The notes beneath the pieces are model-generated. The model ran no database searches. It was not told the origin of the DNA and saw only the letters and a program-made list of their open reading frames with translations. Below are positions 1-64,000 of a stretch of 64,000 nucleotides of DNA, piece by piece; the stretch's first letter is position 1, and the number at the start of each line of letters is the position of its first letter. Made by a program: the position numbers and the translations under genes. This stretch comes from Tubiluchus corallicola (taxonomy: Eukaryota; Animalia; Priapulida), in NCBI GenBank assembly GCA_030141605.1, contig JAQGDQ010000143.1, positions 62,001 through 126,000 of the forward strand, given 5' to 3'.

Positions 1-903
1 AAAAACAAGGACAATTTTAAAAGTAGAAAAAATATCGTTAAGTTTGTAAAAAACAAAAACGAATTTCCTTTGGACCATAATTTATATTTTCCTGAACTTC
101 TGTCACCAATGAGCTCATTCTTGTTGAATGAAAATGTGCATGGTCCGTGTAAGACCGAATTATTTTGTTTGTGGAACTTTTGCATTTAAAAGTCATTCAT
201 CCATTATATTGAAATAAAAGTAGGCTAAGAAAATTAAATTAAAAATAAACTAGTTCGGGCAACAATACATAATTGTAGATGATTGCTATGAACATGGGAA
301 TCAGGCTGGATATAAATGAACGAACAATTAAAATAAAATATGAGTCTCAGAATTTTTAGATGACAGAGGCAGTAATTAATCTTTCTACAGAATGAGTTAT
401 GTACATGATGACTGTATTGCTGAACAGGTGGTTTGATTTTTACATAAGACTAAGTGTTCTCTTTGGACCATTTACTGTGAAAATTTTTTCCTAAGCGAAT
501 CATCCTGTCTTGTGAGTGTGGAGGCAACAGAAGTGCGACTTGCGCTGGTGGATCCGGATTCATATATGACATGTTGCCCTAATAAATTAAGCGGTTCTAA
601 ATGCCAAGACGCTGCAAGTTCTTAACGTATGGCATGTACACAATATAATATTGATCTTTATAATGAAAAATATCAGGCAACAATTTTCATGGAGGTAATG
701 GCTTTTAGCTAAAATTTCATTCTGTGAAATGTGGTGTTAAGTGAGTCTAAAGTCTGTGGATATTATATTGAAACTATGTATAGTCGATTAATTGCACCCC
801 TTTTCTGTCTTGTAAGAAATGTTCTGTTCTTGCTCGCCGTCCATGGTTGACCATTGATAAACATCTTGGATTAGCATGAGTCCTTCACGGCATGCTAGTG
901 GGC

Positions 904-908
<5 letters not shown>

Positions 909-976
<68 letters not shown>

Positions 977-1018
977 AGGGAGGGAGGGAGAGGAGGAGGA
1001 GGAGGAGAGGGAGGGATG
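909..1018. repeat. (AG)n microsatellite followed by a GGGA/GGA purine tract
   Basis: Directly visible dinucleotide run; it explains the RE-repeat and SL-repeat ORFs. Confidence 0.95.
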
Positions 1019-3988
1019 GAGGGGTAACTCTACATTCCAAGTAATTTCATTACACAACAGCAAAACAGAATTTGCAATCCATAGCCCATGATCATTAATT
1101 AGGTGTTTCAAAACAAAAGTGAACATAACTACCTTCATCCCCACTGCAAATAAAATACAGCATATGCAGTAACTTACTAGTCCAAAATGATGTAGGTCTG
1201 CAGAATTAAGGATTATAAGGACTGAGAATATAATTTAATAAAATACTCGATATTAGCATTTAAGCAGAATACTCTTTTTAAATACCAAATAGGCCTAAAT
1301 AAGTAGGGGGCGTACTTTATTCACTACTTTTTTTCACTATAATGACATTGCAAGTCTGAATGTTCTAAAAAAAAATTCTGCATGTGGTATTAAATTTTTG
1401 GTTGATTGAAAAATTTTTTCGTTTACACTTGCTTAATGTTTATCCACACTTTCTCAACTTCGTCTGAGGGAAATGTATTCAGTAAGTACTCGCTTATCTT
1501 CACCTCACTTAGCTACGTTTCGTTTCAACGACGTAAATTTTTTCACACTTTTTACTTAATGTCCCATGTTTTGTTTTAACGATGTTTTTTTTCACATTTA
1601 TTTATGCACTTAATCTTGTTTACTACACTTGCGCTGTATAAATGAAGCCCAATACCTAACCTAGATCAGAGTATGATTATTATTATTTGCCCAACTAAAT
1701 TGGTAGCAGGTAGCCAGACCACGATGATTCATTGTTTCTCACCTTTGGACAAAATTTCTCTATTTGACAAAACATTCTCATAATACTTAGTTAATTGCTA
1801 CGTTCACCTCATTTGCATTGTAGCTGTGGCTAAGAGAGAAAACGACCTTGATAGTGAGCACAACTTTAAAGTAAGACGGAACATCGTAAATGCCATGCAG
1901 TGTGAAGATGCTGGGTGAAAAAAGTGAAAAAAATCTAAGCAACAAACCTTAGATTTTTGTGAAAAGTCAAAGGAGAAAGGGAGGAAAAATGGCGGAAGGA
2001 ACCAAAGGAGGAGGGACCATGTTGCAAATTTAGGTTTTAGTTTCACACTTTAGTTACTCATTTGCTTTTCATGTGTTTCATAAATTTCGGTTTCGGTTTG
2101 TAAATTCTGTTTCGGTAACATCCCTGAAATTTGAAATAAACCGGTTTTCCACAAAACCGATTTATTTTAAGATCATTTAAAATTTGTTCAAAGAAAAACA
2201 AGGGAGTATTTCGAGATTTCAAAGTATAAAATTTTTTCTTTATTTCACGTAAAATTTGCGACACTAACATCTTGCATCAGTAGACAAATGAGAAAACGAT
2301 CGTGAGAGGTGCATTAAAGTTTAATTTAAGATGATAAAAATTATTAGCCATAAGTGATAACAAACTGAGTCTGTAACAAACTTATTTATTACAGGTTTTA
2401 CAACTACATTTACTTAGATAATGTTGTAAAATCTAGGATAAATGACTGCAAGTTTGTGTAACTCTGAGTGTTTGTGTTTGAGACAGGTCCAAAACAGAAC
2501 AGTGATAGAAAATAGACTAACCAAGTAAGTACTAACAAATACAAACTAATTTACCAATCACATAACATTGGTAGCACTTTCCGTACATCATAGAATGGTT
2601 GCCAGCTGTAACATGTGCCATTTTTATATGTGACTGTGACAGTTTTGGTGAGAAGCAAATTTGTCTGTTTTGTTTTAACAATATTCACTTCTTTGTGCAA
2701 AAACTTGTTTATCCAAAGCGGAAGATTGTCGCACAACAAAGAGGTTGTCTGTGACCTTGGACAGAACAGCCGTGGTTTCTTATTCCTATCTGTAATCATG
2801 TTCAGTTTCAGCCAAAACTGTTATAATACGTAACTCATGTAAGTGCCAGCTTTATGTGCACTGGAAAGTCCGTCCCGCTCATCTTGTCACTGAACGGTAG
2901 TAAGAAAATGTCATCAAATGGGCGATGCACTTCAGGCGAGGTGTTTCTATTGAACTGTTTGAAGCAAAAAGCTTTATAAAATCATTAAATAACCGTGAAT
3001 CTTATGAACTAATTACAAAAATTATAAGGATGTCTAAATAATTTTTTGTTGCTGCTCATTGCCTAATTTGATCTATCTGCCTTTTCAAATATATTATTTA
3101 TTGGAAAATTATAAGAAAGATACGATTTAAATACATTCACATTAGACTTTTCTGAGAGTACAGATAAAATTGAAAATTTGAAAACTTGTAATTCCTATAA
3201 ATGTTCTTCTTTTATTTTTAATGGTCTTACTTTAGTACCATGTCAACCAGCTAACAACAGTCGTGGATGCTACTAACATATATACGCAAGCCATTCCGGC
3301 AAAATGTTAACATAGTTTTTGCACTATTTTTATACTCGGTTATTTACATTTCTTTGCATAATCTTCATGCAGGAACAATTGAAAACTTCCCACTCATTAA
3401 ATGTCTTGGGGTTGAGTTTGACTCCATGTATCAGTGCAATACCGCGGGTATCCTGGAAAAGCAAACTATGTCTATTGGTCTTTAGATTGAACGTTTAAAT
3501 ACTGTATACTGTATGGTGCACCACTTGACGCACAGATGCAGTACTTTTTCTATATTATTTATGTGTAAAAAACAACATTCTGGAAAGCTGGAATAAACAG
3601 TTAACTAAACTGATTAATATGTCATTTGCTGTTTAATTTTTGAAAAGTTGAGGTGGAACGTTTTGCTTGGGTAAGTCTTGTTGAACGTTATGTGAAATAA
3701 CTTAGAAAAATTGTTGATTTGAATCAAAATGTTTTTATTATGGACCTAAAATGGCACACAGCTATCTCTAGATACAACTACAAACCGTATACTATAGAAT
3801 TCTTGCTCAAATTTTTATTCAAACATAATTCTATTTAAAGTAACGATTTTATTATTTGTTAAAGAATTGCCAGACCATTACTTTCATTACCTTACATTGT
3901 TTTTAGTTCATTGAACATTCATTTTTCAGTTCACACGAATTTTTAAGAAAATCATGTATTAACACTTGGCTCAGTTTAGCATCTCACC

Positions 3989-6250
3989 TTACACATCTAC
4001 TTTGCAGCATAGAACAGCATCATGATTAGTGGGAAATAAATGAGATTTTGAAACTTTACCAAAAAATTTCATTTCATCCAATGTAGAAATTAGACGTTCA
4101 TGACAGTGTGTTAGGAATGCCATCACGCCAATTTCTGCATAATCAATAATAACTTGCTTTAGTGCCATCATTCCAGGATGATCAATCATACATATCAACG
4201 AGCAGTCGATAATTATATATTTTGTTGACAAATACATAGTCTCATCTTCTTTCGCATTGTTAGGTATGTCTCCTTTTTCATTGTTCAGGGTTATATTGGA
4301 TGTTTCATTTACAGCACTGAGTGGTTGATCTTGCGTAGGTGACATGCCCATTTTTCCTGTGTTACCTGCTGTGCTAGCTTTCTTCAGTAACTTGTTTCGT
4401 TTCATTTTTACCAATTTTGGATCTATATCAGTCATCTTGTACAGTTTTGTTTTGAAAAATTCTGCATTTGCGTAATATAAACAACTTTCAAAGCGAAATA
4501 TTTGTACGCCAGGTATTGTTTCTGCATTAGGATAGACACTTTTGTCACAATAAAGATTGGTTGTTGGTATACGACCTAGCAAAACCGCATGTGAATATTG
4601 CGTACGCACAATTACACAAAGCATGGAAAATACCACACCAGCAATTAAGCCAGTATGCACTTCAAGAAAAACTACGCACAAGTATGTAACTAGCCATACA
4701 AAGCAGTCTGTTCGACTTTCTCTCCAGAGCTTCATTGGTTCTTTGTAATTGTCAAGTGTATTCTTTAGAGCAATGAGAATAATTGCTGCAAGGACAGCAT
4801 TAGGCAGAGCTTCTAACAATGGTCCAAGAGCTAACAGAATAATCAGAAGTAATAACGCTGCTATAACACCTGCAATCTGAGTTTTTCCACCTAGTGAATC
4901 CTGGAGTATACTTCTGGAGAACGATGCTGCACTAGCAAAGCCTTGAAACATGGAGCATACAATAGAATCTACACCGAGTGCTAACAGTTCTTGATTGGGA
5001 TCTGTTTGATAGCCATGTTTTTTCCCATAATTTTTTGCTATGGAAATAGTAAGAGCAAAAGCAATAATTGCTATTACTAAACCATCTACAGCTACTGTTC
5101 GTATGAGTGATGCAGGTGGCAAGCTTGGTGGAGGTATTCCTGTTGGAATATATTCCAGGATATCAATATCAAACTTTCCGTTAAAATCAAATGCAGCAGA
5201 AAAACCTGTTACCACAACAACCAAAATGAAGTCAATAGGAATGGGAATCTTCATTTTTTTCTTGTATCGTTTATTGATGCATTCTTTTACCAAGTACAAA
5301 ACTAGCATGCTGCTTAATCCAACTACTAGTTCTGGAATTTTGGTCTCTGGCAACTTGCGACAGATTTCAATTATCGATTTAATGAGCTTAAAGGGTCCTT
5401 GATATTTTGTTATCTTCAACCCAAGAATACGTTTAACTTGAGACACCATGATGTGTAACACAGCTCCAGTCATGAAACCCTCAATGAGAGGATCAGAGAG
5501 GTATAGTGTTATGAAGCCAAGGTGCAAAATGCTCATCCCTATTTGCACAAAACCAGCCACTAAGCTTACAGCTGTGGCAACCATAACATCTCCTGTTATA
5601 ACTGGAATTGGAATTTGGACTGGTACAGGGGGTAATCCGGTCAAATTTTCCGCTGGAACTTCACTTAGGTTTGTAGAAATTGTCAGGTTAGTCAACGTGT
5701 CATTGCCTTCAGGATTTTCTGGTGGTGAAGAATACTTGAGCAAATACCCAGGGACACTTTCTCCGTATGTGTCTACAACTGCCCCGGTCATGAGACAAAT
5801 GATGGCAACAGGTGCCACGTTAATCTGTTTAGATGTGCCAAATATGAAATATACCAGCATCGAGAAAAACCCAGTGTACAAGCCATGTATTGGAGGTAAG
5901 CTTGCAAGCTGTGAGTAAGCCATTGCTTGTGGTATTAGCAAGATGGCTACTGTCATTCCAGCCAGTATGTCTGAAATTAAGTATTCTTTTAATTTGTACT
6001 TTCGAAGCCATTCTACACATGGCACGAGAGACAATGTCATCTGGCAACATTTTTTCACCCCTTTCTTTTGACCGATACAACATGGAAAGCATGATTGTCC
6101 ACACTGATGTATGCGTTGTTTAATAGTCTTTTCCTGATGTTCTGCTTGGGGATATTTGATTTCAAAAGTGTCTTGACTGTACACTGCCCTTCGCACACAA
6201 TATTTGCTGTCTTCATCATCATCATCTTCCAAGCCAAACTGGTCATTTTC
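3989..6250 (-). CDS. SLC26-family anion transporter (prestin/pendrin-like), main coding exon of ~753 codons
   Basis: 747-aa ORF with SLC26 motifs DILAGMTVAILLIPQAMAYSQLA, GLYTGFFSMLVYFIFGTSKQI, DPNQELLALG, ASFSRS and GGKTQIAG, plus a STAS domain (IFRFESCLYYANAEFF...IIIDCSLICMID). The frame extends upstream (ENDQFG) to a phase-0 acceptor ttttctacag at 6251, so the ATG lies in an upstream exon. Confidence 0.93.
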   Translation of the reverse strand, partial: ENDQFGLEDDDDEDSKYCVRRAVYSQDTFEIKYPQAEHQEKTIKQRIHQCGQSCFPCCIGQKKGVKKCCQMTLSLVPCVEWLRKYKLKEYLISDILAGMTVAILLIPQAMAYSQLASLPPIHGLYTGFFSMLVYFIFGTSKQINVAPVAIICLMTGAVVDTYGESVPGYLLKYSSPPENPEGNDTLTNLTISTNLSEVPAENLTGLPPVPVQIPIPVITGDVMVATAVSLVAGFVQIGMSILHLGFITLYLSDPLIEGFMTGAVLHIMVSQVKRILGLKITKYQGPFKLIKSIIEICRKLPETKIPELVVGLSSMLVLYLVKECINKRYKKKMKIPIPIDFILVVVVTGFSAAFDFNGKFDIDILEYIPTGIPPPSLPPASLIRTVAVDGLVIAIIAFALTISIAKNYGKKHGYQTDPNQELLALGVDSIVCSMFQGFASAASFSRSILQDSLGGKTQIAGVIAALLLLIILLALGPLLEALPNAVLAAIILIALKNTLDNYKEPMKLWRESRTDCFVWLVTYLCVVFLEVHTGLIAGVVFSMLCVIVRTQYSHAVLLGRIPTTNLYCDKSVYPNAETIPGVQIFRFESCLYYANAEFFKTKLYKMTDIDPKLVKMKRNKLLKKASTAGNTGKMGMSPTQDQPLSAVNETSNITLNNEKGDIPNNAKEDETMYLSTKYIIIDCSLICMIDHPGMMALKQVIIDYAEIGVMAFLTHCHERLISTLDEMKFFGKVSKSHLFPTNHDAVLCCKVDV

Positions 6251-7839
6251 CTGTAGAAAAAATAAACAAATGTTAATCTAGGGATTTAAACCACGAGTAT
6301 AGGCTATCCATAAGTGGGTGCCATTATTTCCATCCCCTGACGCCAGAAAAATATCATTACTGTCAGCTTATTCAAGTTGGAAACTTGTTTTTGCAAATGC
6401 TGGGCCCTGGAAATTTTTCGCTCATAAAATTAATGTGAAAATTATGACAATAATGTTAGTCTCGAGGCAGCAAGATCAGAATAGTCAATTTGAAAATGTG
6501 TGCCATTTTATTTTGAAGAGGGCAGAAAAAAGCTTTCATTGCAGAAACTACTAAAATTTCTTCATGAATTATTTAAGAACTTTTAAGCTTAGTGTTGGAC
6601 TAATTACTTCACAGTCAATTTATGATGTCATTAATCAAGTGCCACTCATTTAGTACAACTCATTACTGACACATGGTGTTAAGTTTGTAAAACAACACAG
6701 TTCAGCGGATTTTTAAACTTGATAAACTATAAAGTGCAAACAAAATCAAAATGAAGTTTTTAAATAGAAACTAATATTGTGTGTTTGTTTATTTTCTGAC
6801 TTTGCTGCCTTTTGTGGCCCTCTGGTGGTTAATGGCAGCCCACTTATAGGCGGATTTCAAATTGAGTTAAAAAAATATACATAGTGGCAACAGGATTGTT
6901 AATTTATCTGTGCTTTCCTATTTGGCTTTAGTAAATACGTAGAGAGATATCAGTCTGGTTTTCTTGTTCGTTTTCAAAAATTGGCATGTTTAAAAAACAC
7001 ACATGAGATCTCATTCAGTTCTACAAAATGCTGTGTTGCCATGCCATGTACTGTTTTTTCATGCTAGTTTTTGCTTGAAGTTTCTATTAAGGAAATGTTT
7101 AGTGACATCTGTTAAACTGAAACAAACAAACCTAAAAGAAGTGTCATGTTGTTTTGAGAGCATTTTGATGTGCTCTTTTGCATGTTTTTTCTGACTGTGA
7201 TTCTGGGCTTGTGATGTGATTATGCGAGTCACCTGGCTCACCTTGGCATTAGCAATTTTTCTCCTGTGTACATTGTTGTTTGTATTGAGGCAAAATCCAG
7301 TTCTGCTAGAAAAGATACGTTTCTCCATTTGTCAAACACCTGATCTTTATCCTTGGTATGTTAGTTTAGCTTTATAAATAGTTTTTAACCCGATTTATCA
7401 CGTATATAGGTGCAATACATACGTTGGAGACTTTAGTTTTAAGTTAGTGTTCATACTTTTTGAAAAGATTTTTGTTACTCAGGGACTGCAGTTTTAATGT
7501 AAACAGTTTCATTTGTCTAATTTATGCAGTATTATAACAATGAAAATACTGCATTACAAACTTATTTTACTCAGCATTAGAAATAACTTCTGGGTGATAA
7601 TAGGGTAGATTTTTTTGTTCAACTGTACTTTAGGCACATTCTTCTTGCTTTTGCCTAATTGGTATGCATCCTATAATTATATTGTGGTTAATGCAAATCG
7701 AACAGAGTCTTGCAGCTTTGAAATCAAAATTTTAAAAATAAATCCTGTGCTGCGGTGCTGTTACAGAATCTGCACGAAAAACGTATTGAGTACTTAAATA
7801 AAAGTCCATTAAATCGCTAACTTTTGCAATAGTAAAATT

Positions 7840-8600
7840 TATAAATTTACAAGGGTGTTGTCATATTTGTGTCGTTTTCTAATACGTAAGATCTTTAGGG
7901 ATTTACCTACAAAGAGATCTGCAAGCTGGTTGAGGACTTTAGGCACTAAGTTACAAAAAGATCTGGTTAAGTCTTGCCTTCTGTCCAATGACTGCACCAT
8001 GGACGGTCTTAATGGCTTCAAGATTTTTTGCTTCCTGACTGAAGTTTGACTAACTGACCACTGTGAATGCCGGCCGTTGACTAGTCATGTGCCAAGTTAG
8101 GTCAAACGTTGAGCTACTGAAGTTCAGTAAAATTCATGGCATGGCTTATAATAACACATTCCTTGGTTGGGCACACTGGAAGCCGATGTTCAGAACCCAA
8201 CAGCATTGCTGCTTCGTGTTTGGTAGCAATGTTTCAGGAACAGCTTGTATAAATAGCTGTTTGAACTCGAACTCCTGTTATAAACAGTTAAACCCCTGCT
8301 TGTACTGTGACATCCCCGTTGCTTGTATCTGTTGTGTGGCACGTAGAATGTAGCTTAAAAAACTAGTGAAATCGGCATTGGTCGCATTGCAAGCTTTTTC
8401 GTTTGCATGGAGGTTAATTTTGAAAGACTGTTGTTCTGAGCTCTGACAAAGCTATCAATAATTTTCTGGGAAAATGAGCGCAGCTTTCTCTCGATACTAT
8501 ATTGTTTAATATATAGAGAGTACGGCCTGTTTTGTAGTTGTTTCCTAACTTTCTTTGTATGTTGCGAATCGTGCAATATTGATGACAACAATTTAAATAT
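7840..8600 (-). mobile_element. Possible highly decayed LINE ORF2 C-terminal remnant
   Basis: Minus-strand peptides HTKKVRKQLQNRPYSL...SFSQKIIDS and SFCNLVPKVLNQL loosely resemble the C-terminus of L2/CR1-type reverse transcriptases. Confidence 0.3.
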
Positions 8601-10216
8601 TACTGATAGAAACTACATATTAGAAACAATCACGTTGAAATCACTTAGGCTGAAATACAAAAAAACAATCGTTGTTATAACTCGGTTTATTTAGCGATTT
8701 AATGTGAAAGTTTACATTGCTGATTTTGGGTTGTACGCAGCTGACGATAATGTAACGCTACAGCAATGATCAACAAGTTTACAGAACCTGCATTATTGTT
8801 CTGTTTATCATATACAGTTATATTTTCTTTAAAAATATGTAGCTAGTAACGAGCTGCCGTATGGTTTATTTTGTTCAAAAGCATTTGGGGGACGGTGCTA
8901 AAAGCTAGAACAGCGACTTAGACACGTTTTGCTGCAGATCTCGGCTTCTCCAGTGTTGTGCAGTAGTTAATGCTATTAAATTGATTGTCATACTGCTGTA
9001 TAATGCTACTGTCAGACTCATACCTGGAGTGGCTCCAACTCGATTGGCATAATGGCACGATTAGTACTCGTTTGTCACTTCACTGCAAATGCTGCATCTG
9101 TCTTTCTTTAACACTTTCGTTACTGAAATACGCTTATACAGTGCGGCTTGGTCGTCTGAACTTTGTGACTTTTATCGTGTTTTACGGTCTCGCGCACTAT
9201 ATGGTCTTTGCTATTAAAACAAGTTTTGGCTACATAAATCATATGCTGTCACATTTCTGGCGACTCAAGCTTTACCTCAACAGCAGCAGCTGCACACTAG
9301 AACTTTTTTAAGCAGCGTATAGTTCTTGCACGTGTGAGATTCTTAGGTTACGCATGCGCACATCGTGTAGTATTTCTCGTTTTCAGCTTTTCAAGTTTTA
9401 AGTCCGTGTATTGAATTAGACAAGTGAATTAAAATTACATGTATTGCTCTGCTATGCGCCTGCACACACTTCCTGTATTATAAAACTTTGTAGACTTTTC
9501 TTGTATGTAATTTTGTAATTTTTTACTTAATATTGATAACAAACTGCAACTTGTGTGTACATTTTTTAACCTTAATTTTTTGAGGTTTGAAAGCCTACTG
9601 TTCATGAACACTGTTTTAACTGTTAACAATTTTATTAAAATTGTCTATAAAATTTTAGTTTAAAGTTTTGGTTTTAACACTTATTACTTATTTACATGAG
9701 TTTTTATCATGCGTCTGTGACCTGTATGATTGTATTATTTTTTCTTTCGCTATTCGGTATTCATAATAGAAAGTAATGTAATGTGCAAGTGACTTGTAGG
9801 TAGTTTCATTTTGCTAGAAGAGTTCTGTAACTACACAGAGATGTCTGTGATCATCACTTTTTAATCACATAAATAATTATGGAACTGTATGGAGACTTCA
9901 GTGATCGTCATTCTTTAATGAGATTTGACATAAGTAAATAAACTAAAATATAACCACGAAAATAGTATTCGTTACATCAGTCATGTTGTAATCGTGAAAC
10001 CTGTCTTAATGCCACCACGTTTTGGAAAAGGTCTTGTAAAAATTCTCATATTATACTAATATTAATTTTAGTGTTAGATGTCCTCTTGACCTCTTGGGTA
10101 GTCGTCAGAATTTTTTTGCTGTTACTATAAATTTTCCCCATAGGATCTAGTGGATATAAATGCACGGGTGACTAAGTCTGGCGTTTTCGTATCTTGATCT
10201 AGTGTAAAACACTCAC

Positions 10217-10231
10217 ACCTGGCTCTTCCAT
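10217..10231 (-). CDS. Candidate first coding micro-exon (MEEPG) of the SLC26 gene
   Basis: ATG GAA GAG CCA GGT followed by a consensus GTGAGT donor, phase 0 matching the 6251 acceptor, with an in-frame stop upstream. Inference only. Confidence 0.3.
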
Positions 10232-11242
10232 CACTAATTGGGGAGGTTATCTCTGAAGATCTATTAACCCACACTTTTAGGGGGGAATCCAATCAAAACA
10301 GGACAGGAGGAGTAGGCTTGGGAGGTGAGATCAGGCAGCAGCAGCAGCACTTGCTGTGCCAGAGCAATTTTTTATAATTATGACCAGACAGGGCCTTTTT
10401 CATGTCACGTTCGAAAACTAGACCATATGTAGAATTGTATAGCCATAATATAAATGGGTAAATAGATGGTCTAGGTCAGAAAAATATGAAGTCAAACAAA
10501 AGTCATTTATGGCTCATGTGTAAAGTGGCAAACTGTACATGGCAGATTGGATCTTAGTACATGTGCGCTTACAGTTATGTTGCTGCTTCCCAAGTGAGCA
10601 GTCACTTGATTATCTTACTAGATTTCTCATAAAGCCTGTTTAGCTGTTGTTCTCAGTTTGTACTGGAAGATTACTGAAACTTGTTTTTGTTGAACGTTCT
10701 AATGTCTGCTTCTTTACTACATTAAGGGGATTTAAAACAAAATGCCTGTAACAAGTTAGAAAATTTTGTTCCATTATGATCATGTCTTTTAATCTGCCTT
10801 TGAGGGTATGCTTCCAGTTAGTGAAATCTGTTGCATTTATTATTAAAACATATTTTTGCTTAACAACTCAGGCGTACACAAAGAAATTATTTTCTTCTTA
10901 AATACTCGGACACGTTACTAGTAGGAATCCAGTACTTAGCACCAAAAAGCGAGACCTATTTACTAATGCTGAATAACTGCAGCAGGACAAGAATGTTACC
11001 TATCTCATTGTCAGAGATAATCCAGTATTAATCATCTAACCATAACTTTTTAACATATTGAAAAGCCGTCGTTGCTTTAGTCATATGTGCACACATCCCC
11101 CAATGAGAAGTAACTCTGAGGCTATATGGCGGGCGAAATCACTCAAGCAATTTACTACCAGTCACGCAATTGTTTGCTATCCATTTTTAGCACTGCCTAG
11201 CGTAGTGCTAATTGTAGGTGTGATTGCGTAAGTGCCCATTGC

Positions 11243-11330
11243 CATTACTCACCTATTCCCTCAGCCCACTGAGGACAGAGTTTCAGCGATTACTCACCTA
11301 TTCCCTCAGTCCACTGAGGACATAGTTTCA
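11243..11330. repeat. 45-bp direct duplication (ATTACTCACCTATTCCCTCAG.CCACTGAGGACA.AGTTTCA)
   Basis: Two adjacent near-identical copies visible. Confidence 0.85.
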
Positions 11331-13038
11331 ACACCAGCTAATCAGAATATGTGCAACAACTGCATAATAATTAATGTTCTCCTATTTTTTCAAACTTGTA
11401 AAAATGCTACGACGGGGATTTTATAGAGGCAGGTTACAAGTGTTAGAGGACCTAACATGCGTTACTAAATTTGTCTAACTATCATTTTGGTGAATTGAAT
11501 GTACATACGTGCTTTGCTTTACGAATTCTATGTGTTTGTAGTGCTACTTAATTATCTTTTTTCTATCTTTCATCTGGGGATAAATTTTTAGCTTTTTGAT
11601 CGTGACTTTGATAGAAGCATGACTGCACAGTAACAGGTTTTTCCATTTTCTGATTTCAATGGTCTACTACTCAAATGTCATATCACATGAATTTGCCAAA
11701 ATTAACGTTTTCGTACCCACACACTGTATAATAAAACTATTTTTTTGCTCAATAGGTGGTGATTGTTGTCGCTGTGTTTTCTTTTTCTAACTGTAAATTC
11801 AGTAAAATATGCCAGATCTTTCAGTCTGTTAGCATTTAAATATGGAACTTTATCCTATAAATGTTCTGTAATAGAAATCTAGCGTATTACAGAGAGAATA
11901 TGTGGGAGTCCATTGAACACGTTTGACCTTGAAGGTCAGTATGCTTTTCTGCATATCAAGCACGTTGTATTTATTGCCAAACCCACAGAACCTGTTAGAT
12001 CGTTTATTACATCTCAGCAAATAGTTCAGTGCTTATCTAGTATCCACTGATAGTTGACTAAAGTTTATTAGCTCAGCAGTTTACACAATTTGAATTTCAT
12101 ATATCATTTTATATACCTTGAAATTGCGTTCGTTTTTTGCATGGTAATGGCAGTCACGGTTCACTCTTCTGTGTATTTGTATTACAGCATTTATTTGCAA
12201 TGAAATATTTAACAGAAGTGCAGAACTTTGATTAACTTGCATTATGGTATTTGGTCAAAATACTGTGTAAAACGCAAATATACAGTATTTGTTGTACATT
12301 GTACCATTTACCAGGATCTGGTTTAGTTAAACAAGGCATCTCAATTGTGATAGATCTTTTTGACAAAATTTAATAAGTTTAGGTTCTCGATGGTTTGTTT
12401 TACGAGTTTGCGATACCATGTTTATCAGCAAGAAATTGATCATGTTGCCTTCCCGCGATGTCTTGTGCTATTTATGTTCCAAACATTGATAAATACAAAA
12501 ATTGAATGTCATGTTTAAAATAGGAAGTATCTTATTACTTCAAAATATTTTTATCATAAAACAATGTTTTTAATAAATTAAGGTTCATAATGAACAATGA
12601 TTTTCCAAGGCTTCCATGGTCTATTATTGCTGTAAATGCATTTATGCAACACAAATTTTTAATGAAATAACTGCTCTTGCTAGCCAATTAAGAAAGTAAA
12701 AAAGTTTAAATCGCTGGATACTTTTTCGTCTTGTCAAGACCATTGCAGCCACTATCTTGTTAGTTGTTATTTAAGGCTAACAATAATTTTAATCACAATC
12801 AATATAAATATTTTGTCAGTAATGCCAAGGTAACAAGGATCTGTAACAGCAACATCTTTAGTATCAAAAATGTTTTTGTTTTTAATTAAAAATGTCTGCA
12901 TGTCCATTGAGTTTCAAACAGCTGACAAATGTTGCGACTATTATCACACACATTTGCCATGAAGATTGTTCATGAAGTGATTATTACCATTGTAAATTAT
13001 GACTTTGATCTATGTTGTGACACTGTAGTACAATAGGT

Positions 13039-13040
<2 letters not shown>

Positions 13041-13091
<51 letters not shown>

Positions 13092-13167
13092 GTCTCTGTC
13101 TCTGTCTCTGTCTCTGTCTCTGTCTCTGTCTCTGTCTCTGTCTCTGTCTCTGTCTCTGTCTCTGTCT
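13041..13167. repeat. (TC)n plus (TCTCTG)n compound microsatellite
   Basis: Directly visible. Confidence 0.95.
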
Positions 13168-13578
13168 TTCTCGCTCGCCTCTGCCTTTCTCGCTGTTGCC
13201 GCTGCCTGGCTGGCTGACTGACTGTCTGACCTAACTGACTTGTTTGCATGTTTCCCAACTTTTCTTTTCTTTCAATTAATGTTAGAATTAGAATTATACA
13301 CTTGTAAACTGTTTTTTATGTTTAAAGCTAACTAAATGTTACTGTGAAGGAATGCTGATGTTTAACCAACGACAAATTTGTTTTCACTTCTCAACCAATC
13401 AAAATCAGTTTTCATTTAGCGTAAACTTTGTTCTTTGTTAATGACAATGACTAAATATTCACTTCTGTTGTGGCTTAATTTACATGTAATAAAAGATTGT
13501 TGCTTACAAGCTACAAGGTGGAAGTATGTACAGGAAATTTCCATTTGAACTTCATTGATTATCATTGTTATTTTTTAG

Positions 13579-13722
13579 GAAAAAGCTGGGGTAAAGATGG
13601 TTATGATTCAAGATGGACCAGCTGCAAATGCTCCAGAGAAACCTCTTCGCATTACTGGCGACCCCATGAAAGTTCAGCGAGCACATGATATGGTTATGGA
13701 CCTTTTAGCCTCCAAGGACATG
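13579..13722 (+). CDS. FUBP1: FUBP/KHSRP/PSI-like exon, second half of KH2 (5' part of the gene lies outside the window)
   Basis: ttttag|EKAGVKMVMIQDGPAANAPEKPLRITGDPMKVQRAHDMVMDLL...|gtatga, close to FUBP1 ERAGVKMVMIQDG...KPLRITGDP. Confidence 0.92.
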
Positions 13723-14413
13723 GTATGAACTGTTCTGATTAACTTGTCAAGTGTTTTGCAACTGAGTTTAACATTCTTTAGCTTTTACAATTTTTTATCT
13801 TCAGTTTGACGGGAGTACAGTGTTGCAGTTTTTTAGACAATTTTTTTTGCTTTATTTTGTGTCACTGGACCTAGAGTGTTCTTGAATGGGTTCACTGATT
13901 CTAGATTAAAAAGATAATTCTTTTTTCTGCTTAGGGAAAGCTAATTTAAGCCTATCGTAAAGGTCACAAATGACTGTAGTTTACTTTATTTCCAAGAGAA
14001 ACACTCCAGAAATAGCCTGTTTCCTTCCTACAATTTTTCCTACATTTTGTTGTATCAAAATTGTGGTATTTCTACGTGTGGAAAAGCTCTTTTTGAAGAG
14101 AGAGAAAATCACAGAAATATGTATAAACTGGTCATATGACTACCTGAGAGTGTATGCAAAGTTTGCTTGCCTCGTAATTATTGTAATTCATGTACTTCAG
14201 TGTTTTGAATCAAAGGATTTGTTCTATTTTTATATTGTACAAGTCTTAAAATAAGTCATTGCACTTCCTCTAAAATAACTGAAAAAAGATTTTATAAGAA
14301 GCAAAATTTTTTTATGGGTTTCTCGTTTATGGTATGTTCAGGCATCTTGTATTATCTTGTACTAAAGTTTATACTTGTTTACTTGAAAATTAAAGGTTTC
14401 CCCTGTTATGCAG

Positions 14414-14573
14414 GGAAGGGATAATTTTGGAGGAGGTGAGTATGGCGGTGGAGGGCCAGGACGTAAAGAGGTCACTGTTCCTCAGTTTGCTGTTGGTGTT
14501 GTTATTGGAAAAGGTGGTGAAATGATAAAGAAGATACAGAGCGAAAGTGGATGTCGGTTACAGTTTAAACAAG
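14414..14573 (+). CDS. FUBP1: FUBP-like exon, first half of KH3
   Basis: EVTVPQFAVGVVIGKGGEMIKKIQSESGCRLQFKQ with the KH GxxG loop; AG/GT boundaries. An alternative in-frame acceptor is possible at 14396. Confidence 0.92.
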
Positions 14574-15089
14574 GTAATCTGGATGTAGAGCAAAACATAT
14601 TGACTAGATTTATGTACAAATTATTACCTCATTTGCTGTACAAAGGCATATAGTTATGTCTAATGCTTAATGCACATGCCTAATGCTGATTTGACATTTG
14701 GCTGCACTAGAAAAAACAACAAACAAACTGCTTTGTGAAACAGAAACGAGTGTTTTGGCTTCCGTATGCCTTAGCTATTTCTTGATACACCCAAACAGGG
14801 ATCAAAAATGAATTGCATGATACAGTTAAAATTGTCCTAATTGTGTTTTATTTAGTTTTATAATAAGACATTTTTATTTCTCTATTTTGGGGGAGGTACC
14901 ATCTGTGTGCATTTTGAGTTGTAAAAAACACAAAACGGCTACAAAACAATTCGATACAAAACTGTCTGGCGTTTCTTATTTTTTATCCTCCTCGTCTGCT
15001 TGGCTTTAGTAACCATTCTTTCCCTTGTATTTTTTGTCAAGTTTTTAAGTTTACATGCATTAGATAATAGTTACTTTCCATTTAATAAG

Positions 15090-15196
15090 ATGATGGTACA
15101 TTAATGAATGGAGAAAGAATATGCATGCTAATGGGAAATCCCGAAAGTATCAATGAGGCCTCGCGGATGCTGCACGAGATTATTCAAGGCGCGTCG
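15090..15196 (+). CDS. FUBP1: FUBP-like exon, second half of KH3
   Basis: DDGTLMNGERICMLMGNPESINEASRMLHEII; phases 1/0 fit the neighbouring exons. Confidence 0.88.
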
Positions 15197-15655
15197 GTAT
15201 GTACCATACACAATATTCCGAATAGAGTGTTAGATTTTGTCTGAGCTGTTAACTTATAATACAAAAGTCATCAAGTTTATTGATTTTACGTTGAATCTTT
15301 TTGGCTGTTTCATCAGTTTTTCATTCTCTAACTTGCCTTTTTCACTTATAAATAAAGGTGGCAGCAGACACTTTTTTTGTGCAATACCAAATGAAATGGC
15401 TGTAGTTTTCTGCAACTTTATATTCTGTCAGTATTGGCAGATCAGATTTTATTAGGGTGGAGTATTGTCTTATAGAGTCGATAAATTCAGTTTTGAGCAA
15501 TTCGATTTTTCTTTATACTTTAAAAATATTTTACCTAAGTTTTCATCAGCTGCTTTCGTGTTTAATAGAGAAAGTTTTATTGTATTTTAATATGTTTGTT
15601 GCATAGTGCTTGCAATTTGATAGTGCTATAACTGATCAGTTGGTTCTATATGTAG

Positions 15656-15821
15656 GACAGACAAGGAGGACCTGGTGGCCGTGGAGGTCCCGGTCGTGGA
15701 AGAGGACGGGGCTGGGGACAAGGACCTCCAGGAGGTTTTGGCGGCAATTTTGGTGAAGGTTTCCAGGATCAAATTACTTATTCAATACCAGCTAATAAAT
15801 GTGGTCTTGTTATTGGAAAAG
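15656..15821 (+). CDS. FUBP1: FUBP-like exon, RGG linker and start of KH4
   Basis: GGRGGPGRGRGRGWG...YSIPANKCGLVIGK|gttag. Confidence 0.92.
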
Positions 15822-16098
15822 GTTAGATCTGTTCTTTTGCTAGAAGCATAGTTTTGTGTGCATATGAGTAAGTATTTATCATTCCAATAGCAATTTCTCA
15901 TCAGAGCTATTTCAAGGATTTGTAACTTGTAGTAATTTCGTACATTTTCCAGTTAGGCTTTTATGCATGCTTCATTATACTTTTTAGTGTAAGCTGCTGT
16001 TTTAACTGATTGGTCGCTTTCTGTTAGTCACGCTTTTATAGTCCGATAGTGAATAATATCTATAGCAGATATTCAGTTTGCACTACAACAATTTACAG

Positions 16099-16446
16099 GA
16101 GGTGAAACAATACGTACAATCAACCAGACATCTGGTGCTCATGTAGAACTAGATCGACGTCCGCCACCAAATCCTAATGAGAAGGTATTTATCATAAGAG
16201 GTAATCCTGAAGAAATCCATCATGCGCAGACATTAATAGCGGAAAAATGCGGAATCCCTCCACCTGCTGGTCCTCCTGGTGGAGGTGGACCTGGCAGACC
16301 CGGTGGCTATGGTGACCACGGTGGACCACCCCAACATCAACAGCCGGGAATGCAGCAAGGGTTTGCTCCTCAAGGATGGGGTAGTGGATATCCAATGCCA
16401 GCGGCATCACAGTCTCAATGGGGACAACAACCGAACGATCAGACGA
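16099..16446 (+). CDS. FUBP1: FUBP-like exon, rest of KH4 and Gly/Pro-rich region
   Basis: GGETIRTINQTSGAHVELDRRPPPNPNEKVFIIRGNPEEIHHAQTLIAEK...|gtaag. Confidence 0.92.
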
Positions 16447-16631
16447 GTAAGCACCTTTGCTTTACTTATGTATTTATACTTCTACAATTAGTTGCCTTCA
16501 CTATCTTTTGTGTGAGAACTTTTCAGATAAATGGGCAGACAACGAGCTAACGTAACACAGTTCCGCCTCCGTTTTAGTGACCAGACCAGAGCAACCGGAA
16601 CTAACGTGCCTGTATTCTGCTTTATTTTCAG

Positions 16632-16700
16632 CTCATGATCCGAATGCTCAAGCTTGGGCAGCATACTATCAGAACTACGGACAGCAGAACCATGCATCCG
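16632..16700 (+). CDS. FUBP1: FUBP-like exon, Tyr-rich motif 1
   Basis: HDPNAQAWAAYYQNY, compare FUBP1 DPNSAAWAAYY; phase 1/1. Confidence 0.88.
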
Positions 16701-18610
16701 GTATGGAATATTCACATCTTTTCCGTTCCTTTCCTGTCATACCTGGATAATTAGCAAATTAATTAATATAGATGGGAAGTTGTTAATGATACATGGTTAG
16801 TGAGAAAAGTATTGTTAACAACTTTATAATCCATTTATACCAATTAGTTAATTAGCTAATTCCTTCACTAGCATATGTATATTGATATGCATTGTTATTT
16901 CTTTCTGTGGCGGCAGTAAATGCTTAAGCATAATTGGACCAGCGAGAACGATGTTTTTCATAAAGCGGCTAAGAATGGAGGGGGTCGATCTTCGATAAAT
17001 TAATGGTGTCTTACTTGGTAGAGCACTAACTTTAAAAGCAAGAGTCTTCTGGTTCAATCCAGACTGGTAACAAACTTTCACTTTCTTATTTTGCAAGTTA
17101 GGAGTTAGGAGTTAAGAGGTGAAACAAAGTAATATTATCGTTAATGTGCCTCGATAAATCACCAATTTTCATAACCAGCTCTAGATGACTAGAACTAGTT
17201 TACTGTTTGTCTCTTAGTTGGCTAAACTTTCTTAGAACTTATTTTTTAGGAATGTAAACTAAGTCTGCGAGAATGTTAGGAAACATGTTTAAAAAGCAAA
17301 GAAATTGAAATTGTAAATGTAAAGCAATGGGAAAAAGTTTCGAAGTAAAAAAGATCGAAAAATTAATTTGAAACCAATTGTGTTAAGTTTTTATTTCAAA
17401 TACGTATATAATTCATATACCAAATGCATTGCACAAGAGGGAATGTTATGTCAAAAAAGAATGAATCGCTATTTTGTGGAATCTCGGAACAAATTCTAAT
17501 GTAATGCATGTTGCAAAATTGTAAATTGGATCAACTCAAATATGACAAAAATTTTTGTTCACTGTTTTGTGCATGAAATTATTATAGTTACAAATTTTGA
17601 CTAATACATTTATATTTTGCAAGTTAGTCTTTTTTACAATTTTGTAAATTTATATGTTGAATTAAATTACTGTTTTACCAATATAGTGTTTGCTAATTTT
17701 GCACACAGTATGGTAGAGTTTAGCACTTGCATTTGTGGAGCATTCGCTGTTCTTTGTATTTTGTGTTTGTTTAACACTGGTCAATTGTCATTAGCATCAG
17801 TGGTCACTTAGTAACCATCACAATAACAGTTTCTTACAGCCAGCACAAAATTTGTACTTTGCAATATCTGATTGCTGTGTCAAAGTATCTTGTTGTTAAC
17901 TTATGCTATTGTTATTGTTTTGTTCAGAAACGTATATGTTATTTTAGTCTTAATTATTGTCACTGTGAACTTTAAAATGTGTTGAGACCCTATAATAAGG
18001 CATTAACATGTAATGGTATTGTACTTTGTCATGTAAAATTTAATAAAAACTATTTGTAAAATTGCTTCAAATGATGTGCTGAAAATAGAATAAAAACGGC
18101 TGTAAAATACACCATTTTGGAACTCTAAATTAGATGAGACATTGATTTTATGCAAAAATGGTACAATGGCTTGCATAGCAGCAATAAGTGTTAGGAGTGC
18201 TGTTTTGCATAAATTGTTTCTAGATGAGTTATATTAAAAACTTCCAATTTGTTTTCTCTTTGAAGTTGAGGCTTGCAATGTGCCATATGTAGTATTTCAG
18301 TTTCACCTGTTTTTTCTGTTGAAATGAATTTTTTATCTTGTAATAAATGTATATTCATTTTCTTATTTTTGACATTTACCATAAGATGGATAGTGCATTT
18401 TAAAGTCATTTACAGTTACGTAGAATGTTCAAGAAAATTTTGAAATTCTCTCCTAAGGTCTTGTGTACCATGGCTTTTTGATTACCAACAAGACTAGCAT
18501 CTTTTTAAACCCAGCATTATTCAGAAGATCTTTGGTTCAATTCCTGTTTGGAAATTAATTATTATTGTTATTTGATCTATAATAATTTTATATATCTGAG
18601 AGATATAAAA

Positions 18611-18643
<33 letters not shown>

Positions 18644-19671
18644 TACCGTACCAGCCACCTGTTATTGTGATTGTATACTTTAATGTTATTATACAAGATA
18701 CTTTGTGCTCTGCTAGCACTGTTCCTACTCCTGCATTAAAGCGAGTTTTCCGTTCCGTTTTTATTTCTTCCCTTGTCTTGTTCTAAGAAAAATTTACAAG
18801 CTTTAACTCGGCCTTCTGTTTCATAATCTTGGTCATAACATGGCGTTGCTTCCTTAATTTCAGGATTTCAGCTTGTGTGCTGCTTATTTTCATATACTAT
18901 ATCACTTTTTCAGGTTGTCAGCATAATAATTTGTCAAAAATTCTCTGAGTTTTTTTGTAGAATTTTCCATGTCTGCTTTTCTTAGCTTATAGAAGCAGAT
19001 ACAAGATAAAATTTCTTGTATAACTAAGAAATTTTGAGTCTAGCTTTTTTCTTAATAATACCTGTGCAAAAGGATTTTTACTTGCAGTTGGTTACCCTTC
19101 ACAAAATGTTTTCGCTTGTACAATGATGTATATTACTCTATCATTTAACTTCCGTTAAGCAGTAGTACTGTTTGTATAAATACTATATATATTTTTATTA
19201 GTTGTCCAATATATTGTTATCAGATGTTACGACTGAAATGTAATATGTATTATTGAATCTTCTTATTTCATAATTTTGTGAAAATCTAGATTATAATAAT
19301 GCCAACGATGCAATAAAGATGGTTATGAAATAGAATTGTTTGGATTTTTTGGCTGTCCTAGCAAACCTCCCCCCCCCCAACTGAGCAAACTGAGTACATA
19401 CAAGAAAACAGATTAGATGTAAGTTAGAAATTAAACAAAACCGTACAGTAATTTCCAAACTAATTGTAAACCAAATAACAATGGAGATGTACAGTGATTT
19501 GCAAAAGTTTCCATGTCCATGTTCACAGGTTTTAATGTGCTGGTTGGATAGCCAATATATTCAAACTAAATTTCAAATCCATATTTACTGAATCTTTGGC
19601 ATCTTTGATTCTTTTAAAAAGAGTCTATTTGGGAAAATGTTTACATTTGATAAGAGAACTTTGTGTTGCAG

Positions 19672-19761
19672 ATGCAAGTTTAAATGCACAACCGACAATG
19701 ACACCGCAAGGTCAACCTGATTATAGCGCTGCGTGGGCAGAGTATTTCAAGAAACAACAAG
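19672..19761 (+). CDS. FUBP1: FUBP-like exon, Tyr-rich motif 2 (GC donor)
   Basis: GQPDYSAAWAEYFKKQQ; ttgcag acceptor, AAG|GCAAGT donor. Confidence 0.82.
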
Positions 19762-20627
19762 GCAAGTGTTTGGCATTGATTTTTATGTTACTGTCTTGTT
19801 GTCACTATGACTTTAGCGATAGTTTTCGCAGTCCCTATAAAAATCATAGCTAACAGCAATTCTTGTTTGTTTCTTGAACAGACAAATTTTACATCCAGCA
19901 ATGAATTAATTTTTTCTGGTATCATAAATTTCATTTTCTTATCTAAAACACAAATTGGTTGCATAATTAGAAAATGTTGTACAAAAGTTTGCAAGTACAT
20001 TTAGTTTTTAAATGGCAACTAAGTTTCTAGTTCAGCCAATCTTGCAGCTTTTACAAGATGTCTTATAAACAAATTTATCTACAATTATACACACTGTAAT
20101 AAATCACTAGCTAATAAGCTCTTCATTTGTTATTTAATTGAAGGCATTCATTCAGTCACTGGTTATTTTACTCAATCATTTGAAGAAGAAATTTGTTAGT
20201 TTTACCGTACAGTTGCTGAAAATTTTTTTGTCAGTTTTGCCTTCCTATAAATTCCTGAAACAGTGAAGTCATAATAACCATTCTGTGCTGTTGAAACCTA
20301 ACATTAATAGCATACGAAACTTGTACTGAATTGTAAACCAGCTTAACACTAGCATGTGCCTTGTTATAAATACAACCTTGTAATTTTGTGTGAGAAGCAA
20401 GAAATATGTGTGCATAACGATAAGATTAATGTTGTGTGTATACGTTCACAATGATGTTGTACAAACTTGTTGGAACTGAACTTTTTCACTGGAAATAAAC
20501 ATTAATTACTTAAATACGAATTTATACAAATAAACTCGTATCAGTATACAAATCAGTAAATTTTACAGCTGATTTGCTTGTATACGAAAAATCTTGTAGT
20601 TACAAATGAATTTAATAATTATTGTAG

Positions 20628-20723
20628 AAATGGCTGCAGCCTCACAAAGAAATGGACAACCTGATTACAGTGCTGCGTGGGCAGAGTATTTCAAACAACA
20701 GCAGCAGCAGCAACAACAACAAG
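20628..20723 (+). CDS. FUBP1: FUBP-like exon, Tyr-rich motif 3 plus polyQ
   Basis: NGQPDYSAAWAEYFKQQQQQQQQQ; tgtag acceptor, gtatgt donor, phase 1/1. Confidence 0.85.
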
Positions 20724-21019
20724 GTATGTACTGGTATCATGTCATGTTGTATGCTAAGAATTTGCACTAGATATTGGTAGTGCTTAATCACTTTTTCTCT
20801 ATAAATAACGATACCAATGAATTCACAAATATTAATAGAAAATATGGTTAGTACTACAGTTCTATGATGAGATAAGATCTCCTATCTGATTGTAATCGAA
20901 CTCTGTTGTAAAAGAATTACTTTGAGGTGCTTCAACAGAAACAAGCAATAGTAATACGAAGATTATTTCCAACATGTTGAAACTTATGAAACGTAATCAG
21001 TTTAGCTGTTTCACTTTTC

Positions 21020-22825
21020 TAGTCACGTTTTATGACAATTTTAGTAATCCTATAAGATATTACTGCAAAAAGACAAGTTGTCATCACTATGCTTCAATGG
21101 GTTTCAAAGATTAACTGGAATTCAACATGGCCCTAGTACAGTCTAGTATAGTCAAGTTTAATGACAATTTTAGTAATCCCATAAGATATTACTGCAAAAA
21201 GACAAGTTGTCATCACTATGCTTCAATGGGTTTCAAAGATTAACTGGAATTCAACATGGCTCCTAGTGCAGTCTAGTATAGTTATGTTTTATGACAGTTT
21301 TAGTAATCCTATAAGATATTACTGCAAAAAGACAAGTTGTCATCACTATGTTTCAATGGGTTTCAAAGATTAACTGGAATTCAACATGGCTCCTAGTGCA
21401 GTCTAGTATAGTCATGTTTTATGACAATTTTAGTAATCCTATAAGATATTACTGCAAAAAGACAAGTTGTCATCACTATGCTTCAATGGGTTTCAAAGAT
21501 TAACTGGAATTCAACATGGCTCCTAGTGCAGTCTAGTATAGTCAAGTTTTATGACAATTTTAGTAATCCCATAAGATATTACTGCAAAAAGACAAGTTGT
21601 CATCACTATGCTTCAATGGGTTTCAAAGATTAACTGGAATTCAACATGGCTCCTAGTGCAGTCTAGCATAGTCATGTTTTATGACAATTTTAGTAATCCT
21701 ATAAGATATTACTGCAAAAAGACAAGTTGTCATCACTATGTTTCAATGGGTTTCAAAGATTAATTTGAATTCAACATGGCCCTAGTGCAGTCTAGTATAG
21801 TTAAGTTTTATGACAATTTTAATAATCCCATAAGATATTACTGCAAAAAGACACGTTGTCATCACTATGCTTCAATGGGTTTCAAAGATTAACTGGAATT
21901 CAACATGGCCCTAGTGCAGTCTAGTATAGTCAAGTTTGATGACAATTTTAGTAATCCCATAAGATATTACTGCAAAAAGACAAGTTGTCATCACTATGTT
22001 TCATTGGGTTTCAAAGATTAATTTGAATTCAACATGGCCCTAGTGCAGTCTAGTATAGTTAAGTTTTATGACAATTTTAGTAATCCCATAAGATATTACT
22101 GCAAAAAGACAAGTTGTCATCACTATGTTTCAATGGGTTTCAAAGATTAACTGGAATTCAACATGGCCCTAGTGCAGTCTAGTATAGTCAAGTTTGATGA
22201 CAATTTTAGTAATCCCATAAGATATTACTGCAAAAAGACAAGTTGTCATCACTATGTTTCAATGGGTTTCAAAGATTAACTGGAATTCAACATGGCCCTA
22301 GTGCAGTCTAGTATAGTCAAGTTTGATGACAATTTTAGTAATCCCATAAGATATTACTGCAAAAAGACAAGTTGTCATCACTATGTTTCAATGGGTTTCA
22401 AAGATTAACTGGAATTCAACATGGCCCTAGTGCAGTCTAGTATAGTCAAGTTTGATGACAATTTTAGTAATCCCATAAGATATTACTGCAAAAAGACAAG
22501 TTGTCATCACTATGTTTCAATGGGTTTCAAAGATTAACTGGAATTCAACATGGCTCCTAGTGCAGTCTAGTATAGTCAAGTTTTATGACAATTTTAGTAA
22601 TCCCATAAGATATTACTGCAAAAAGACAAGTTGTCATCACTATGCTTCAATGGGTTTCAAAGATTAACTGGATTTTAACCTGGCTCCCTAGTGCAGTCTA
22701 ATATAATCAAGTTTTACGACAATTTTAGTAATCCCATAAGGTATTACTACAAAAAGACAAGTTGTCATCACTATGCTTCATTGGGTTTCAGAGATTAACT
22801 GGAATTCAACATGGTCCCTAGTGCC
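21020..22825. repeat. Intronic tandem repeat, ~129-130-bp unit, 14 copies
   Basis: The GACAAGTTGTCATCACTATG core recurs at ~21072, 21201, 21331 ... 22756; units are nearly identical. Confidence 0.97.
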
Positions 22826-23143
22826 GTGCTGCTCAAGAACAACAAACAAAATTGTGGCTGGGGGAGCATGTGGAGGGTTCAGTTTAACCCTGAAAAAATT
22901 TTGAAGACTGTTAGCAGCTAATGGCTGTTGTGGAGTTACATTATTGAATAACTTTCACCTGTGTTCAATTTATTTCCATCTTTATGATAGATTGTTTTAT
23001 TAATCTATTACTAATTGTTTTTAAAATCTGCTTGCGCAATCTAATCTTGCATACTATTGTATACATCATGTCGATTTTGGAAAAGTGGGAAAAGTGGAAG
23101 CTCAGAAACACTGCCAAAGATGATGATTCAAATTTTTTAACAG

Positions 23144-23277
23144 GTGGCCAAGCAGCCACTCAAGCATCAGTTCAACAGCAAGCTCAGCCAACTAGCCAAG
23201 CTCAGCCAGACTACAGTGCCCAGTGGGCAGAATGGTATAGGCAACAGGGCTTGTATTATGGACAAGCTCAAGGCCAG
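23144..23277 (+). CDS. FUBP1: FUBP-like exon, Tyr-rich motif 4
   Basis: AQPDYSAQWAEWYRQQGLYYGQ, compare FUBP1 GQPDYSAAWAEYYRQQAAYY. Confidence 0.88.
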
Positions 23278-23555
23278 GTATGTTGTTGACTTTGAGACTG
23301 GTTTTTGAACAAATTGTGCTGATTATATTTTATAAACATTTACATTTGTGATATGTTTTTGTTAGCATTTCATTTAGGATGAAAATGACCGTGAATCAAT
23401 AATTACTGAATTTATGCATCCACCATAATTTTGTATTATGGTAGAAATGCTGATTTGGGGATATTTAATTCACATTTCTGTCTGGCTAAGGCAGCCTGCA
23501 AATCAAACGACAATTTTATTTCAGTGAGTGTAGAACAGATCATTTTTATAATCAG

Positions 23556-23576
23556 GCACAGGTTGCACCACAGTAG
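23556..23576 (+). CDS. FUBP1: FUBP-like probable terminal coding exon (AQVAPQ*)
   Basis: tttttataatcag|GCA CAG GTT GCA CCA CAG TAG, followed by long U-rich sequence with AATAAA at ~24309, 24358, 24979 and 26908. Confidence 0.6.
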   Translation, partial: AQVAPQ

Positions 23577-26500
23577 CTGTTGAGGATGATGTTCCATTTG
23601 ATGTTGGTTGGAGCTTCCCGTTGTCAATCGTCCGATGCATTTATAAAAGTGGTCATCTCATTTACGAATGTGTCGTTCTCGCTGTGCAGCGTGTTTGGAA
23701 TGAAATCTACTTCTTGCGTGTCCCTGCGTGTTAGTCGTCATGGCCATTTTTATAGATTAACCAGGTGGTATAACACATTGTATACTAACAAGCTTAAATT
23801 TAGTGTTAATTTGCATGTTTTGTGGAGATAGTGGTATAATTGTTAGTGAGGCACTACGTGTTTATCAGTTTAAAGGATGTGTGCGTACAATGAGTGTATC
23901 ATGCAACAGTCACATCACATTCACTCTTATTATTATTATTATTACTACACAATTATTATTATTATTGTTATTACACATTATCAGTGTCATTACTATACTT
24001 GACCTCCCATGACTGTATTGCTTTTGTAGGAGGTATATCTCAGATTACTTTGTATTTTATTACATTCATAATTGCTTTGTTGTTTTCAAAATGTTTTAGG
24101 CCTTGAACATATTTTATTGTAATAATATTTTGAAAGCTGTGAATTGTCTGTACAGAATTGAACATTGTGCATATTCCATGCTGTTGTACAGTCTTTGATC
24201 AACCATTGCTATGAAATAGGAAATTTAATGAAAAATTGTGTGTTATAATGACTTATGACCATTTCACTTGTGTAAATTTTACTGAGATAATGTATTTGTC
24301 GTGTGCAAAATAAAGTTTATGACATGCCGTATGTTACATGCATTGTTTGATACATTGAATAAAACTGATCTGTATTGTGGTGTAGCAGTGTAATTTGATT
24401 GCCAGTGACTGTAGATTCATTCCATTAGGTTTTATCTATGTTTTATTAGTAAGCATTTTTTGTAGTTGGAATATAACAGTTTTGCATACAGGTGAAGGTG
24501 TGTATCATCTTAGGAGATATCTGCAAACAGCAGTGTTAATTTTCACTGTAGCTAGTTTAATTTATGCTTGCCTAATTTCATTCAATTTAAATATGATTAT
24601 TGCAGATAATGTATTTTATTATGTGACTGTTTATGCCTTGGTTATGAGTAACAATGTTGTTTGACACATATTATCATTATATAGTAGTGCATAGTTTGTG
24701 CGATCAGCTAAGATATTAAATTGAGTATTGTATTAACATTCGTTATTTAAGCCAAGTTCCTATAGATATCCCATAATATTCATGGGGCACTCCTTATTTG
24801 CACTTTGGTATTAAAAGTGATACAGCTATTCTTTGTTCATACGAATTTGTTGTAGTATCGAACCATTTCAAATTTTGTTTTATCATGTATTTTGAGTATG
24901 TTTGTAGTCATGAAAGTTTGTATTAATGATTATGGTTACCCGTTTACTTGTACACTTTATTCTTCTGTAACGTTGTGAAATAAAGTTCATTGCTGACGTG
25001 TCCTACTTATTACCATTGTGATGTGTTTTGCTTTCATATTTTCCAAATTCAACAATATTACCAGCACATTTAATAACTTGTTGATTCTTGATTCGGTGAA
25101 TTGCTAGTTTGAATATCTTGTTGTGTGAATTTGATGCCGCCTTTCAATGCATGACCTTAGTAACATTATCGTTTATGTGGATTTTATTTAATTTGCAGTG
25201 ATCTTCCAGTTTTGACTTGTCTATTTTCATTGATTGATTTATTGATGGATTTGACAATTTGATTATTTGATATATTGAAAATTGCACAGTTTTTGTACTT
25301 GCTATCGTCTTGTGTAATTTAAATTTTCAAACAATATTTTAGCAAAGTACCATTGATGATGATGATATTGCTTCTGAAGTTGTCTTGTTTTGAATTTGAC
25401 TATAGTTTAAGCCGTAGGAAAGAGTTTTTTGATGTACAGTTACCATTTTTATTTGATCTGACTATCTTTACCCTTTTACGAATGGCCTTATTACATATTT
25501 ATGACTCATTTAAATATTTTGTAAATACGAACTAGATCCTGCTGATATTTTGTCTTGACTGGTTGTCATGCACCGTGATTTATTGATGGAAGTTGCTTTT
25601 ATGTTGCTTGGTATATTTGTGTGCTGTTTTTGCTTGTCTTTTCCAATTTGCAGCAGATATTCCTCTAAATGCATGCAGCATTTCCTTTGCTGTGTTTAAG
25701 TATGTACAAGAATTTGCCTAGATAACTGTTTTCTGGTCAGTTAGCTGGTGCATTATTTCATACTTAGGATTCTACTGGCTTAGTAACATTGTTATGATTA
25801 TTACATTTTTGCCATTGCATTGTTGTCGCATTTGCATTGTTTGTCACTTGCTTCTCATCATTTTGATCATACTTGACTCACTGGTACATTATTGACATTG
25901 CCCATCACTTGCAGTGCATATATTATTTTACCTTTAGCAGTTCTTTGACATGAGGATTCCATTGTGATACTGTACAGTAGAGACATTACATTGACATTGT
26001 TTTTAATAATAATTGCATTGTTGTGGCTGACTTGACTGACATTGAATTTCTATTGTTAAATACTGTATTGTCATTGTCATGAGATAGGTGAAGACTTCCG
26101 TATGTTTTTATAGCAGGCATTGCATTTCGTTGCCTCTTCAATGTCATTGCAGATATTTTTTGTGTTTAAACAGCTGAATTTTGCATTGCTGACTGTACTG
26201 TTCACTGTTCATTTTTGAATTTTATTAGCAATCTCAGGAATGTTGTCTTCTGAATAGTATATGAAATGTTCATTGCACTGTGAATGAACGAAACACGTCT
26301 CACATTCTCTAAAACAATGTGGTTTAATCATGATTTATGTAGTGTGCACTTATGCCAGACAGCATTAATAATACAGAAGTGTTCCATTTTGAATTTGGAT
26401 GGTCTATTAGTTTTTTATTTTAAAGTGCATTTTATGTTCGTAATAGAAATTAATTGCACGGGATTCATTGTCTATGCAGTTGTATCTTACTTGCTGAAAA

Positions 26501-27106
26501 ACAAAAAGCAATTTAGCTTGAAATCTAGTCCACTCGAGCATATTTTTAGCTGAGCTATCTGCCGTTAGCTGATTGATTTGTTTTCATAACAATTTTTTGG
26601 CTGATATATTTCTATATCGACGTTCGGTTTTCTTGTCTTCAGTTGAGACTAAATGTTTGTCTGGTTGGTTTTGTGTTTACTCGAATTGACATTTCTTGAA
26701 TCTTTCTGATTTTGATTGTCTTTACCGTAGGTTTCACATCTAGCGTTTGGTCATTCTCATGTTTTCACTTTAGTGCTCTTGCTATTGCAGACATTGATCG
26801 CAGCCAACTGTTTCTTTGGAAACTAATAATTTACCGATCTGCAGTTCATTCAGATTGTTACTTGTGCTGGTTCAAGCATGGATATTATAGCAATACAATG
26901 TTTATTTCAATAAAAGCTTGTGATTCTAAATACTTAATCAATTACATGGAATATAAGGCAAAGGTCAAACAGCTGTGTTTTGATTTGTTCACATAGTGCA
27001 AATTTGCTGCAAACAGCCAGAGATTTATTATTATGGTGACTCATGTAAGTAATTTTTAAGCCCATATTTATCTATTGATCAAAAAACAGATATCCGTTTT
27101 GAAATT

Positions 27107-27235
27107 ACAGTCAAACTTTGTTATAATGCCTACTTTAATGCCCAAATTTTTGGCAAAACTATTTTCATTTTTGCATGGATAAGTATGCATTAATGTACCT
27201 CGGTTATAATGCCAAACTCGCATAATGCCAACTTT
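27107..27235. mobile_element. Tc1/mariner/pogo-type MITE end fragment
   Basis: TA-CAGTCAAACTTTGTTATAATGCC start with internal CTCGGTTATAATGCC repeats, resembling pogo/Tigger-like termini. Confidence 0.4.
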
Positions 27236-28902
27236 TTCTGGAGTGTCGGTATGGGTAGCATAAAGTGGTTTAATCGTGGGTTTTTTCTTTCTGTACGCAG
27301 TTTGACTTTTTGTTATAAAAAGCTCTAGAGGAGATTATTTTCAAAAAAAGAATCGGGGGGGGGGGGGGGGGTAATGTTAATGAGAAGTAGAATGTTACTT
27401 TTTGCGTGTATATACCTAACTTACATAAAATGCTCTTTTTACGCAGTTTATTATCTTAGTAATTTTAGTAAATGTTAGTCTACAGAATTCTGTTGCAGTA
27501 CTTCACTGCAGCTTTCTGGTGACTCACAGGTATCCTAACATATTAAACAAAGAAATGTAATAAAATAGTCATTTGTGGTATAAAATGTTGCACCATTGTA
27601 CGTAGATTTCGGGTGCAAGGCATCTGTCATGACCACCAAGCTATCCCTTCTGTTGGTGATTCGTTCACAAAGGAAAATTGTTTTGTGCATGAGCTTAAAA
27701 AATACTGATTTCTTTAGGAAAATTTCAACCATATTGGAGGATAAAAAGAATTTTTCAGAGATTCCCACGTCAAGAAGGGACTTTGTTCTCAAAAATGGTT
27801 TGACATAACCAGACGCAAATGGTTATTTGTTTGTGTGGTTATTTTCTGACATATTTTTACACCGATTAAATTGAATGATAGTATCTCTAAAACTCGTCGT
27901 CTGAAGTGCTAACTTACTATAGTAAATAACGTACTACACAACGTGGAAATTCGTGGTAGTGCTTTATTGCAATTTTCTGGTTAGTTTTGCAAACTACATA
28001 TTAAACTTGCTTTAGAAAAATTAAAGTAATAATAGAGATTAAAACACACCGATTTTATTAAAATATAAAGTATACTGGAGGATAAAAAATCATAAAAGTT
28101 ACATGTAGTTTCAGCTAGATCTACATCAGTGCATTCACATAGGATTGTTTTAGCACTTTTCTAATCCAGTGAGTGTCTTGTGTTTAGTACATGTGGAATA
28201 AGTTTACTGGAAAATTCAGTCACATAGATTTTGTACTATGGCATTTGCCACCAATGCTAAGTCTCAGTTATGTTTGATCTTGGCTTCTTCTCTGAACATA
28301 ATTTTTATATAGAAAAATTACACAATATTGTTTAAACACTTACTAGCACATGCAAAATAGTATGAACCAAAATGTACACTGTACTGTATCGTGTTTATTG
28401 CAATAGAATCTTGTTATTTTAAATACTTAGTAAATGTTACAGGGAAAGCAAAGGTAAAAGTTATACAGCAATATTTTCAGTCTTGGCACAGTGCAAACAT
28501 CCGTAGTTTTATAATTACAGTGACTGGTGTAAGCAATTTTTAATTCATTATTAATCTACTGAACAAAACACAGGAATCCATTTTAAAGCAAAGTTTTTTC
28601 TTTCTGACTTTTTCATTAATAATTCATAAAAACGTAATACATTCCCTTTTATTAGAAAAAAATTATAACAAATGATAAGAATGGCTATAGTCTGTACACA
28701 AGATCAAATTTCTATTAGAATAAGTCGTTAACGTTTGGTAAGTGCACGTCATGTATATACTAAGGGCCAAGAAATTGATGATAACATTATTACAGGAATA
28801 CACCATCATGATTTAACAAGTGTTTATTCTCAACATCGAACAGTGATGTATCAATAAAAAATGTTTTCTCAAAAGTAAAAACACGAAGTGACTACCATTT
28901 TC

Positions 28903-30357
28903 TTATGAAACCGTTTCTGGACTTGTGCTTAGGGCCGAGGCATTTACTTCTGTTTCGACTTGGAAGTCTATACTGGCATCTGGATTGCTTTTTGTTGATC
29001 GATTGATTGGAGGCAGCATGGAAACATCGAGAAGATCACCTTTGTATACTTGACCATCTATTCCAATTAAATCAACTCTGTTACTTGTGGTGGAATAAAC
29101 CGGGCTTGCACTCCTTTGTGTAGATCTTCCTAATCGGCCAGTCAGGTGTTGTGTTTGCTGACCGCCAGCCTGTCTTTCTCTTGAGGGGTATGATCTGATG
29201 GGACTAATTCCCGATCCTTGCCCATTGAGACATTGTGCATTGTCGCTAGATGCATGCAACCCAAAGACACTGCATTTGCAAGATGGACATGTCCCTTTAG
29301 GCATTTCGCTTAGCGTCTGTTCTAAACGAATTGTATCCTTCGATATTTGTCCAGATCTTAGACATTGTCGTATTTGCTCTAACTCGTAAGTGGTGTAAGG
29401 ACGCAGTGATGGTACAACTCGCAAAGCATCAAAAGACAGAAGAGGAAGTTCTTCATTTTTCGTATACACTTTTTTGTCACATGAAATACACTTAAGTAAC
29501 TGCTTTTTAGTACCTGCTGCGTGATCTCCATCAACATCCTCATGAATGATCTGAGGGGCCACTTTCTTTTTTGGTTTTGGTGGACCTTTCTCTATATATT
29601 CTCTCAGTGGTTTAATGTCATCTTCACTTATCTTGCTGCCAAGTTTTTCTATTAAATTATTTAAAGCTAGTTCCCATTCTTTTTCATGTTCTAAAAGCTT
29701 GTTCAGTACATCGTCAGTACTTTGGCTTAGCTCACTAATATGCTGTTCAGCCCATGCTCTACTAACCTTTTGATCAAGCTGATGCTTATCAGCCTTCACT
29801 TTGATTTCATTTTTTAGAAGTTCCTTGTCGGCTTTTGTTTCTTGAAGCTTCAACATGTACTCATACATGCTGTCTACTGTTGCTTGTTTAGTCTGCTGTT
29901 CTTGCAACTGTGTTTCAAATTTTGCATTTATATTACAGATTTCAGTTTGTAGTTTACTTATTAGTTCCTTTGTTTCACTAATAACTGCTGTTTCTGAAGC
30001 ATTATCTTTCGTTCGTTCAGTTGACTTAATTTTGTCGATTGTAAACTGGAGCTTACGCTCTAGCTTCTCCAATCTCTGCTGAAACTGATCAATGAGCTTG
30101 TTTGTTTTTTCAACACTACTTTTAGTCTGCACGCTTTCTCTTGAAGAAGTTGGTTTTGGTCCTATACGATCTTCCTCTGATGGTGTTTTGTCCACATCAT
30201 TTGTGATGCTGGTGTCTGATCTTCGTTTGTTTTCATTTCCCTGATCTTCTAAAATTTCTTTATCTGGTGTGCTACCATCAGTATGAAGATGACTTTTTAA
30301 TTGGTGAAGTTGTTCAAGAAGTTGCTTGGATGCCTGGTCCTCTAGTACATTAAGATT
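28903..30357 (-). CDS. C16orf96/QRICH2-like (DUF4795-type) coiled-coil protein, coding exon 2
   Basis: LQETKADKELLKNEIKVKADKHQLDQKVSR and DHAAGTKKQLLKCISCDKKV motifs; acceptor ttttatattttag at 30358, in frame with the 430-aa ORF. Confidence 0.82.
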   Translation of the reverse strand, partial: NLNVLEDQASKQLLEQLHQLKSHLHTDGSTPDKEILEDQGNENKRRSDTSITNDVDKTPSEEDRIGPKPTSSRESVQTKSSVEKTNKLIDQFQQRLEKLERKLQFTIDKIKSTERTKDNASETAVISETKELISKLQTEICNINAKFETQLQEQQTKQATVDSMYEYMLKLQETKADKELLKNEIKVKADKHQLDQKVSRAWAEQHISELSQSTDDVLNKLLEHEKEWELALNNLIEKLGSKISEDDIKPLREYIEKGPPKPKKKVAPQIIHEDVDGDHAAGTKKQLLKCISCDKKVYTKNEELPLLSFDALRVVPSLRPYTTYELEQIRQCLRSGQISKDTIRLEQTLSEMPKGTCPSCKCSVFGLHASSDNAQCLNGQGSGISPIRSYPSRERQAGGQQTQHLTGRLGRSTQRSASPVYSTTSNRVDLIGIDGQVYKGDLLDVSMLPPINRSTKSNPDASIDFQVETEVNASALSTSPETVS

Positions 30358-30731
30358 CTAAAATATAAAAACAAAACATTAGTTGCATTAACTGAGTTTT
30401 TTACTTTTATAAAAACTGAGATAACGCAATTAATGTACTGACATTTCTGTACAATTAAGAAAAACTGTAAATTATAATTGTACAGTATTAAACAAAACAA
30501 AACAGTCGCAAGGAATTGGGCATGCATGATGATTCTTTAATAACAAGAGCAGAAAGTAGTTAATAAGATAATTACAGCAAAATCGGCAGACTATTAACTA
30601 ACAAAGTAATTCCAATTCCAGGTTTTCCTAATAGTGACAAAAGCGATCAAACCATTATCATGATTTAAATTATTTAAATTAAATACACTTAAGTGCTAGT
30701 GATTCAATAAGTTTTATTATTCAATGTTTAC

Positions 30732-31964
30732 CATGACTCGCTCCAACACACTGATAACTCCATCAACTTTTGTTTTCATTTCATCTTGTTTACTTTCTAT
30801 CCTGTCCACACGAGTGGTAAATTGCTTAGAAAATTCCATTTGATCGAATTTTGCCTCATCAGTGTCTTTTCTCCCTGCTGTTTCTATTAACTTTTCTGTG
30901 GTCTGATCTTCTTTATCTTTTGTCTCATCAGTGGATTTTTTCTTCGAAGTTTTAATTCCGGTTTGTTGTATCTTCCGATCTTGTTCACCTAATCTTTCAT
31001 CAGTACCTGGTATTTGTTCTTTACCTTCCTCTACTCTGTCTTTGTCTTCAGTCGTGACAGGCAAGGATTGTTCATCTGCCAATTTATCAATGAGAGACTT
31101 TTTCTCTGTTTCTGAAAGTTTATCACTAGACATAATGAAATAATTTTTTATCATGTCTTTGATGATATCATTTGTCCTCGTCAGTGAAGCCAAACAGCTG
31201 TGAATTTCATGAAATTTTGTTTCATGTGCAACTGATGTTTCATTCAGGTCAGATATTGCCTTGTTTGCATCAGTCATCTTTTCCATCATCTCTTGCATAA
31301 GAGACATTAGCTTAGTTATTCCTGCCTCATTTGCAGCAACACGGTTCCGTGTGTGTAGTTGTTTCCAAAACTCCGGAATTGGTTTTTGCGTTGTCTCCAA
31401 ATCGTAACCGTAAGCACTTCTCCCAGAATCTAAACTGTGCACTTTTTTCACTCTATCAAATAATTCTTCGTTGCTTTCTGTGAATTCTGCCCACTCTTGT
31501 AGCTGGGTTTCTATCTGTGACACCTTGTACTCAAGTGTGGAAATTTTCTCTTTATCTCTCAGTTCTGTGGGTTTTCCATCTGTACTGCTCGTTCTTTTGG
31601 AGATGGACCCTGAAGAAGACAAAGCAGCTTTTTCAGAATCTGGTGCTGTGGGCTTTCTCTTATCTGCTACTTCCTTTCTTGCTGTTCTCATGTCAGCTGG
31701 AGCTGACAATGATGTATAAATAGTTTCAACATCCAATTTTGGCTGTAAAGAAGGGCTTGTCTTTGGTCTTTGTCTTGCAAGATCTTTGACTGACGTTTCG
31801 TCCTTAAACGCTGTGGTCACATTGTTCAGCTGCGTGGACTTCAGCATTGTAAAAAGCAAAACCTTCAGTGCATAGAAGTTAACAACAGGCAGATCAGCAG
31901 CAGCCCCTATTGCCACATCAAGTAGCTGTTGTAACGTCAGTGTTCTCTCTACTTCAGTTGCCAT
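30732..31964 (-). CDS. C16orf96/QRICH2-like protein, coding exon 1 (joined protein ~895 aa)
   Basis: N-terminus LTLQQLLDVAIG...VVNFYALKVLLFTML resembles the C16orf96 start; donor ATG|gtaaac, phase 0. Confidence 0.8.
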
Positions 31965-32382
31965 TTTAGTTCCTGGTGTCCTATTAATGTTTTATCCTGC
32001 GATCTAAAATCGTAATATACATAAATTTAAATATTCATTGTAAATAATCAAATACCTGTAATCAAAATGTCGTCAACCATCAAACATTACATTTACATAA
32101 AACAGTATTTTAACTTCAAATGCAGCATTTGAATAATTTTATAGAAGTTTGGTAGTCATTATTATGGTGGTTGAATTTGCCTTGGAAAGTTTTTTCGAAG
32201 TCACATATTTGTGCAATTATGCACTGCACACTTTAGAAATCTTATAAAAATTCTTGTTCTATTGATGCCAAAGCTGAAGCAAATTTCTAGTAATGTTCTG
32301 CAACGGCCCTACCAAGATTTTGTCCATTCTTTCCAGGCAGTTCCCTGCAACTTTTCCTGCAGTCTCCTCGATTTTTACGGTT

Positions 32383-32396
32383 GTTACCTAGGCAAC
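32383..32396. promoter_or_regulatory. RFX X-box candidate GTTACCTAGGCAAC
   Basis: Matches GTTRCCnnGGYAAC, ~420 bp upstream of the C16orf96-like ATG; a second weaker site GTCGCTTAGCAAC at 32593-32605. Confidence 0.55.
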
Positions 32397-32436
32397 GTCA
32401 CGTAAAGTGTTAAACGAATTACATGTAATTTAGGTG

Positions 32437-32444
32437 TGACGTCA
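32437..32444. promoter_or_regulatory. Palindromic CRE (TGACGTCA)
   Basis: Exact consensus, 40 bp from the X-box. Confidence 0.45.
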
Positions 32445-32894
32445 CTAAATTCAGCATTAGTGACATTTGGCATAAATTGTATTTATTGCGAAACTTTAAT
32501 ATGTAATACGTTTCTTCTTACAACAGATGCCCGTAACAGTTAATCAAATCTCTACAAAGATATTGTGGAGCTTGCTTATAAGTTTAAATTTTGTCGCTTA
32601 GCAACACATTGCAAATAGAAATTTATCATTTATCTATGGGGTACGGGTAACTGGGTGTGGCTACACAAAAATTGTTGATTTATTGTGTTTCAGGATTGTT
32701 CTAGGATTAATCAACGTAAATACAGGTTAAATAAATAAGGTAATTAGTTGAAAATATAAACATAATACACCAAAATATGTACACAAATAGGACATTACAT
32801 CAAAATTAAGGCTTATTCTGAAATCAATATGATAACAATACAGGTAAAATAAATGAAGTTAGTTAGTAATATAAGTACAATATATAATTCACCG

Positions 32895-32895
<1 letters not shown>

Positions 32896-32983
<88 letters not shown>
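32896..32983. repeat. (AT)n microsatellite
   Basis: Directly visible. Confidence 0.95.
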
Positions 32984-33581
32984 GATAATATTATGATATA
33001 TATTACTGTATATGTAGCCCTCCTAAAGCACCTCTTAAAGTTAGTACTACAGGACAATAGTCACTCAAGTTAGAATCCAAGTGTTTATTACTATATTTAT
33101 GAACTTTATTTTCTAAACTTTAAAAAACCTTTGTTAACCACGAAATACCCAATAATATTATAGACGTGTTCAGTGCGTTATCATTACAATGTGTATAAAC
33201 AATTACAGCATGCAGTAGTAACAATTAAACAAGTTCCATCTCACTAGAAACTCTCAAATATTTTTACATGAGTAGTATTTCGATTAAAATAGCATTACAG
33301 TTGCTGCCAATTATAATTATTAATTCTACTGTAGAATTTACACTAAAAATCTACCTGTAGAGTAATAGTATCATACACAGAAAAGGCTGCACAGAATTAA
33401 TGCAGCATACGTTTCTACTATATGACCTTTTTTACGTAGAATATATCGTAGGACAAGAGGAGATTTGGTGCATGGATTCTGACGTAGCCTTTCTACGGTA
33501 GCTTCTACCACCAAAGTTGCGTTAATTTATCGCAGAATTTCCTGTGCTGCTCTTTAAGTAATGCAAGCCATAAGACAATAG

Positions 33582-34188
33582 TGTAACGCGGCTAGGGGTT
33601 CACGTAACAGAAAGGTGTGCAGATGATGGTACTTTGCACCAATGGCTTGGGTTCATCTGACTGTTAAGCCCAAGACACACTGACATTATAGCAGGAAAAC
33701 TGACATTGGAGAAATGTTGGCTTTGATAGACAATTTTGAATTATTTATTTAATTGCTTTATTATGGTTCAGGGCTTATAATTAGCAGCTCTTGAGATAAC
33801 AAAGCTTGTTAGCAACTCTTTTGGTAGCAGAGTTTGTTATCAAGCCTTCTGGTAGCAGACTTGTCAGCAGCGAATGTGTCTTGCTTTTGGATCTGTCCTC
33901 CTTAAATACTACTCTGGACAGATGACATGACCCACCTACACACTGCTGATTGGTTATTGTCTTGTTAACACGGGCGGATCACGTGCATAGATCTTAATAG
34001 GCAATATACTGAATCACGCGCTCAGGTCTGCAGGCTCTTGGTTGGATGTTGGTGTAGTTGTTTTCACATCCGGGTCCTTCTCATGAAAACTTCTCGTGTT
34101 TACATCGCCGGTTAAGTAAAGTGTAATTATTGTCATCAATTAGTTTAATTTGATGTTTTTATTATAGGCACTGCATAACTATGCCACA
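33582..34188 (-). repeat. 3' LTR (607 bp)
   Basis: TGTAACGCGGCTAGGGG...CTATGCCACA, homologous to 40391-41016. Confidence 0.95.
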
Positions 34189-34201
34189 TTCCCCCCTTCT
34201 T
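34189..34201 (-). other. Polypurine tract
   Basis: AAGAAGGGGGGAA on the minus strand immediately before the 3' LTR. Confidence 0.9.
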
Positions 34202-34475
34202 AAACATATCATCTGTCCTCAGATGATGTTTACTCATTGTTCTGAACAGTTTAAATTATTAGGATAGTCAGTTTTAACTCTGCTGTTACTCTGTTTATGG
34301 TATTTATCACATTAACAAATGCAGAACCAAAAGTTAACTTTTTTTGAAGATTTCTTGAAATTATATATATATATATATATAAATCTGGTTCAACCATCTT
34401 GGTCCAAACTAAAATTCTACATAAAACTAAAATACTGCTGTTTTCAAAACTAAAATTCTACATCTACTCTCTACT

Positions 34476-35266
34476 TTAGTTCAGCTCTAGCTCTTCACTA
34501 CTTTCTACAGTTAATAGTACTTCTGCTGGTAGGTCAATCCCACGATCAAAAACACATCCTTCCGTGTCTATTTTCACTGCTTCCTCTAACCTTTTGTTGT
34601 ACCTTCGTATTTCTTCTCTTTCCATCAGCACCTTCCTCTGTAAGTCCCCTATTTCCAACTCTTGACTTTCTGCAATCTCCTCTAGCTTCTGCACCTTATT
34701 CAATAGTCTTTCCTTCTGTTTCTTTTCCTCTTCTCTTTCTTTGCTAAGACGGCTTTCTCTTTTCCTCCAAAAACTCTCCAGATCCTTTTTCTGTCTTTCC
34801 AGCTGCCCATCTACTTTGCTCCTCTTTACTTCTTGCCAGTTTCCCGTTGCTGCAGTTCTTTCTCTTCCTGCCTTAGTTTGTCCTGTTCTTGCTTCATCTT
34901 TGCTTCTTTTCTCCATCATCACCTATTCTCTCCACCTCTGTCCCTCCTCAATCAAACTTCCTCTAAATTTTAGCCTTTCCTCTTCCTCCATCCTCTTCCT
35001 CTTCTTTTCTTGTTTTTCTTTTTCCAAAAGATTAATTTCTCGTTTCATTAGCTCAAGTCTTTCCATCTTAATATTTTCTATCTTTCATCTATCTTGATGT
35101 TTGCAGTTCTTAAATTTTCTCGGTCATTGGTTGGGATCTGTGGCCATCTTGCTGGAGTACTGTGGTGCCGATGACACACTGCAAAATGTCTTCTTATGGC
35201 TGCCTTATCTGTACTTTTCTATTGACATATAGAACATTTAAATGCCAGTTGTAAAGAGTCTGCCAT
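34476..35266 (-). pseudogene. Extra retrotransposon ORF: C2H2 zinc finger plus charged coiled coil (disrupted)
   Basis: MADSLQLAFKCSICQ*KSTDKAAIRRHFAVCH, then E/K/R-rich heptads; in-frame stops and one frameshift; preceded by GACTAAC...TTTTGTTTTTTTTAG. Confidence 0.7.
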
Positions 35267-35345
35267 GATTTTCTAAAAAAAACAAAATGTTAGTCATAAT
35301 GAACTAAGATAAGATAAGATAAGATAAGATAAGTGTCTAAATGTT

Positions 35346-38300
35346 TTAAAGGTTTAATTTTGCTGGTGGCTTTCTCATGCGTGTGCCTCTTCTGGGACGC
35401 ATTTCTGGCACACTTTCAGTTTCTTGCAAAACCTCTTCTTCTATGGTTTCCCTTTCTTCATGAAAGTTCTTTTGAAACTCATCTTTTGGCTCTTGACTTT
35501 GGTTTGATTCACAGGTCTCATCTACTTCGATGTCTGTTGAAGTTTCTGTATCTAACCAACTAGGTGGCATGATTTCTGCATAGTAGGGTTTCAAGTTGTC
35601 AATGTGGACTACTTTTGAACGATAAGTTGCCGCCTGTTGTATCTTGTACAAAGTATCTGTAAGCTTCTGAATAACCAAAAAGGGTCCAGTCCATCCTTGC
35701 CCAAGCTTCTTCCTAATGGCTGGAGGATGCCAATACCACACCCAATTTCCATTATCAAACTGTATTGGCTTCACCCTTTGATTATATACTTTCTCTGTCT
35801 CAGAGCAGCCTTCTGAAGATTTTCTCTTGCAAATTCAAGCATCATGCATAACACTGCGGATCCATTCCACAAATTCATGTGGACACCGAGTAGGCATTGT
35901 TGAATGAGGCGGAGGTCCAACCATTACTTCTATGGGAATATAATTCTCACATCCAAACATCATTAAATTTGCTGAACATCCTGTGGATGCATGGGTTGTT
36001 GCTCTGTATGCCATGGTCATAAATGGAAGGTGGTCATCCCAGTCATCTCAGTGCTCATTAACAAAGATGGCTAACATCTGTTGAAGAAAACGATTCATTC
36101 TTTCAACTAAACCATCTGATTGAGGCCTGTATGGGGTGGTTCTAGTTTTAGTGATATCCAGTGCTTGACAAACACCCCGAAAAAGTTTCGACTCAAAGTC
36201 GGGACCTTGATCTGTATGAATTTGTAGAGGTACCCCGTATCTACATATAAATTCTGTAACTAAAGTGTCAGCAACTGTATATGCTTCGTGGTTTGGCAAA
36301 GCATAGGCTTCCACCCATTTGGTAAAATAGTCACAAACCACCATTATTACCTTGTTTCCTCGTGGTGTTTCTTCAAGAGGTCCCGTGATGTCTATTGTAA
36401 TTTTTTCAAATGGCATACTGACTGACTCTTGTTGCAGATGACCCCTTTTAGGCCCTCGCCCTGGCTTCCTTCTGGCACAGGCAGGGCAGTACTTGCACCA
36501 TCTCAGGATATCGGCTTGATAGCCAGGCCAGTAGAAGCGCTGCTTCAGGCTAGCTATTGTTTTGCTCACTCCCTGATGTCCTCCTGTTCTGGGTTCATGT
36601 AGTCATTTGAAGACTTCATTCCTATATGTGTGGGGTATGATCAATTGATGAACAGGTGCTTTTGAAGTCAATGGTGTCACCCATTTCTTGCTCAACATCC
36701 CATCTTTCACTTCCAATAGGTCCCAAATGTGCCAGTATGTTATGAATTCCTTCCCTTCGCTAGCAACATCTCTGTAAGCTGGTCTTTCTGTTTGCTCTGT
36801 CTTCTTCTTTTTGAAGAAACGAATGGCTCTGTCTTCATCTTGCATCAGGCATGTAGAAGCATGGCCGAGGTTTGAGTTATCCAAATCACCTTCCATAGAT
36901 GCTTGCTCCTCAACTGGTTAACAGATTGCAAGGATACTTTCTGTCAGTCGCACATCGTTCCCCCCCCTTCTTGGGCTATGGTCAGTCTTCTGTCTTTTTG
37001 ATAACACTTTATGTCTTTCATCTTGACAATCATCTCTTGCACATTTGGCCACAGTTTCATTAATCAGACGTGACAACCCATCCGCATTCCCATGCTGACA
37101 TCCTTTCCGATGTTCAATTCCAAAATCATACGTATCTAGCACCGAGATCCATCGAGCAATCATGCCCTCTGAATTTTTGAAATTTATAAACCATGTAAGA
37201 GCAGCATGATCAGTCCTTATACGAAAATGTCGCCCCCATAAGTAATGATGGAAGTGTTTTGCGAATGTTACTACTGCCAGTAACTCTTTCTTGGTAGTAC
37301 AATAGCGTCTTAGAGAATTATTCAAGGTCTTGCTGGCAAATGCTATGGCTTTTTCTTCTCCACTTTGAATTTGGGATAACACTGATCCAATTCCCATATT
37401 TGAAGCGTCAGTGTCGAGCATGAATTTATCTGTTGTTGTGGGGTATGCTAATATTGGTGCTTTAGTTAGTTTTGCAATTGAGCTTCTAAATGCTTCCTCA
37501 CATTGATCATTCCAAAAGAACTTTGTCGCTTTTTTCGTTAATGCAGTCAGAGCTGATGCTAGGGTAGCAAACTGAGGTATGAATTTCCTATAATGTGAGG
37601 CAAATCCAAGGAAGCTGCACTCTTGGAACGTTTTAGTTTGAGGGTGGCTTCTCTGAGACGTTGGAGGACCAACTGTAAATTGGTTTCAGCTTCTTCAGAA
37701 TCTTTGCCGAAGACAATAATGTCATCAATATATACCAGACAATGAACCCACTTCAGACCTTCAAAAACGGTCTCCATTAACCTTTGAAATGTAGCTGGTG
37801 CATTGGATAAACCAAAAGCCATCACTTTAAATTGAAATAGGCCTTGCCTTGTGGTAAATGCTGTCTTTGCTTTATCATGTTCATCCATCTCAACTTGCCA
37901 ATAGCCACTAGCAAGATCTAGGGTTGAAAACCATTTTGAGCCTTTCAGGGTGTCAAATATATCTTGAATGTTTGGCAGGGCATATCCGTCTTTAATAGTG
38001 ACATCATTTAGCTGTCTGTAATCAACACAAAATCTGGTAGAGCCATCTTTCTTATTCACAAGAACTATAGGCGAAGCCCATGGACTACTTGAGTGTTCAA
38101 TCATATCTGCTTCCAACATCTTTTTGATTTCTGTAGCCGCTATTTTCTGTTTTTCTTCCTCCAATCTTCTGGGTGCTTGTTTTATAGGACGGGCCATTCC
38201 TGTGTTTATTACATGTTTTACTACATTTGTTCTTCCAAATCTATTATCTGGTCCCACAAAAACGTCAGAATAATCATTTATCAAAGCAATTAATTGATTT

Positions 38301-39003
38301 TTCTGGGTCTCAGATAATTCTGGAATAGAGTTTTCTAGTAGACACTCTAAATGCTCAGGGAGTAACTTGTAGGACTGGTTTCTAGTTGTATCTCCTATAG
38401 GCTTAGTTGGCAGTGGGACAGCCATTGCATATTCATCTTGCTTACTCTCCCCATTCGATTCTTCCTCATCTTTGAAACATATGATCGTACGTCCATCCAG
38501 CTTTAAAATTCCTTGCTTCATGCTCAGTTTACCATTTCTCTCTTCCATTATATCGAGACCAAGTATTCCCACTGGTACTCCAAGAGAAGCAACAAGTACT
38601 GTTGTTGACTTTGTAATTCCTCCAGTTTCCAGAAGAAAATCTGTTTCACCCAACTGATCCAGCATGTTTCCATTTGCTACTCTCAGAGGCTTCTCCACAG
38701 GTGTTAGTTCTGGTCTTTCACTTTCAGGCAGTTTGTAGTAAAAGTACAGATCCACAATGGTGGCACTTGACCCACTGTCCACTACAAGATTGACATCTTG
38801 CTCATCAATGTTTGCATTAATATGCCAGCTGAGTTTGTATTCAATTGGCTGTACTGTTATATCAAATTTAAAAGGCTCGTCCCCAAGGTCTGCGTCAGAA
38901 AGAGCGTTAATATCTTCCTCATCCAGAGCTTCTGCTAGTTTGTTTTGTCTGGTCACAGGGCTGGCCAGAGACAATGTACTGGCCCCGTACCCGGTCTCTT
39001 CTA
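35346..39003 (-). pseudogene. pol: Gypsy pol (protease, RT, RNase H, integrase), fragmented
   Basis: PR VVDSGSSAT; RT SPWASPIVLVNKKDGSTRFCVDYRQLN, LDLASGYWQV, YIDD; RH DTDASNMGIGSVL, TDHAAL, GNADGLSR; IN GHQG...CKYCPAC, IDITGPL, HTDQG, SDGLVERMN; C-terminal WTGPF. Confidence 0.95.
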
Positions 39004-40327
39004 GTTTAACGGTGAGGATACTGTTTTTGCAGCAATATACTCTATAGCTCTCCCCTCAGCTTGTGGTCGTCTTTCATTAGTCCCAGTAACTGCTTGACGT
39101 CTTCCAGGGAGTCTTTCCTCACAGTTTCTGGCCATATGTCCTTTCTGGCATCTGTAGCATTCAACATTTTGGGAAAACTCATAGCTTCGTCCTGGCAAAG
39201 CTGGTTGCCAAGGCCTGATTACTGCTCTTCGTTTTTGGTTATGACTGTTAAATGAATTACCCTCCTTTTTTTTCTTTATTTCCATCACTTCATTTTTCAA
39301 AGATGACATCATACTCATTAATTCTGCTATTTCTTTGTTTTTATTAATGTCTTTGCTCTGGTGTGAAATCTGATTAGCTTGTCTAGATGAAGGTAATGGC
39401 TTTCTTAGTCGAGCCTCCTGGACTTCATTAGTAACTGCTTCATATTGGGTCACCCTTGTTATGGCTTCATCCAGCGTCTTTGGCTCCTGTAGGCTTGTGT
39501 GTTTTCTTAATTCCAGATCTCCCAGTCCCTCCAAGTATTCATCAATTAATAGTTCCTCACTAGCATCTCTTGGAATGCTTGGATAGGCCATTCCAAATAC
39601 ATGACGTATTGCAGCCCCATATTCTTCTGGTGTTTCATTTGGTTTCTTATTCCTATGGCGAAGCTCACTTCGGTACTGCAACATATCAAACCTCTTCTTT
39701 AAGGCATCTACCAGGTTCTCAGAAGTAGTGTTGCCATCTATTCCTCCCATAGCTTCCATAGCTACTTCAAGTGCATCTCCCTCTAAACAAAGTGGTAAAT
39801 GCAGAATTCAATCACCATGAGACCATTGGTTGTATACAGCTGTCATTTCAAATTTTATAAGAAATTGTTTGAACTGGTGAAGGCCTAATTTGAATCTCAT
39901 TTTGCAATTCGTCATCACCACTGAATACATTTCCTTCAATGGACCAATGACTTCCTGGGGTATTGGCTTGGCTACTGGGCCTATCTAAGGTATAAGTATC
40001 CATTGAGTAGTTTTCTTTGAGTAAAGGCCTCTGTGGGCTATAAGGTGTGGAAGCCATAGAGGGAGGTTGAGCTCTAAATTTAGGTCTAGCGCCCCCTGAA
40101 TACGAAGATCTACTTTTTGTTAAATTGCTTCTGTTAAGACTACAAGCTCCTTCTAATGTAGACTGCTCAGGTATGGGCACAGTCTGTGGCTCTGAAGCCA
40201 GTGATTGTAGGCCTGGTGCCTCATCTAAGCATGTTTCGTCTGATTCAGAATCAACGTCAAAGAAGGATTGCATATATTTTAGAAGTCCAGCTATGAATGT
40301 AAAGAAACATCTTCCTAGTCTAGCCAT
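39001..40327 (-). pseudogene. gag: Gypsy gag (frameshifted near 39848)
   Basis: YNQW...LPLCLEGDA, ETPEEYGAAIRH and PKTLDEAI capsid-type motifs; knuckle CYRCQKGHMARNC (one residue short of CX2CX4HX4C). Confidence 0.85.
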
Positions 40328-40362
40328 ATTGTGTCATAATCCACTATTTGTAATGAAGCCAA

Positions 40363-40384
40363 TCAAATCCCAGACGAGCCCCCA
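40363..40384 (-). other. Primer-binding site, tRNA-Pro
   Basis: TGGGGGCTCGTCTGGGATTTGA, one mismatch from the complement of the tRNA-Pro 3' end (TGGGGGCTCGTCCGGGATTTGA). Confidence 0.92.
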
Positions 40385-40390
40385 AAAATC

Positions 40391-41016
40391 TGTAATGCGG
40401 CTAGGGGTTCACGTAACAGAAAGGTGTGCAGATGATGGTATTTTGCACCAATGGCTTGGGTTTATCTGACTGTTAAGCCTAAGGCACACTTCAGCACAAA
40501 TTAGTTCTTGAAATTTATAGCAGAAAAACTGACATTGGAGAAATGTTGGCTTTGATAGACAATTTTGAATTATTTATTTAATTGCTTTATTATGGTTCAG
40601 GGCTTATAATTAGCAGCTCTTGAGATAACAAAGCTTGTTAGCAACTCTTGTGGTAGCAGAGTTTGTTATCAAGCCTTCTGGTAGCAGACCTTGTCAGCAG
40701 CGAATGTGTTTTGCCTTTGGATCTGTCCCCCTTAAATACTACTTTGGACAGATGACATGACCCACCTACACACTGCTGATTGGTTATTGTCTTGTTAACA
40801 CGGGCGGATCACATGCATAGATCTTAATAGGCAATATACTGAATCACGCGCTCAGGTCTGCAGGCTCTTGATTGGATGTTGGCGTAGTTGTTTTCACATC
40901 CGGGTCCTTCCGTTGATGCACGTGTGTTTACATCGCCGGTAAAGTATAGTGTAATTATTGTCATCAATTAGTTTAATTTAATGTTTTTATTATAGGCACC
41001 GCATACCTATGCCACA
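40391..41016 (-). repeat. 5' LTR (626 bp)
   Basis: Homologous to 33582-34188; CCAATCAG, TATTTAAG and AATAAA occur in that order on the minus strand. Confidence 0.95.
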
Positions 41017-42565
41017 TTAGTTCATTGATCACTATTGCACACTTTTCATTCATGTCTTGACATAATATTGTGTGCAGAAAGATCTGGCTTTCCTTTTATG
41101 TAAATATAATATAAATTTATTCATCGTAATTTCATACACAAAATAGTATAAATTTTATAAACTAAATAGAGCTCTCTATATATTGGTATGAATCACCTGT
41201 ATAATGCATAATATAGCTTATAGAGTGACGACAATAATACGTTTTTAGCAATTTTTGCAGTTTTCATCAGTTATCACTAAGTGACTATTTGTCTATTTTT
41301 TAGACGTTACTTGTCATAATGCTGCTGTAGCCATAAGTACTGTTTTCACAAAGAGGGACGTACAACTTTCATTAGTTTTGCAGAAGTCCAGGAGCATTAC
41401 TTTCGGTTCTTCATTGACATCAATCCTACTGGTGCCCATTTAAATCATGACAGTAGAGAGTCCAAACACAACATTGTTTACAACACCTAAATCGTTTTCA
41501 AAAATGCCTTCGATGTATAGTCTCAGAAATACTTTCAAAATATTTCGATGACCTTTATGAAATGGTCTGTAAAAAATGTGTATTTGTACAGTACTGTATA
41601 ATAATAAATTTTCATAATTTGTAAAATTTTATTCATCACGTAGATCTTGTTATTCATTCACTAAAGACAACAGTAAAACATTTTAAACATATTTGATATA
41701 ATGTGTATAAATGTAGCTTTACACTACGTGTTGCGGCGTTAAAGAAAATTATTATTGTAATAGTGTTGATGGGCGGCGTCACGATAGTGGATACTTTGTA
41801 TTTACGTGTGTTGTTGCCTTAGAAGGTCGAAAATCAGGTGTACTCTACGTAACGAAACAGCAAAGATTTCCCATGCTTCGTGGCTTTCGTGAAGAATAAG
41901 AAAAACAATAAAATCACGAGACTATTTCTACAGCTTGGCAGATTGTTTGCGCAAGCGACGCAGTAATATAAACCTACAACAGAAGAAATTTTCAATTAAT
42001 GTTGCTTTGTGCGGTAATTCACCTTATGTTTAACAAACTTTTAAATTGTATTACATGTGCTTCGTAATAGTATTGCACACAAGATTATTGACTGTAAACA
42101 TGTTATGTGAAATAAATGACTTAGTGTATAACTAGTATAAGTTAATGAAAGACTTCAATGTATTTATGAGGAATAAAAATCACAAAGTGAAAGTTTTTGC
42201 GAAAAGCTGCAATTAATTCTGAACGCTATGTTAGAAGTAGAAGCAAACCATAGTTTAGTATAGGAAAAAGTATATCAAAACCAATAATTTACAGCTACAG
42301 TACTCATTATAAGTATGGTGTTGCTGTTAGGTGCCTAGATAGGTGCAACAGAACATCTATTTGATTGGGTGAAATTTGCTGAAGTGTCCCCTAATACTGT
42401 AATAGCAAATTAATAATACATTATGAACGTGACTCAAATACTAATTATTACACTGGCACTTTAGCGTACTGTTGCTTTATTTGTTTGTTTATTGCTTTTT
42501 GCACAATTTGACATTCTGCAAGCCAAAAGCAAGCACTCAGCAGATACCTATACATATTAGTGTTC

Positions 42566-42579
42566 GTTGTTATGGCAAC
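42566..42579. promoter_or_regulatory. X-box-like motif GTTGTTATGGCAAC upstream of the GAA-like ATG
   Basis: Good RFX half-site (ATGGCAAC) with an imperfect palindrome. Confidence 0.3.
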
Positions 42580-43031
42580 GAGACATTTGTAAATTATTTG
42601 GGGTACCTCTCTTGAGATGAGACACTTGACAACATCAGAGTGCTTGAAGGCTATTTAATTTACAGCTTTAGCTCTGGCATTAAATAAACAAAGCACACAA
42701 TTTGTCGTAAATTTTATTAATATGCATAAGTAAAGCTTTTTCTTTGTATCTCCAACTAGTAGGTTAAAAAGTACATGTAACTTACGGGAACATGGCAGGT
42801 TGTCACTGTTTTATACCCATTATTTTTTTGTTCTATTATGGTTTCCTGTTGTTCTCACTAACTTGCCTTTCACTTTTGCAGTACTTCTCTCATAATTATT
42901 TTTTTGAAACTGTTTTTGATATGTCAGCAAGTTTTTACTATTTATCTACTCGTTGATAAGTATGCAACTAGTGCTTGCTAAGTATTGTGCATTATGATTA
43001 CCTCCATGTTTAAGGGTTAAAGATTTAAAGG

Positions 43032-43697
43032 ATGAAACAAAAAAAGCTAAACTATTCATTGTTGAGAGACAACGATGATGGAGGTGACGTGCTTCTTAAT
43101 GTGAAAGGTGGCGACATTTCAATCCAACTCAAACAGAAATCATCATGCAGCTATATGCGCTTGTTATGTGTCATTTTGCTTGTGACAGTGCTCATTGGTG
43201 TATGTTTTCAATTTAATTTGCTGTGGTATCTAAAGAAATTTATAGTAACTGAACCTGATGTGACTAATGCAAGAACTACTGTAACGCCTCCTGCAAGTGT
43301 TAACGATGGAAATACTGTAATGTCACCTTCGGTTGCCAAGCCCTATTGTCCAGCTATCCCTAGTGCTCAAAAGTTTGACTGCTATCCTGCAGATGGTGGC
43401 GGCGAAGAGAAATGTACTGCCAGAGGTTGTTGTTGGGAAATTCCTGCTGGTCAGGCTGTAACGCCATCGCTCAATCCAACTGCAAAAGAATATAATGATA
43501 CTCTGTTACCCCCACTGTCAGTGCCATACTGTTACTACCCTGCAGATTACCCGAGTTATTCTATGGTTAGCCATCATGAAACGCCATTAGGTTTCACTGG
43601 TACTTTAACAAGAACAACTTCATCACCATATCCACGTGATGTGATGACACTTCAGCTTGATGTAATGCTAGAGACTCGGACAAGACTTCACTTCAAG
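43032..43697 (+). CDS. GAA: Lysosomal alpha-glucosidase (GH31) coding exon 1: cytoplasmic tail, signal anchor, trefoil domain. Whole gene 43032-60708, ~983 aa
   Basis: KFDCYPADGGGEEKCTARGCCW...VPYCYYP trefoil; YPRDVMTLQLDVMLETRTRLHFK|gt. The 18 exons, taking one of each duplicate pair, sum to 2952 nt in frame. Confidence 0.95.
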
Positions 43698-44505
43698 GTA
43701 TAGTAGTTTATTAATTCAAAGGTATTATCTCTTCATGGGTTCTTAATATCCAGGAAATCGACATGATAAATTAACCCTGGTGACTAGACTTTATAGAAAT
43801 TCGACTAATTCTAGTCATGCATTTATACTGGTTTGGTAGTTGCCCCTGAAGTATGGGCTTGATCCTCTGCATTCTTGGTCTCTGTTTTAATTATGAAACC
43901 ATGTATTAAAAATAGTGTTGAAAAGAAGGCACATTTTTACAGTTTTCAAAACGGGGTAAACTCTGTGACCAGATTCTGTATCAATGTAGCTTTCACTGCA
44001 TTTCATCAAGTTAATAATTATGCTCTTTATGTAAGTTACACATTGTATAGCTCATTTGTATGTAATGTTCAAATAAAAAAAATGACTTCTCATTAAAAAC
44101 TGAAATTTAAAAGGCAAGTAACAATTAAGTCACTGTTTCTATTGAAAAACAGGAAATAAGCTTAATGGGAGAGTAATTAATTCCCTTTAATTTGCTTGTA
44201 TTTCTTTTCAGCATTACAGTTAGGTATTAAGTAATCTATTTTAGTGTTTTCACTTTCTAATTGAGAGTAGCTCTTTACTTCTCTAGTGCCAGCTGGATGA
44301 AAGGATTTACTATCTTGTCTTATATACATGACTGTAAAAAGATAGTCTCCTAAGTTAACATTAGAATCTTTGCAAATGGCGAGTACCAAAAAGATTTATC
44401 TTATCAATATCCTATTTGAAGTTTTAATTCTGTTATACATTGCATGTCAAACAATTTTTTTACTTGTTAGCCACTTAATGTGTTATTATTGGTCTAAATC
44501 TCCAG

Positions 44506-44651
44506 ATTTTTGATCCGGCTAGTAAAAGGTATGAGGTACCAATTGAAACTCCTAAAGTGACCAAAAAATCAGATGTTCAGGATTATCAAGTCGAGGTTTC
44601 TAGTCATCCTTTTAGTATCAGCGTTACTCGGAAGTCAACAGGAGCTGTAAT
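44506..44651 (+). CDS. GAA: GAA-like exon 2
   Basis: IFDPASKRYEVPIETP...HPFSISVTRKSTGAV; AG/GT. Confidence 0.92.
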
Positions 44652-44721
44652 GTATGTATAATATTGTTGTGTACTATCCAAACTCTATTAGCATAGTATT
44701 TTGTAATTGAATTGATGTTAG

Positions 44722-45415
44722 ACATTGCGTAGTCAAGACCAATACTGCAACTTTTAAGACTAAGACTAAGTAAGATCAGTTATAGAACTTTTTTAATCGA
44801 GTCAATGCCAAGAGTAAGACCAAAAACTACACTTTCACTAAAAATAGTTTCAGCTATGTTAAACATGTCTTTGGAATATTTTTGCATGAATTTCATAGTC
44901 TTTTTGGTGTATTATATGGCAAATAATATGACTAATTAATTAAGCAAGATTTTCCAAAGAAAAGAATTCCCAAAAGCATTGAAAACAGCCAAATTTGTCA
45001 GCATTAAGCAATTGGTACTGCTATTTAATTGAATTTGAAATTTCAATCTATTTACTTTGTATTTTGAAAAGTGTTATGTTGGCTGAATGCCGGCATCGTG
45101 CCATGAGTTAAGTTTTTATATTCCATTATTACACTGTGCTTACCAAGAGTTTGGTGTAACTAATTTAAGATACGTTCAGACTTCACAGGCCATGTCTTTT
45201 CTTTACTCAAGTTTATCTACCCACCCATGACGTATGTACAAATTCAAGAAAGTGGCCATGTAGTGTGTTAGCTAATGTTGTGACAAAATGCTACTAGTAA
45301 TTCTTTCTAGTGAGTGACAAATTAATTGCACTTTGTTTGAAGCGGAATAAATTTCGAGACCAAAACTGGCAAAAATTGGTCTCGACACCAAGACCGGTCT
45401 CTGATTGAACAATCA
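44722..45415. mobile_element. Decayed non-autonomous DNA transposon with GAGACCAAGACC-type subterminal repeats
   Basis: GTAGTCAAGACC/AAGACT repeats on the left and GGTCTCGACACCAAGACCGGTCTC on the right. Confidence 0.45.
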
Positions 45416-45552
45416 GGGATCTGCAGTCTTAACAAGAATGGTAGTCACTTATTGATACGTGCTAAAATAGATCTATCTAACCTTGCACATTTCATTGAAA
45501 TTTAATGAACTTTACTCAAATACAAAATTTTACTTTTTTAACATAAATTTAG

Positions 45553-45718
45553 ATTTGACACTTCTGTGGGTTCAATGATATTCTCTGACCAGTTTATCCA
45601 ACTAAGCTCGGTTTTGCCTTCTGCATTTATCTATGGCTTGGGAGAACATACAGGTAGTTTTCTCATCAACACAAACTGGACACGCATTGCTTTATGGACA
45701 CGGGATCATTTTCCTGTA
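45553..45718 (+). CDS. GAA: GAA-like exon 3
   Basis: FDTSVGSMIFSDQFIQLSSVLPSAFIYGLGEH...LWTRD. Confidence 0.93.
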
Positions 45719-47781
45719 GTAAGTAGAGTATCTATTTCATCAATGTACCAAGGCAAGCTTAGATTATCTTTTTTGATAACTAAAAGATATTTTAAGTAGG
45801 GTGCCAATTTTAAAAAATATATCCAGATTTTTTATCACTTTTTTGCCTTGAAAATATAAAGGTTACAAAACAGTTAAAGAAAATCAAACTTTCGTACCTA
45901 ACTACTTCACTCACAGATGACGTTTTCCATACATGTGTGTGAATCAACAACTTTTTTCTTTGTATGCAATGTACAATTATGATGTTAGCTTTTCTTAAAA
46001 ATTATTAGAATATGGTAAATGATATATTTGTTTTTTTTCCAGATCTTATTTCTTTATAAATTTTTTTGGCATCTTTTCACTGTTCACTTACTACATAAGT
46101 CGATCTCATAAATGTTATATACTGTGTCAACATTTACCGAGTTTATAACAATGGGCGTATCTTGTTGTTTGTATAATACCTATCAGTAAAGTGAATAACC
46201 TGTCCTTGATATATTATCAGCTAATGCTTAAACACAAACTGTGATTGACATGAGATTTATATACAATTTCTATATTACAGGTTCATAATTAATATTTCTT
46301 ACTGTGAGCTAATTCTACTAGCATTTAAGTTCATTTTCCAGATTAGAAACTAACATTTTTTATTATAATAGATTCCAAAAGTAATAATTTTTATTGTATA
46401 TATTAGTCACTTTAGATACATCAGTTTGCCTTGTACAACATGCCCCTTGGTGTATATTAAAGTAAACTTGTCTTTATGCAAAAAACTACAAGACAACAGC
46501 TCGAGAATATTTTTATTTGACTTATGCGCAGTTATTCTTTTGAATAACCTTGAAGCCTCAACATTTATTGATGCTGATATTTTTAGTTCACAGACGAAGA
46601 TATACTTGATATACATGGTTGTGGTGTTGATGTAGATATGCTCTGTTTGGCCGAGTGGTCTTAGCCACATTCCGATCTATCCATATCCTCCCTCAGTGGG
46701 ATAAATAAAACTGGGGTTTTATGCCACATAAAATCACGTAGAAACATTTCTTACTTGTTCACCCACTTATTCACAGCTATTACTTATTCACTTTTGCTCA
46801 CCCATCCACTCACTATACAGACGTATCAGCTATTCTTCCTTGGTCCAAAAACTAGCTTTTTTCACAGTTTAATTTTATGTGCTACTCTTTGCGTTCAATA
46901 CACCGAAGTACCTTGTACTTTAAAACAAAAGTGGCTGAGTGTGTGTTGGGAACATAAACTTTGGAATGTTAAACCTTTCTTGACTTTGAATTTACCTTAA
47001 TATATATTAACTCATTCATTGTAGAAATATTGGCTTAAGCAATTTTGAGTTGCTCCTGACATTAGTAAAATCTGTGTCCAATATTAATTTATTATGGTGC
47101 TTTTACTGGTTTATATGTGGTGCTCATAAGTACATGTGCGTGGGCTTTAAATTAAACTAAAAAAGAATGAGGACACTCAGTAGAGGTGTTGATATTGGCA
47201 AAAATTGATTTTTTACTTTGTGACCTTAACCTTGAGTTTTGAATCAAAAGCAATGATATCCAGATCTTTGCACTGCCCTATCCTTGTACCAGGTTTGGTG
47301 ACTATTTCTTCATCCATATTGATGTTATTGTGCAGACAGACATATGTGACAAAATGCTTTAGCTCTGACTACTGCGGGTATGTGTAATGAGACAACTCAT
47401 TGTATTGACCTAAAAAATATAAATCGTAAAATGAATTATGTAAATTCATGCATAGAAGTGCGTATTCATGAAAACTAAAGTGTAATAGCTTTCATTTTCA
47501 TTAACGAAAGACAGTTGCCATATTTTATGCTGCATTTCAAATTATTCTGTCTGCATGGTACTTCAAACTGCAATGTTTATTTTGAGGCTTCTAGCACATA
47601 ATTTATTATTAGCCATGAGATTTGTTTTTCGCTAATAAATGCATGATAAAACAGTACTAATAGATCAAAATCAAGTTTTCTTATATGTTCTAATCTGACG
47701 TCACTCATTCTAAGCCATTGTGAAACATAATTAGTCTGTAAATGAATTTTGTTTTTTTACACTGATCATGATTATTTTTAG

Positions 47782-47878
47782 GAGAATGCAAATCTCTATG
47801 GTGTTCATCCATTTTACATCGTTATGGAAGAGGATGGCAGCAGCCATGGAGTGTTTCTTCTCAATAGCAATGCTATGG
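47782..47878 (+). CDS. GAA: GAA-like exon 4
   Basis: [30 protein letters not shown]. Confidence 0.93.
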
Positions 47879-48683
47879 GTAGTCACAAATTTTAATCTAA
47901 CTTATTATTAGATTCAGGAAATTGAAAATTAATACCTCTTTTTTCATTCTCACTCACTTATGACAAATTTTTGCAGTTCCTTTCCATGGCTTTTGCTCTA
48001 GGCATTTTTAGATCTATTACGCTACAGAGATTACTCATGTGATCAGCACACTGTGTATCTTCAGTTTGCACATTGTTGTGATGGCAAAAGGTATAACAGT
48101 AGAATACACTTTAGACCTTTATTGATGTAGTTTGTAGAAGATTACAAAGAGTAGGTAAAGAGATGTCTGCATATGAGGTCTTGTAACAGCAAACTGTTCT
48201 CTACTGGGCTAAGCCCATTTTTAGAATAGGGTAATAGACAAATAGGAGCCATCTACCACAGCAGTAGTGTTTTTACAGATTGCTGAGTTAATTACAAATT
48301 AAGAGTAATTTTTTGTAATTTTCCATTCATTCACAATGACACACATCTAAGTTTACAACCAATTAAGTTAGTCAAGAGACACTTTACTACAGCTTTGGGG
48401 CTAGAAAGTAAGTTTGTAAGCACCGAGTAATTTGTAAGGATGAGCACTCGTTTTAGAAAAAACATTAATGTCCGCATTATTTTATTCATATCCTTTTTTG
48501 AAATGTCTTTGCTATAATCCAGGCCTAAGCCAGTTATGCAACACAAATGTGAAGAAGTGGAAGATCTTAAAGATCAGTACATTGTGTAAGGCGTAGGCAT
48601 TTTATTGCGACACTTGCATTAAATATCAGTTAAAAAAAAGAATTGCATAGTTTTAGTTAAGGCGAAACTGTTCTTTTTTTCAG

Positions 48684-48922
48684 AAAATATGCTCCAGCCC
48701 CTACCTGCCATCACATTTCGCACATTAGGCGGAATTCTTGATTTTTACATCTTTGCTGGTCCGTCACCTGCTGCAGTCATTCAACAGTATCAGCAGGTCA
48801 TTGGCTTACCAGCTATGCCACCCTACTGGGGTTTGGGTTTCCATTTGTGTCGCTGGGGTTATGGTAATAGCAAGAACATGACAACCGTGATAAAACGTAT
48901 GAGAGATGCGGAAATTCCTTAC
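48684..48922 (+). CDS. GAA: GAA-like exon 5
   Basis: LQPLPAITFRTLGGILDFYIFAGP...MPPYWGLGFHLCRWGY. Confidence 0.95.
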
Positions 48923-49854
48923 GTAAGTCATAAAATCTTCTTGATGAAGATGTCGATAATGTGTAAAGAATGATGCAATTGTGATGCAACGACAACAGCA
49001 GCTAGTATTTTATTTTGTATCCGATGTAGAAAAATCCTTATTTTGCAAAGAAAAGTCAACAGCAGCTCTTGTTATTTCTAGCTTGTTATTACTAATGTTT
49101 TCATTAGTACCTAGAGCTTTTTTATTAATTGTCATGTGTGGCACAACTATAAGATATCAAAAAATCATAAACACTTTTAAAAGAGCAAGTAGGTGTGTTT
49201 TTCAGTAATAATGCTCTTTTTTAATCTTGTACAATTTTATAACTTTGAAAATTTAATCAGACATTTTGGTTTTCCGACAATATCATGCCGTGACATTTTC
49301 TGCTTTCAGTTTATGACTTGCATATTTTTTGTTTTGTGCATTTTGATTATTTTGCTGTAAAAAGTAATTAAGTATAACAAGTATTCTTATATAGCACCAT
49401 TTCTTTTTCAGCCCATTTTATTATAATAGCCTATCTGTTACTTAAAATCTTATTCTATCACTTTCTTCTTGAAAATTTTTCGACCATTCTTGACAGTCGG
49501 GTTTCATTAATAAATAAACTTTTGTCAGCTTTAAATCTTCACTTTTTCTGTTTAAGAACACTTCACTTAATTTTCACACATAAGAAATTTTGTTTGAAAA
49601 TAACAACTATGGTAGTGGTTATACTAGTAATGATGACAACAACAACAACAACAACAAAATTTGAACCTGGTAGGAAGTGTGCTTCATTGCATAACAACTT
49701 TTTATGATTCAAGAAATAATAGCTTTTGATTTTGAGCACTAATAGTTTAGTTTCTTTTTAAATGACTGCCTAAATCTATCATTATAATTTATGAAGTTTT
49801 AATTTTTAAGTTTTCAGCTTTTTTATCTGCTTCTGCTACTTTCTTTTTCGACAG

Positions 49855-49986
49855 GACGTCCAATGGAATGACATAGATTACATGTCTAAACATCTGGACT
49901 TTACACTTGACGAAAACAACTTTATTGATTTAAATAACATTGTTGCTGATCTACATGCTGATGGGATGCATTATGTACCAATGACA
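49855..49986 (+). CDS. GAA: GAA-like exon 6a (duplicate pair 1)
   Basis: DVQWNDIDYMSKHLDFTLDENNFIDLNNIVADLHADGMHYVPMT; 132 nt, acag/gtaagt. Confidence 0.92.
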
Positions 49987-50029
49987 GTAAGTATTTGCTA
50001 TTATTTGTTATTCTGTTTATTTTACCTAG

Positions 50030-50161
50030 GATACACAATGGAATGACATAGAATATGCAGAAAAACGTCTAGATTTTACACTCAATGACAAAACATATCC
50101 AGACTTACCTAATGTAGTAGAAAATTTGCACAAACATGGTCAGCATTATATCATAATTGTG
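50030..50161 (+). CDS. GAA: GAA-like exon 6b (duplicate pair 1)
   Basis: DTQWNDIEYAEKRLDFTLNDKTYPDLPNVVENLHKHGQHYIIIV; 132 nt, ctag/gtaaga. Confidence 0.9.
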
Positions 50162-51120
50162 GTAAGAACTACTGGTTTTGCTTTTTTTATTTTCTTGAAA
50201 TGAAGGTGGATATTTTTTATTGTTATTGACGTTTTGTTTTGTAAACTCCTTTTTTAGAAGTTATGCTGTTGGCACCTTAAAGTTTACAGATCATGATGTG
50301 TGACTGAAAAATTTATAATGGCACTCTAACTCCAGTTTTATATTATTATTATTGAAAGTAAATCAGCCATTATTAGCATTGATTGCCATGAATAGTATTA
50401 GTTTTGAAATAGTTTTGTTTTTTATCATGAACTAATTATTTGAAATACCCACCAATTTTAACCAAATGCAACTTGTTTGATCAAATGAAATCTAAGCACT
50501 GTGATATATTTAGGATTTTTATGAACTAATATTAAGGTTTTTATTACCATACCAAGGGGACTTTTGTTGTTTTCATTGTAGCAATAGGAACAAATAAGAA
50601 ACAAAAGTCATCACAAACAACTAGGCACAGTTATACACAATTAAGATACAAAATACTGCTATCAGAAGCAAATATTCTTAGCATTAATGAGTGAGGTTAT
50701 CAAATAAAATAGGCTGACTTTAAAACTGTGTCATCTTGGCTATAAACACACTGGCAGAATACCAACATGATTAGCATTATTAGCAAACTATAGATTTTTG
50801 ACATCTTCTTTATTTGACTGCAATTTTTGTATAATTACGACTGACTCGTGAAGATTTTATCGAAAATGTGAATGAAGACAATTGTTTTTCTCATTTTACA
50901 TTCTCAAAAAATTCCACGAGAAATAAATGCTGTTTCTGAAAAGTATTTGATTCCTTCAGCTATCATCTTGATTAAAATAAGAATTACGTATTAAAAGTTG
51001 AGAACGTTGAAGTAATGCTAGGAGATATTGAACTCTTCAACTAACTGACCATCTCAATTTCTCACTAGGTTAATACCGCAGTGTAATAAATATTGAAATG
51101 TGTCTGTCATTTTCCTTTAG

Positions 51121-51234
51121 GATTGTGGTATAAGTTCAACGCAAGGCCCAGGCAATTACACACCTTTTGACCAAGGCATGGCTATGGACATATTTATCAA
51201 AGTAGAAAATGGTTCTATGCCAATTCTTGGAAAG
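51121..51234 (+). CDS. GAA: GAA-like exon 7
   Basis: DCGISSTQGPGNYTPFDQGMAMDIFIK...PILGK. Confidence 0.9.
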
Positions 51235-51373
51235 GTAATTAATGTGATACAGCCAACTGTAATCACCACTCTTGTGTGAGGTGTAGTTGAGTTTGACAGT
51301 AAAATGTTTGTTTTTCTAATATTTAATTGTAAATGATCAGTTTTCCATTTGAATGTTTGAATAGTATTTGGCC

Positions 51374-52033
51374 TCAGGACCATTTTAGCGCATGGGTACG
51401 CTGGGCAGTTGTCTGAGGGCTCCACAAGCATAGTCATGTTATTCTGTGTATTTGTGACACTGCTGTCAATAAATAAGTCCTAGTACCATATTAAATATTG
51501 TATTTGTGAAACTTTCCCTGCATTGTACAGAAAATATTTTTGGTCATCTTAAAATCTGTGTCTCCTAATGTTGAAACTGCACTCAGAGTGTTCATGTGCC
51601 TCACGTCGATCAATTGTGCAGGAGACTTCAATTTCAAGACTGCACAATAAGGCAGCAGCATTTGCACTGGCTTTCACCCATGTATGGAAAATGACATCCT
51701 GAAGACCTTTTACTTCAGACCAATTATAAAACAGTTCTTTACAAAGAAGTTATGCAAATGTTATGCTGTGCTGTCTCCACCTGTATGCAATTGAGTGTCA
51801 TTTATATGCTGAAATTTTTGTGTTTTTCAAGGCTCATGTAATATTGTTGAAATATTTGCTGTAGAACATGTTTTTTAATGCTTAAACATTGATTTTGTTG
51901 GAAATGCCAATATGATAAATATATGTTTATTTTTAACGACCTTTTAAATTTTTATTCCTTTGAGTTGTATAAGTACTGGGCTGCTAGCGCCCTGCTTTGC
52001 TTTGGGGTCTATAATGCTGTTAAGACAGCTCTG
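51374..52033. mobile_element. Possible decayed MITE with imperfect terminal inverted repeats
   Basis: Left CAGGACCATTTTAGCGCAT versus the reverse complement of the right end, CAGAGCTGTCTTAACAGCAT. Confidence 0.3.
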
Positions 52034-52619
52034 TTGGGCTTCATCTTGTCACATTTCCTGTCCTTGGAGATTGTTTTCTTAAACTATTATGATCTGTAGT
52101 ACCTCTCACTAGAGTAAACTAGTAAGTTTTTTTGCTAGTTTCTTTGCTTTGGTATGTATTCATAGACACTGATGAATTAAGTCGTAATTACAATTAAGAC
52201 AGTCCTGATTTATTTTTATTGTAAAATAATTACTTTGGTGTTTGCTAGCTTTATTTTTTCTGCTTTTTCATCTGTACCTGAGATAGTAAATACCATTTTT
52301 TGACTTTTTAGAGATGAACAGTATTTACTGTTTTATGAACATTTTTTATATACTAATTGGACTTTCTTGTACTGTGCAGCAGCATGTATTCTATGAATGG
52401 AATATTGCATAGAATTGCAATACAGCAGTGAGAAATATTGCATAATTTATGTGTACTCCCAAGCTCATTTTGTTTGCTCTTAAGCTTGTCAAATTTCTTG
52501 TGATAAAGAGTAAAATGGAATTGTGACAATAGTTAAACTGCAATGATTTTAGAGGTCTCTTTTCGCTATTAAAACTGAAACAACATGAATAAAGCGATTA
52601 ATTTTGTCTCTGCTCGTAG

Positions 52620-52733
52620 GTATGGCCAGGCATTACTGCATTTCCCGATTTTACTCATCCAAGAGCTGAGGAGTACTGGAGCAAACAGATTGCTGATTTT
52701 CACAAAGTTCTTGATTTTGACGGCTTGTGGATT
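52620..52733 (+). CDS. GAA: GAA-like exon 8
   Basis: VWPGITAFPDFTHP...FDGLWI. Confidence 0.95.
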
Positions 52734-53591
52734 GTAAGTGCACATTTTTCATGCTAGTTTCAGTTCAAAGTTGTGAAGATAAACGCAAATCGTTTAAGGT
52801 ACTTCAAAGCTATAGTCAGAGGCATGTATCCTGCACATTATTTTCACACCTTGCACTGCCCATAAGAAGAATTGTATAAGCTGTTTTTTCTTAACTAGTG
52901 TTCAGTTCTTGGTTGCTGATAGTTACAAAATTAATGGATCCTTATTGTTTTTTTACAATATCATGCCAAATGATTTTGGAATTTAACTTAACTGTAAAAA
53001 TAAGCTTTACAGTTTTTACTTGTTGTTTGTGAACTAGAGTGTAGCTATCACTATGATAAGTATTTATTCACTAAATGTGACAGCATTAGATTTTTTTATT
53101 TTTATATAAGTACTTTATAACATACACAGAGTAGAAAACCAGGAGCTTTTTTATCTGTTTGGTTTTGCAAGCTTGCATACAAATTGTGTGGTGTTTTTAG
53201 TAATTGAGCAACTGTGGTTAATGATTCACTGCTTACATAATTATATGTATTAGGCATCTTACTTTATTATTCGGCTTCTACTTGATTTTGTTTTGTGTGA
53301 TAATTTTTTTTTAAAATATGGAACGTTTGTTGTGAATCACATTTGTGAAGCAATATTGCATATGTGAAGCAGCATTAGTTTTTTTATTTACCATTAATGT
53401 TGTTGTTTTTCTTCGAAATTAATAATGAAATCAAGTGACTGTATGATAGATCTATTGTCTTCTGTCTTACAAATTTGTGCTGCTCATTTTGTTTTGACTT
53501 GAACACAATTTTGTCATAGTAGTAATTTTTTTTAGCAAACCCTTCATATTGCCACTTGTATCACATTTTAATGTTGTGTTATATTATACAG

Positions 53592-53679
53592 GATATGAAT
53601 GAACCAGCCAGCTCAGTCCCCGGCTCCGTCTACGGCTGTGATGAGAACAGTACATTTGACTATCCTATATATACACCAG
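53592..53679 (+). CDS. GAA: GAA-like exon 9 (catalytic nucleophile Asp)
   Basis: DMNEPASSVPGSVYGC...YPIYTP, completing WIDMNE. Confidence 0.95.
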
Positions 53680-54020
53680 GTCAGTTTATGCAATTTAGAC
53701 AAACATTTTAAGCATCCTTAAGTGAACACATGCTTTCTTTATCATTTTCTAAAAGTTATTTATACTGTTCATCAGTCTAGAAGCTGGGATTTATTACTCA
53801 ACAACAGAGTTTGTTTAATGTTAATGGTTATGGCAAGACCGGAGCCTTGATATTTGCCAAGAATTGTGCTCTTATATGAGGCACTCAACCTGTCTTAGTT
53901 CTGTTTAGATTTTTTAGCCTGAAGCCCTGAACTTGGCAAATAACTATGATATCATGGCAAATGAAACTGCCCAAGATCATTACAATGGTTCTTGTATTTA
54001 CTGACTACACTCTGTACTTA

Positions 54021-54242
54021 TTAACTTTAGTCATTAATTCACAAGAAAACTTTCACTTACGTAAAGCTTAAAACTTACATGCTATCTTATTGCATACAAT
54101 AATGCTGTATAAAACGTGAAAATTTAATGTGCTGGTTAACTTTAGTCATTAATTCACAAGAAAACCTTCACTTATGTAAAGCTTAAGACTTACATGCTAT
54201 CTTATTGCATACAGTAATGCTGTATGAAACGTGAAAATTTAT
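54021..54242. repeat. Intronic tandem duplication, two copies, 115-bp period
   Basis: TTAACTTTAGTCATTAATTCACAAGAAAAC...GTGAAAATTTA at 54021 and 54136. Confidence 0.9.
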
Positions 54243-54861
54243 ACTCCCGCATTGACCGTTCGGCATGGCCATTTTGACGATAAGTTATTTAAAATAAGTT
54301 TAGATAACATTGAGTAAAGTTTGAAAATATAATCACGGCATTTGTAGCACACCCTTCACTAACTAAGCAAAATTTTAAATTACAGTACCCTTCATTAACC
54401 CCTTTTCTGGTTCTTTAAGCAACATTGCAACCACTCATCTATTTTTGCTCTTTCCAATTCCCAGTCCTAGGGAGATGTATTGTTCTGCACATAGTTTAAG
54501 TTATTTAAGTTGGCACAAAATCACTGATTAGAATATTAAAAACATTGACACAAAAGCGTTGAAAGAAATGAAAGATTTAATGTTTTGGTAATGAACTTAT
54601 TGTATTTGCAAGATGAAAATGATTCTGAAGCCTGCCTTACATGTGTATAAAATCTCTTTACCATGTGCATAGTTTGCTACTAGGTTTCCAACTTTTTAAC
54701 TGAGGTCATTTCCATAAAGCTTTTCCAATTAGATAGACCTAATACTCATGCTGTGGAGAATACAAATGATTAAATAGAAGCATGTTATAAAAATGTGTAA
54801 AAACTTAATGTAATTTTATTTTGTTTGCTACTGCAACTTAAGTACCGATTTGTATGTTTAG

Positions 54862-54979
54862 GTATAGTAGACGAATCGCTACTACAGCGCACGCTTTGCC
54901 CCTCAGCTAAGCAGTATGCCGGTTCCCATTATAATCTCCACAGCTTATACGGCCTTACAGAAATGCGAATTACTCAAAG
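54862..54979 (+). CDS. GAA: GAA-like exon 10a (duplicate pair 2)
   Basis: GIVDESLLQRTLCPSAKQYAGSHYNLHSLYGLTEMRITQ; 118 nt. Confidence 0.9.
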
Positions 54980-55037
54980 GTGAGAAATAGTTTTTCTCAG
55001 TTATCTTGTTATAAGGTTTATGTTTTTGCATGTGTAG

Positions 55038-55155
55038 GTATAGCAGACGAATCACTACTGCAAGCCACACTTTGCCCTTCAGCTAAGCAGTATGCTGGTT
55101 CCCATTATAATCTGCACAGTTTGTATGGCCTTACCGAAATGCGAGTTACGCAGAG
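55038..55155 (+). CDS. GAA: GAA-like exon 10b (duplicate pair 2)
   Basis: GIADESLLQATLCPSAKQYAGSHYNLHSLYGLTEMRVTQ; 118 nt. Confidence 0.9.
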
Positions 55156-55537
55156 GTGAGAATGAACTTGTCTGCATTGCAGACGCACATTAAATTATTT
55201 CGTCTGAATGTTTTGACAAAGCACAAGTTTATTTTGAACAAGACGTGTTACATGCAAAAGCAAGTGAAGATTCGATAAAGCGATAAAATGTGATCGTGCA
55301 TTGGTGCCAAGTTGCCAATGTTTTTTTTGCAAATTCTTATAAATTGCTTTAGTTTTTGCAGATTTAGTAACATCACCTATTACAATTAGGTATTGTTATT
55401 TAGAAGGCGCAAAAAAATAGCTATGCTAATGAAAAAAGGGGTAAAGCACTAATTATCTATCAACCTATGATTAACTATCTAAGTTAAATTAACAAGTTTT
55501 AATGATAGGTAAGTGAAGTGTCTATGTTTGTTTTCAG

Positions 55538-55671
55538 TGCTTTGCTTAGCTTAACAGGGAAAAGGCCATTTATCATTTCTCGCTCATCGTATGCCAGTGC
55601 TGGCAAACATGGAGGACACTGGTTAGGAGACAATGCAAGCCAGTGGAAGGATATGTATCTTTCTATACCAG
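55538..55671 (+). CDS. GAA: GAA-like exon 11 (acid/base Asp)
   Basis: GKRPFIISRSSYASAGKHGGHWLGDN. Confidence 0.95.
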
Positions 55672-55902
55672 GTATGAATCCAATTCCAAGCCTGGTGTAG
55701 ATCTTATTTAAATGGCATAAGGAATTTTGTGTCATTAGTTTTGTTAACAGTAGGGTTAATCTACTACATCGAACATATGTTTTTTTGTTATAAGCTACCT
55801 TGCTTTACATTTAATAAACTCTACTAAAATTAATTAAATCTGTTTAATTCAGTTTCTTATAATTTTGTTTGGACAGACTCGTTAGGTTGACTGTTTTTGT
55901 AA

Positions 55903-56097
<195 letters not shown>

Positions 56098-56639
56098 TAA
56101 TTACATTCAGATGAAATATTTCTGGCAGAGTCAAATTTTTGTAAAAAGTACAAGGAGTTGTAACATGAACTAAAGAAATGTAAACACTGTAAAGCAGTGC
56201 CACAGATGGGTTCTATCTGTTAGTGCCAGACAAACAAAAAAAACGAAAACTGAAGTTATATTGAAATTTGTTAATTATATTTTCACATATTAACATGAAT
56301 TCATATCAAAATTAAATAAAAGTTGTGTATTTGCCTTACTTCCTGAGCGATTTGTTAAAGTAGCTGTTTTTGTAAACTATCCAAATTGGTTTCATTACTT
56401 ACAGTCTTTGGTATTTGCAAAAGAGCGTTTATCCTTGCAATTATGTGTAAGAGTGCTATGTGCTACTGTAATGATTTAAGGTAAAAATATAAATAATCGT
56501 CAGTATAGTTTAAATTATCTGAAGGGCGTATTCTAAGAATACAAAAGTCAGTCATTTCTTTAATCGATATGCTAAAGTTAGACAAATGATATAAAATCAA
56601 GAATTAGCAATAGCAATCCTTTATTTTTACTGATGCTGA

Positions 56640-56837
<198 letters not shown>

Positions 56838-56949
56838 TAAGTAAAAGTCATTCGATTAAGGTGATATCATGTAGGACACGTAAAAATTATATTTCAGTAA
56901 GAAGTGTGACTTCATTTACAAATTATTTTTGCCCTTTTTGTTATTTCAG

Positions 56950-57034
56950 ATTTCCTACTGAGCAGATAACGTACAGCATTGATAAGCAGTTTATGTGGGG
57001 TGAAGCTTTGCTCATTTCACCTGTTCTTACTCAG
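56950..57034 (+). CDS. GAA: GAA-like exon 14
   Basis: FPTEQITYSIDKQFMWGEALLISPVLTQ. Confidence 0.93.
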
Positions 57035-57901
57035 GTAATTTATTCGAGACGACGCTACCCATTTAAAACTTTATCTTTGTGCCTGAGAAAAATTCACAAG
57101 ATTTTTGTTTTTGTTGTTGTTATTTTTGTTATTTCTTTCTGTAAAAGCTTTGCAATTAAATCCCGATTCTATTTTCTACGCTGGACATATCATGCAGCTG
57201 GCCCATACATACTCCCATGCGTACTAGATAAATCCGGGGTATGTCATTTATTTTTACACAGTGCTTGGAACCTTGCTGAAGCTCATTGTCTTTGACAGTG
57301 CACATGCATTAGCACAGCAGGCAAAGTCAGTGTAAAATAAATGTGTTTGCTTAGTTTTTGCACTAAATTACGATAGTTTATGCAGTTAAAGAAAACATAA
57401 CTTTTTAGGTGTTTCACAATATTGTGAATCAGTCTATGCTCACAGCATACAAATTTCAGTAAAAGTTTTGGTATTTAGTAGCAAAAAATGATATGATATG
57501 GCAACCACGAGTTATTGGCAAGCTAGGCCAAAGTGTTGATGATCACTGACATACTTCATTTAGCATAGTTTCATAGTCATAATCAAACCAAAGATATTAC
57601 TGTATGCAAAAATACGTCATATTGTTACATGTCTTCATATTTGCAAAACTGCAAAAACTGAGATTCTGCCTGCTATTATACGTGAGAGTTAATGGATAAA
57701 ACTATTGAACTTTACAAGGCTTTTTAATCTGTATTGGTAGTGCTGAAAGTAACAAACACTGTTGTGAGATGTTGAAAAGCAGAACAACAGATATGGAATG
57801 TTTTTTGTTTTTTCAATAACAATTATGCATTAATGACGTTTTTCATTATAAATATCTTATGAATGAAGCTCATTATTTGCATTAGTTTAATTTTACTATA
57901 G

Positions 57902-58083
57902 GGAGATCTGATGGTGGTGGCATATTTTCCTATTGGTAGATGGTACAATTTGTTCACTAATGAAACCGTTCACTCAAACGGTCAATACCAAATGCTAGAT
58001 GCTCCTTTGGACACAATTAATGTGCACCTACGAGAGGGCTACATTGTGCCAACACAGGATCCTGCTGTTACCACGACACAAAG
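57902..58083 (+). CDS. GAA: GAA-like exon 15
   Basis: AYFPIGRWYNL...LDAPLDTINVHLREGYIVPTQDPAVTTTQ. Confidence 0.93.
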
Positions 58084-58881
58084 GTATGTGCCAATTCTAT
58101 TCATGTTTTTGACTTTGTTACTTGTTTTCTTTTTGATTTTTTCTACAAAGTACATGGTCAAATCTACTCGAACCATTTTCATCGACAAGTGTATAATGCA
58201 GTAAATGCTCCTTAATAGGAATCCTAGTTAAAGGTCTTTAGGATTAAGAATATTTTGGCCCAATTAACTGATTAGTTAGTTCATGTGCATCAAGAATGCT
58301 CTCAGCAACTGTCTTGATCATGAAAAACTATGTTGCCTAGTGGTCAAGATGTTGGCTTTGTAGTGTAAAATGTCCCTGGTTTAAATCCAGGCTTGGTCTT
58401 GATTATTGTCGCATTTCCATCCTTTCGGTAAGATTTGGTTATAAAAATTTACTGATTGTAGATCATTTCTCATAATTTGCTATAACTGTTGAAGTGGTTA
58501 ATCTCTCGTCTCGTGTCTGTTGTAGCTACCTATATTTTCTTGCTAACGAGCAAATGATTTTTTTACAGTGTGTTTAGTAATGCTTAAAATACAGCTGCTA
58601 AAACTATCATTTCATAATGTCAAAGACTGGCTAACGAAATTTATCTAGCATTGCCTTACTTTTACTCTGATATATAATTTTGTCTACTTGGCAGAGAAAC
58701 AGCAAATATAATTGTGGTAGGTGGAGTCTTTGGTATGAATTTTTTGCAGAGTTGAACTCACACCTTCCAGATGGTACGTAACCAGTTAAGTTATACCATT
58801 GGTAACCCTTTTCTATATTGTTTCATGTATATATGCAGCGTATACAAAAGATAATGCAGCATAGATCTTTGATTTTTTTAG

Positions 58882-59020
58882 CCGCAAGAATAATTTTGGA
58901 TTGTTAGTCGGGCTTCCCTCATCAGGCATTGCCACAGGGCATCTGTTTTGGGATGATGGTGAAACAATAAACACGTTTGAGTCTGGTAGCTACAATTCCG
59001 TCCGTTTTAATGCATCGCTG
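58882..59020 (+). CDS. GAA: GAA-like exon 16
   Basis: RKNNFGLLVGL...ATGHLFWDDGET. Confidence 0.92.
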
Positions 59021-59636
59021 GTATTTGCTTTACACTTTACTACCTTTCTTGCATTTTTAAAATTAGAGATTGTAGTTTGTTTAATTGTGCTTGGATAATT
59101 ATTGTGCATTATTTAATAATTAATATTATTTAGTGATATTTGATAATAGCCGTTATTAGCATTGCACTGCCATATCTTTTTATTTACTATTTTGCAATCT
59201 AATTTAAAACTTAGAAAACACAACACGAAAACACAATTAGAATACACATACAATAATTGGAAAGTTTTACCCATGTTCGCTTGTTTTCCTCGATCGACTT
59301 GTGAAACTAACAGAAAAAATATAAGTGGAAAGCTATTATTCTTTCTTTCCATGAAACAATTCTAACTAAATCTTTGTTCTATTTTGTAGTTTAATACTGT
59401 AATTTCGTGATTTCTTGTGCAACAGCTTTTGCTTACACTTTTTGTAATACTGCTTTTTCATTCAGGATTCCGCACAAGGCCTGGAATAAAATCACACACT
59501 GCGAGTTAGGAAAATATGCTGGCAAATTTGTGTTGGAATTTAAGGTGTTCACACTGTAACGTCCCTGTTTAGAAACATAAACCAAGTTGATAACTGACAG
59601 TGATTCATATGATTCATAATTTAATATTGTATGCAG

Positions 59637-59786
59637 GCTGATGGCATAATGACAACCGTAACACACACTGGTTTTCCCACAAGTATGGTTTTGGGGTCTG
59701 TTAATGTGTATGGTATGGAGCCAGGACCTCTATCTGTTACAGTAAATGGAAAGCCAGCCAGCTACCAGTATGATGCTTCAAAACAG
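59637..59786 (+). CDS. GAA: GAA-like exon 17
   Basis: LGSVNVYGMEPGPLSVTVNGKPASYQYDASKQ|gtaaga. Confidence 0.9.
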
Positions 59787-60627
59787 GTAAGATTATGTGG
59801 GAGTATTGAACAATGGGAAAAATTTTTGCTGCATTGCGGATAGCCGTGATAAGTTGATCATAGTAAGCAGCGATAGGTGTATTATTAAACCTGGCTAGAA
59901 TTTTCCTGCCCTGAAATACAAACAAAAGCTTTCACTGTAGTTAGAAGTCTGATTTTCCTTAAGCATACTGCAGGTGTTGCTGACTGTGATGGCTATTGCT
60001 GTTAAGGTGTAAAATGACATTCTCCTCAGGCATAGTAAATGCCGATAATTGCAGAACCAAGTCATTTGCAGAGTGTTGATCTTTCATTTGTTTTGTTCCT
60101 CTTCATCAGTGGGCTGATAAATATATAGTTTTCAATGTCCTGCTTTGTTGTTACCCTTCATACGTGCTTAACAGTCTTCCTTTAAAATTTGTGTAATCTA
60201 ATTTAGTCTAAAGTCAAAACAAAAAATGGTCTAAGCAAGTATATAAGTATAGGTCCCGTAAAGGTTGTCCCAATAAATGCTGATCGTGTAGTAGTTTTTA
60301 AGCTAATTGTTTGCGCAGTGTTAGACAGGCCACCACTCAACACTGTTTAGTCACCACATGAGCTGTTGTATCTACCACATGAATTCTTGCTGTCTTTCAA
60401 ACTTTAATTCAGCATGTTTGCGCCTAGCACAATGATAGTTTTGAATCACTAATCAAAAACAAAGTTGGTGATCAAATCATTACAGCTTTAGCTACCTAAA
60501 ATGATTTTTATCTTTTACAAGATTTACAAGACAATAATTTTGTCCAAGTTTAATAACCATCAAACTGACAAAATATAGTTTATTAAGCCTCTTTTTATAG
60601 CTTCTAAATACTGAAATATTTTTACAG

Positions 60628-60708
60628 TTGCTGCGATTGTATGAGATATCTGAGGATTTCCTAAAACCAATTTCCATTCTGTGGAGGCTACCAGAAAGAA
60701 AAATTTGA
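60628..60708 (+). CDS. GAA: GAA-like terminal exon 18
   Basis: tttttacag|LLRLYEISEDFLKPISILWRLPERKI*; hydrophobic pattern and Trp match GH31 C-termini; AATAAA at ~61957. Confidence 0.75.
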   Translation: MLRLYEISEDFLKPISILWRLPERKI

Positions 60709-62449
60709 TCAGAATTAAAGAGCTTGAAAGGTAAATTGTAGAAGGTAAAGAAATCAAAACCAAATTGAGTAACATTTAATTTGTGTGCATGTTTTTTACA
60801 TTTTAACCTAGAACGATGTGCATATAATCTGATGTTATAGTATTTTAAGTAATCGTTTTGCAATTGTGGGCTCTCAACGGAAATTGTAATTAAGTTTCAA
60901 GTACATCAATATATACTTCCTATTTTTAAAAAAAAGAATGAAAAATGTAGAAAAGTTACTGAAATTTTCAATGTTTTTAACACTGCAAGTTTAGTAATTA
61001 TGAAGTAATTAATCAAATCAGTATTTAATTATCTTATCGCTCTTTCTGTTTTCTATGTGTAAAATACTTGCTTCTTTTCGATGTTCTTTGCTGTAGGATA
61101 TTTTTGTTGACTATTTTCTTGTTGATCATTAAAAACTATTTACCATTTGCAACTTAGAAGTTCTTAAGTCTCCTTTTAATTAAGGAGGTTAGCACACGAT
61201 ATTACTTCTCCTGTTACAATTATAGCTGCCTTAAAAACAAAATTATGTTCTTCATGTAATTTATGTAATTTTTTGCCTATTATTCATTTGGAATTAAAGG
61301 AATTATGTGTGTTAAAATCGTGTAATTTTCCATCTTGAAAAGAGTCTCCAGGTCTTCTAAGTTCATAATTGAGCTAATTGTTTGTTATGTCAAGTGTAAC
61401 TACTTCCATTCATTAAATTAATGAATGTGGTGCATTATGTGTGTGTGCAAGACTTCAATGAAAATTTTGTAGCTTTGCTGACTAATTAGGGAAAGATGTC
61501 GTCAAGGTTAAATATCATGTTTTTAGCTGTTTCTAGCATGTGCTTGGAATTAATTAGAATCGTTCTGAAATTTGTTTGAAAGGAATTACAATTGTATAAA
61601 TAATGTATGCCTATGTAATCAATCACTGTTTGAATTCCAATTGATGTTAGCACAGCAAGCTAAACTAGTGCTTGGAGTATATGTATGTGATATAACATAG
61701 TATTACATTATTTCCCTATAGGCCTTTGTAAAAGTTCAAGAATTGTCTGTGATACCTACAGTAGTTAATCAATCTGTCTGCAGAAAATTTCCAAGTATTG
61801 TGTTTATGATGTGTAATTCAACATTGTCGTTGCCATACATGTGTAAGCATGATGGATTGCCATGGTCATGTAATGTATAAATGTGGATTGTGTACATGAA
61901 GTGGGACATTAGATTACTGTACAATGAATCGTGCCAATATGAATATGTAAATGTACAATAAATTTAGATATATTTAATAACAATATGTTATTTACTGCTT
62001 TGCTTACTTTTTTACTTATTCACTGTTTATCAGAGTAACATATAGGTAATAATAATCAGGATCACCTTGGAAATAAGTATCAAGTTACTAGAGGTGTTAT
62101 TCCTGGACAATATTATACGTAAACGAAAGTATTACATTACCGATGTGAGCATTACTCAAGCAAGTCAGCAGTAAAAAGTAACTAGGTCATGTAATTGACA
62201 ATCAAAGAAGAGACGCAAAGATGTCGAGAGAACACTCTCTTTTTTATTTCGGATCAAACTGTGACAGACACAAACGAATTTTATTTATGTCTTTTGCAAA
62301 TTCTTATTGATGTGCACTTTGGCATAAGTTTTACTACGATAGTTTTAAACATGATTAGCTAATGTTTTAGGAAGAGAGAAAGTCACCAGGCATGAATGCA
62401 CTTACAGTGGCCCACATTAAGTAGTTATTTCTATTAAATTTACAAAAAG

Positions 62450-63420
62450 ATTAAAATCAAATGAAAAAAGAACGTAAGTTGTTAGCATTGATAATCTCCG
62501 AAGGTAAACTGTTCCACATATCGATCACCCTGTTTGTAAAAGAGTAGTTAAAACCATCAATACGACAATAATTTTGTACAACTTGTAACTATGGCCTCTT
62601 AATCCGAGACTAGGTGTGTAGGTAAAAAAAATCGTTAAAACGTAGATCTATAAGTGCATGACACATTTTGTGCACCAATTTCATATCAAAAATAAAACGT
62701 CTGGTTTCAAATGGTCTAGTCTACTAAAATAGTTAACATAAGGTAACCCACATTTCGCATATGACCGTTTTGTAACATATTTTTGTACTCGCTCGATTTT
62801 ATTAATCATAGTAATGAGGATTACAGCAATGCAATATTACTGGGGTGTAATATTCCAGCAAAGGTCGAACGAATGACTTATACGATGTTAAAAGAGCGTC
62901 AATGTTATTGTAACAAAGCAGCGAAAAATCGTATTTGCTACTTTAAAAGCTTTGGCGACCTGCTCAGCACAGTAAATTGAAAATTTTAGTAACACCCAAG
63001 TCTCTACAATAGTATTCGCTGGTAACTGCTTGTCCTTTAATACGTAATGAAAATGGGGATTACTGCTTCCTGTGTGAATGAGTACACACTTATGAGCTGC
63101 AAAGGAAAACGCATACTTCATAAACAACCTTTTGAGTGTTCTTTCAGAGGCATATGTCTTAATCTCGATGTACCCTGTAATAGCCCCTATTTTGTAATTA
63201 ATTAACGGAAAAAGAATTTCTGTCTAAAATGCTGCTAATTGGCGCAACTGTTTGATAAATGAGATTTTTAACAGTGATTGTATCATTTTGTCTAAATTTT
63301 ATCACTGCTGGATAAATCAGCTGTGTACAGACATCTGTTAGTTTTACAGCTATGTACACATATTTTATGGAGTTTTTTAATCTGCAAATCATTTTATTGC
63401 TGTAGTATTTTATGTACATG
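62450..63420 (-). mobile_element. 5'-truncated, decayed CR1/L2-type LINE (ORF2 C-terminal part)
   Basis: Minus-strand peptides KCVLIHTGSSNP, VAKAFKVANTIFRCF, YKSFVRPLLEY, IERVQK, ETRRFIFDMKLVHK, RGHSYKLYK and FTNRVIDMWNSLPSEII in the expected order. Confidence 0.88.
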
Positions 63421-64000
63421 TATGTGTGAAGTAGTGGTTTCTGTTGTATATATGTAGCAGTGTTTATTGTATATGTGTATTGATATGTGTTTTTGCCCGG
63501 AAAGAACTTCTCATCGATTTATCTGTTTTTATCAAGGCTGAATGGCTGCAGGTGAAGTTGCCATTGGCTGGTGGGCCTGTTGAGTATCCTTCCTTTGCCT
63601 CTTCGATAAAAACATTTAAAATAGTTGAAAAACTGATTTCAAATATGTGTGTTATTACTAAAATTGTTTTTCAGTCAGCTTAATAATAATGATTAATTCT
63701 TGTCAAAATTTGTTTCTTGTACATACGCATACACATGCAAATCGATAGTAAAAATAAATAAAAAACAGCACAGACACGGAAGAAAGAACCAATATTGGCA
63801 CCCTCTAAAGTCTGACCTATCTACGATACTTTTAGATAAACTGCGAACGTAAGCACAGCGCTAGTTGTCTCCTAAAAGGTCAAAATGAATGCTTTCATTT
63901 GTTCTTATTTGTTCCAAGGCCTATTAAGAAACGGATTATTATTATCTACGAATGGTAACAATATTATTATTTCCGACGCTTCAGGCAGATAAGAGAAAAT

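Follow-up and report, generated by a model that had tools for sequence, protein, structure and literature searches.

Sucrase-isomaltase (SI) and maltase-glucoamylase (MGAM), GH31 relatives of acid alpha-glucosidase (GAA), carry diverged catalytic units in one gene, and these units differ in specificity. Their history involves duplication of the whole enzyme unit, which leaves all pocket residues free to diverge. Tandem mutually exclusive exons, by contrast, yield isoforms differing in nothing but one homologous segment (PMC9741552). Such exons are a known class in enzymes, where the variable residues often lie near functional sites (PMC7954323, PMC9741552). In OGDH, the homologous exons 4a and 4b are held apart by a donor-to-branch-point distance of less than about 50 nt (PMC7969005). 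For human GAA, the catalytic assignments are D518 and D616, subsite -1 is lined by D404 and I441, and subsite +1 is formed by R600 and D282 (PMC5653652); L405 is also listed as a pocket contact (PMC8928985).

Here we describe a GAA-like gene with two pairs of tandem homologous exons in a 64,000-nt stretch of the genome of the priapulan Tubiluchus corallicola, hereafter the window. Each pair resembles OGDH 4a/4b in consisting of two homologous exons in an enzyme gene. However, OGDH has a longer intron with distant branch points, whereas the whole spacer of the exon-6 pair is 43 nt, and the window gene has two such pairs, known here from DNA alone. Compared with the whole-unit duplication of SI and MGAM, the window gene would swap segments of 44 and 39 residues, with most pocket residues shared. 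Its predicted protein is like human GAA in the trefoil, GH31 barrel and C-terminal domains, the catalytic motifs and the residue correspondence, but differs from it in that its N-terminus is predicted to form a membrane anchor preceded by a YxxL tail. Our preferred reading, which we hold to be fairly probable, is that this intact gene uses each pair in a one-or-the-other manner and thereby makes up to four isoforms that differ modestly in kinetics, pH response or stability, and not in the linkage cut.

Architecture of the gene

The gene, assembled by hand, comprises 18 coding exons at positions 43032-60708 of the forward strand (Table 1). Its open reading frame is intact and encodes 983 aa with either exon 6a alone or exon 6b alone. 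A Pfam search revealed a trefoil domain, the PF01055 GH31 barrel and a C-terminal GH31 domain in the predicted protein. Matches were obtained from five of seven exon peptides; the two 38-aa exon-10 peptides gave no Pfam match, although that of exon 10a does match GAA chains. Both the nucleophile motif WIDMNE and the acid/base motif WLGDN are intact in translation, and homology suggests acid alpha-glucosidase activity and a lysosomal location. No third copy of any glucosidase exon was found in the 64-kb window.

The N-terminus (43032-43230, forward strand) consists of a short YxxL tail followed by a hydrophobic stretch, and the Tyr and Leu of the tail are conserved in Priapulus and in a further homologue (P0027). 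This organization suggests that the glucosidase precursor may be membrane-anchored and sorted via a tyrosine signal. At the start of exon 7 (51121-51126, forward strand), the constitutive D443 is followed by a Cys, where Pro is usual; Cys occupies this position in 1 of 126 homologues.

On the reverse strand, just upstream of the glucosidase gene, lies a broken LTR retrotransposon (about 35349-40333), spread over several frames and including domains of the RNase H and integrase types. The window also contains, on the reverse strand, a 762-aa open reading frame of the SLC26-type sulfate permease/STAS kind (3992-6277) and a DUF4795 open reading frame (28906-31991), and, on the forward strand, a KH-domain gene (about 16053-23286), presumably resembling FUBP.

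Table 1. Exons and tandem-pair spacers of the GAA-like gene (positions within the window; residues in human GAA numbering)
Feature	Positions	Strand	Remarks
Coding exon 1	43032..43697	+	short tail with YxxL motif, hydrophobic anchor, trefoil domain
Exon 2	44506..44651	+	
Exon 3	45553..45718	+	
Exon 4	47782..47878	+	
Exon 5	48684..48922	+	constitutive, upstream of pair 6; GH31 barrel starts here
Exon 6a	49855..49986	+	first copy, 132 nt, phase 0/0; D406/M408, M441, T442
Spacer 6a-6b	49987..50029	+	43 nt, GT...AG; no candidate branch adenosine more than 24 nt from the 6a donor
Exon 6b	50030..50161	+	second copy, 132 nt, phase 0/0; E406/A408, I441, V442
Exon 7	51121..51234	+	constitutive, downstream of pair 6; first residue is the D443 equivalent
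Exon 8	52620..52733	+	last residues are W-I of the nucleophile motif
Exon 9	53592..53679	+	first residue is the nucleophile Asp
Exon 10a	54862..54979	+	upstream copy of pair 10, 118 nt, phase 1/2; residue 555 is Arg
Spacer 10a-10b	54980..55037	+	58 nt, GT...AG; distance of candidate branch adenosines to the 10a donor 20-41 nt
Exon 10b	55038..55155	+	second copy, 118 nt, phase 1/2; Ala at 555
Exon 11	55538..55671	+	acid/base motif
Exon 12	55922..56073	+	human 631-677; single copy in window; swapped between Ptychodera isoforms
Exon 13	56688..56836	+	
Exon 14	56950..57034	+	
Exon 15	57902..58083	+	
Exon 16	58882..59020	+	
Exon 17	59637..59786	+	
Exon 18	60628..60708	+	carries the stop codon

Two tandem exon pairs

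Both pairs are adjacent homologues of the same length and phase (132/132 nt, phase 0/0; 118/118 nt, phase 1/2). For the first pair, the original prediction had described two AG/GT-bounded, stop-free exons with a 43-nt spacer, strongly diverged within a retained framework and matching about residues 399-442 of human GAA. Each of these points was verified: exons 6a and 6b are identical at 78 of 132 nucleotides and 22 of 44 residues, and each copy aligns to GAA 399-442, a segment that we take to be exon 8 of the human gene. The two peptides also align to the same stretch of PF01055 (positions 39-81 for 6a and 39-82 for 6b), and 6b carries three more basic residues than 6a. A search with the 6a peptide gave 10 matches among 12 candidates and a search with 6b none among 2 candidates, and no full-length protein of a close relative was found in the homologue search. 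Five metagenomic loci picked up by a scan with the 6b motif were all unrelated chance matches.

The second pair, 10a/10b, went unnoticed in the original prediction and is younger than the exon-6 pair, its copies being identical at 101 of 118 nucleotides. Most of the nucleotide differences (13 of 17) fall at third codon positions (p = 3e-4), and an early stop would arise at aa 643 with both copies and at aa 593 with neither. The copies align to about residues 547-585 of human GAA and differ by three amino acid changes, the one non-conservative change being Arg versus Ala at human position 555. Of 132 homologues examined, 124 were scored here, and this position is occupied by Lys or Arg in 93 of them and by Ala in 13. 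A docking table, a weak source, gives Ala555 as an acarbose contact (PMC8928985). The choice between 10a and 10b would switch this Arg to Ala on the rim of the pocket. The intron before exon 10a contains a non-coding 114-nt tandem duplication (54013-54241, 93% identical), adjoined by a very high-copy repeat at about 54268-54387.

Swapped segments in other animals

Isoforms were surveyed in 176 proteins of 600-1400 aa, which form 177 pairs at an identity of at least 90%, and internal exon-sized swaps were found in three lineages among these pairs. In the crinoid Anneissia japonica, isoforms X1/X2 and X3/X4 (XP_033124429-432) are all 888 aa long, and 23 of their 23 differences are located in the exon-6 segment. 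In lancelets, the exon-10 segment contains 16 of 16 substitutions between X1 and X2 of Branchiostoma lanceolatum and 17 of 18 in a B. floridae hybrid (XP_066291229/230, XP_078610240-242). In the acorn worm Ptychodera flava, all 11 differences between X1 and X2 (XP_070579688/689; P0199/P0317) lie in the exon-12 segment, which includes F649 and H674. In four hemichordate GAA-like paralogues (P0199, P0200, P0203 and P0204), the nearly invariant Tyr407 is replaced by Ser.

These isoform sets, which are automatic RefSeq annotations compared at the protein level, resemble the window gene in their equal or near-equal lengths and in a single exon-sized block that differs, the crinoid block corresponding to window exon 6 and the lancelet block to window exon 10. 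Unlike the window gene with its two pairs, each deuterostome set shows one swapped block in the pairs compared. Of 10 invertebrate clusters, selected in part because isoforms were listed for them, one showed the exon-6 swap, and a further 16 clusters showed none. The swap count over the 177 pairs leaves out one truncated Branchiostoma isoform and the Nothobranchius pairs, whose differences lie in the last exon. Given its youth (86% nucleotide identity), the window exon-10 pair is far younger than the lancelet pair and thus likely independent of it, unless gene conversion homogenised the window copies. Among these annotations, the crinoid isoforms are the best outside evidence for alternate use of such copies, and the enzyme family seems to have been tuned by exon swapping more than once.

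Probable effect of the exon-6 swap on the active site

The exon-6 swap had been predicted to recode the substrate pocket, a claim that proved overstated. Position 441 does differ, being Met in 6a and Ile in 6b, but W402, D404 and position 405 are identical in the two copies, and the +1 subsite lies outside the exon. Among the three listed pocket contacts, 441 is the only one altered, and the equivalents of R600, D282, W376 and W481 are all encoded in constitutive exons. In addition, 15 of the 126 homologues have Met at this position.

A model of the crinoid protein (pLDDT 91.7), which superposes on human GAA with a TM of 0.92-0.93 over full-length chains, assigns to exon 6 a strand (345-348), a helix (369-378) and a second strand (382-387); folding the X3/X4 form from its sequence alone gave a pLDDT of only 32. 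Based on the confident model, exon 6 would constitute one strand-loop-helix-strand unit of the barrel, in which the sugar-binding Asp would be left unchanged by the swap. Choosing 6b in place of 6a would replace D406/M408 by E406/A408 in the loop that follows this Asp, and M441/T442 by I441/V442 at the floor of subsite -1. Human D406N and M408V appear in Pompe screening or patient reports (PMC7423004, PMC13160774), which indicates that the loop matters for activity or folding.

These changes could be taken to mean that the mutually exclusive isoforms have sharply different substrate or linkage preferences, like the domains of SI and MGAM. Half of the exon-6 residues differ, a subsite -1 contact, I441, becomes Met in 6a, the human variants show that positions 406 and 408 matter, a brittle-star protein and the alternative crinoid copy also have the rare E406/A408 pair, and all three segments swapped across animals contain pocket or rim residues. 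However, the residues at 402, 404 and 405 are unchanged, R600 and D282 of the +1 subsite are encoded constitutively together with W376 and W481, and Met441 is present in ordinary homologues, so that we consider sharply different preferences unlikely. A linkage-specificity switch could operate, but would have to do so with the +1 residues unchanged. Tuning is likelier than a new linkage specificity, and a shift in kinetics, pH profile or stability would be the likeliest outcome of the swap; the original likening to the domain duplication of SI and MGAM is probably too strong.

Signs of selection on both exon-6 copies

The conservation panel comprised 131 homologues, of which 126 have the search motif and five lack it. 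At the 18 columns conserved in at least 80% of the 126 homologues, 6a keeps 16 residues and 6b keeps 15, and the two copies agree at 13 of these 18 columns versus 9 of the 26 variable ones (p = 0.03). We simulated neutral decay by placing all divergence on one mutating copy, with 20,000 trials per direction. Frame and splice sites stayed intact in 1.6% and 0.85% of the trials for the two directions, none of the 20,000 trials per direction was both intact and in possession of at least 15 of the 18 conserved residues, and none reached 22 identical residues. Both exon-6 copies look selected, and the simulation is also compatible with selection on both followed by the recent death of one. Every change of 6b at a conserved column is also present in single homologues, so the isoforms could be nearly equivalent.

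Splice sites were scored with a matrix trained on 15 constitutive donors and 15 constitutive acceptors. The values for 6a (5.9 and 5.5) and 6b (8.5 and 6.8) all fall inside the constitutive ranges (-0.3 to 9.1 and 0.1 to 10.2), and exon 10b, with 3.9 and 4.0, has the weakest sites among the four duplicated exons.

It could also be that one exon-6 copy is used in practice, the other being recently silenced or very minor. In line with this, the splice scores of 6a are below those of 6b, 6a has residues that are rare in the family (N425 in none and T442 in 2 of 126 homologues), and the low-quality gene model of Priapulus has a single annotated exon-6 copy. We nevertheless judge disuse of one copy improbable, given that both copies remain intact despite 41% nucleotide divergence, an outcome rare in the neutral trials and never combined there with retention of the conserved residues, and that both forms are annotated in a crinoid.

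Spacer geometry and the proposed choice between copies

Apart from the two spacers, the 17 introns of the gene span 113-2063 nt. All adenosines located 15-40 nt from the acceptor of the 43-nt spacer are at most 24 nt from the 6a donor, a distance too short for U1 and U2 together, so that 6a should not be joinable to 6b. This is far less than the steric limit, put at about 50 nt between donor and branch point; that limit is a vertebrate value (PMC7969005), and the minimum intron size of this animal was judged from one gene. As a transcript including both 6a and 6b would stay in frame (1027 aa) and escape removal by decay, a block at the level of splicing is needed, and the 43-nt spacer likely supplies it. 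Steric blocking fits the geometry of pair 6, the branch adenosines being candidates.

According to the proposed mechanism, the 43-nt spacer would sterically prevent the joining of 6a to 6b, one copy being chosen per transcript. The 58-nt spacer of pair 10 is probably also too short for double inclusion, and two one-or-the-other choices would yield up to four enzymes of equal length. Around the two exon pairs, 23 and 6 pairs of inverted repeats were scanned (70-93% complementary, mostly AT-rich, no shuffle control), and none represents a convincing docking/selector pairing. The mutually exclusive splicing originally predicted for exon 6 is thus well supported, if indirectly, by the spacer geometry, by selection on both copies and by the crinoid isoforms, whereas exclusive use in Tubiluchus itself is what we infer from the sequence.

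The inclusion of 6a and 6b together, adding 44 residues with the reading frame maintained, would be favored by the canonical GT/AG ends and the pyrimidine tract of the spacer, and some animals splice introns of about 43 nt. However, an extra helix-strand unit would then enter the modelled barrel, the motif occurs twice in 1 of 126 homologues, which has a second partial domain, the shortest other intron of the gene is 113 nt, and co-inclusion of pair 10 causes a frameshift, all of which makes double inclusion very improbable. It is hardly conceivable that the assembly set two alleles next to each other and so created the pairs: one run, recognized as DNA by its coverage of introns, covers 50076-50226 at pair 6 without bridging the pair, but divergence between the copies amounts to 41% of positions in pair 6 and 14% in pair 10, while the longest contigs of that run are about 0.2-0.5% from the window. 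A second run matched two repeat fragments within 43000-61000 and nothing within 48600-51300, which speaks neither for nor against alternate use of the copies.

Ancient origin or repeated duplication

The exon-1 peptide has its closest named match in Priapulus caudatus XP_014672594.1 (E 6e-39), the other matches being an unnamed protein (3e-40), an insect protein with two matching stretches (1.5e-36) and a next one at 5e-25. Among 133 homologues, the Priapulus protein ranks first for exons 1, 2, 6b and 10, stands between 4th and 38th for five further exons, and comes close to the bottom for eight that are poorly covered or missing in its model. A full-length tree did not group the window protein with Priapulus, whose model lacks many exons. 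This model (P0028) also contains the exon-9 segment twice, letter for letter, where the window has one copy; the doubling is probably an assembly or annotation artefact.

Exon 6b and the crinoid X3/X4 copy have E406, A408, R411, N417 and N430 in common, and among the 126 homologues E406/A408 is found together only in one, from a brittle star. In a shared-rare-residue score, the 6b-crinoid pair, selected for scoring after its likeness had been seen, stands at the 99.5th percentile of background pairs, and the 6a-6b pair at 88.6. In the best 44-column exon tree, 6b groups with the two echinoderm E/A sequences, but support for this is weak (53/82), and a sister grouping of 6a with 6b is not rejected (p-AU 0.33), so that ancient and independent duplication are not separated. 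Three observations count against an ancient origin: Pro440 is in the D/M copy in the window and in the E/A copy in the crinoid, the uncommon L416 is common to 6a, 6b and Priapulus, and Priapulus exon 6 scores nearer to 6b yet has D406/M408.

The E406/A408 shared by 6b and the crinoid copy may reflect either ancient origin or convergence, and an ancient origin of the exon-6 pair is possible but less likely than not. In a wider scenario, the pair would be older than the protostome-deuterostome split: priapulan-like worms and echinoderms would have retained an E406/A408 copy next to a D406/M408 copy for more than half a billion years, and vertebrates would have lost the pair. With the swaps of exons 10 and 12 added, invertebrate GAA genes would use splicing to make a limited combinatorial repertoire of active-site pockets that truly differ in substrate preference. 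We regard this scenario as rather doubtful.

Discussion

Our preferred reading remains modest tuning of one enzyme by two one-or-the-other exon choices. The original prediction knew of no report of such exons in GAA, and our search agrees: no tandem exons in GAA or GH31 are reported in the literature searched, most subscription papers being outside its scope, and none in supplementary files from two catalogue papers, although the complete gene lists of these papers may lie elsewhere. GAA is likewise not named in the main text and one supplement of the human tandem-exon paper. As a mechanism, short-spaced tandem exons are well known, which limits the surprise. What is new is the second tandem pair 10a/10b, the isoforms of other animals that swap the exon-6, the exon-10 and a third pocket segment, and the E406/A408 common to 6b and the crinoid copy. 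What most merits further work is that the swaps recur at the same exons in different phyla.

If this reading is true, invertebrates would more than once have acquired exchangeable active-site segments in a housekeeping lysosomal enzyme of which humans have a single form. Pairs of isoforms would then represent natural substitutions, in the same background, at positions 406, 408, 441, 442 and 555 of the Pompe disease enzyme, and the control exerted by loops over GH31 specificity would become directly testable.
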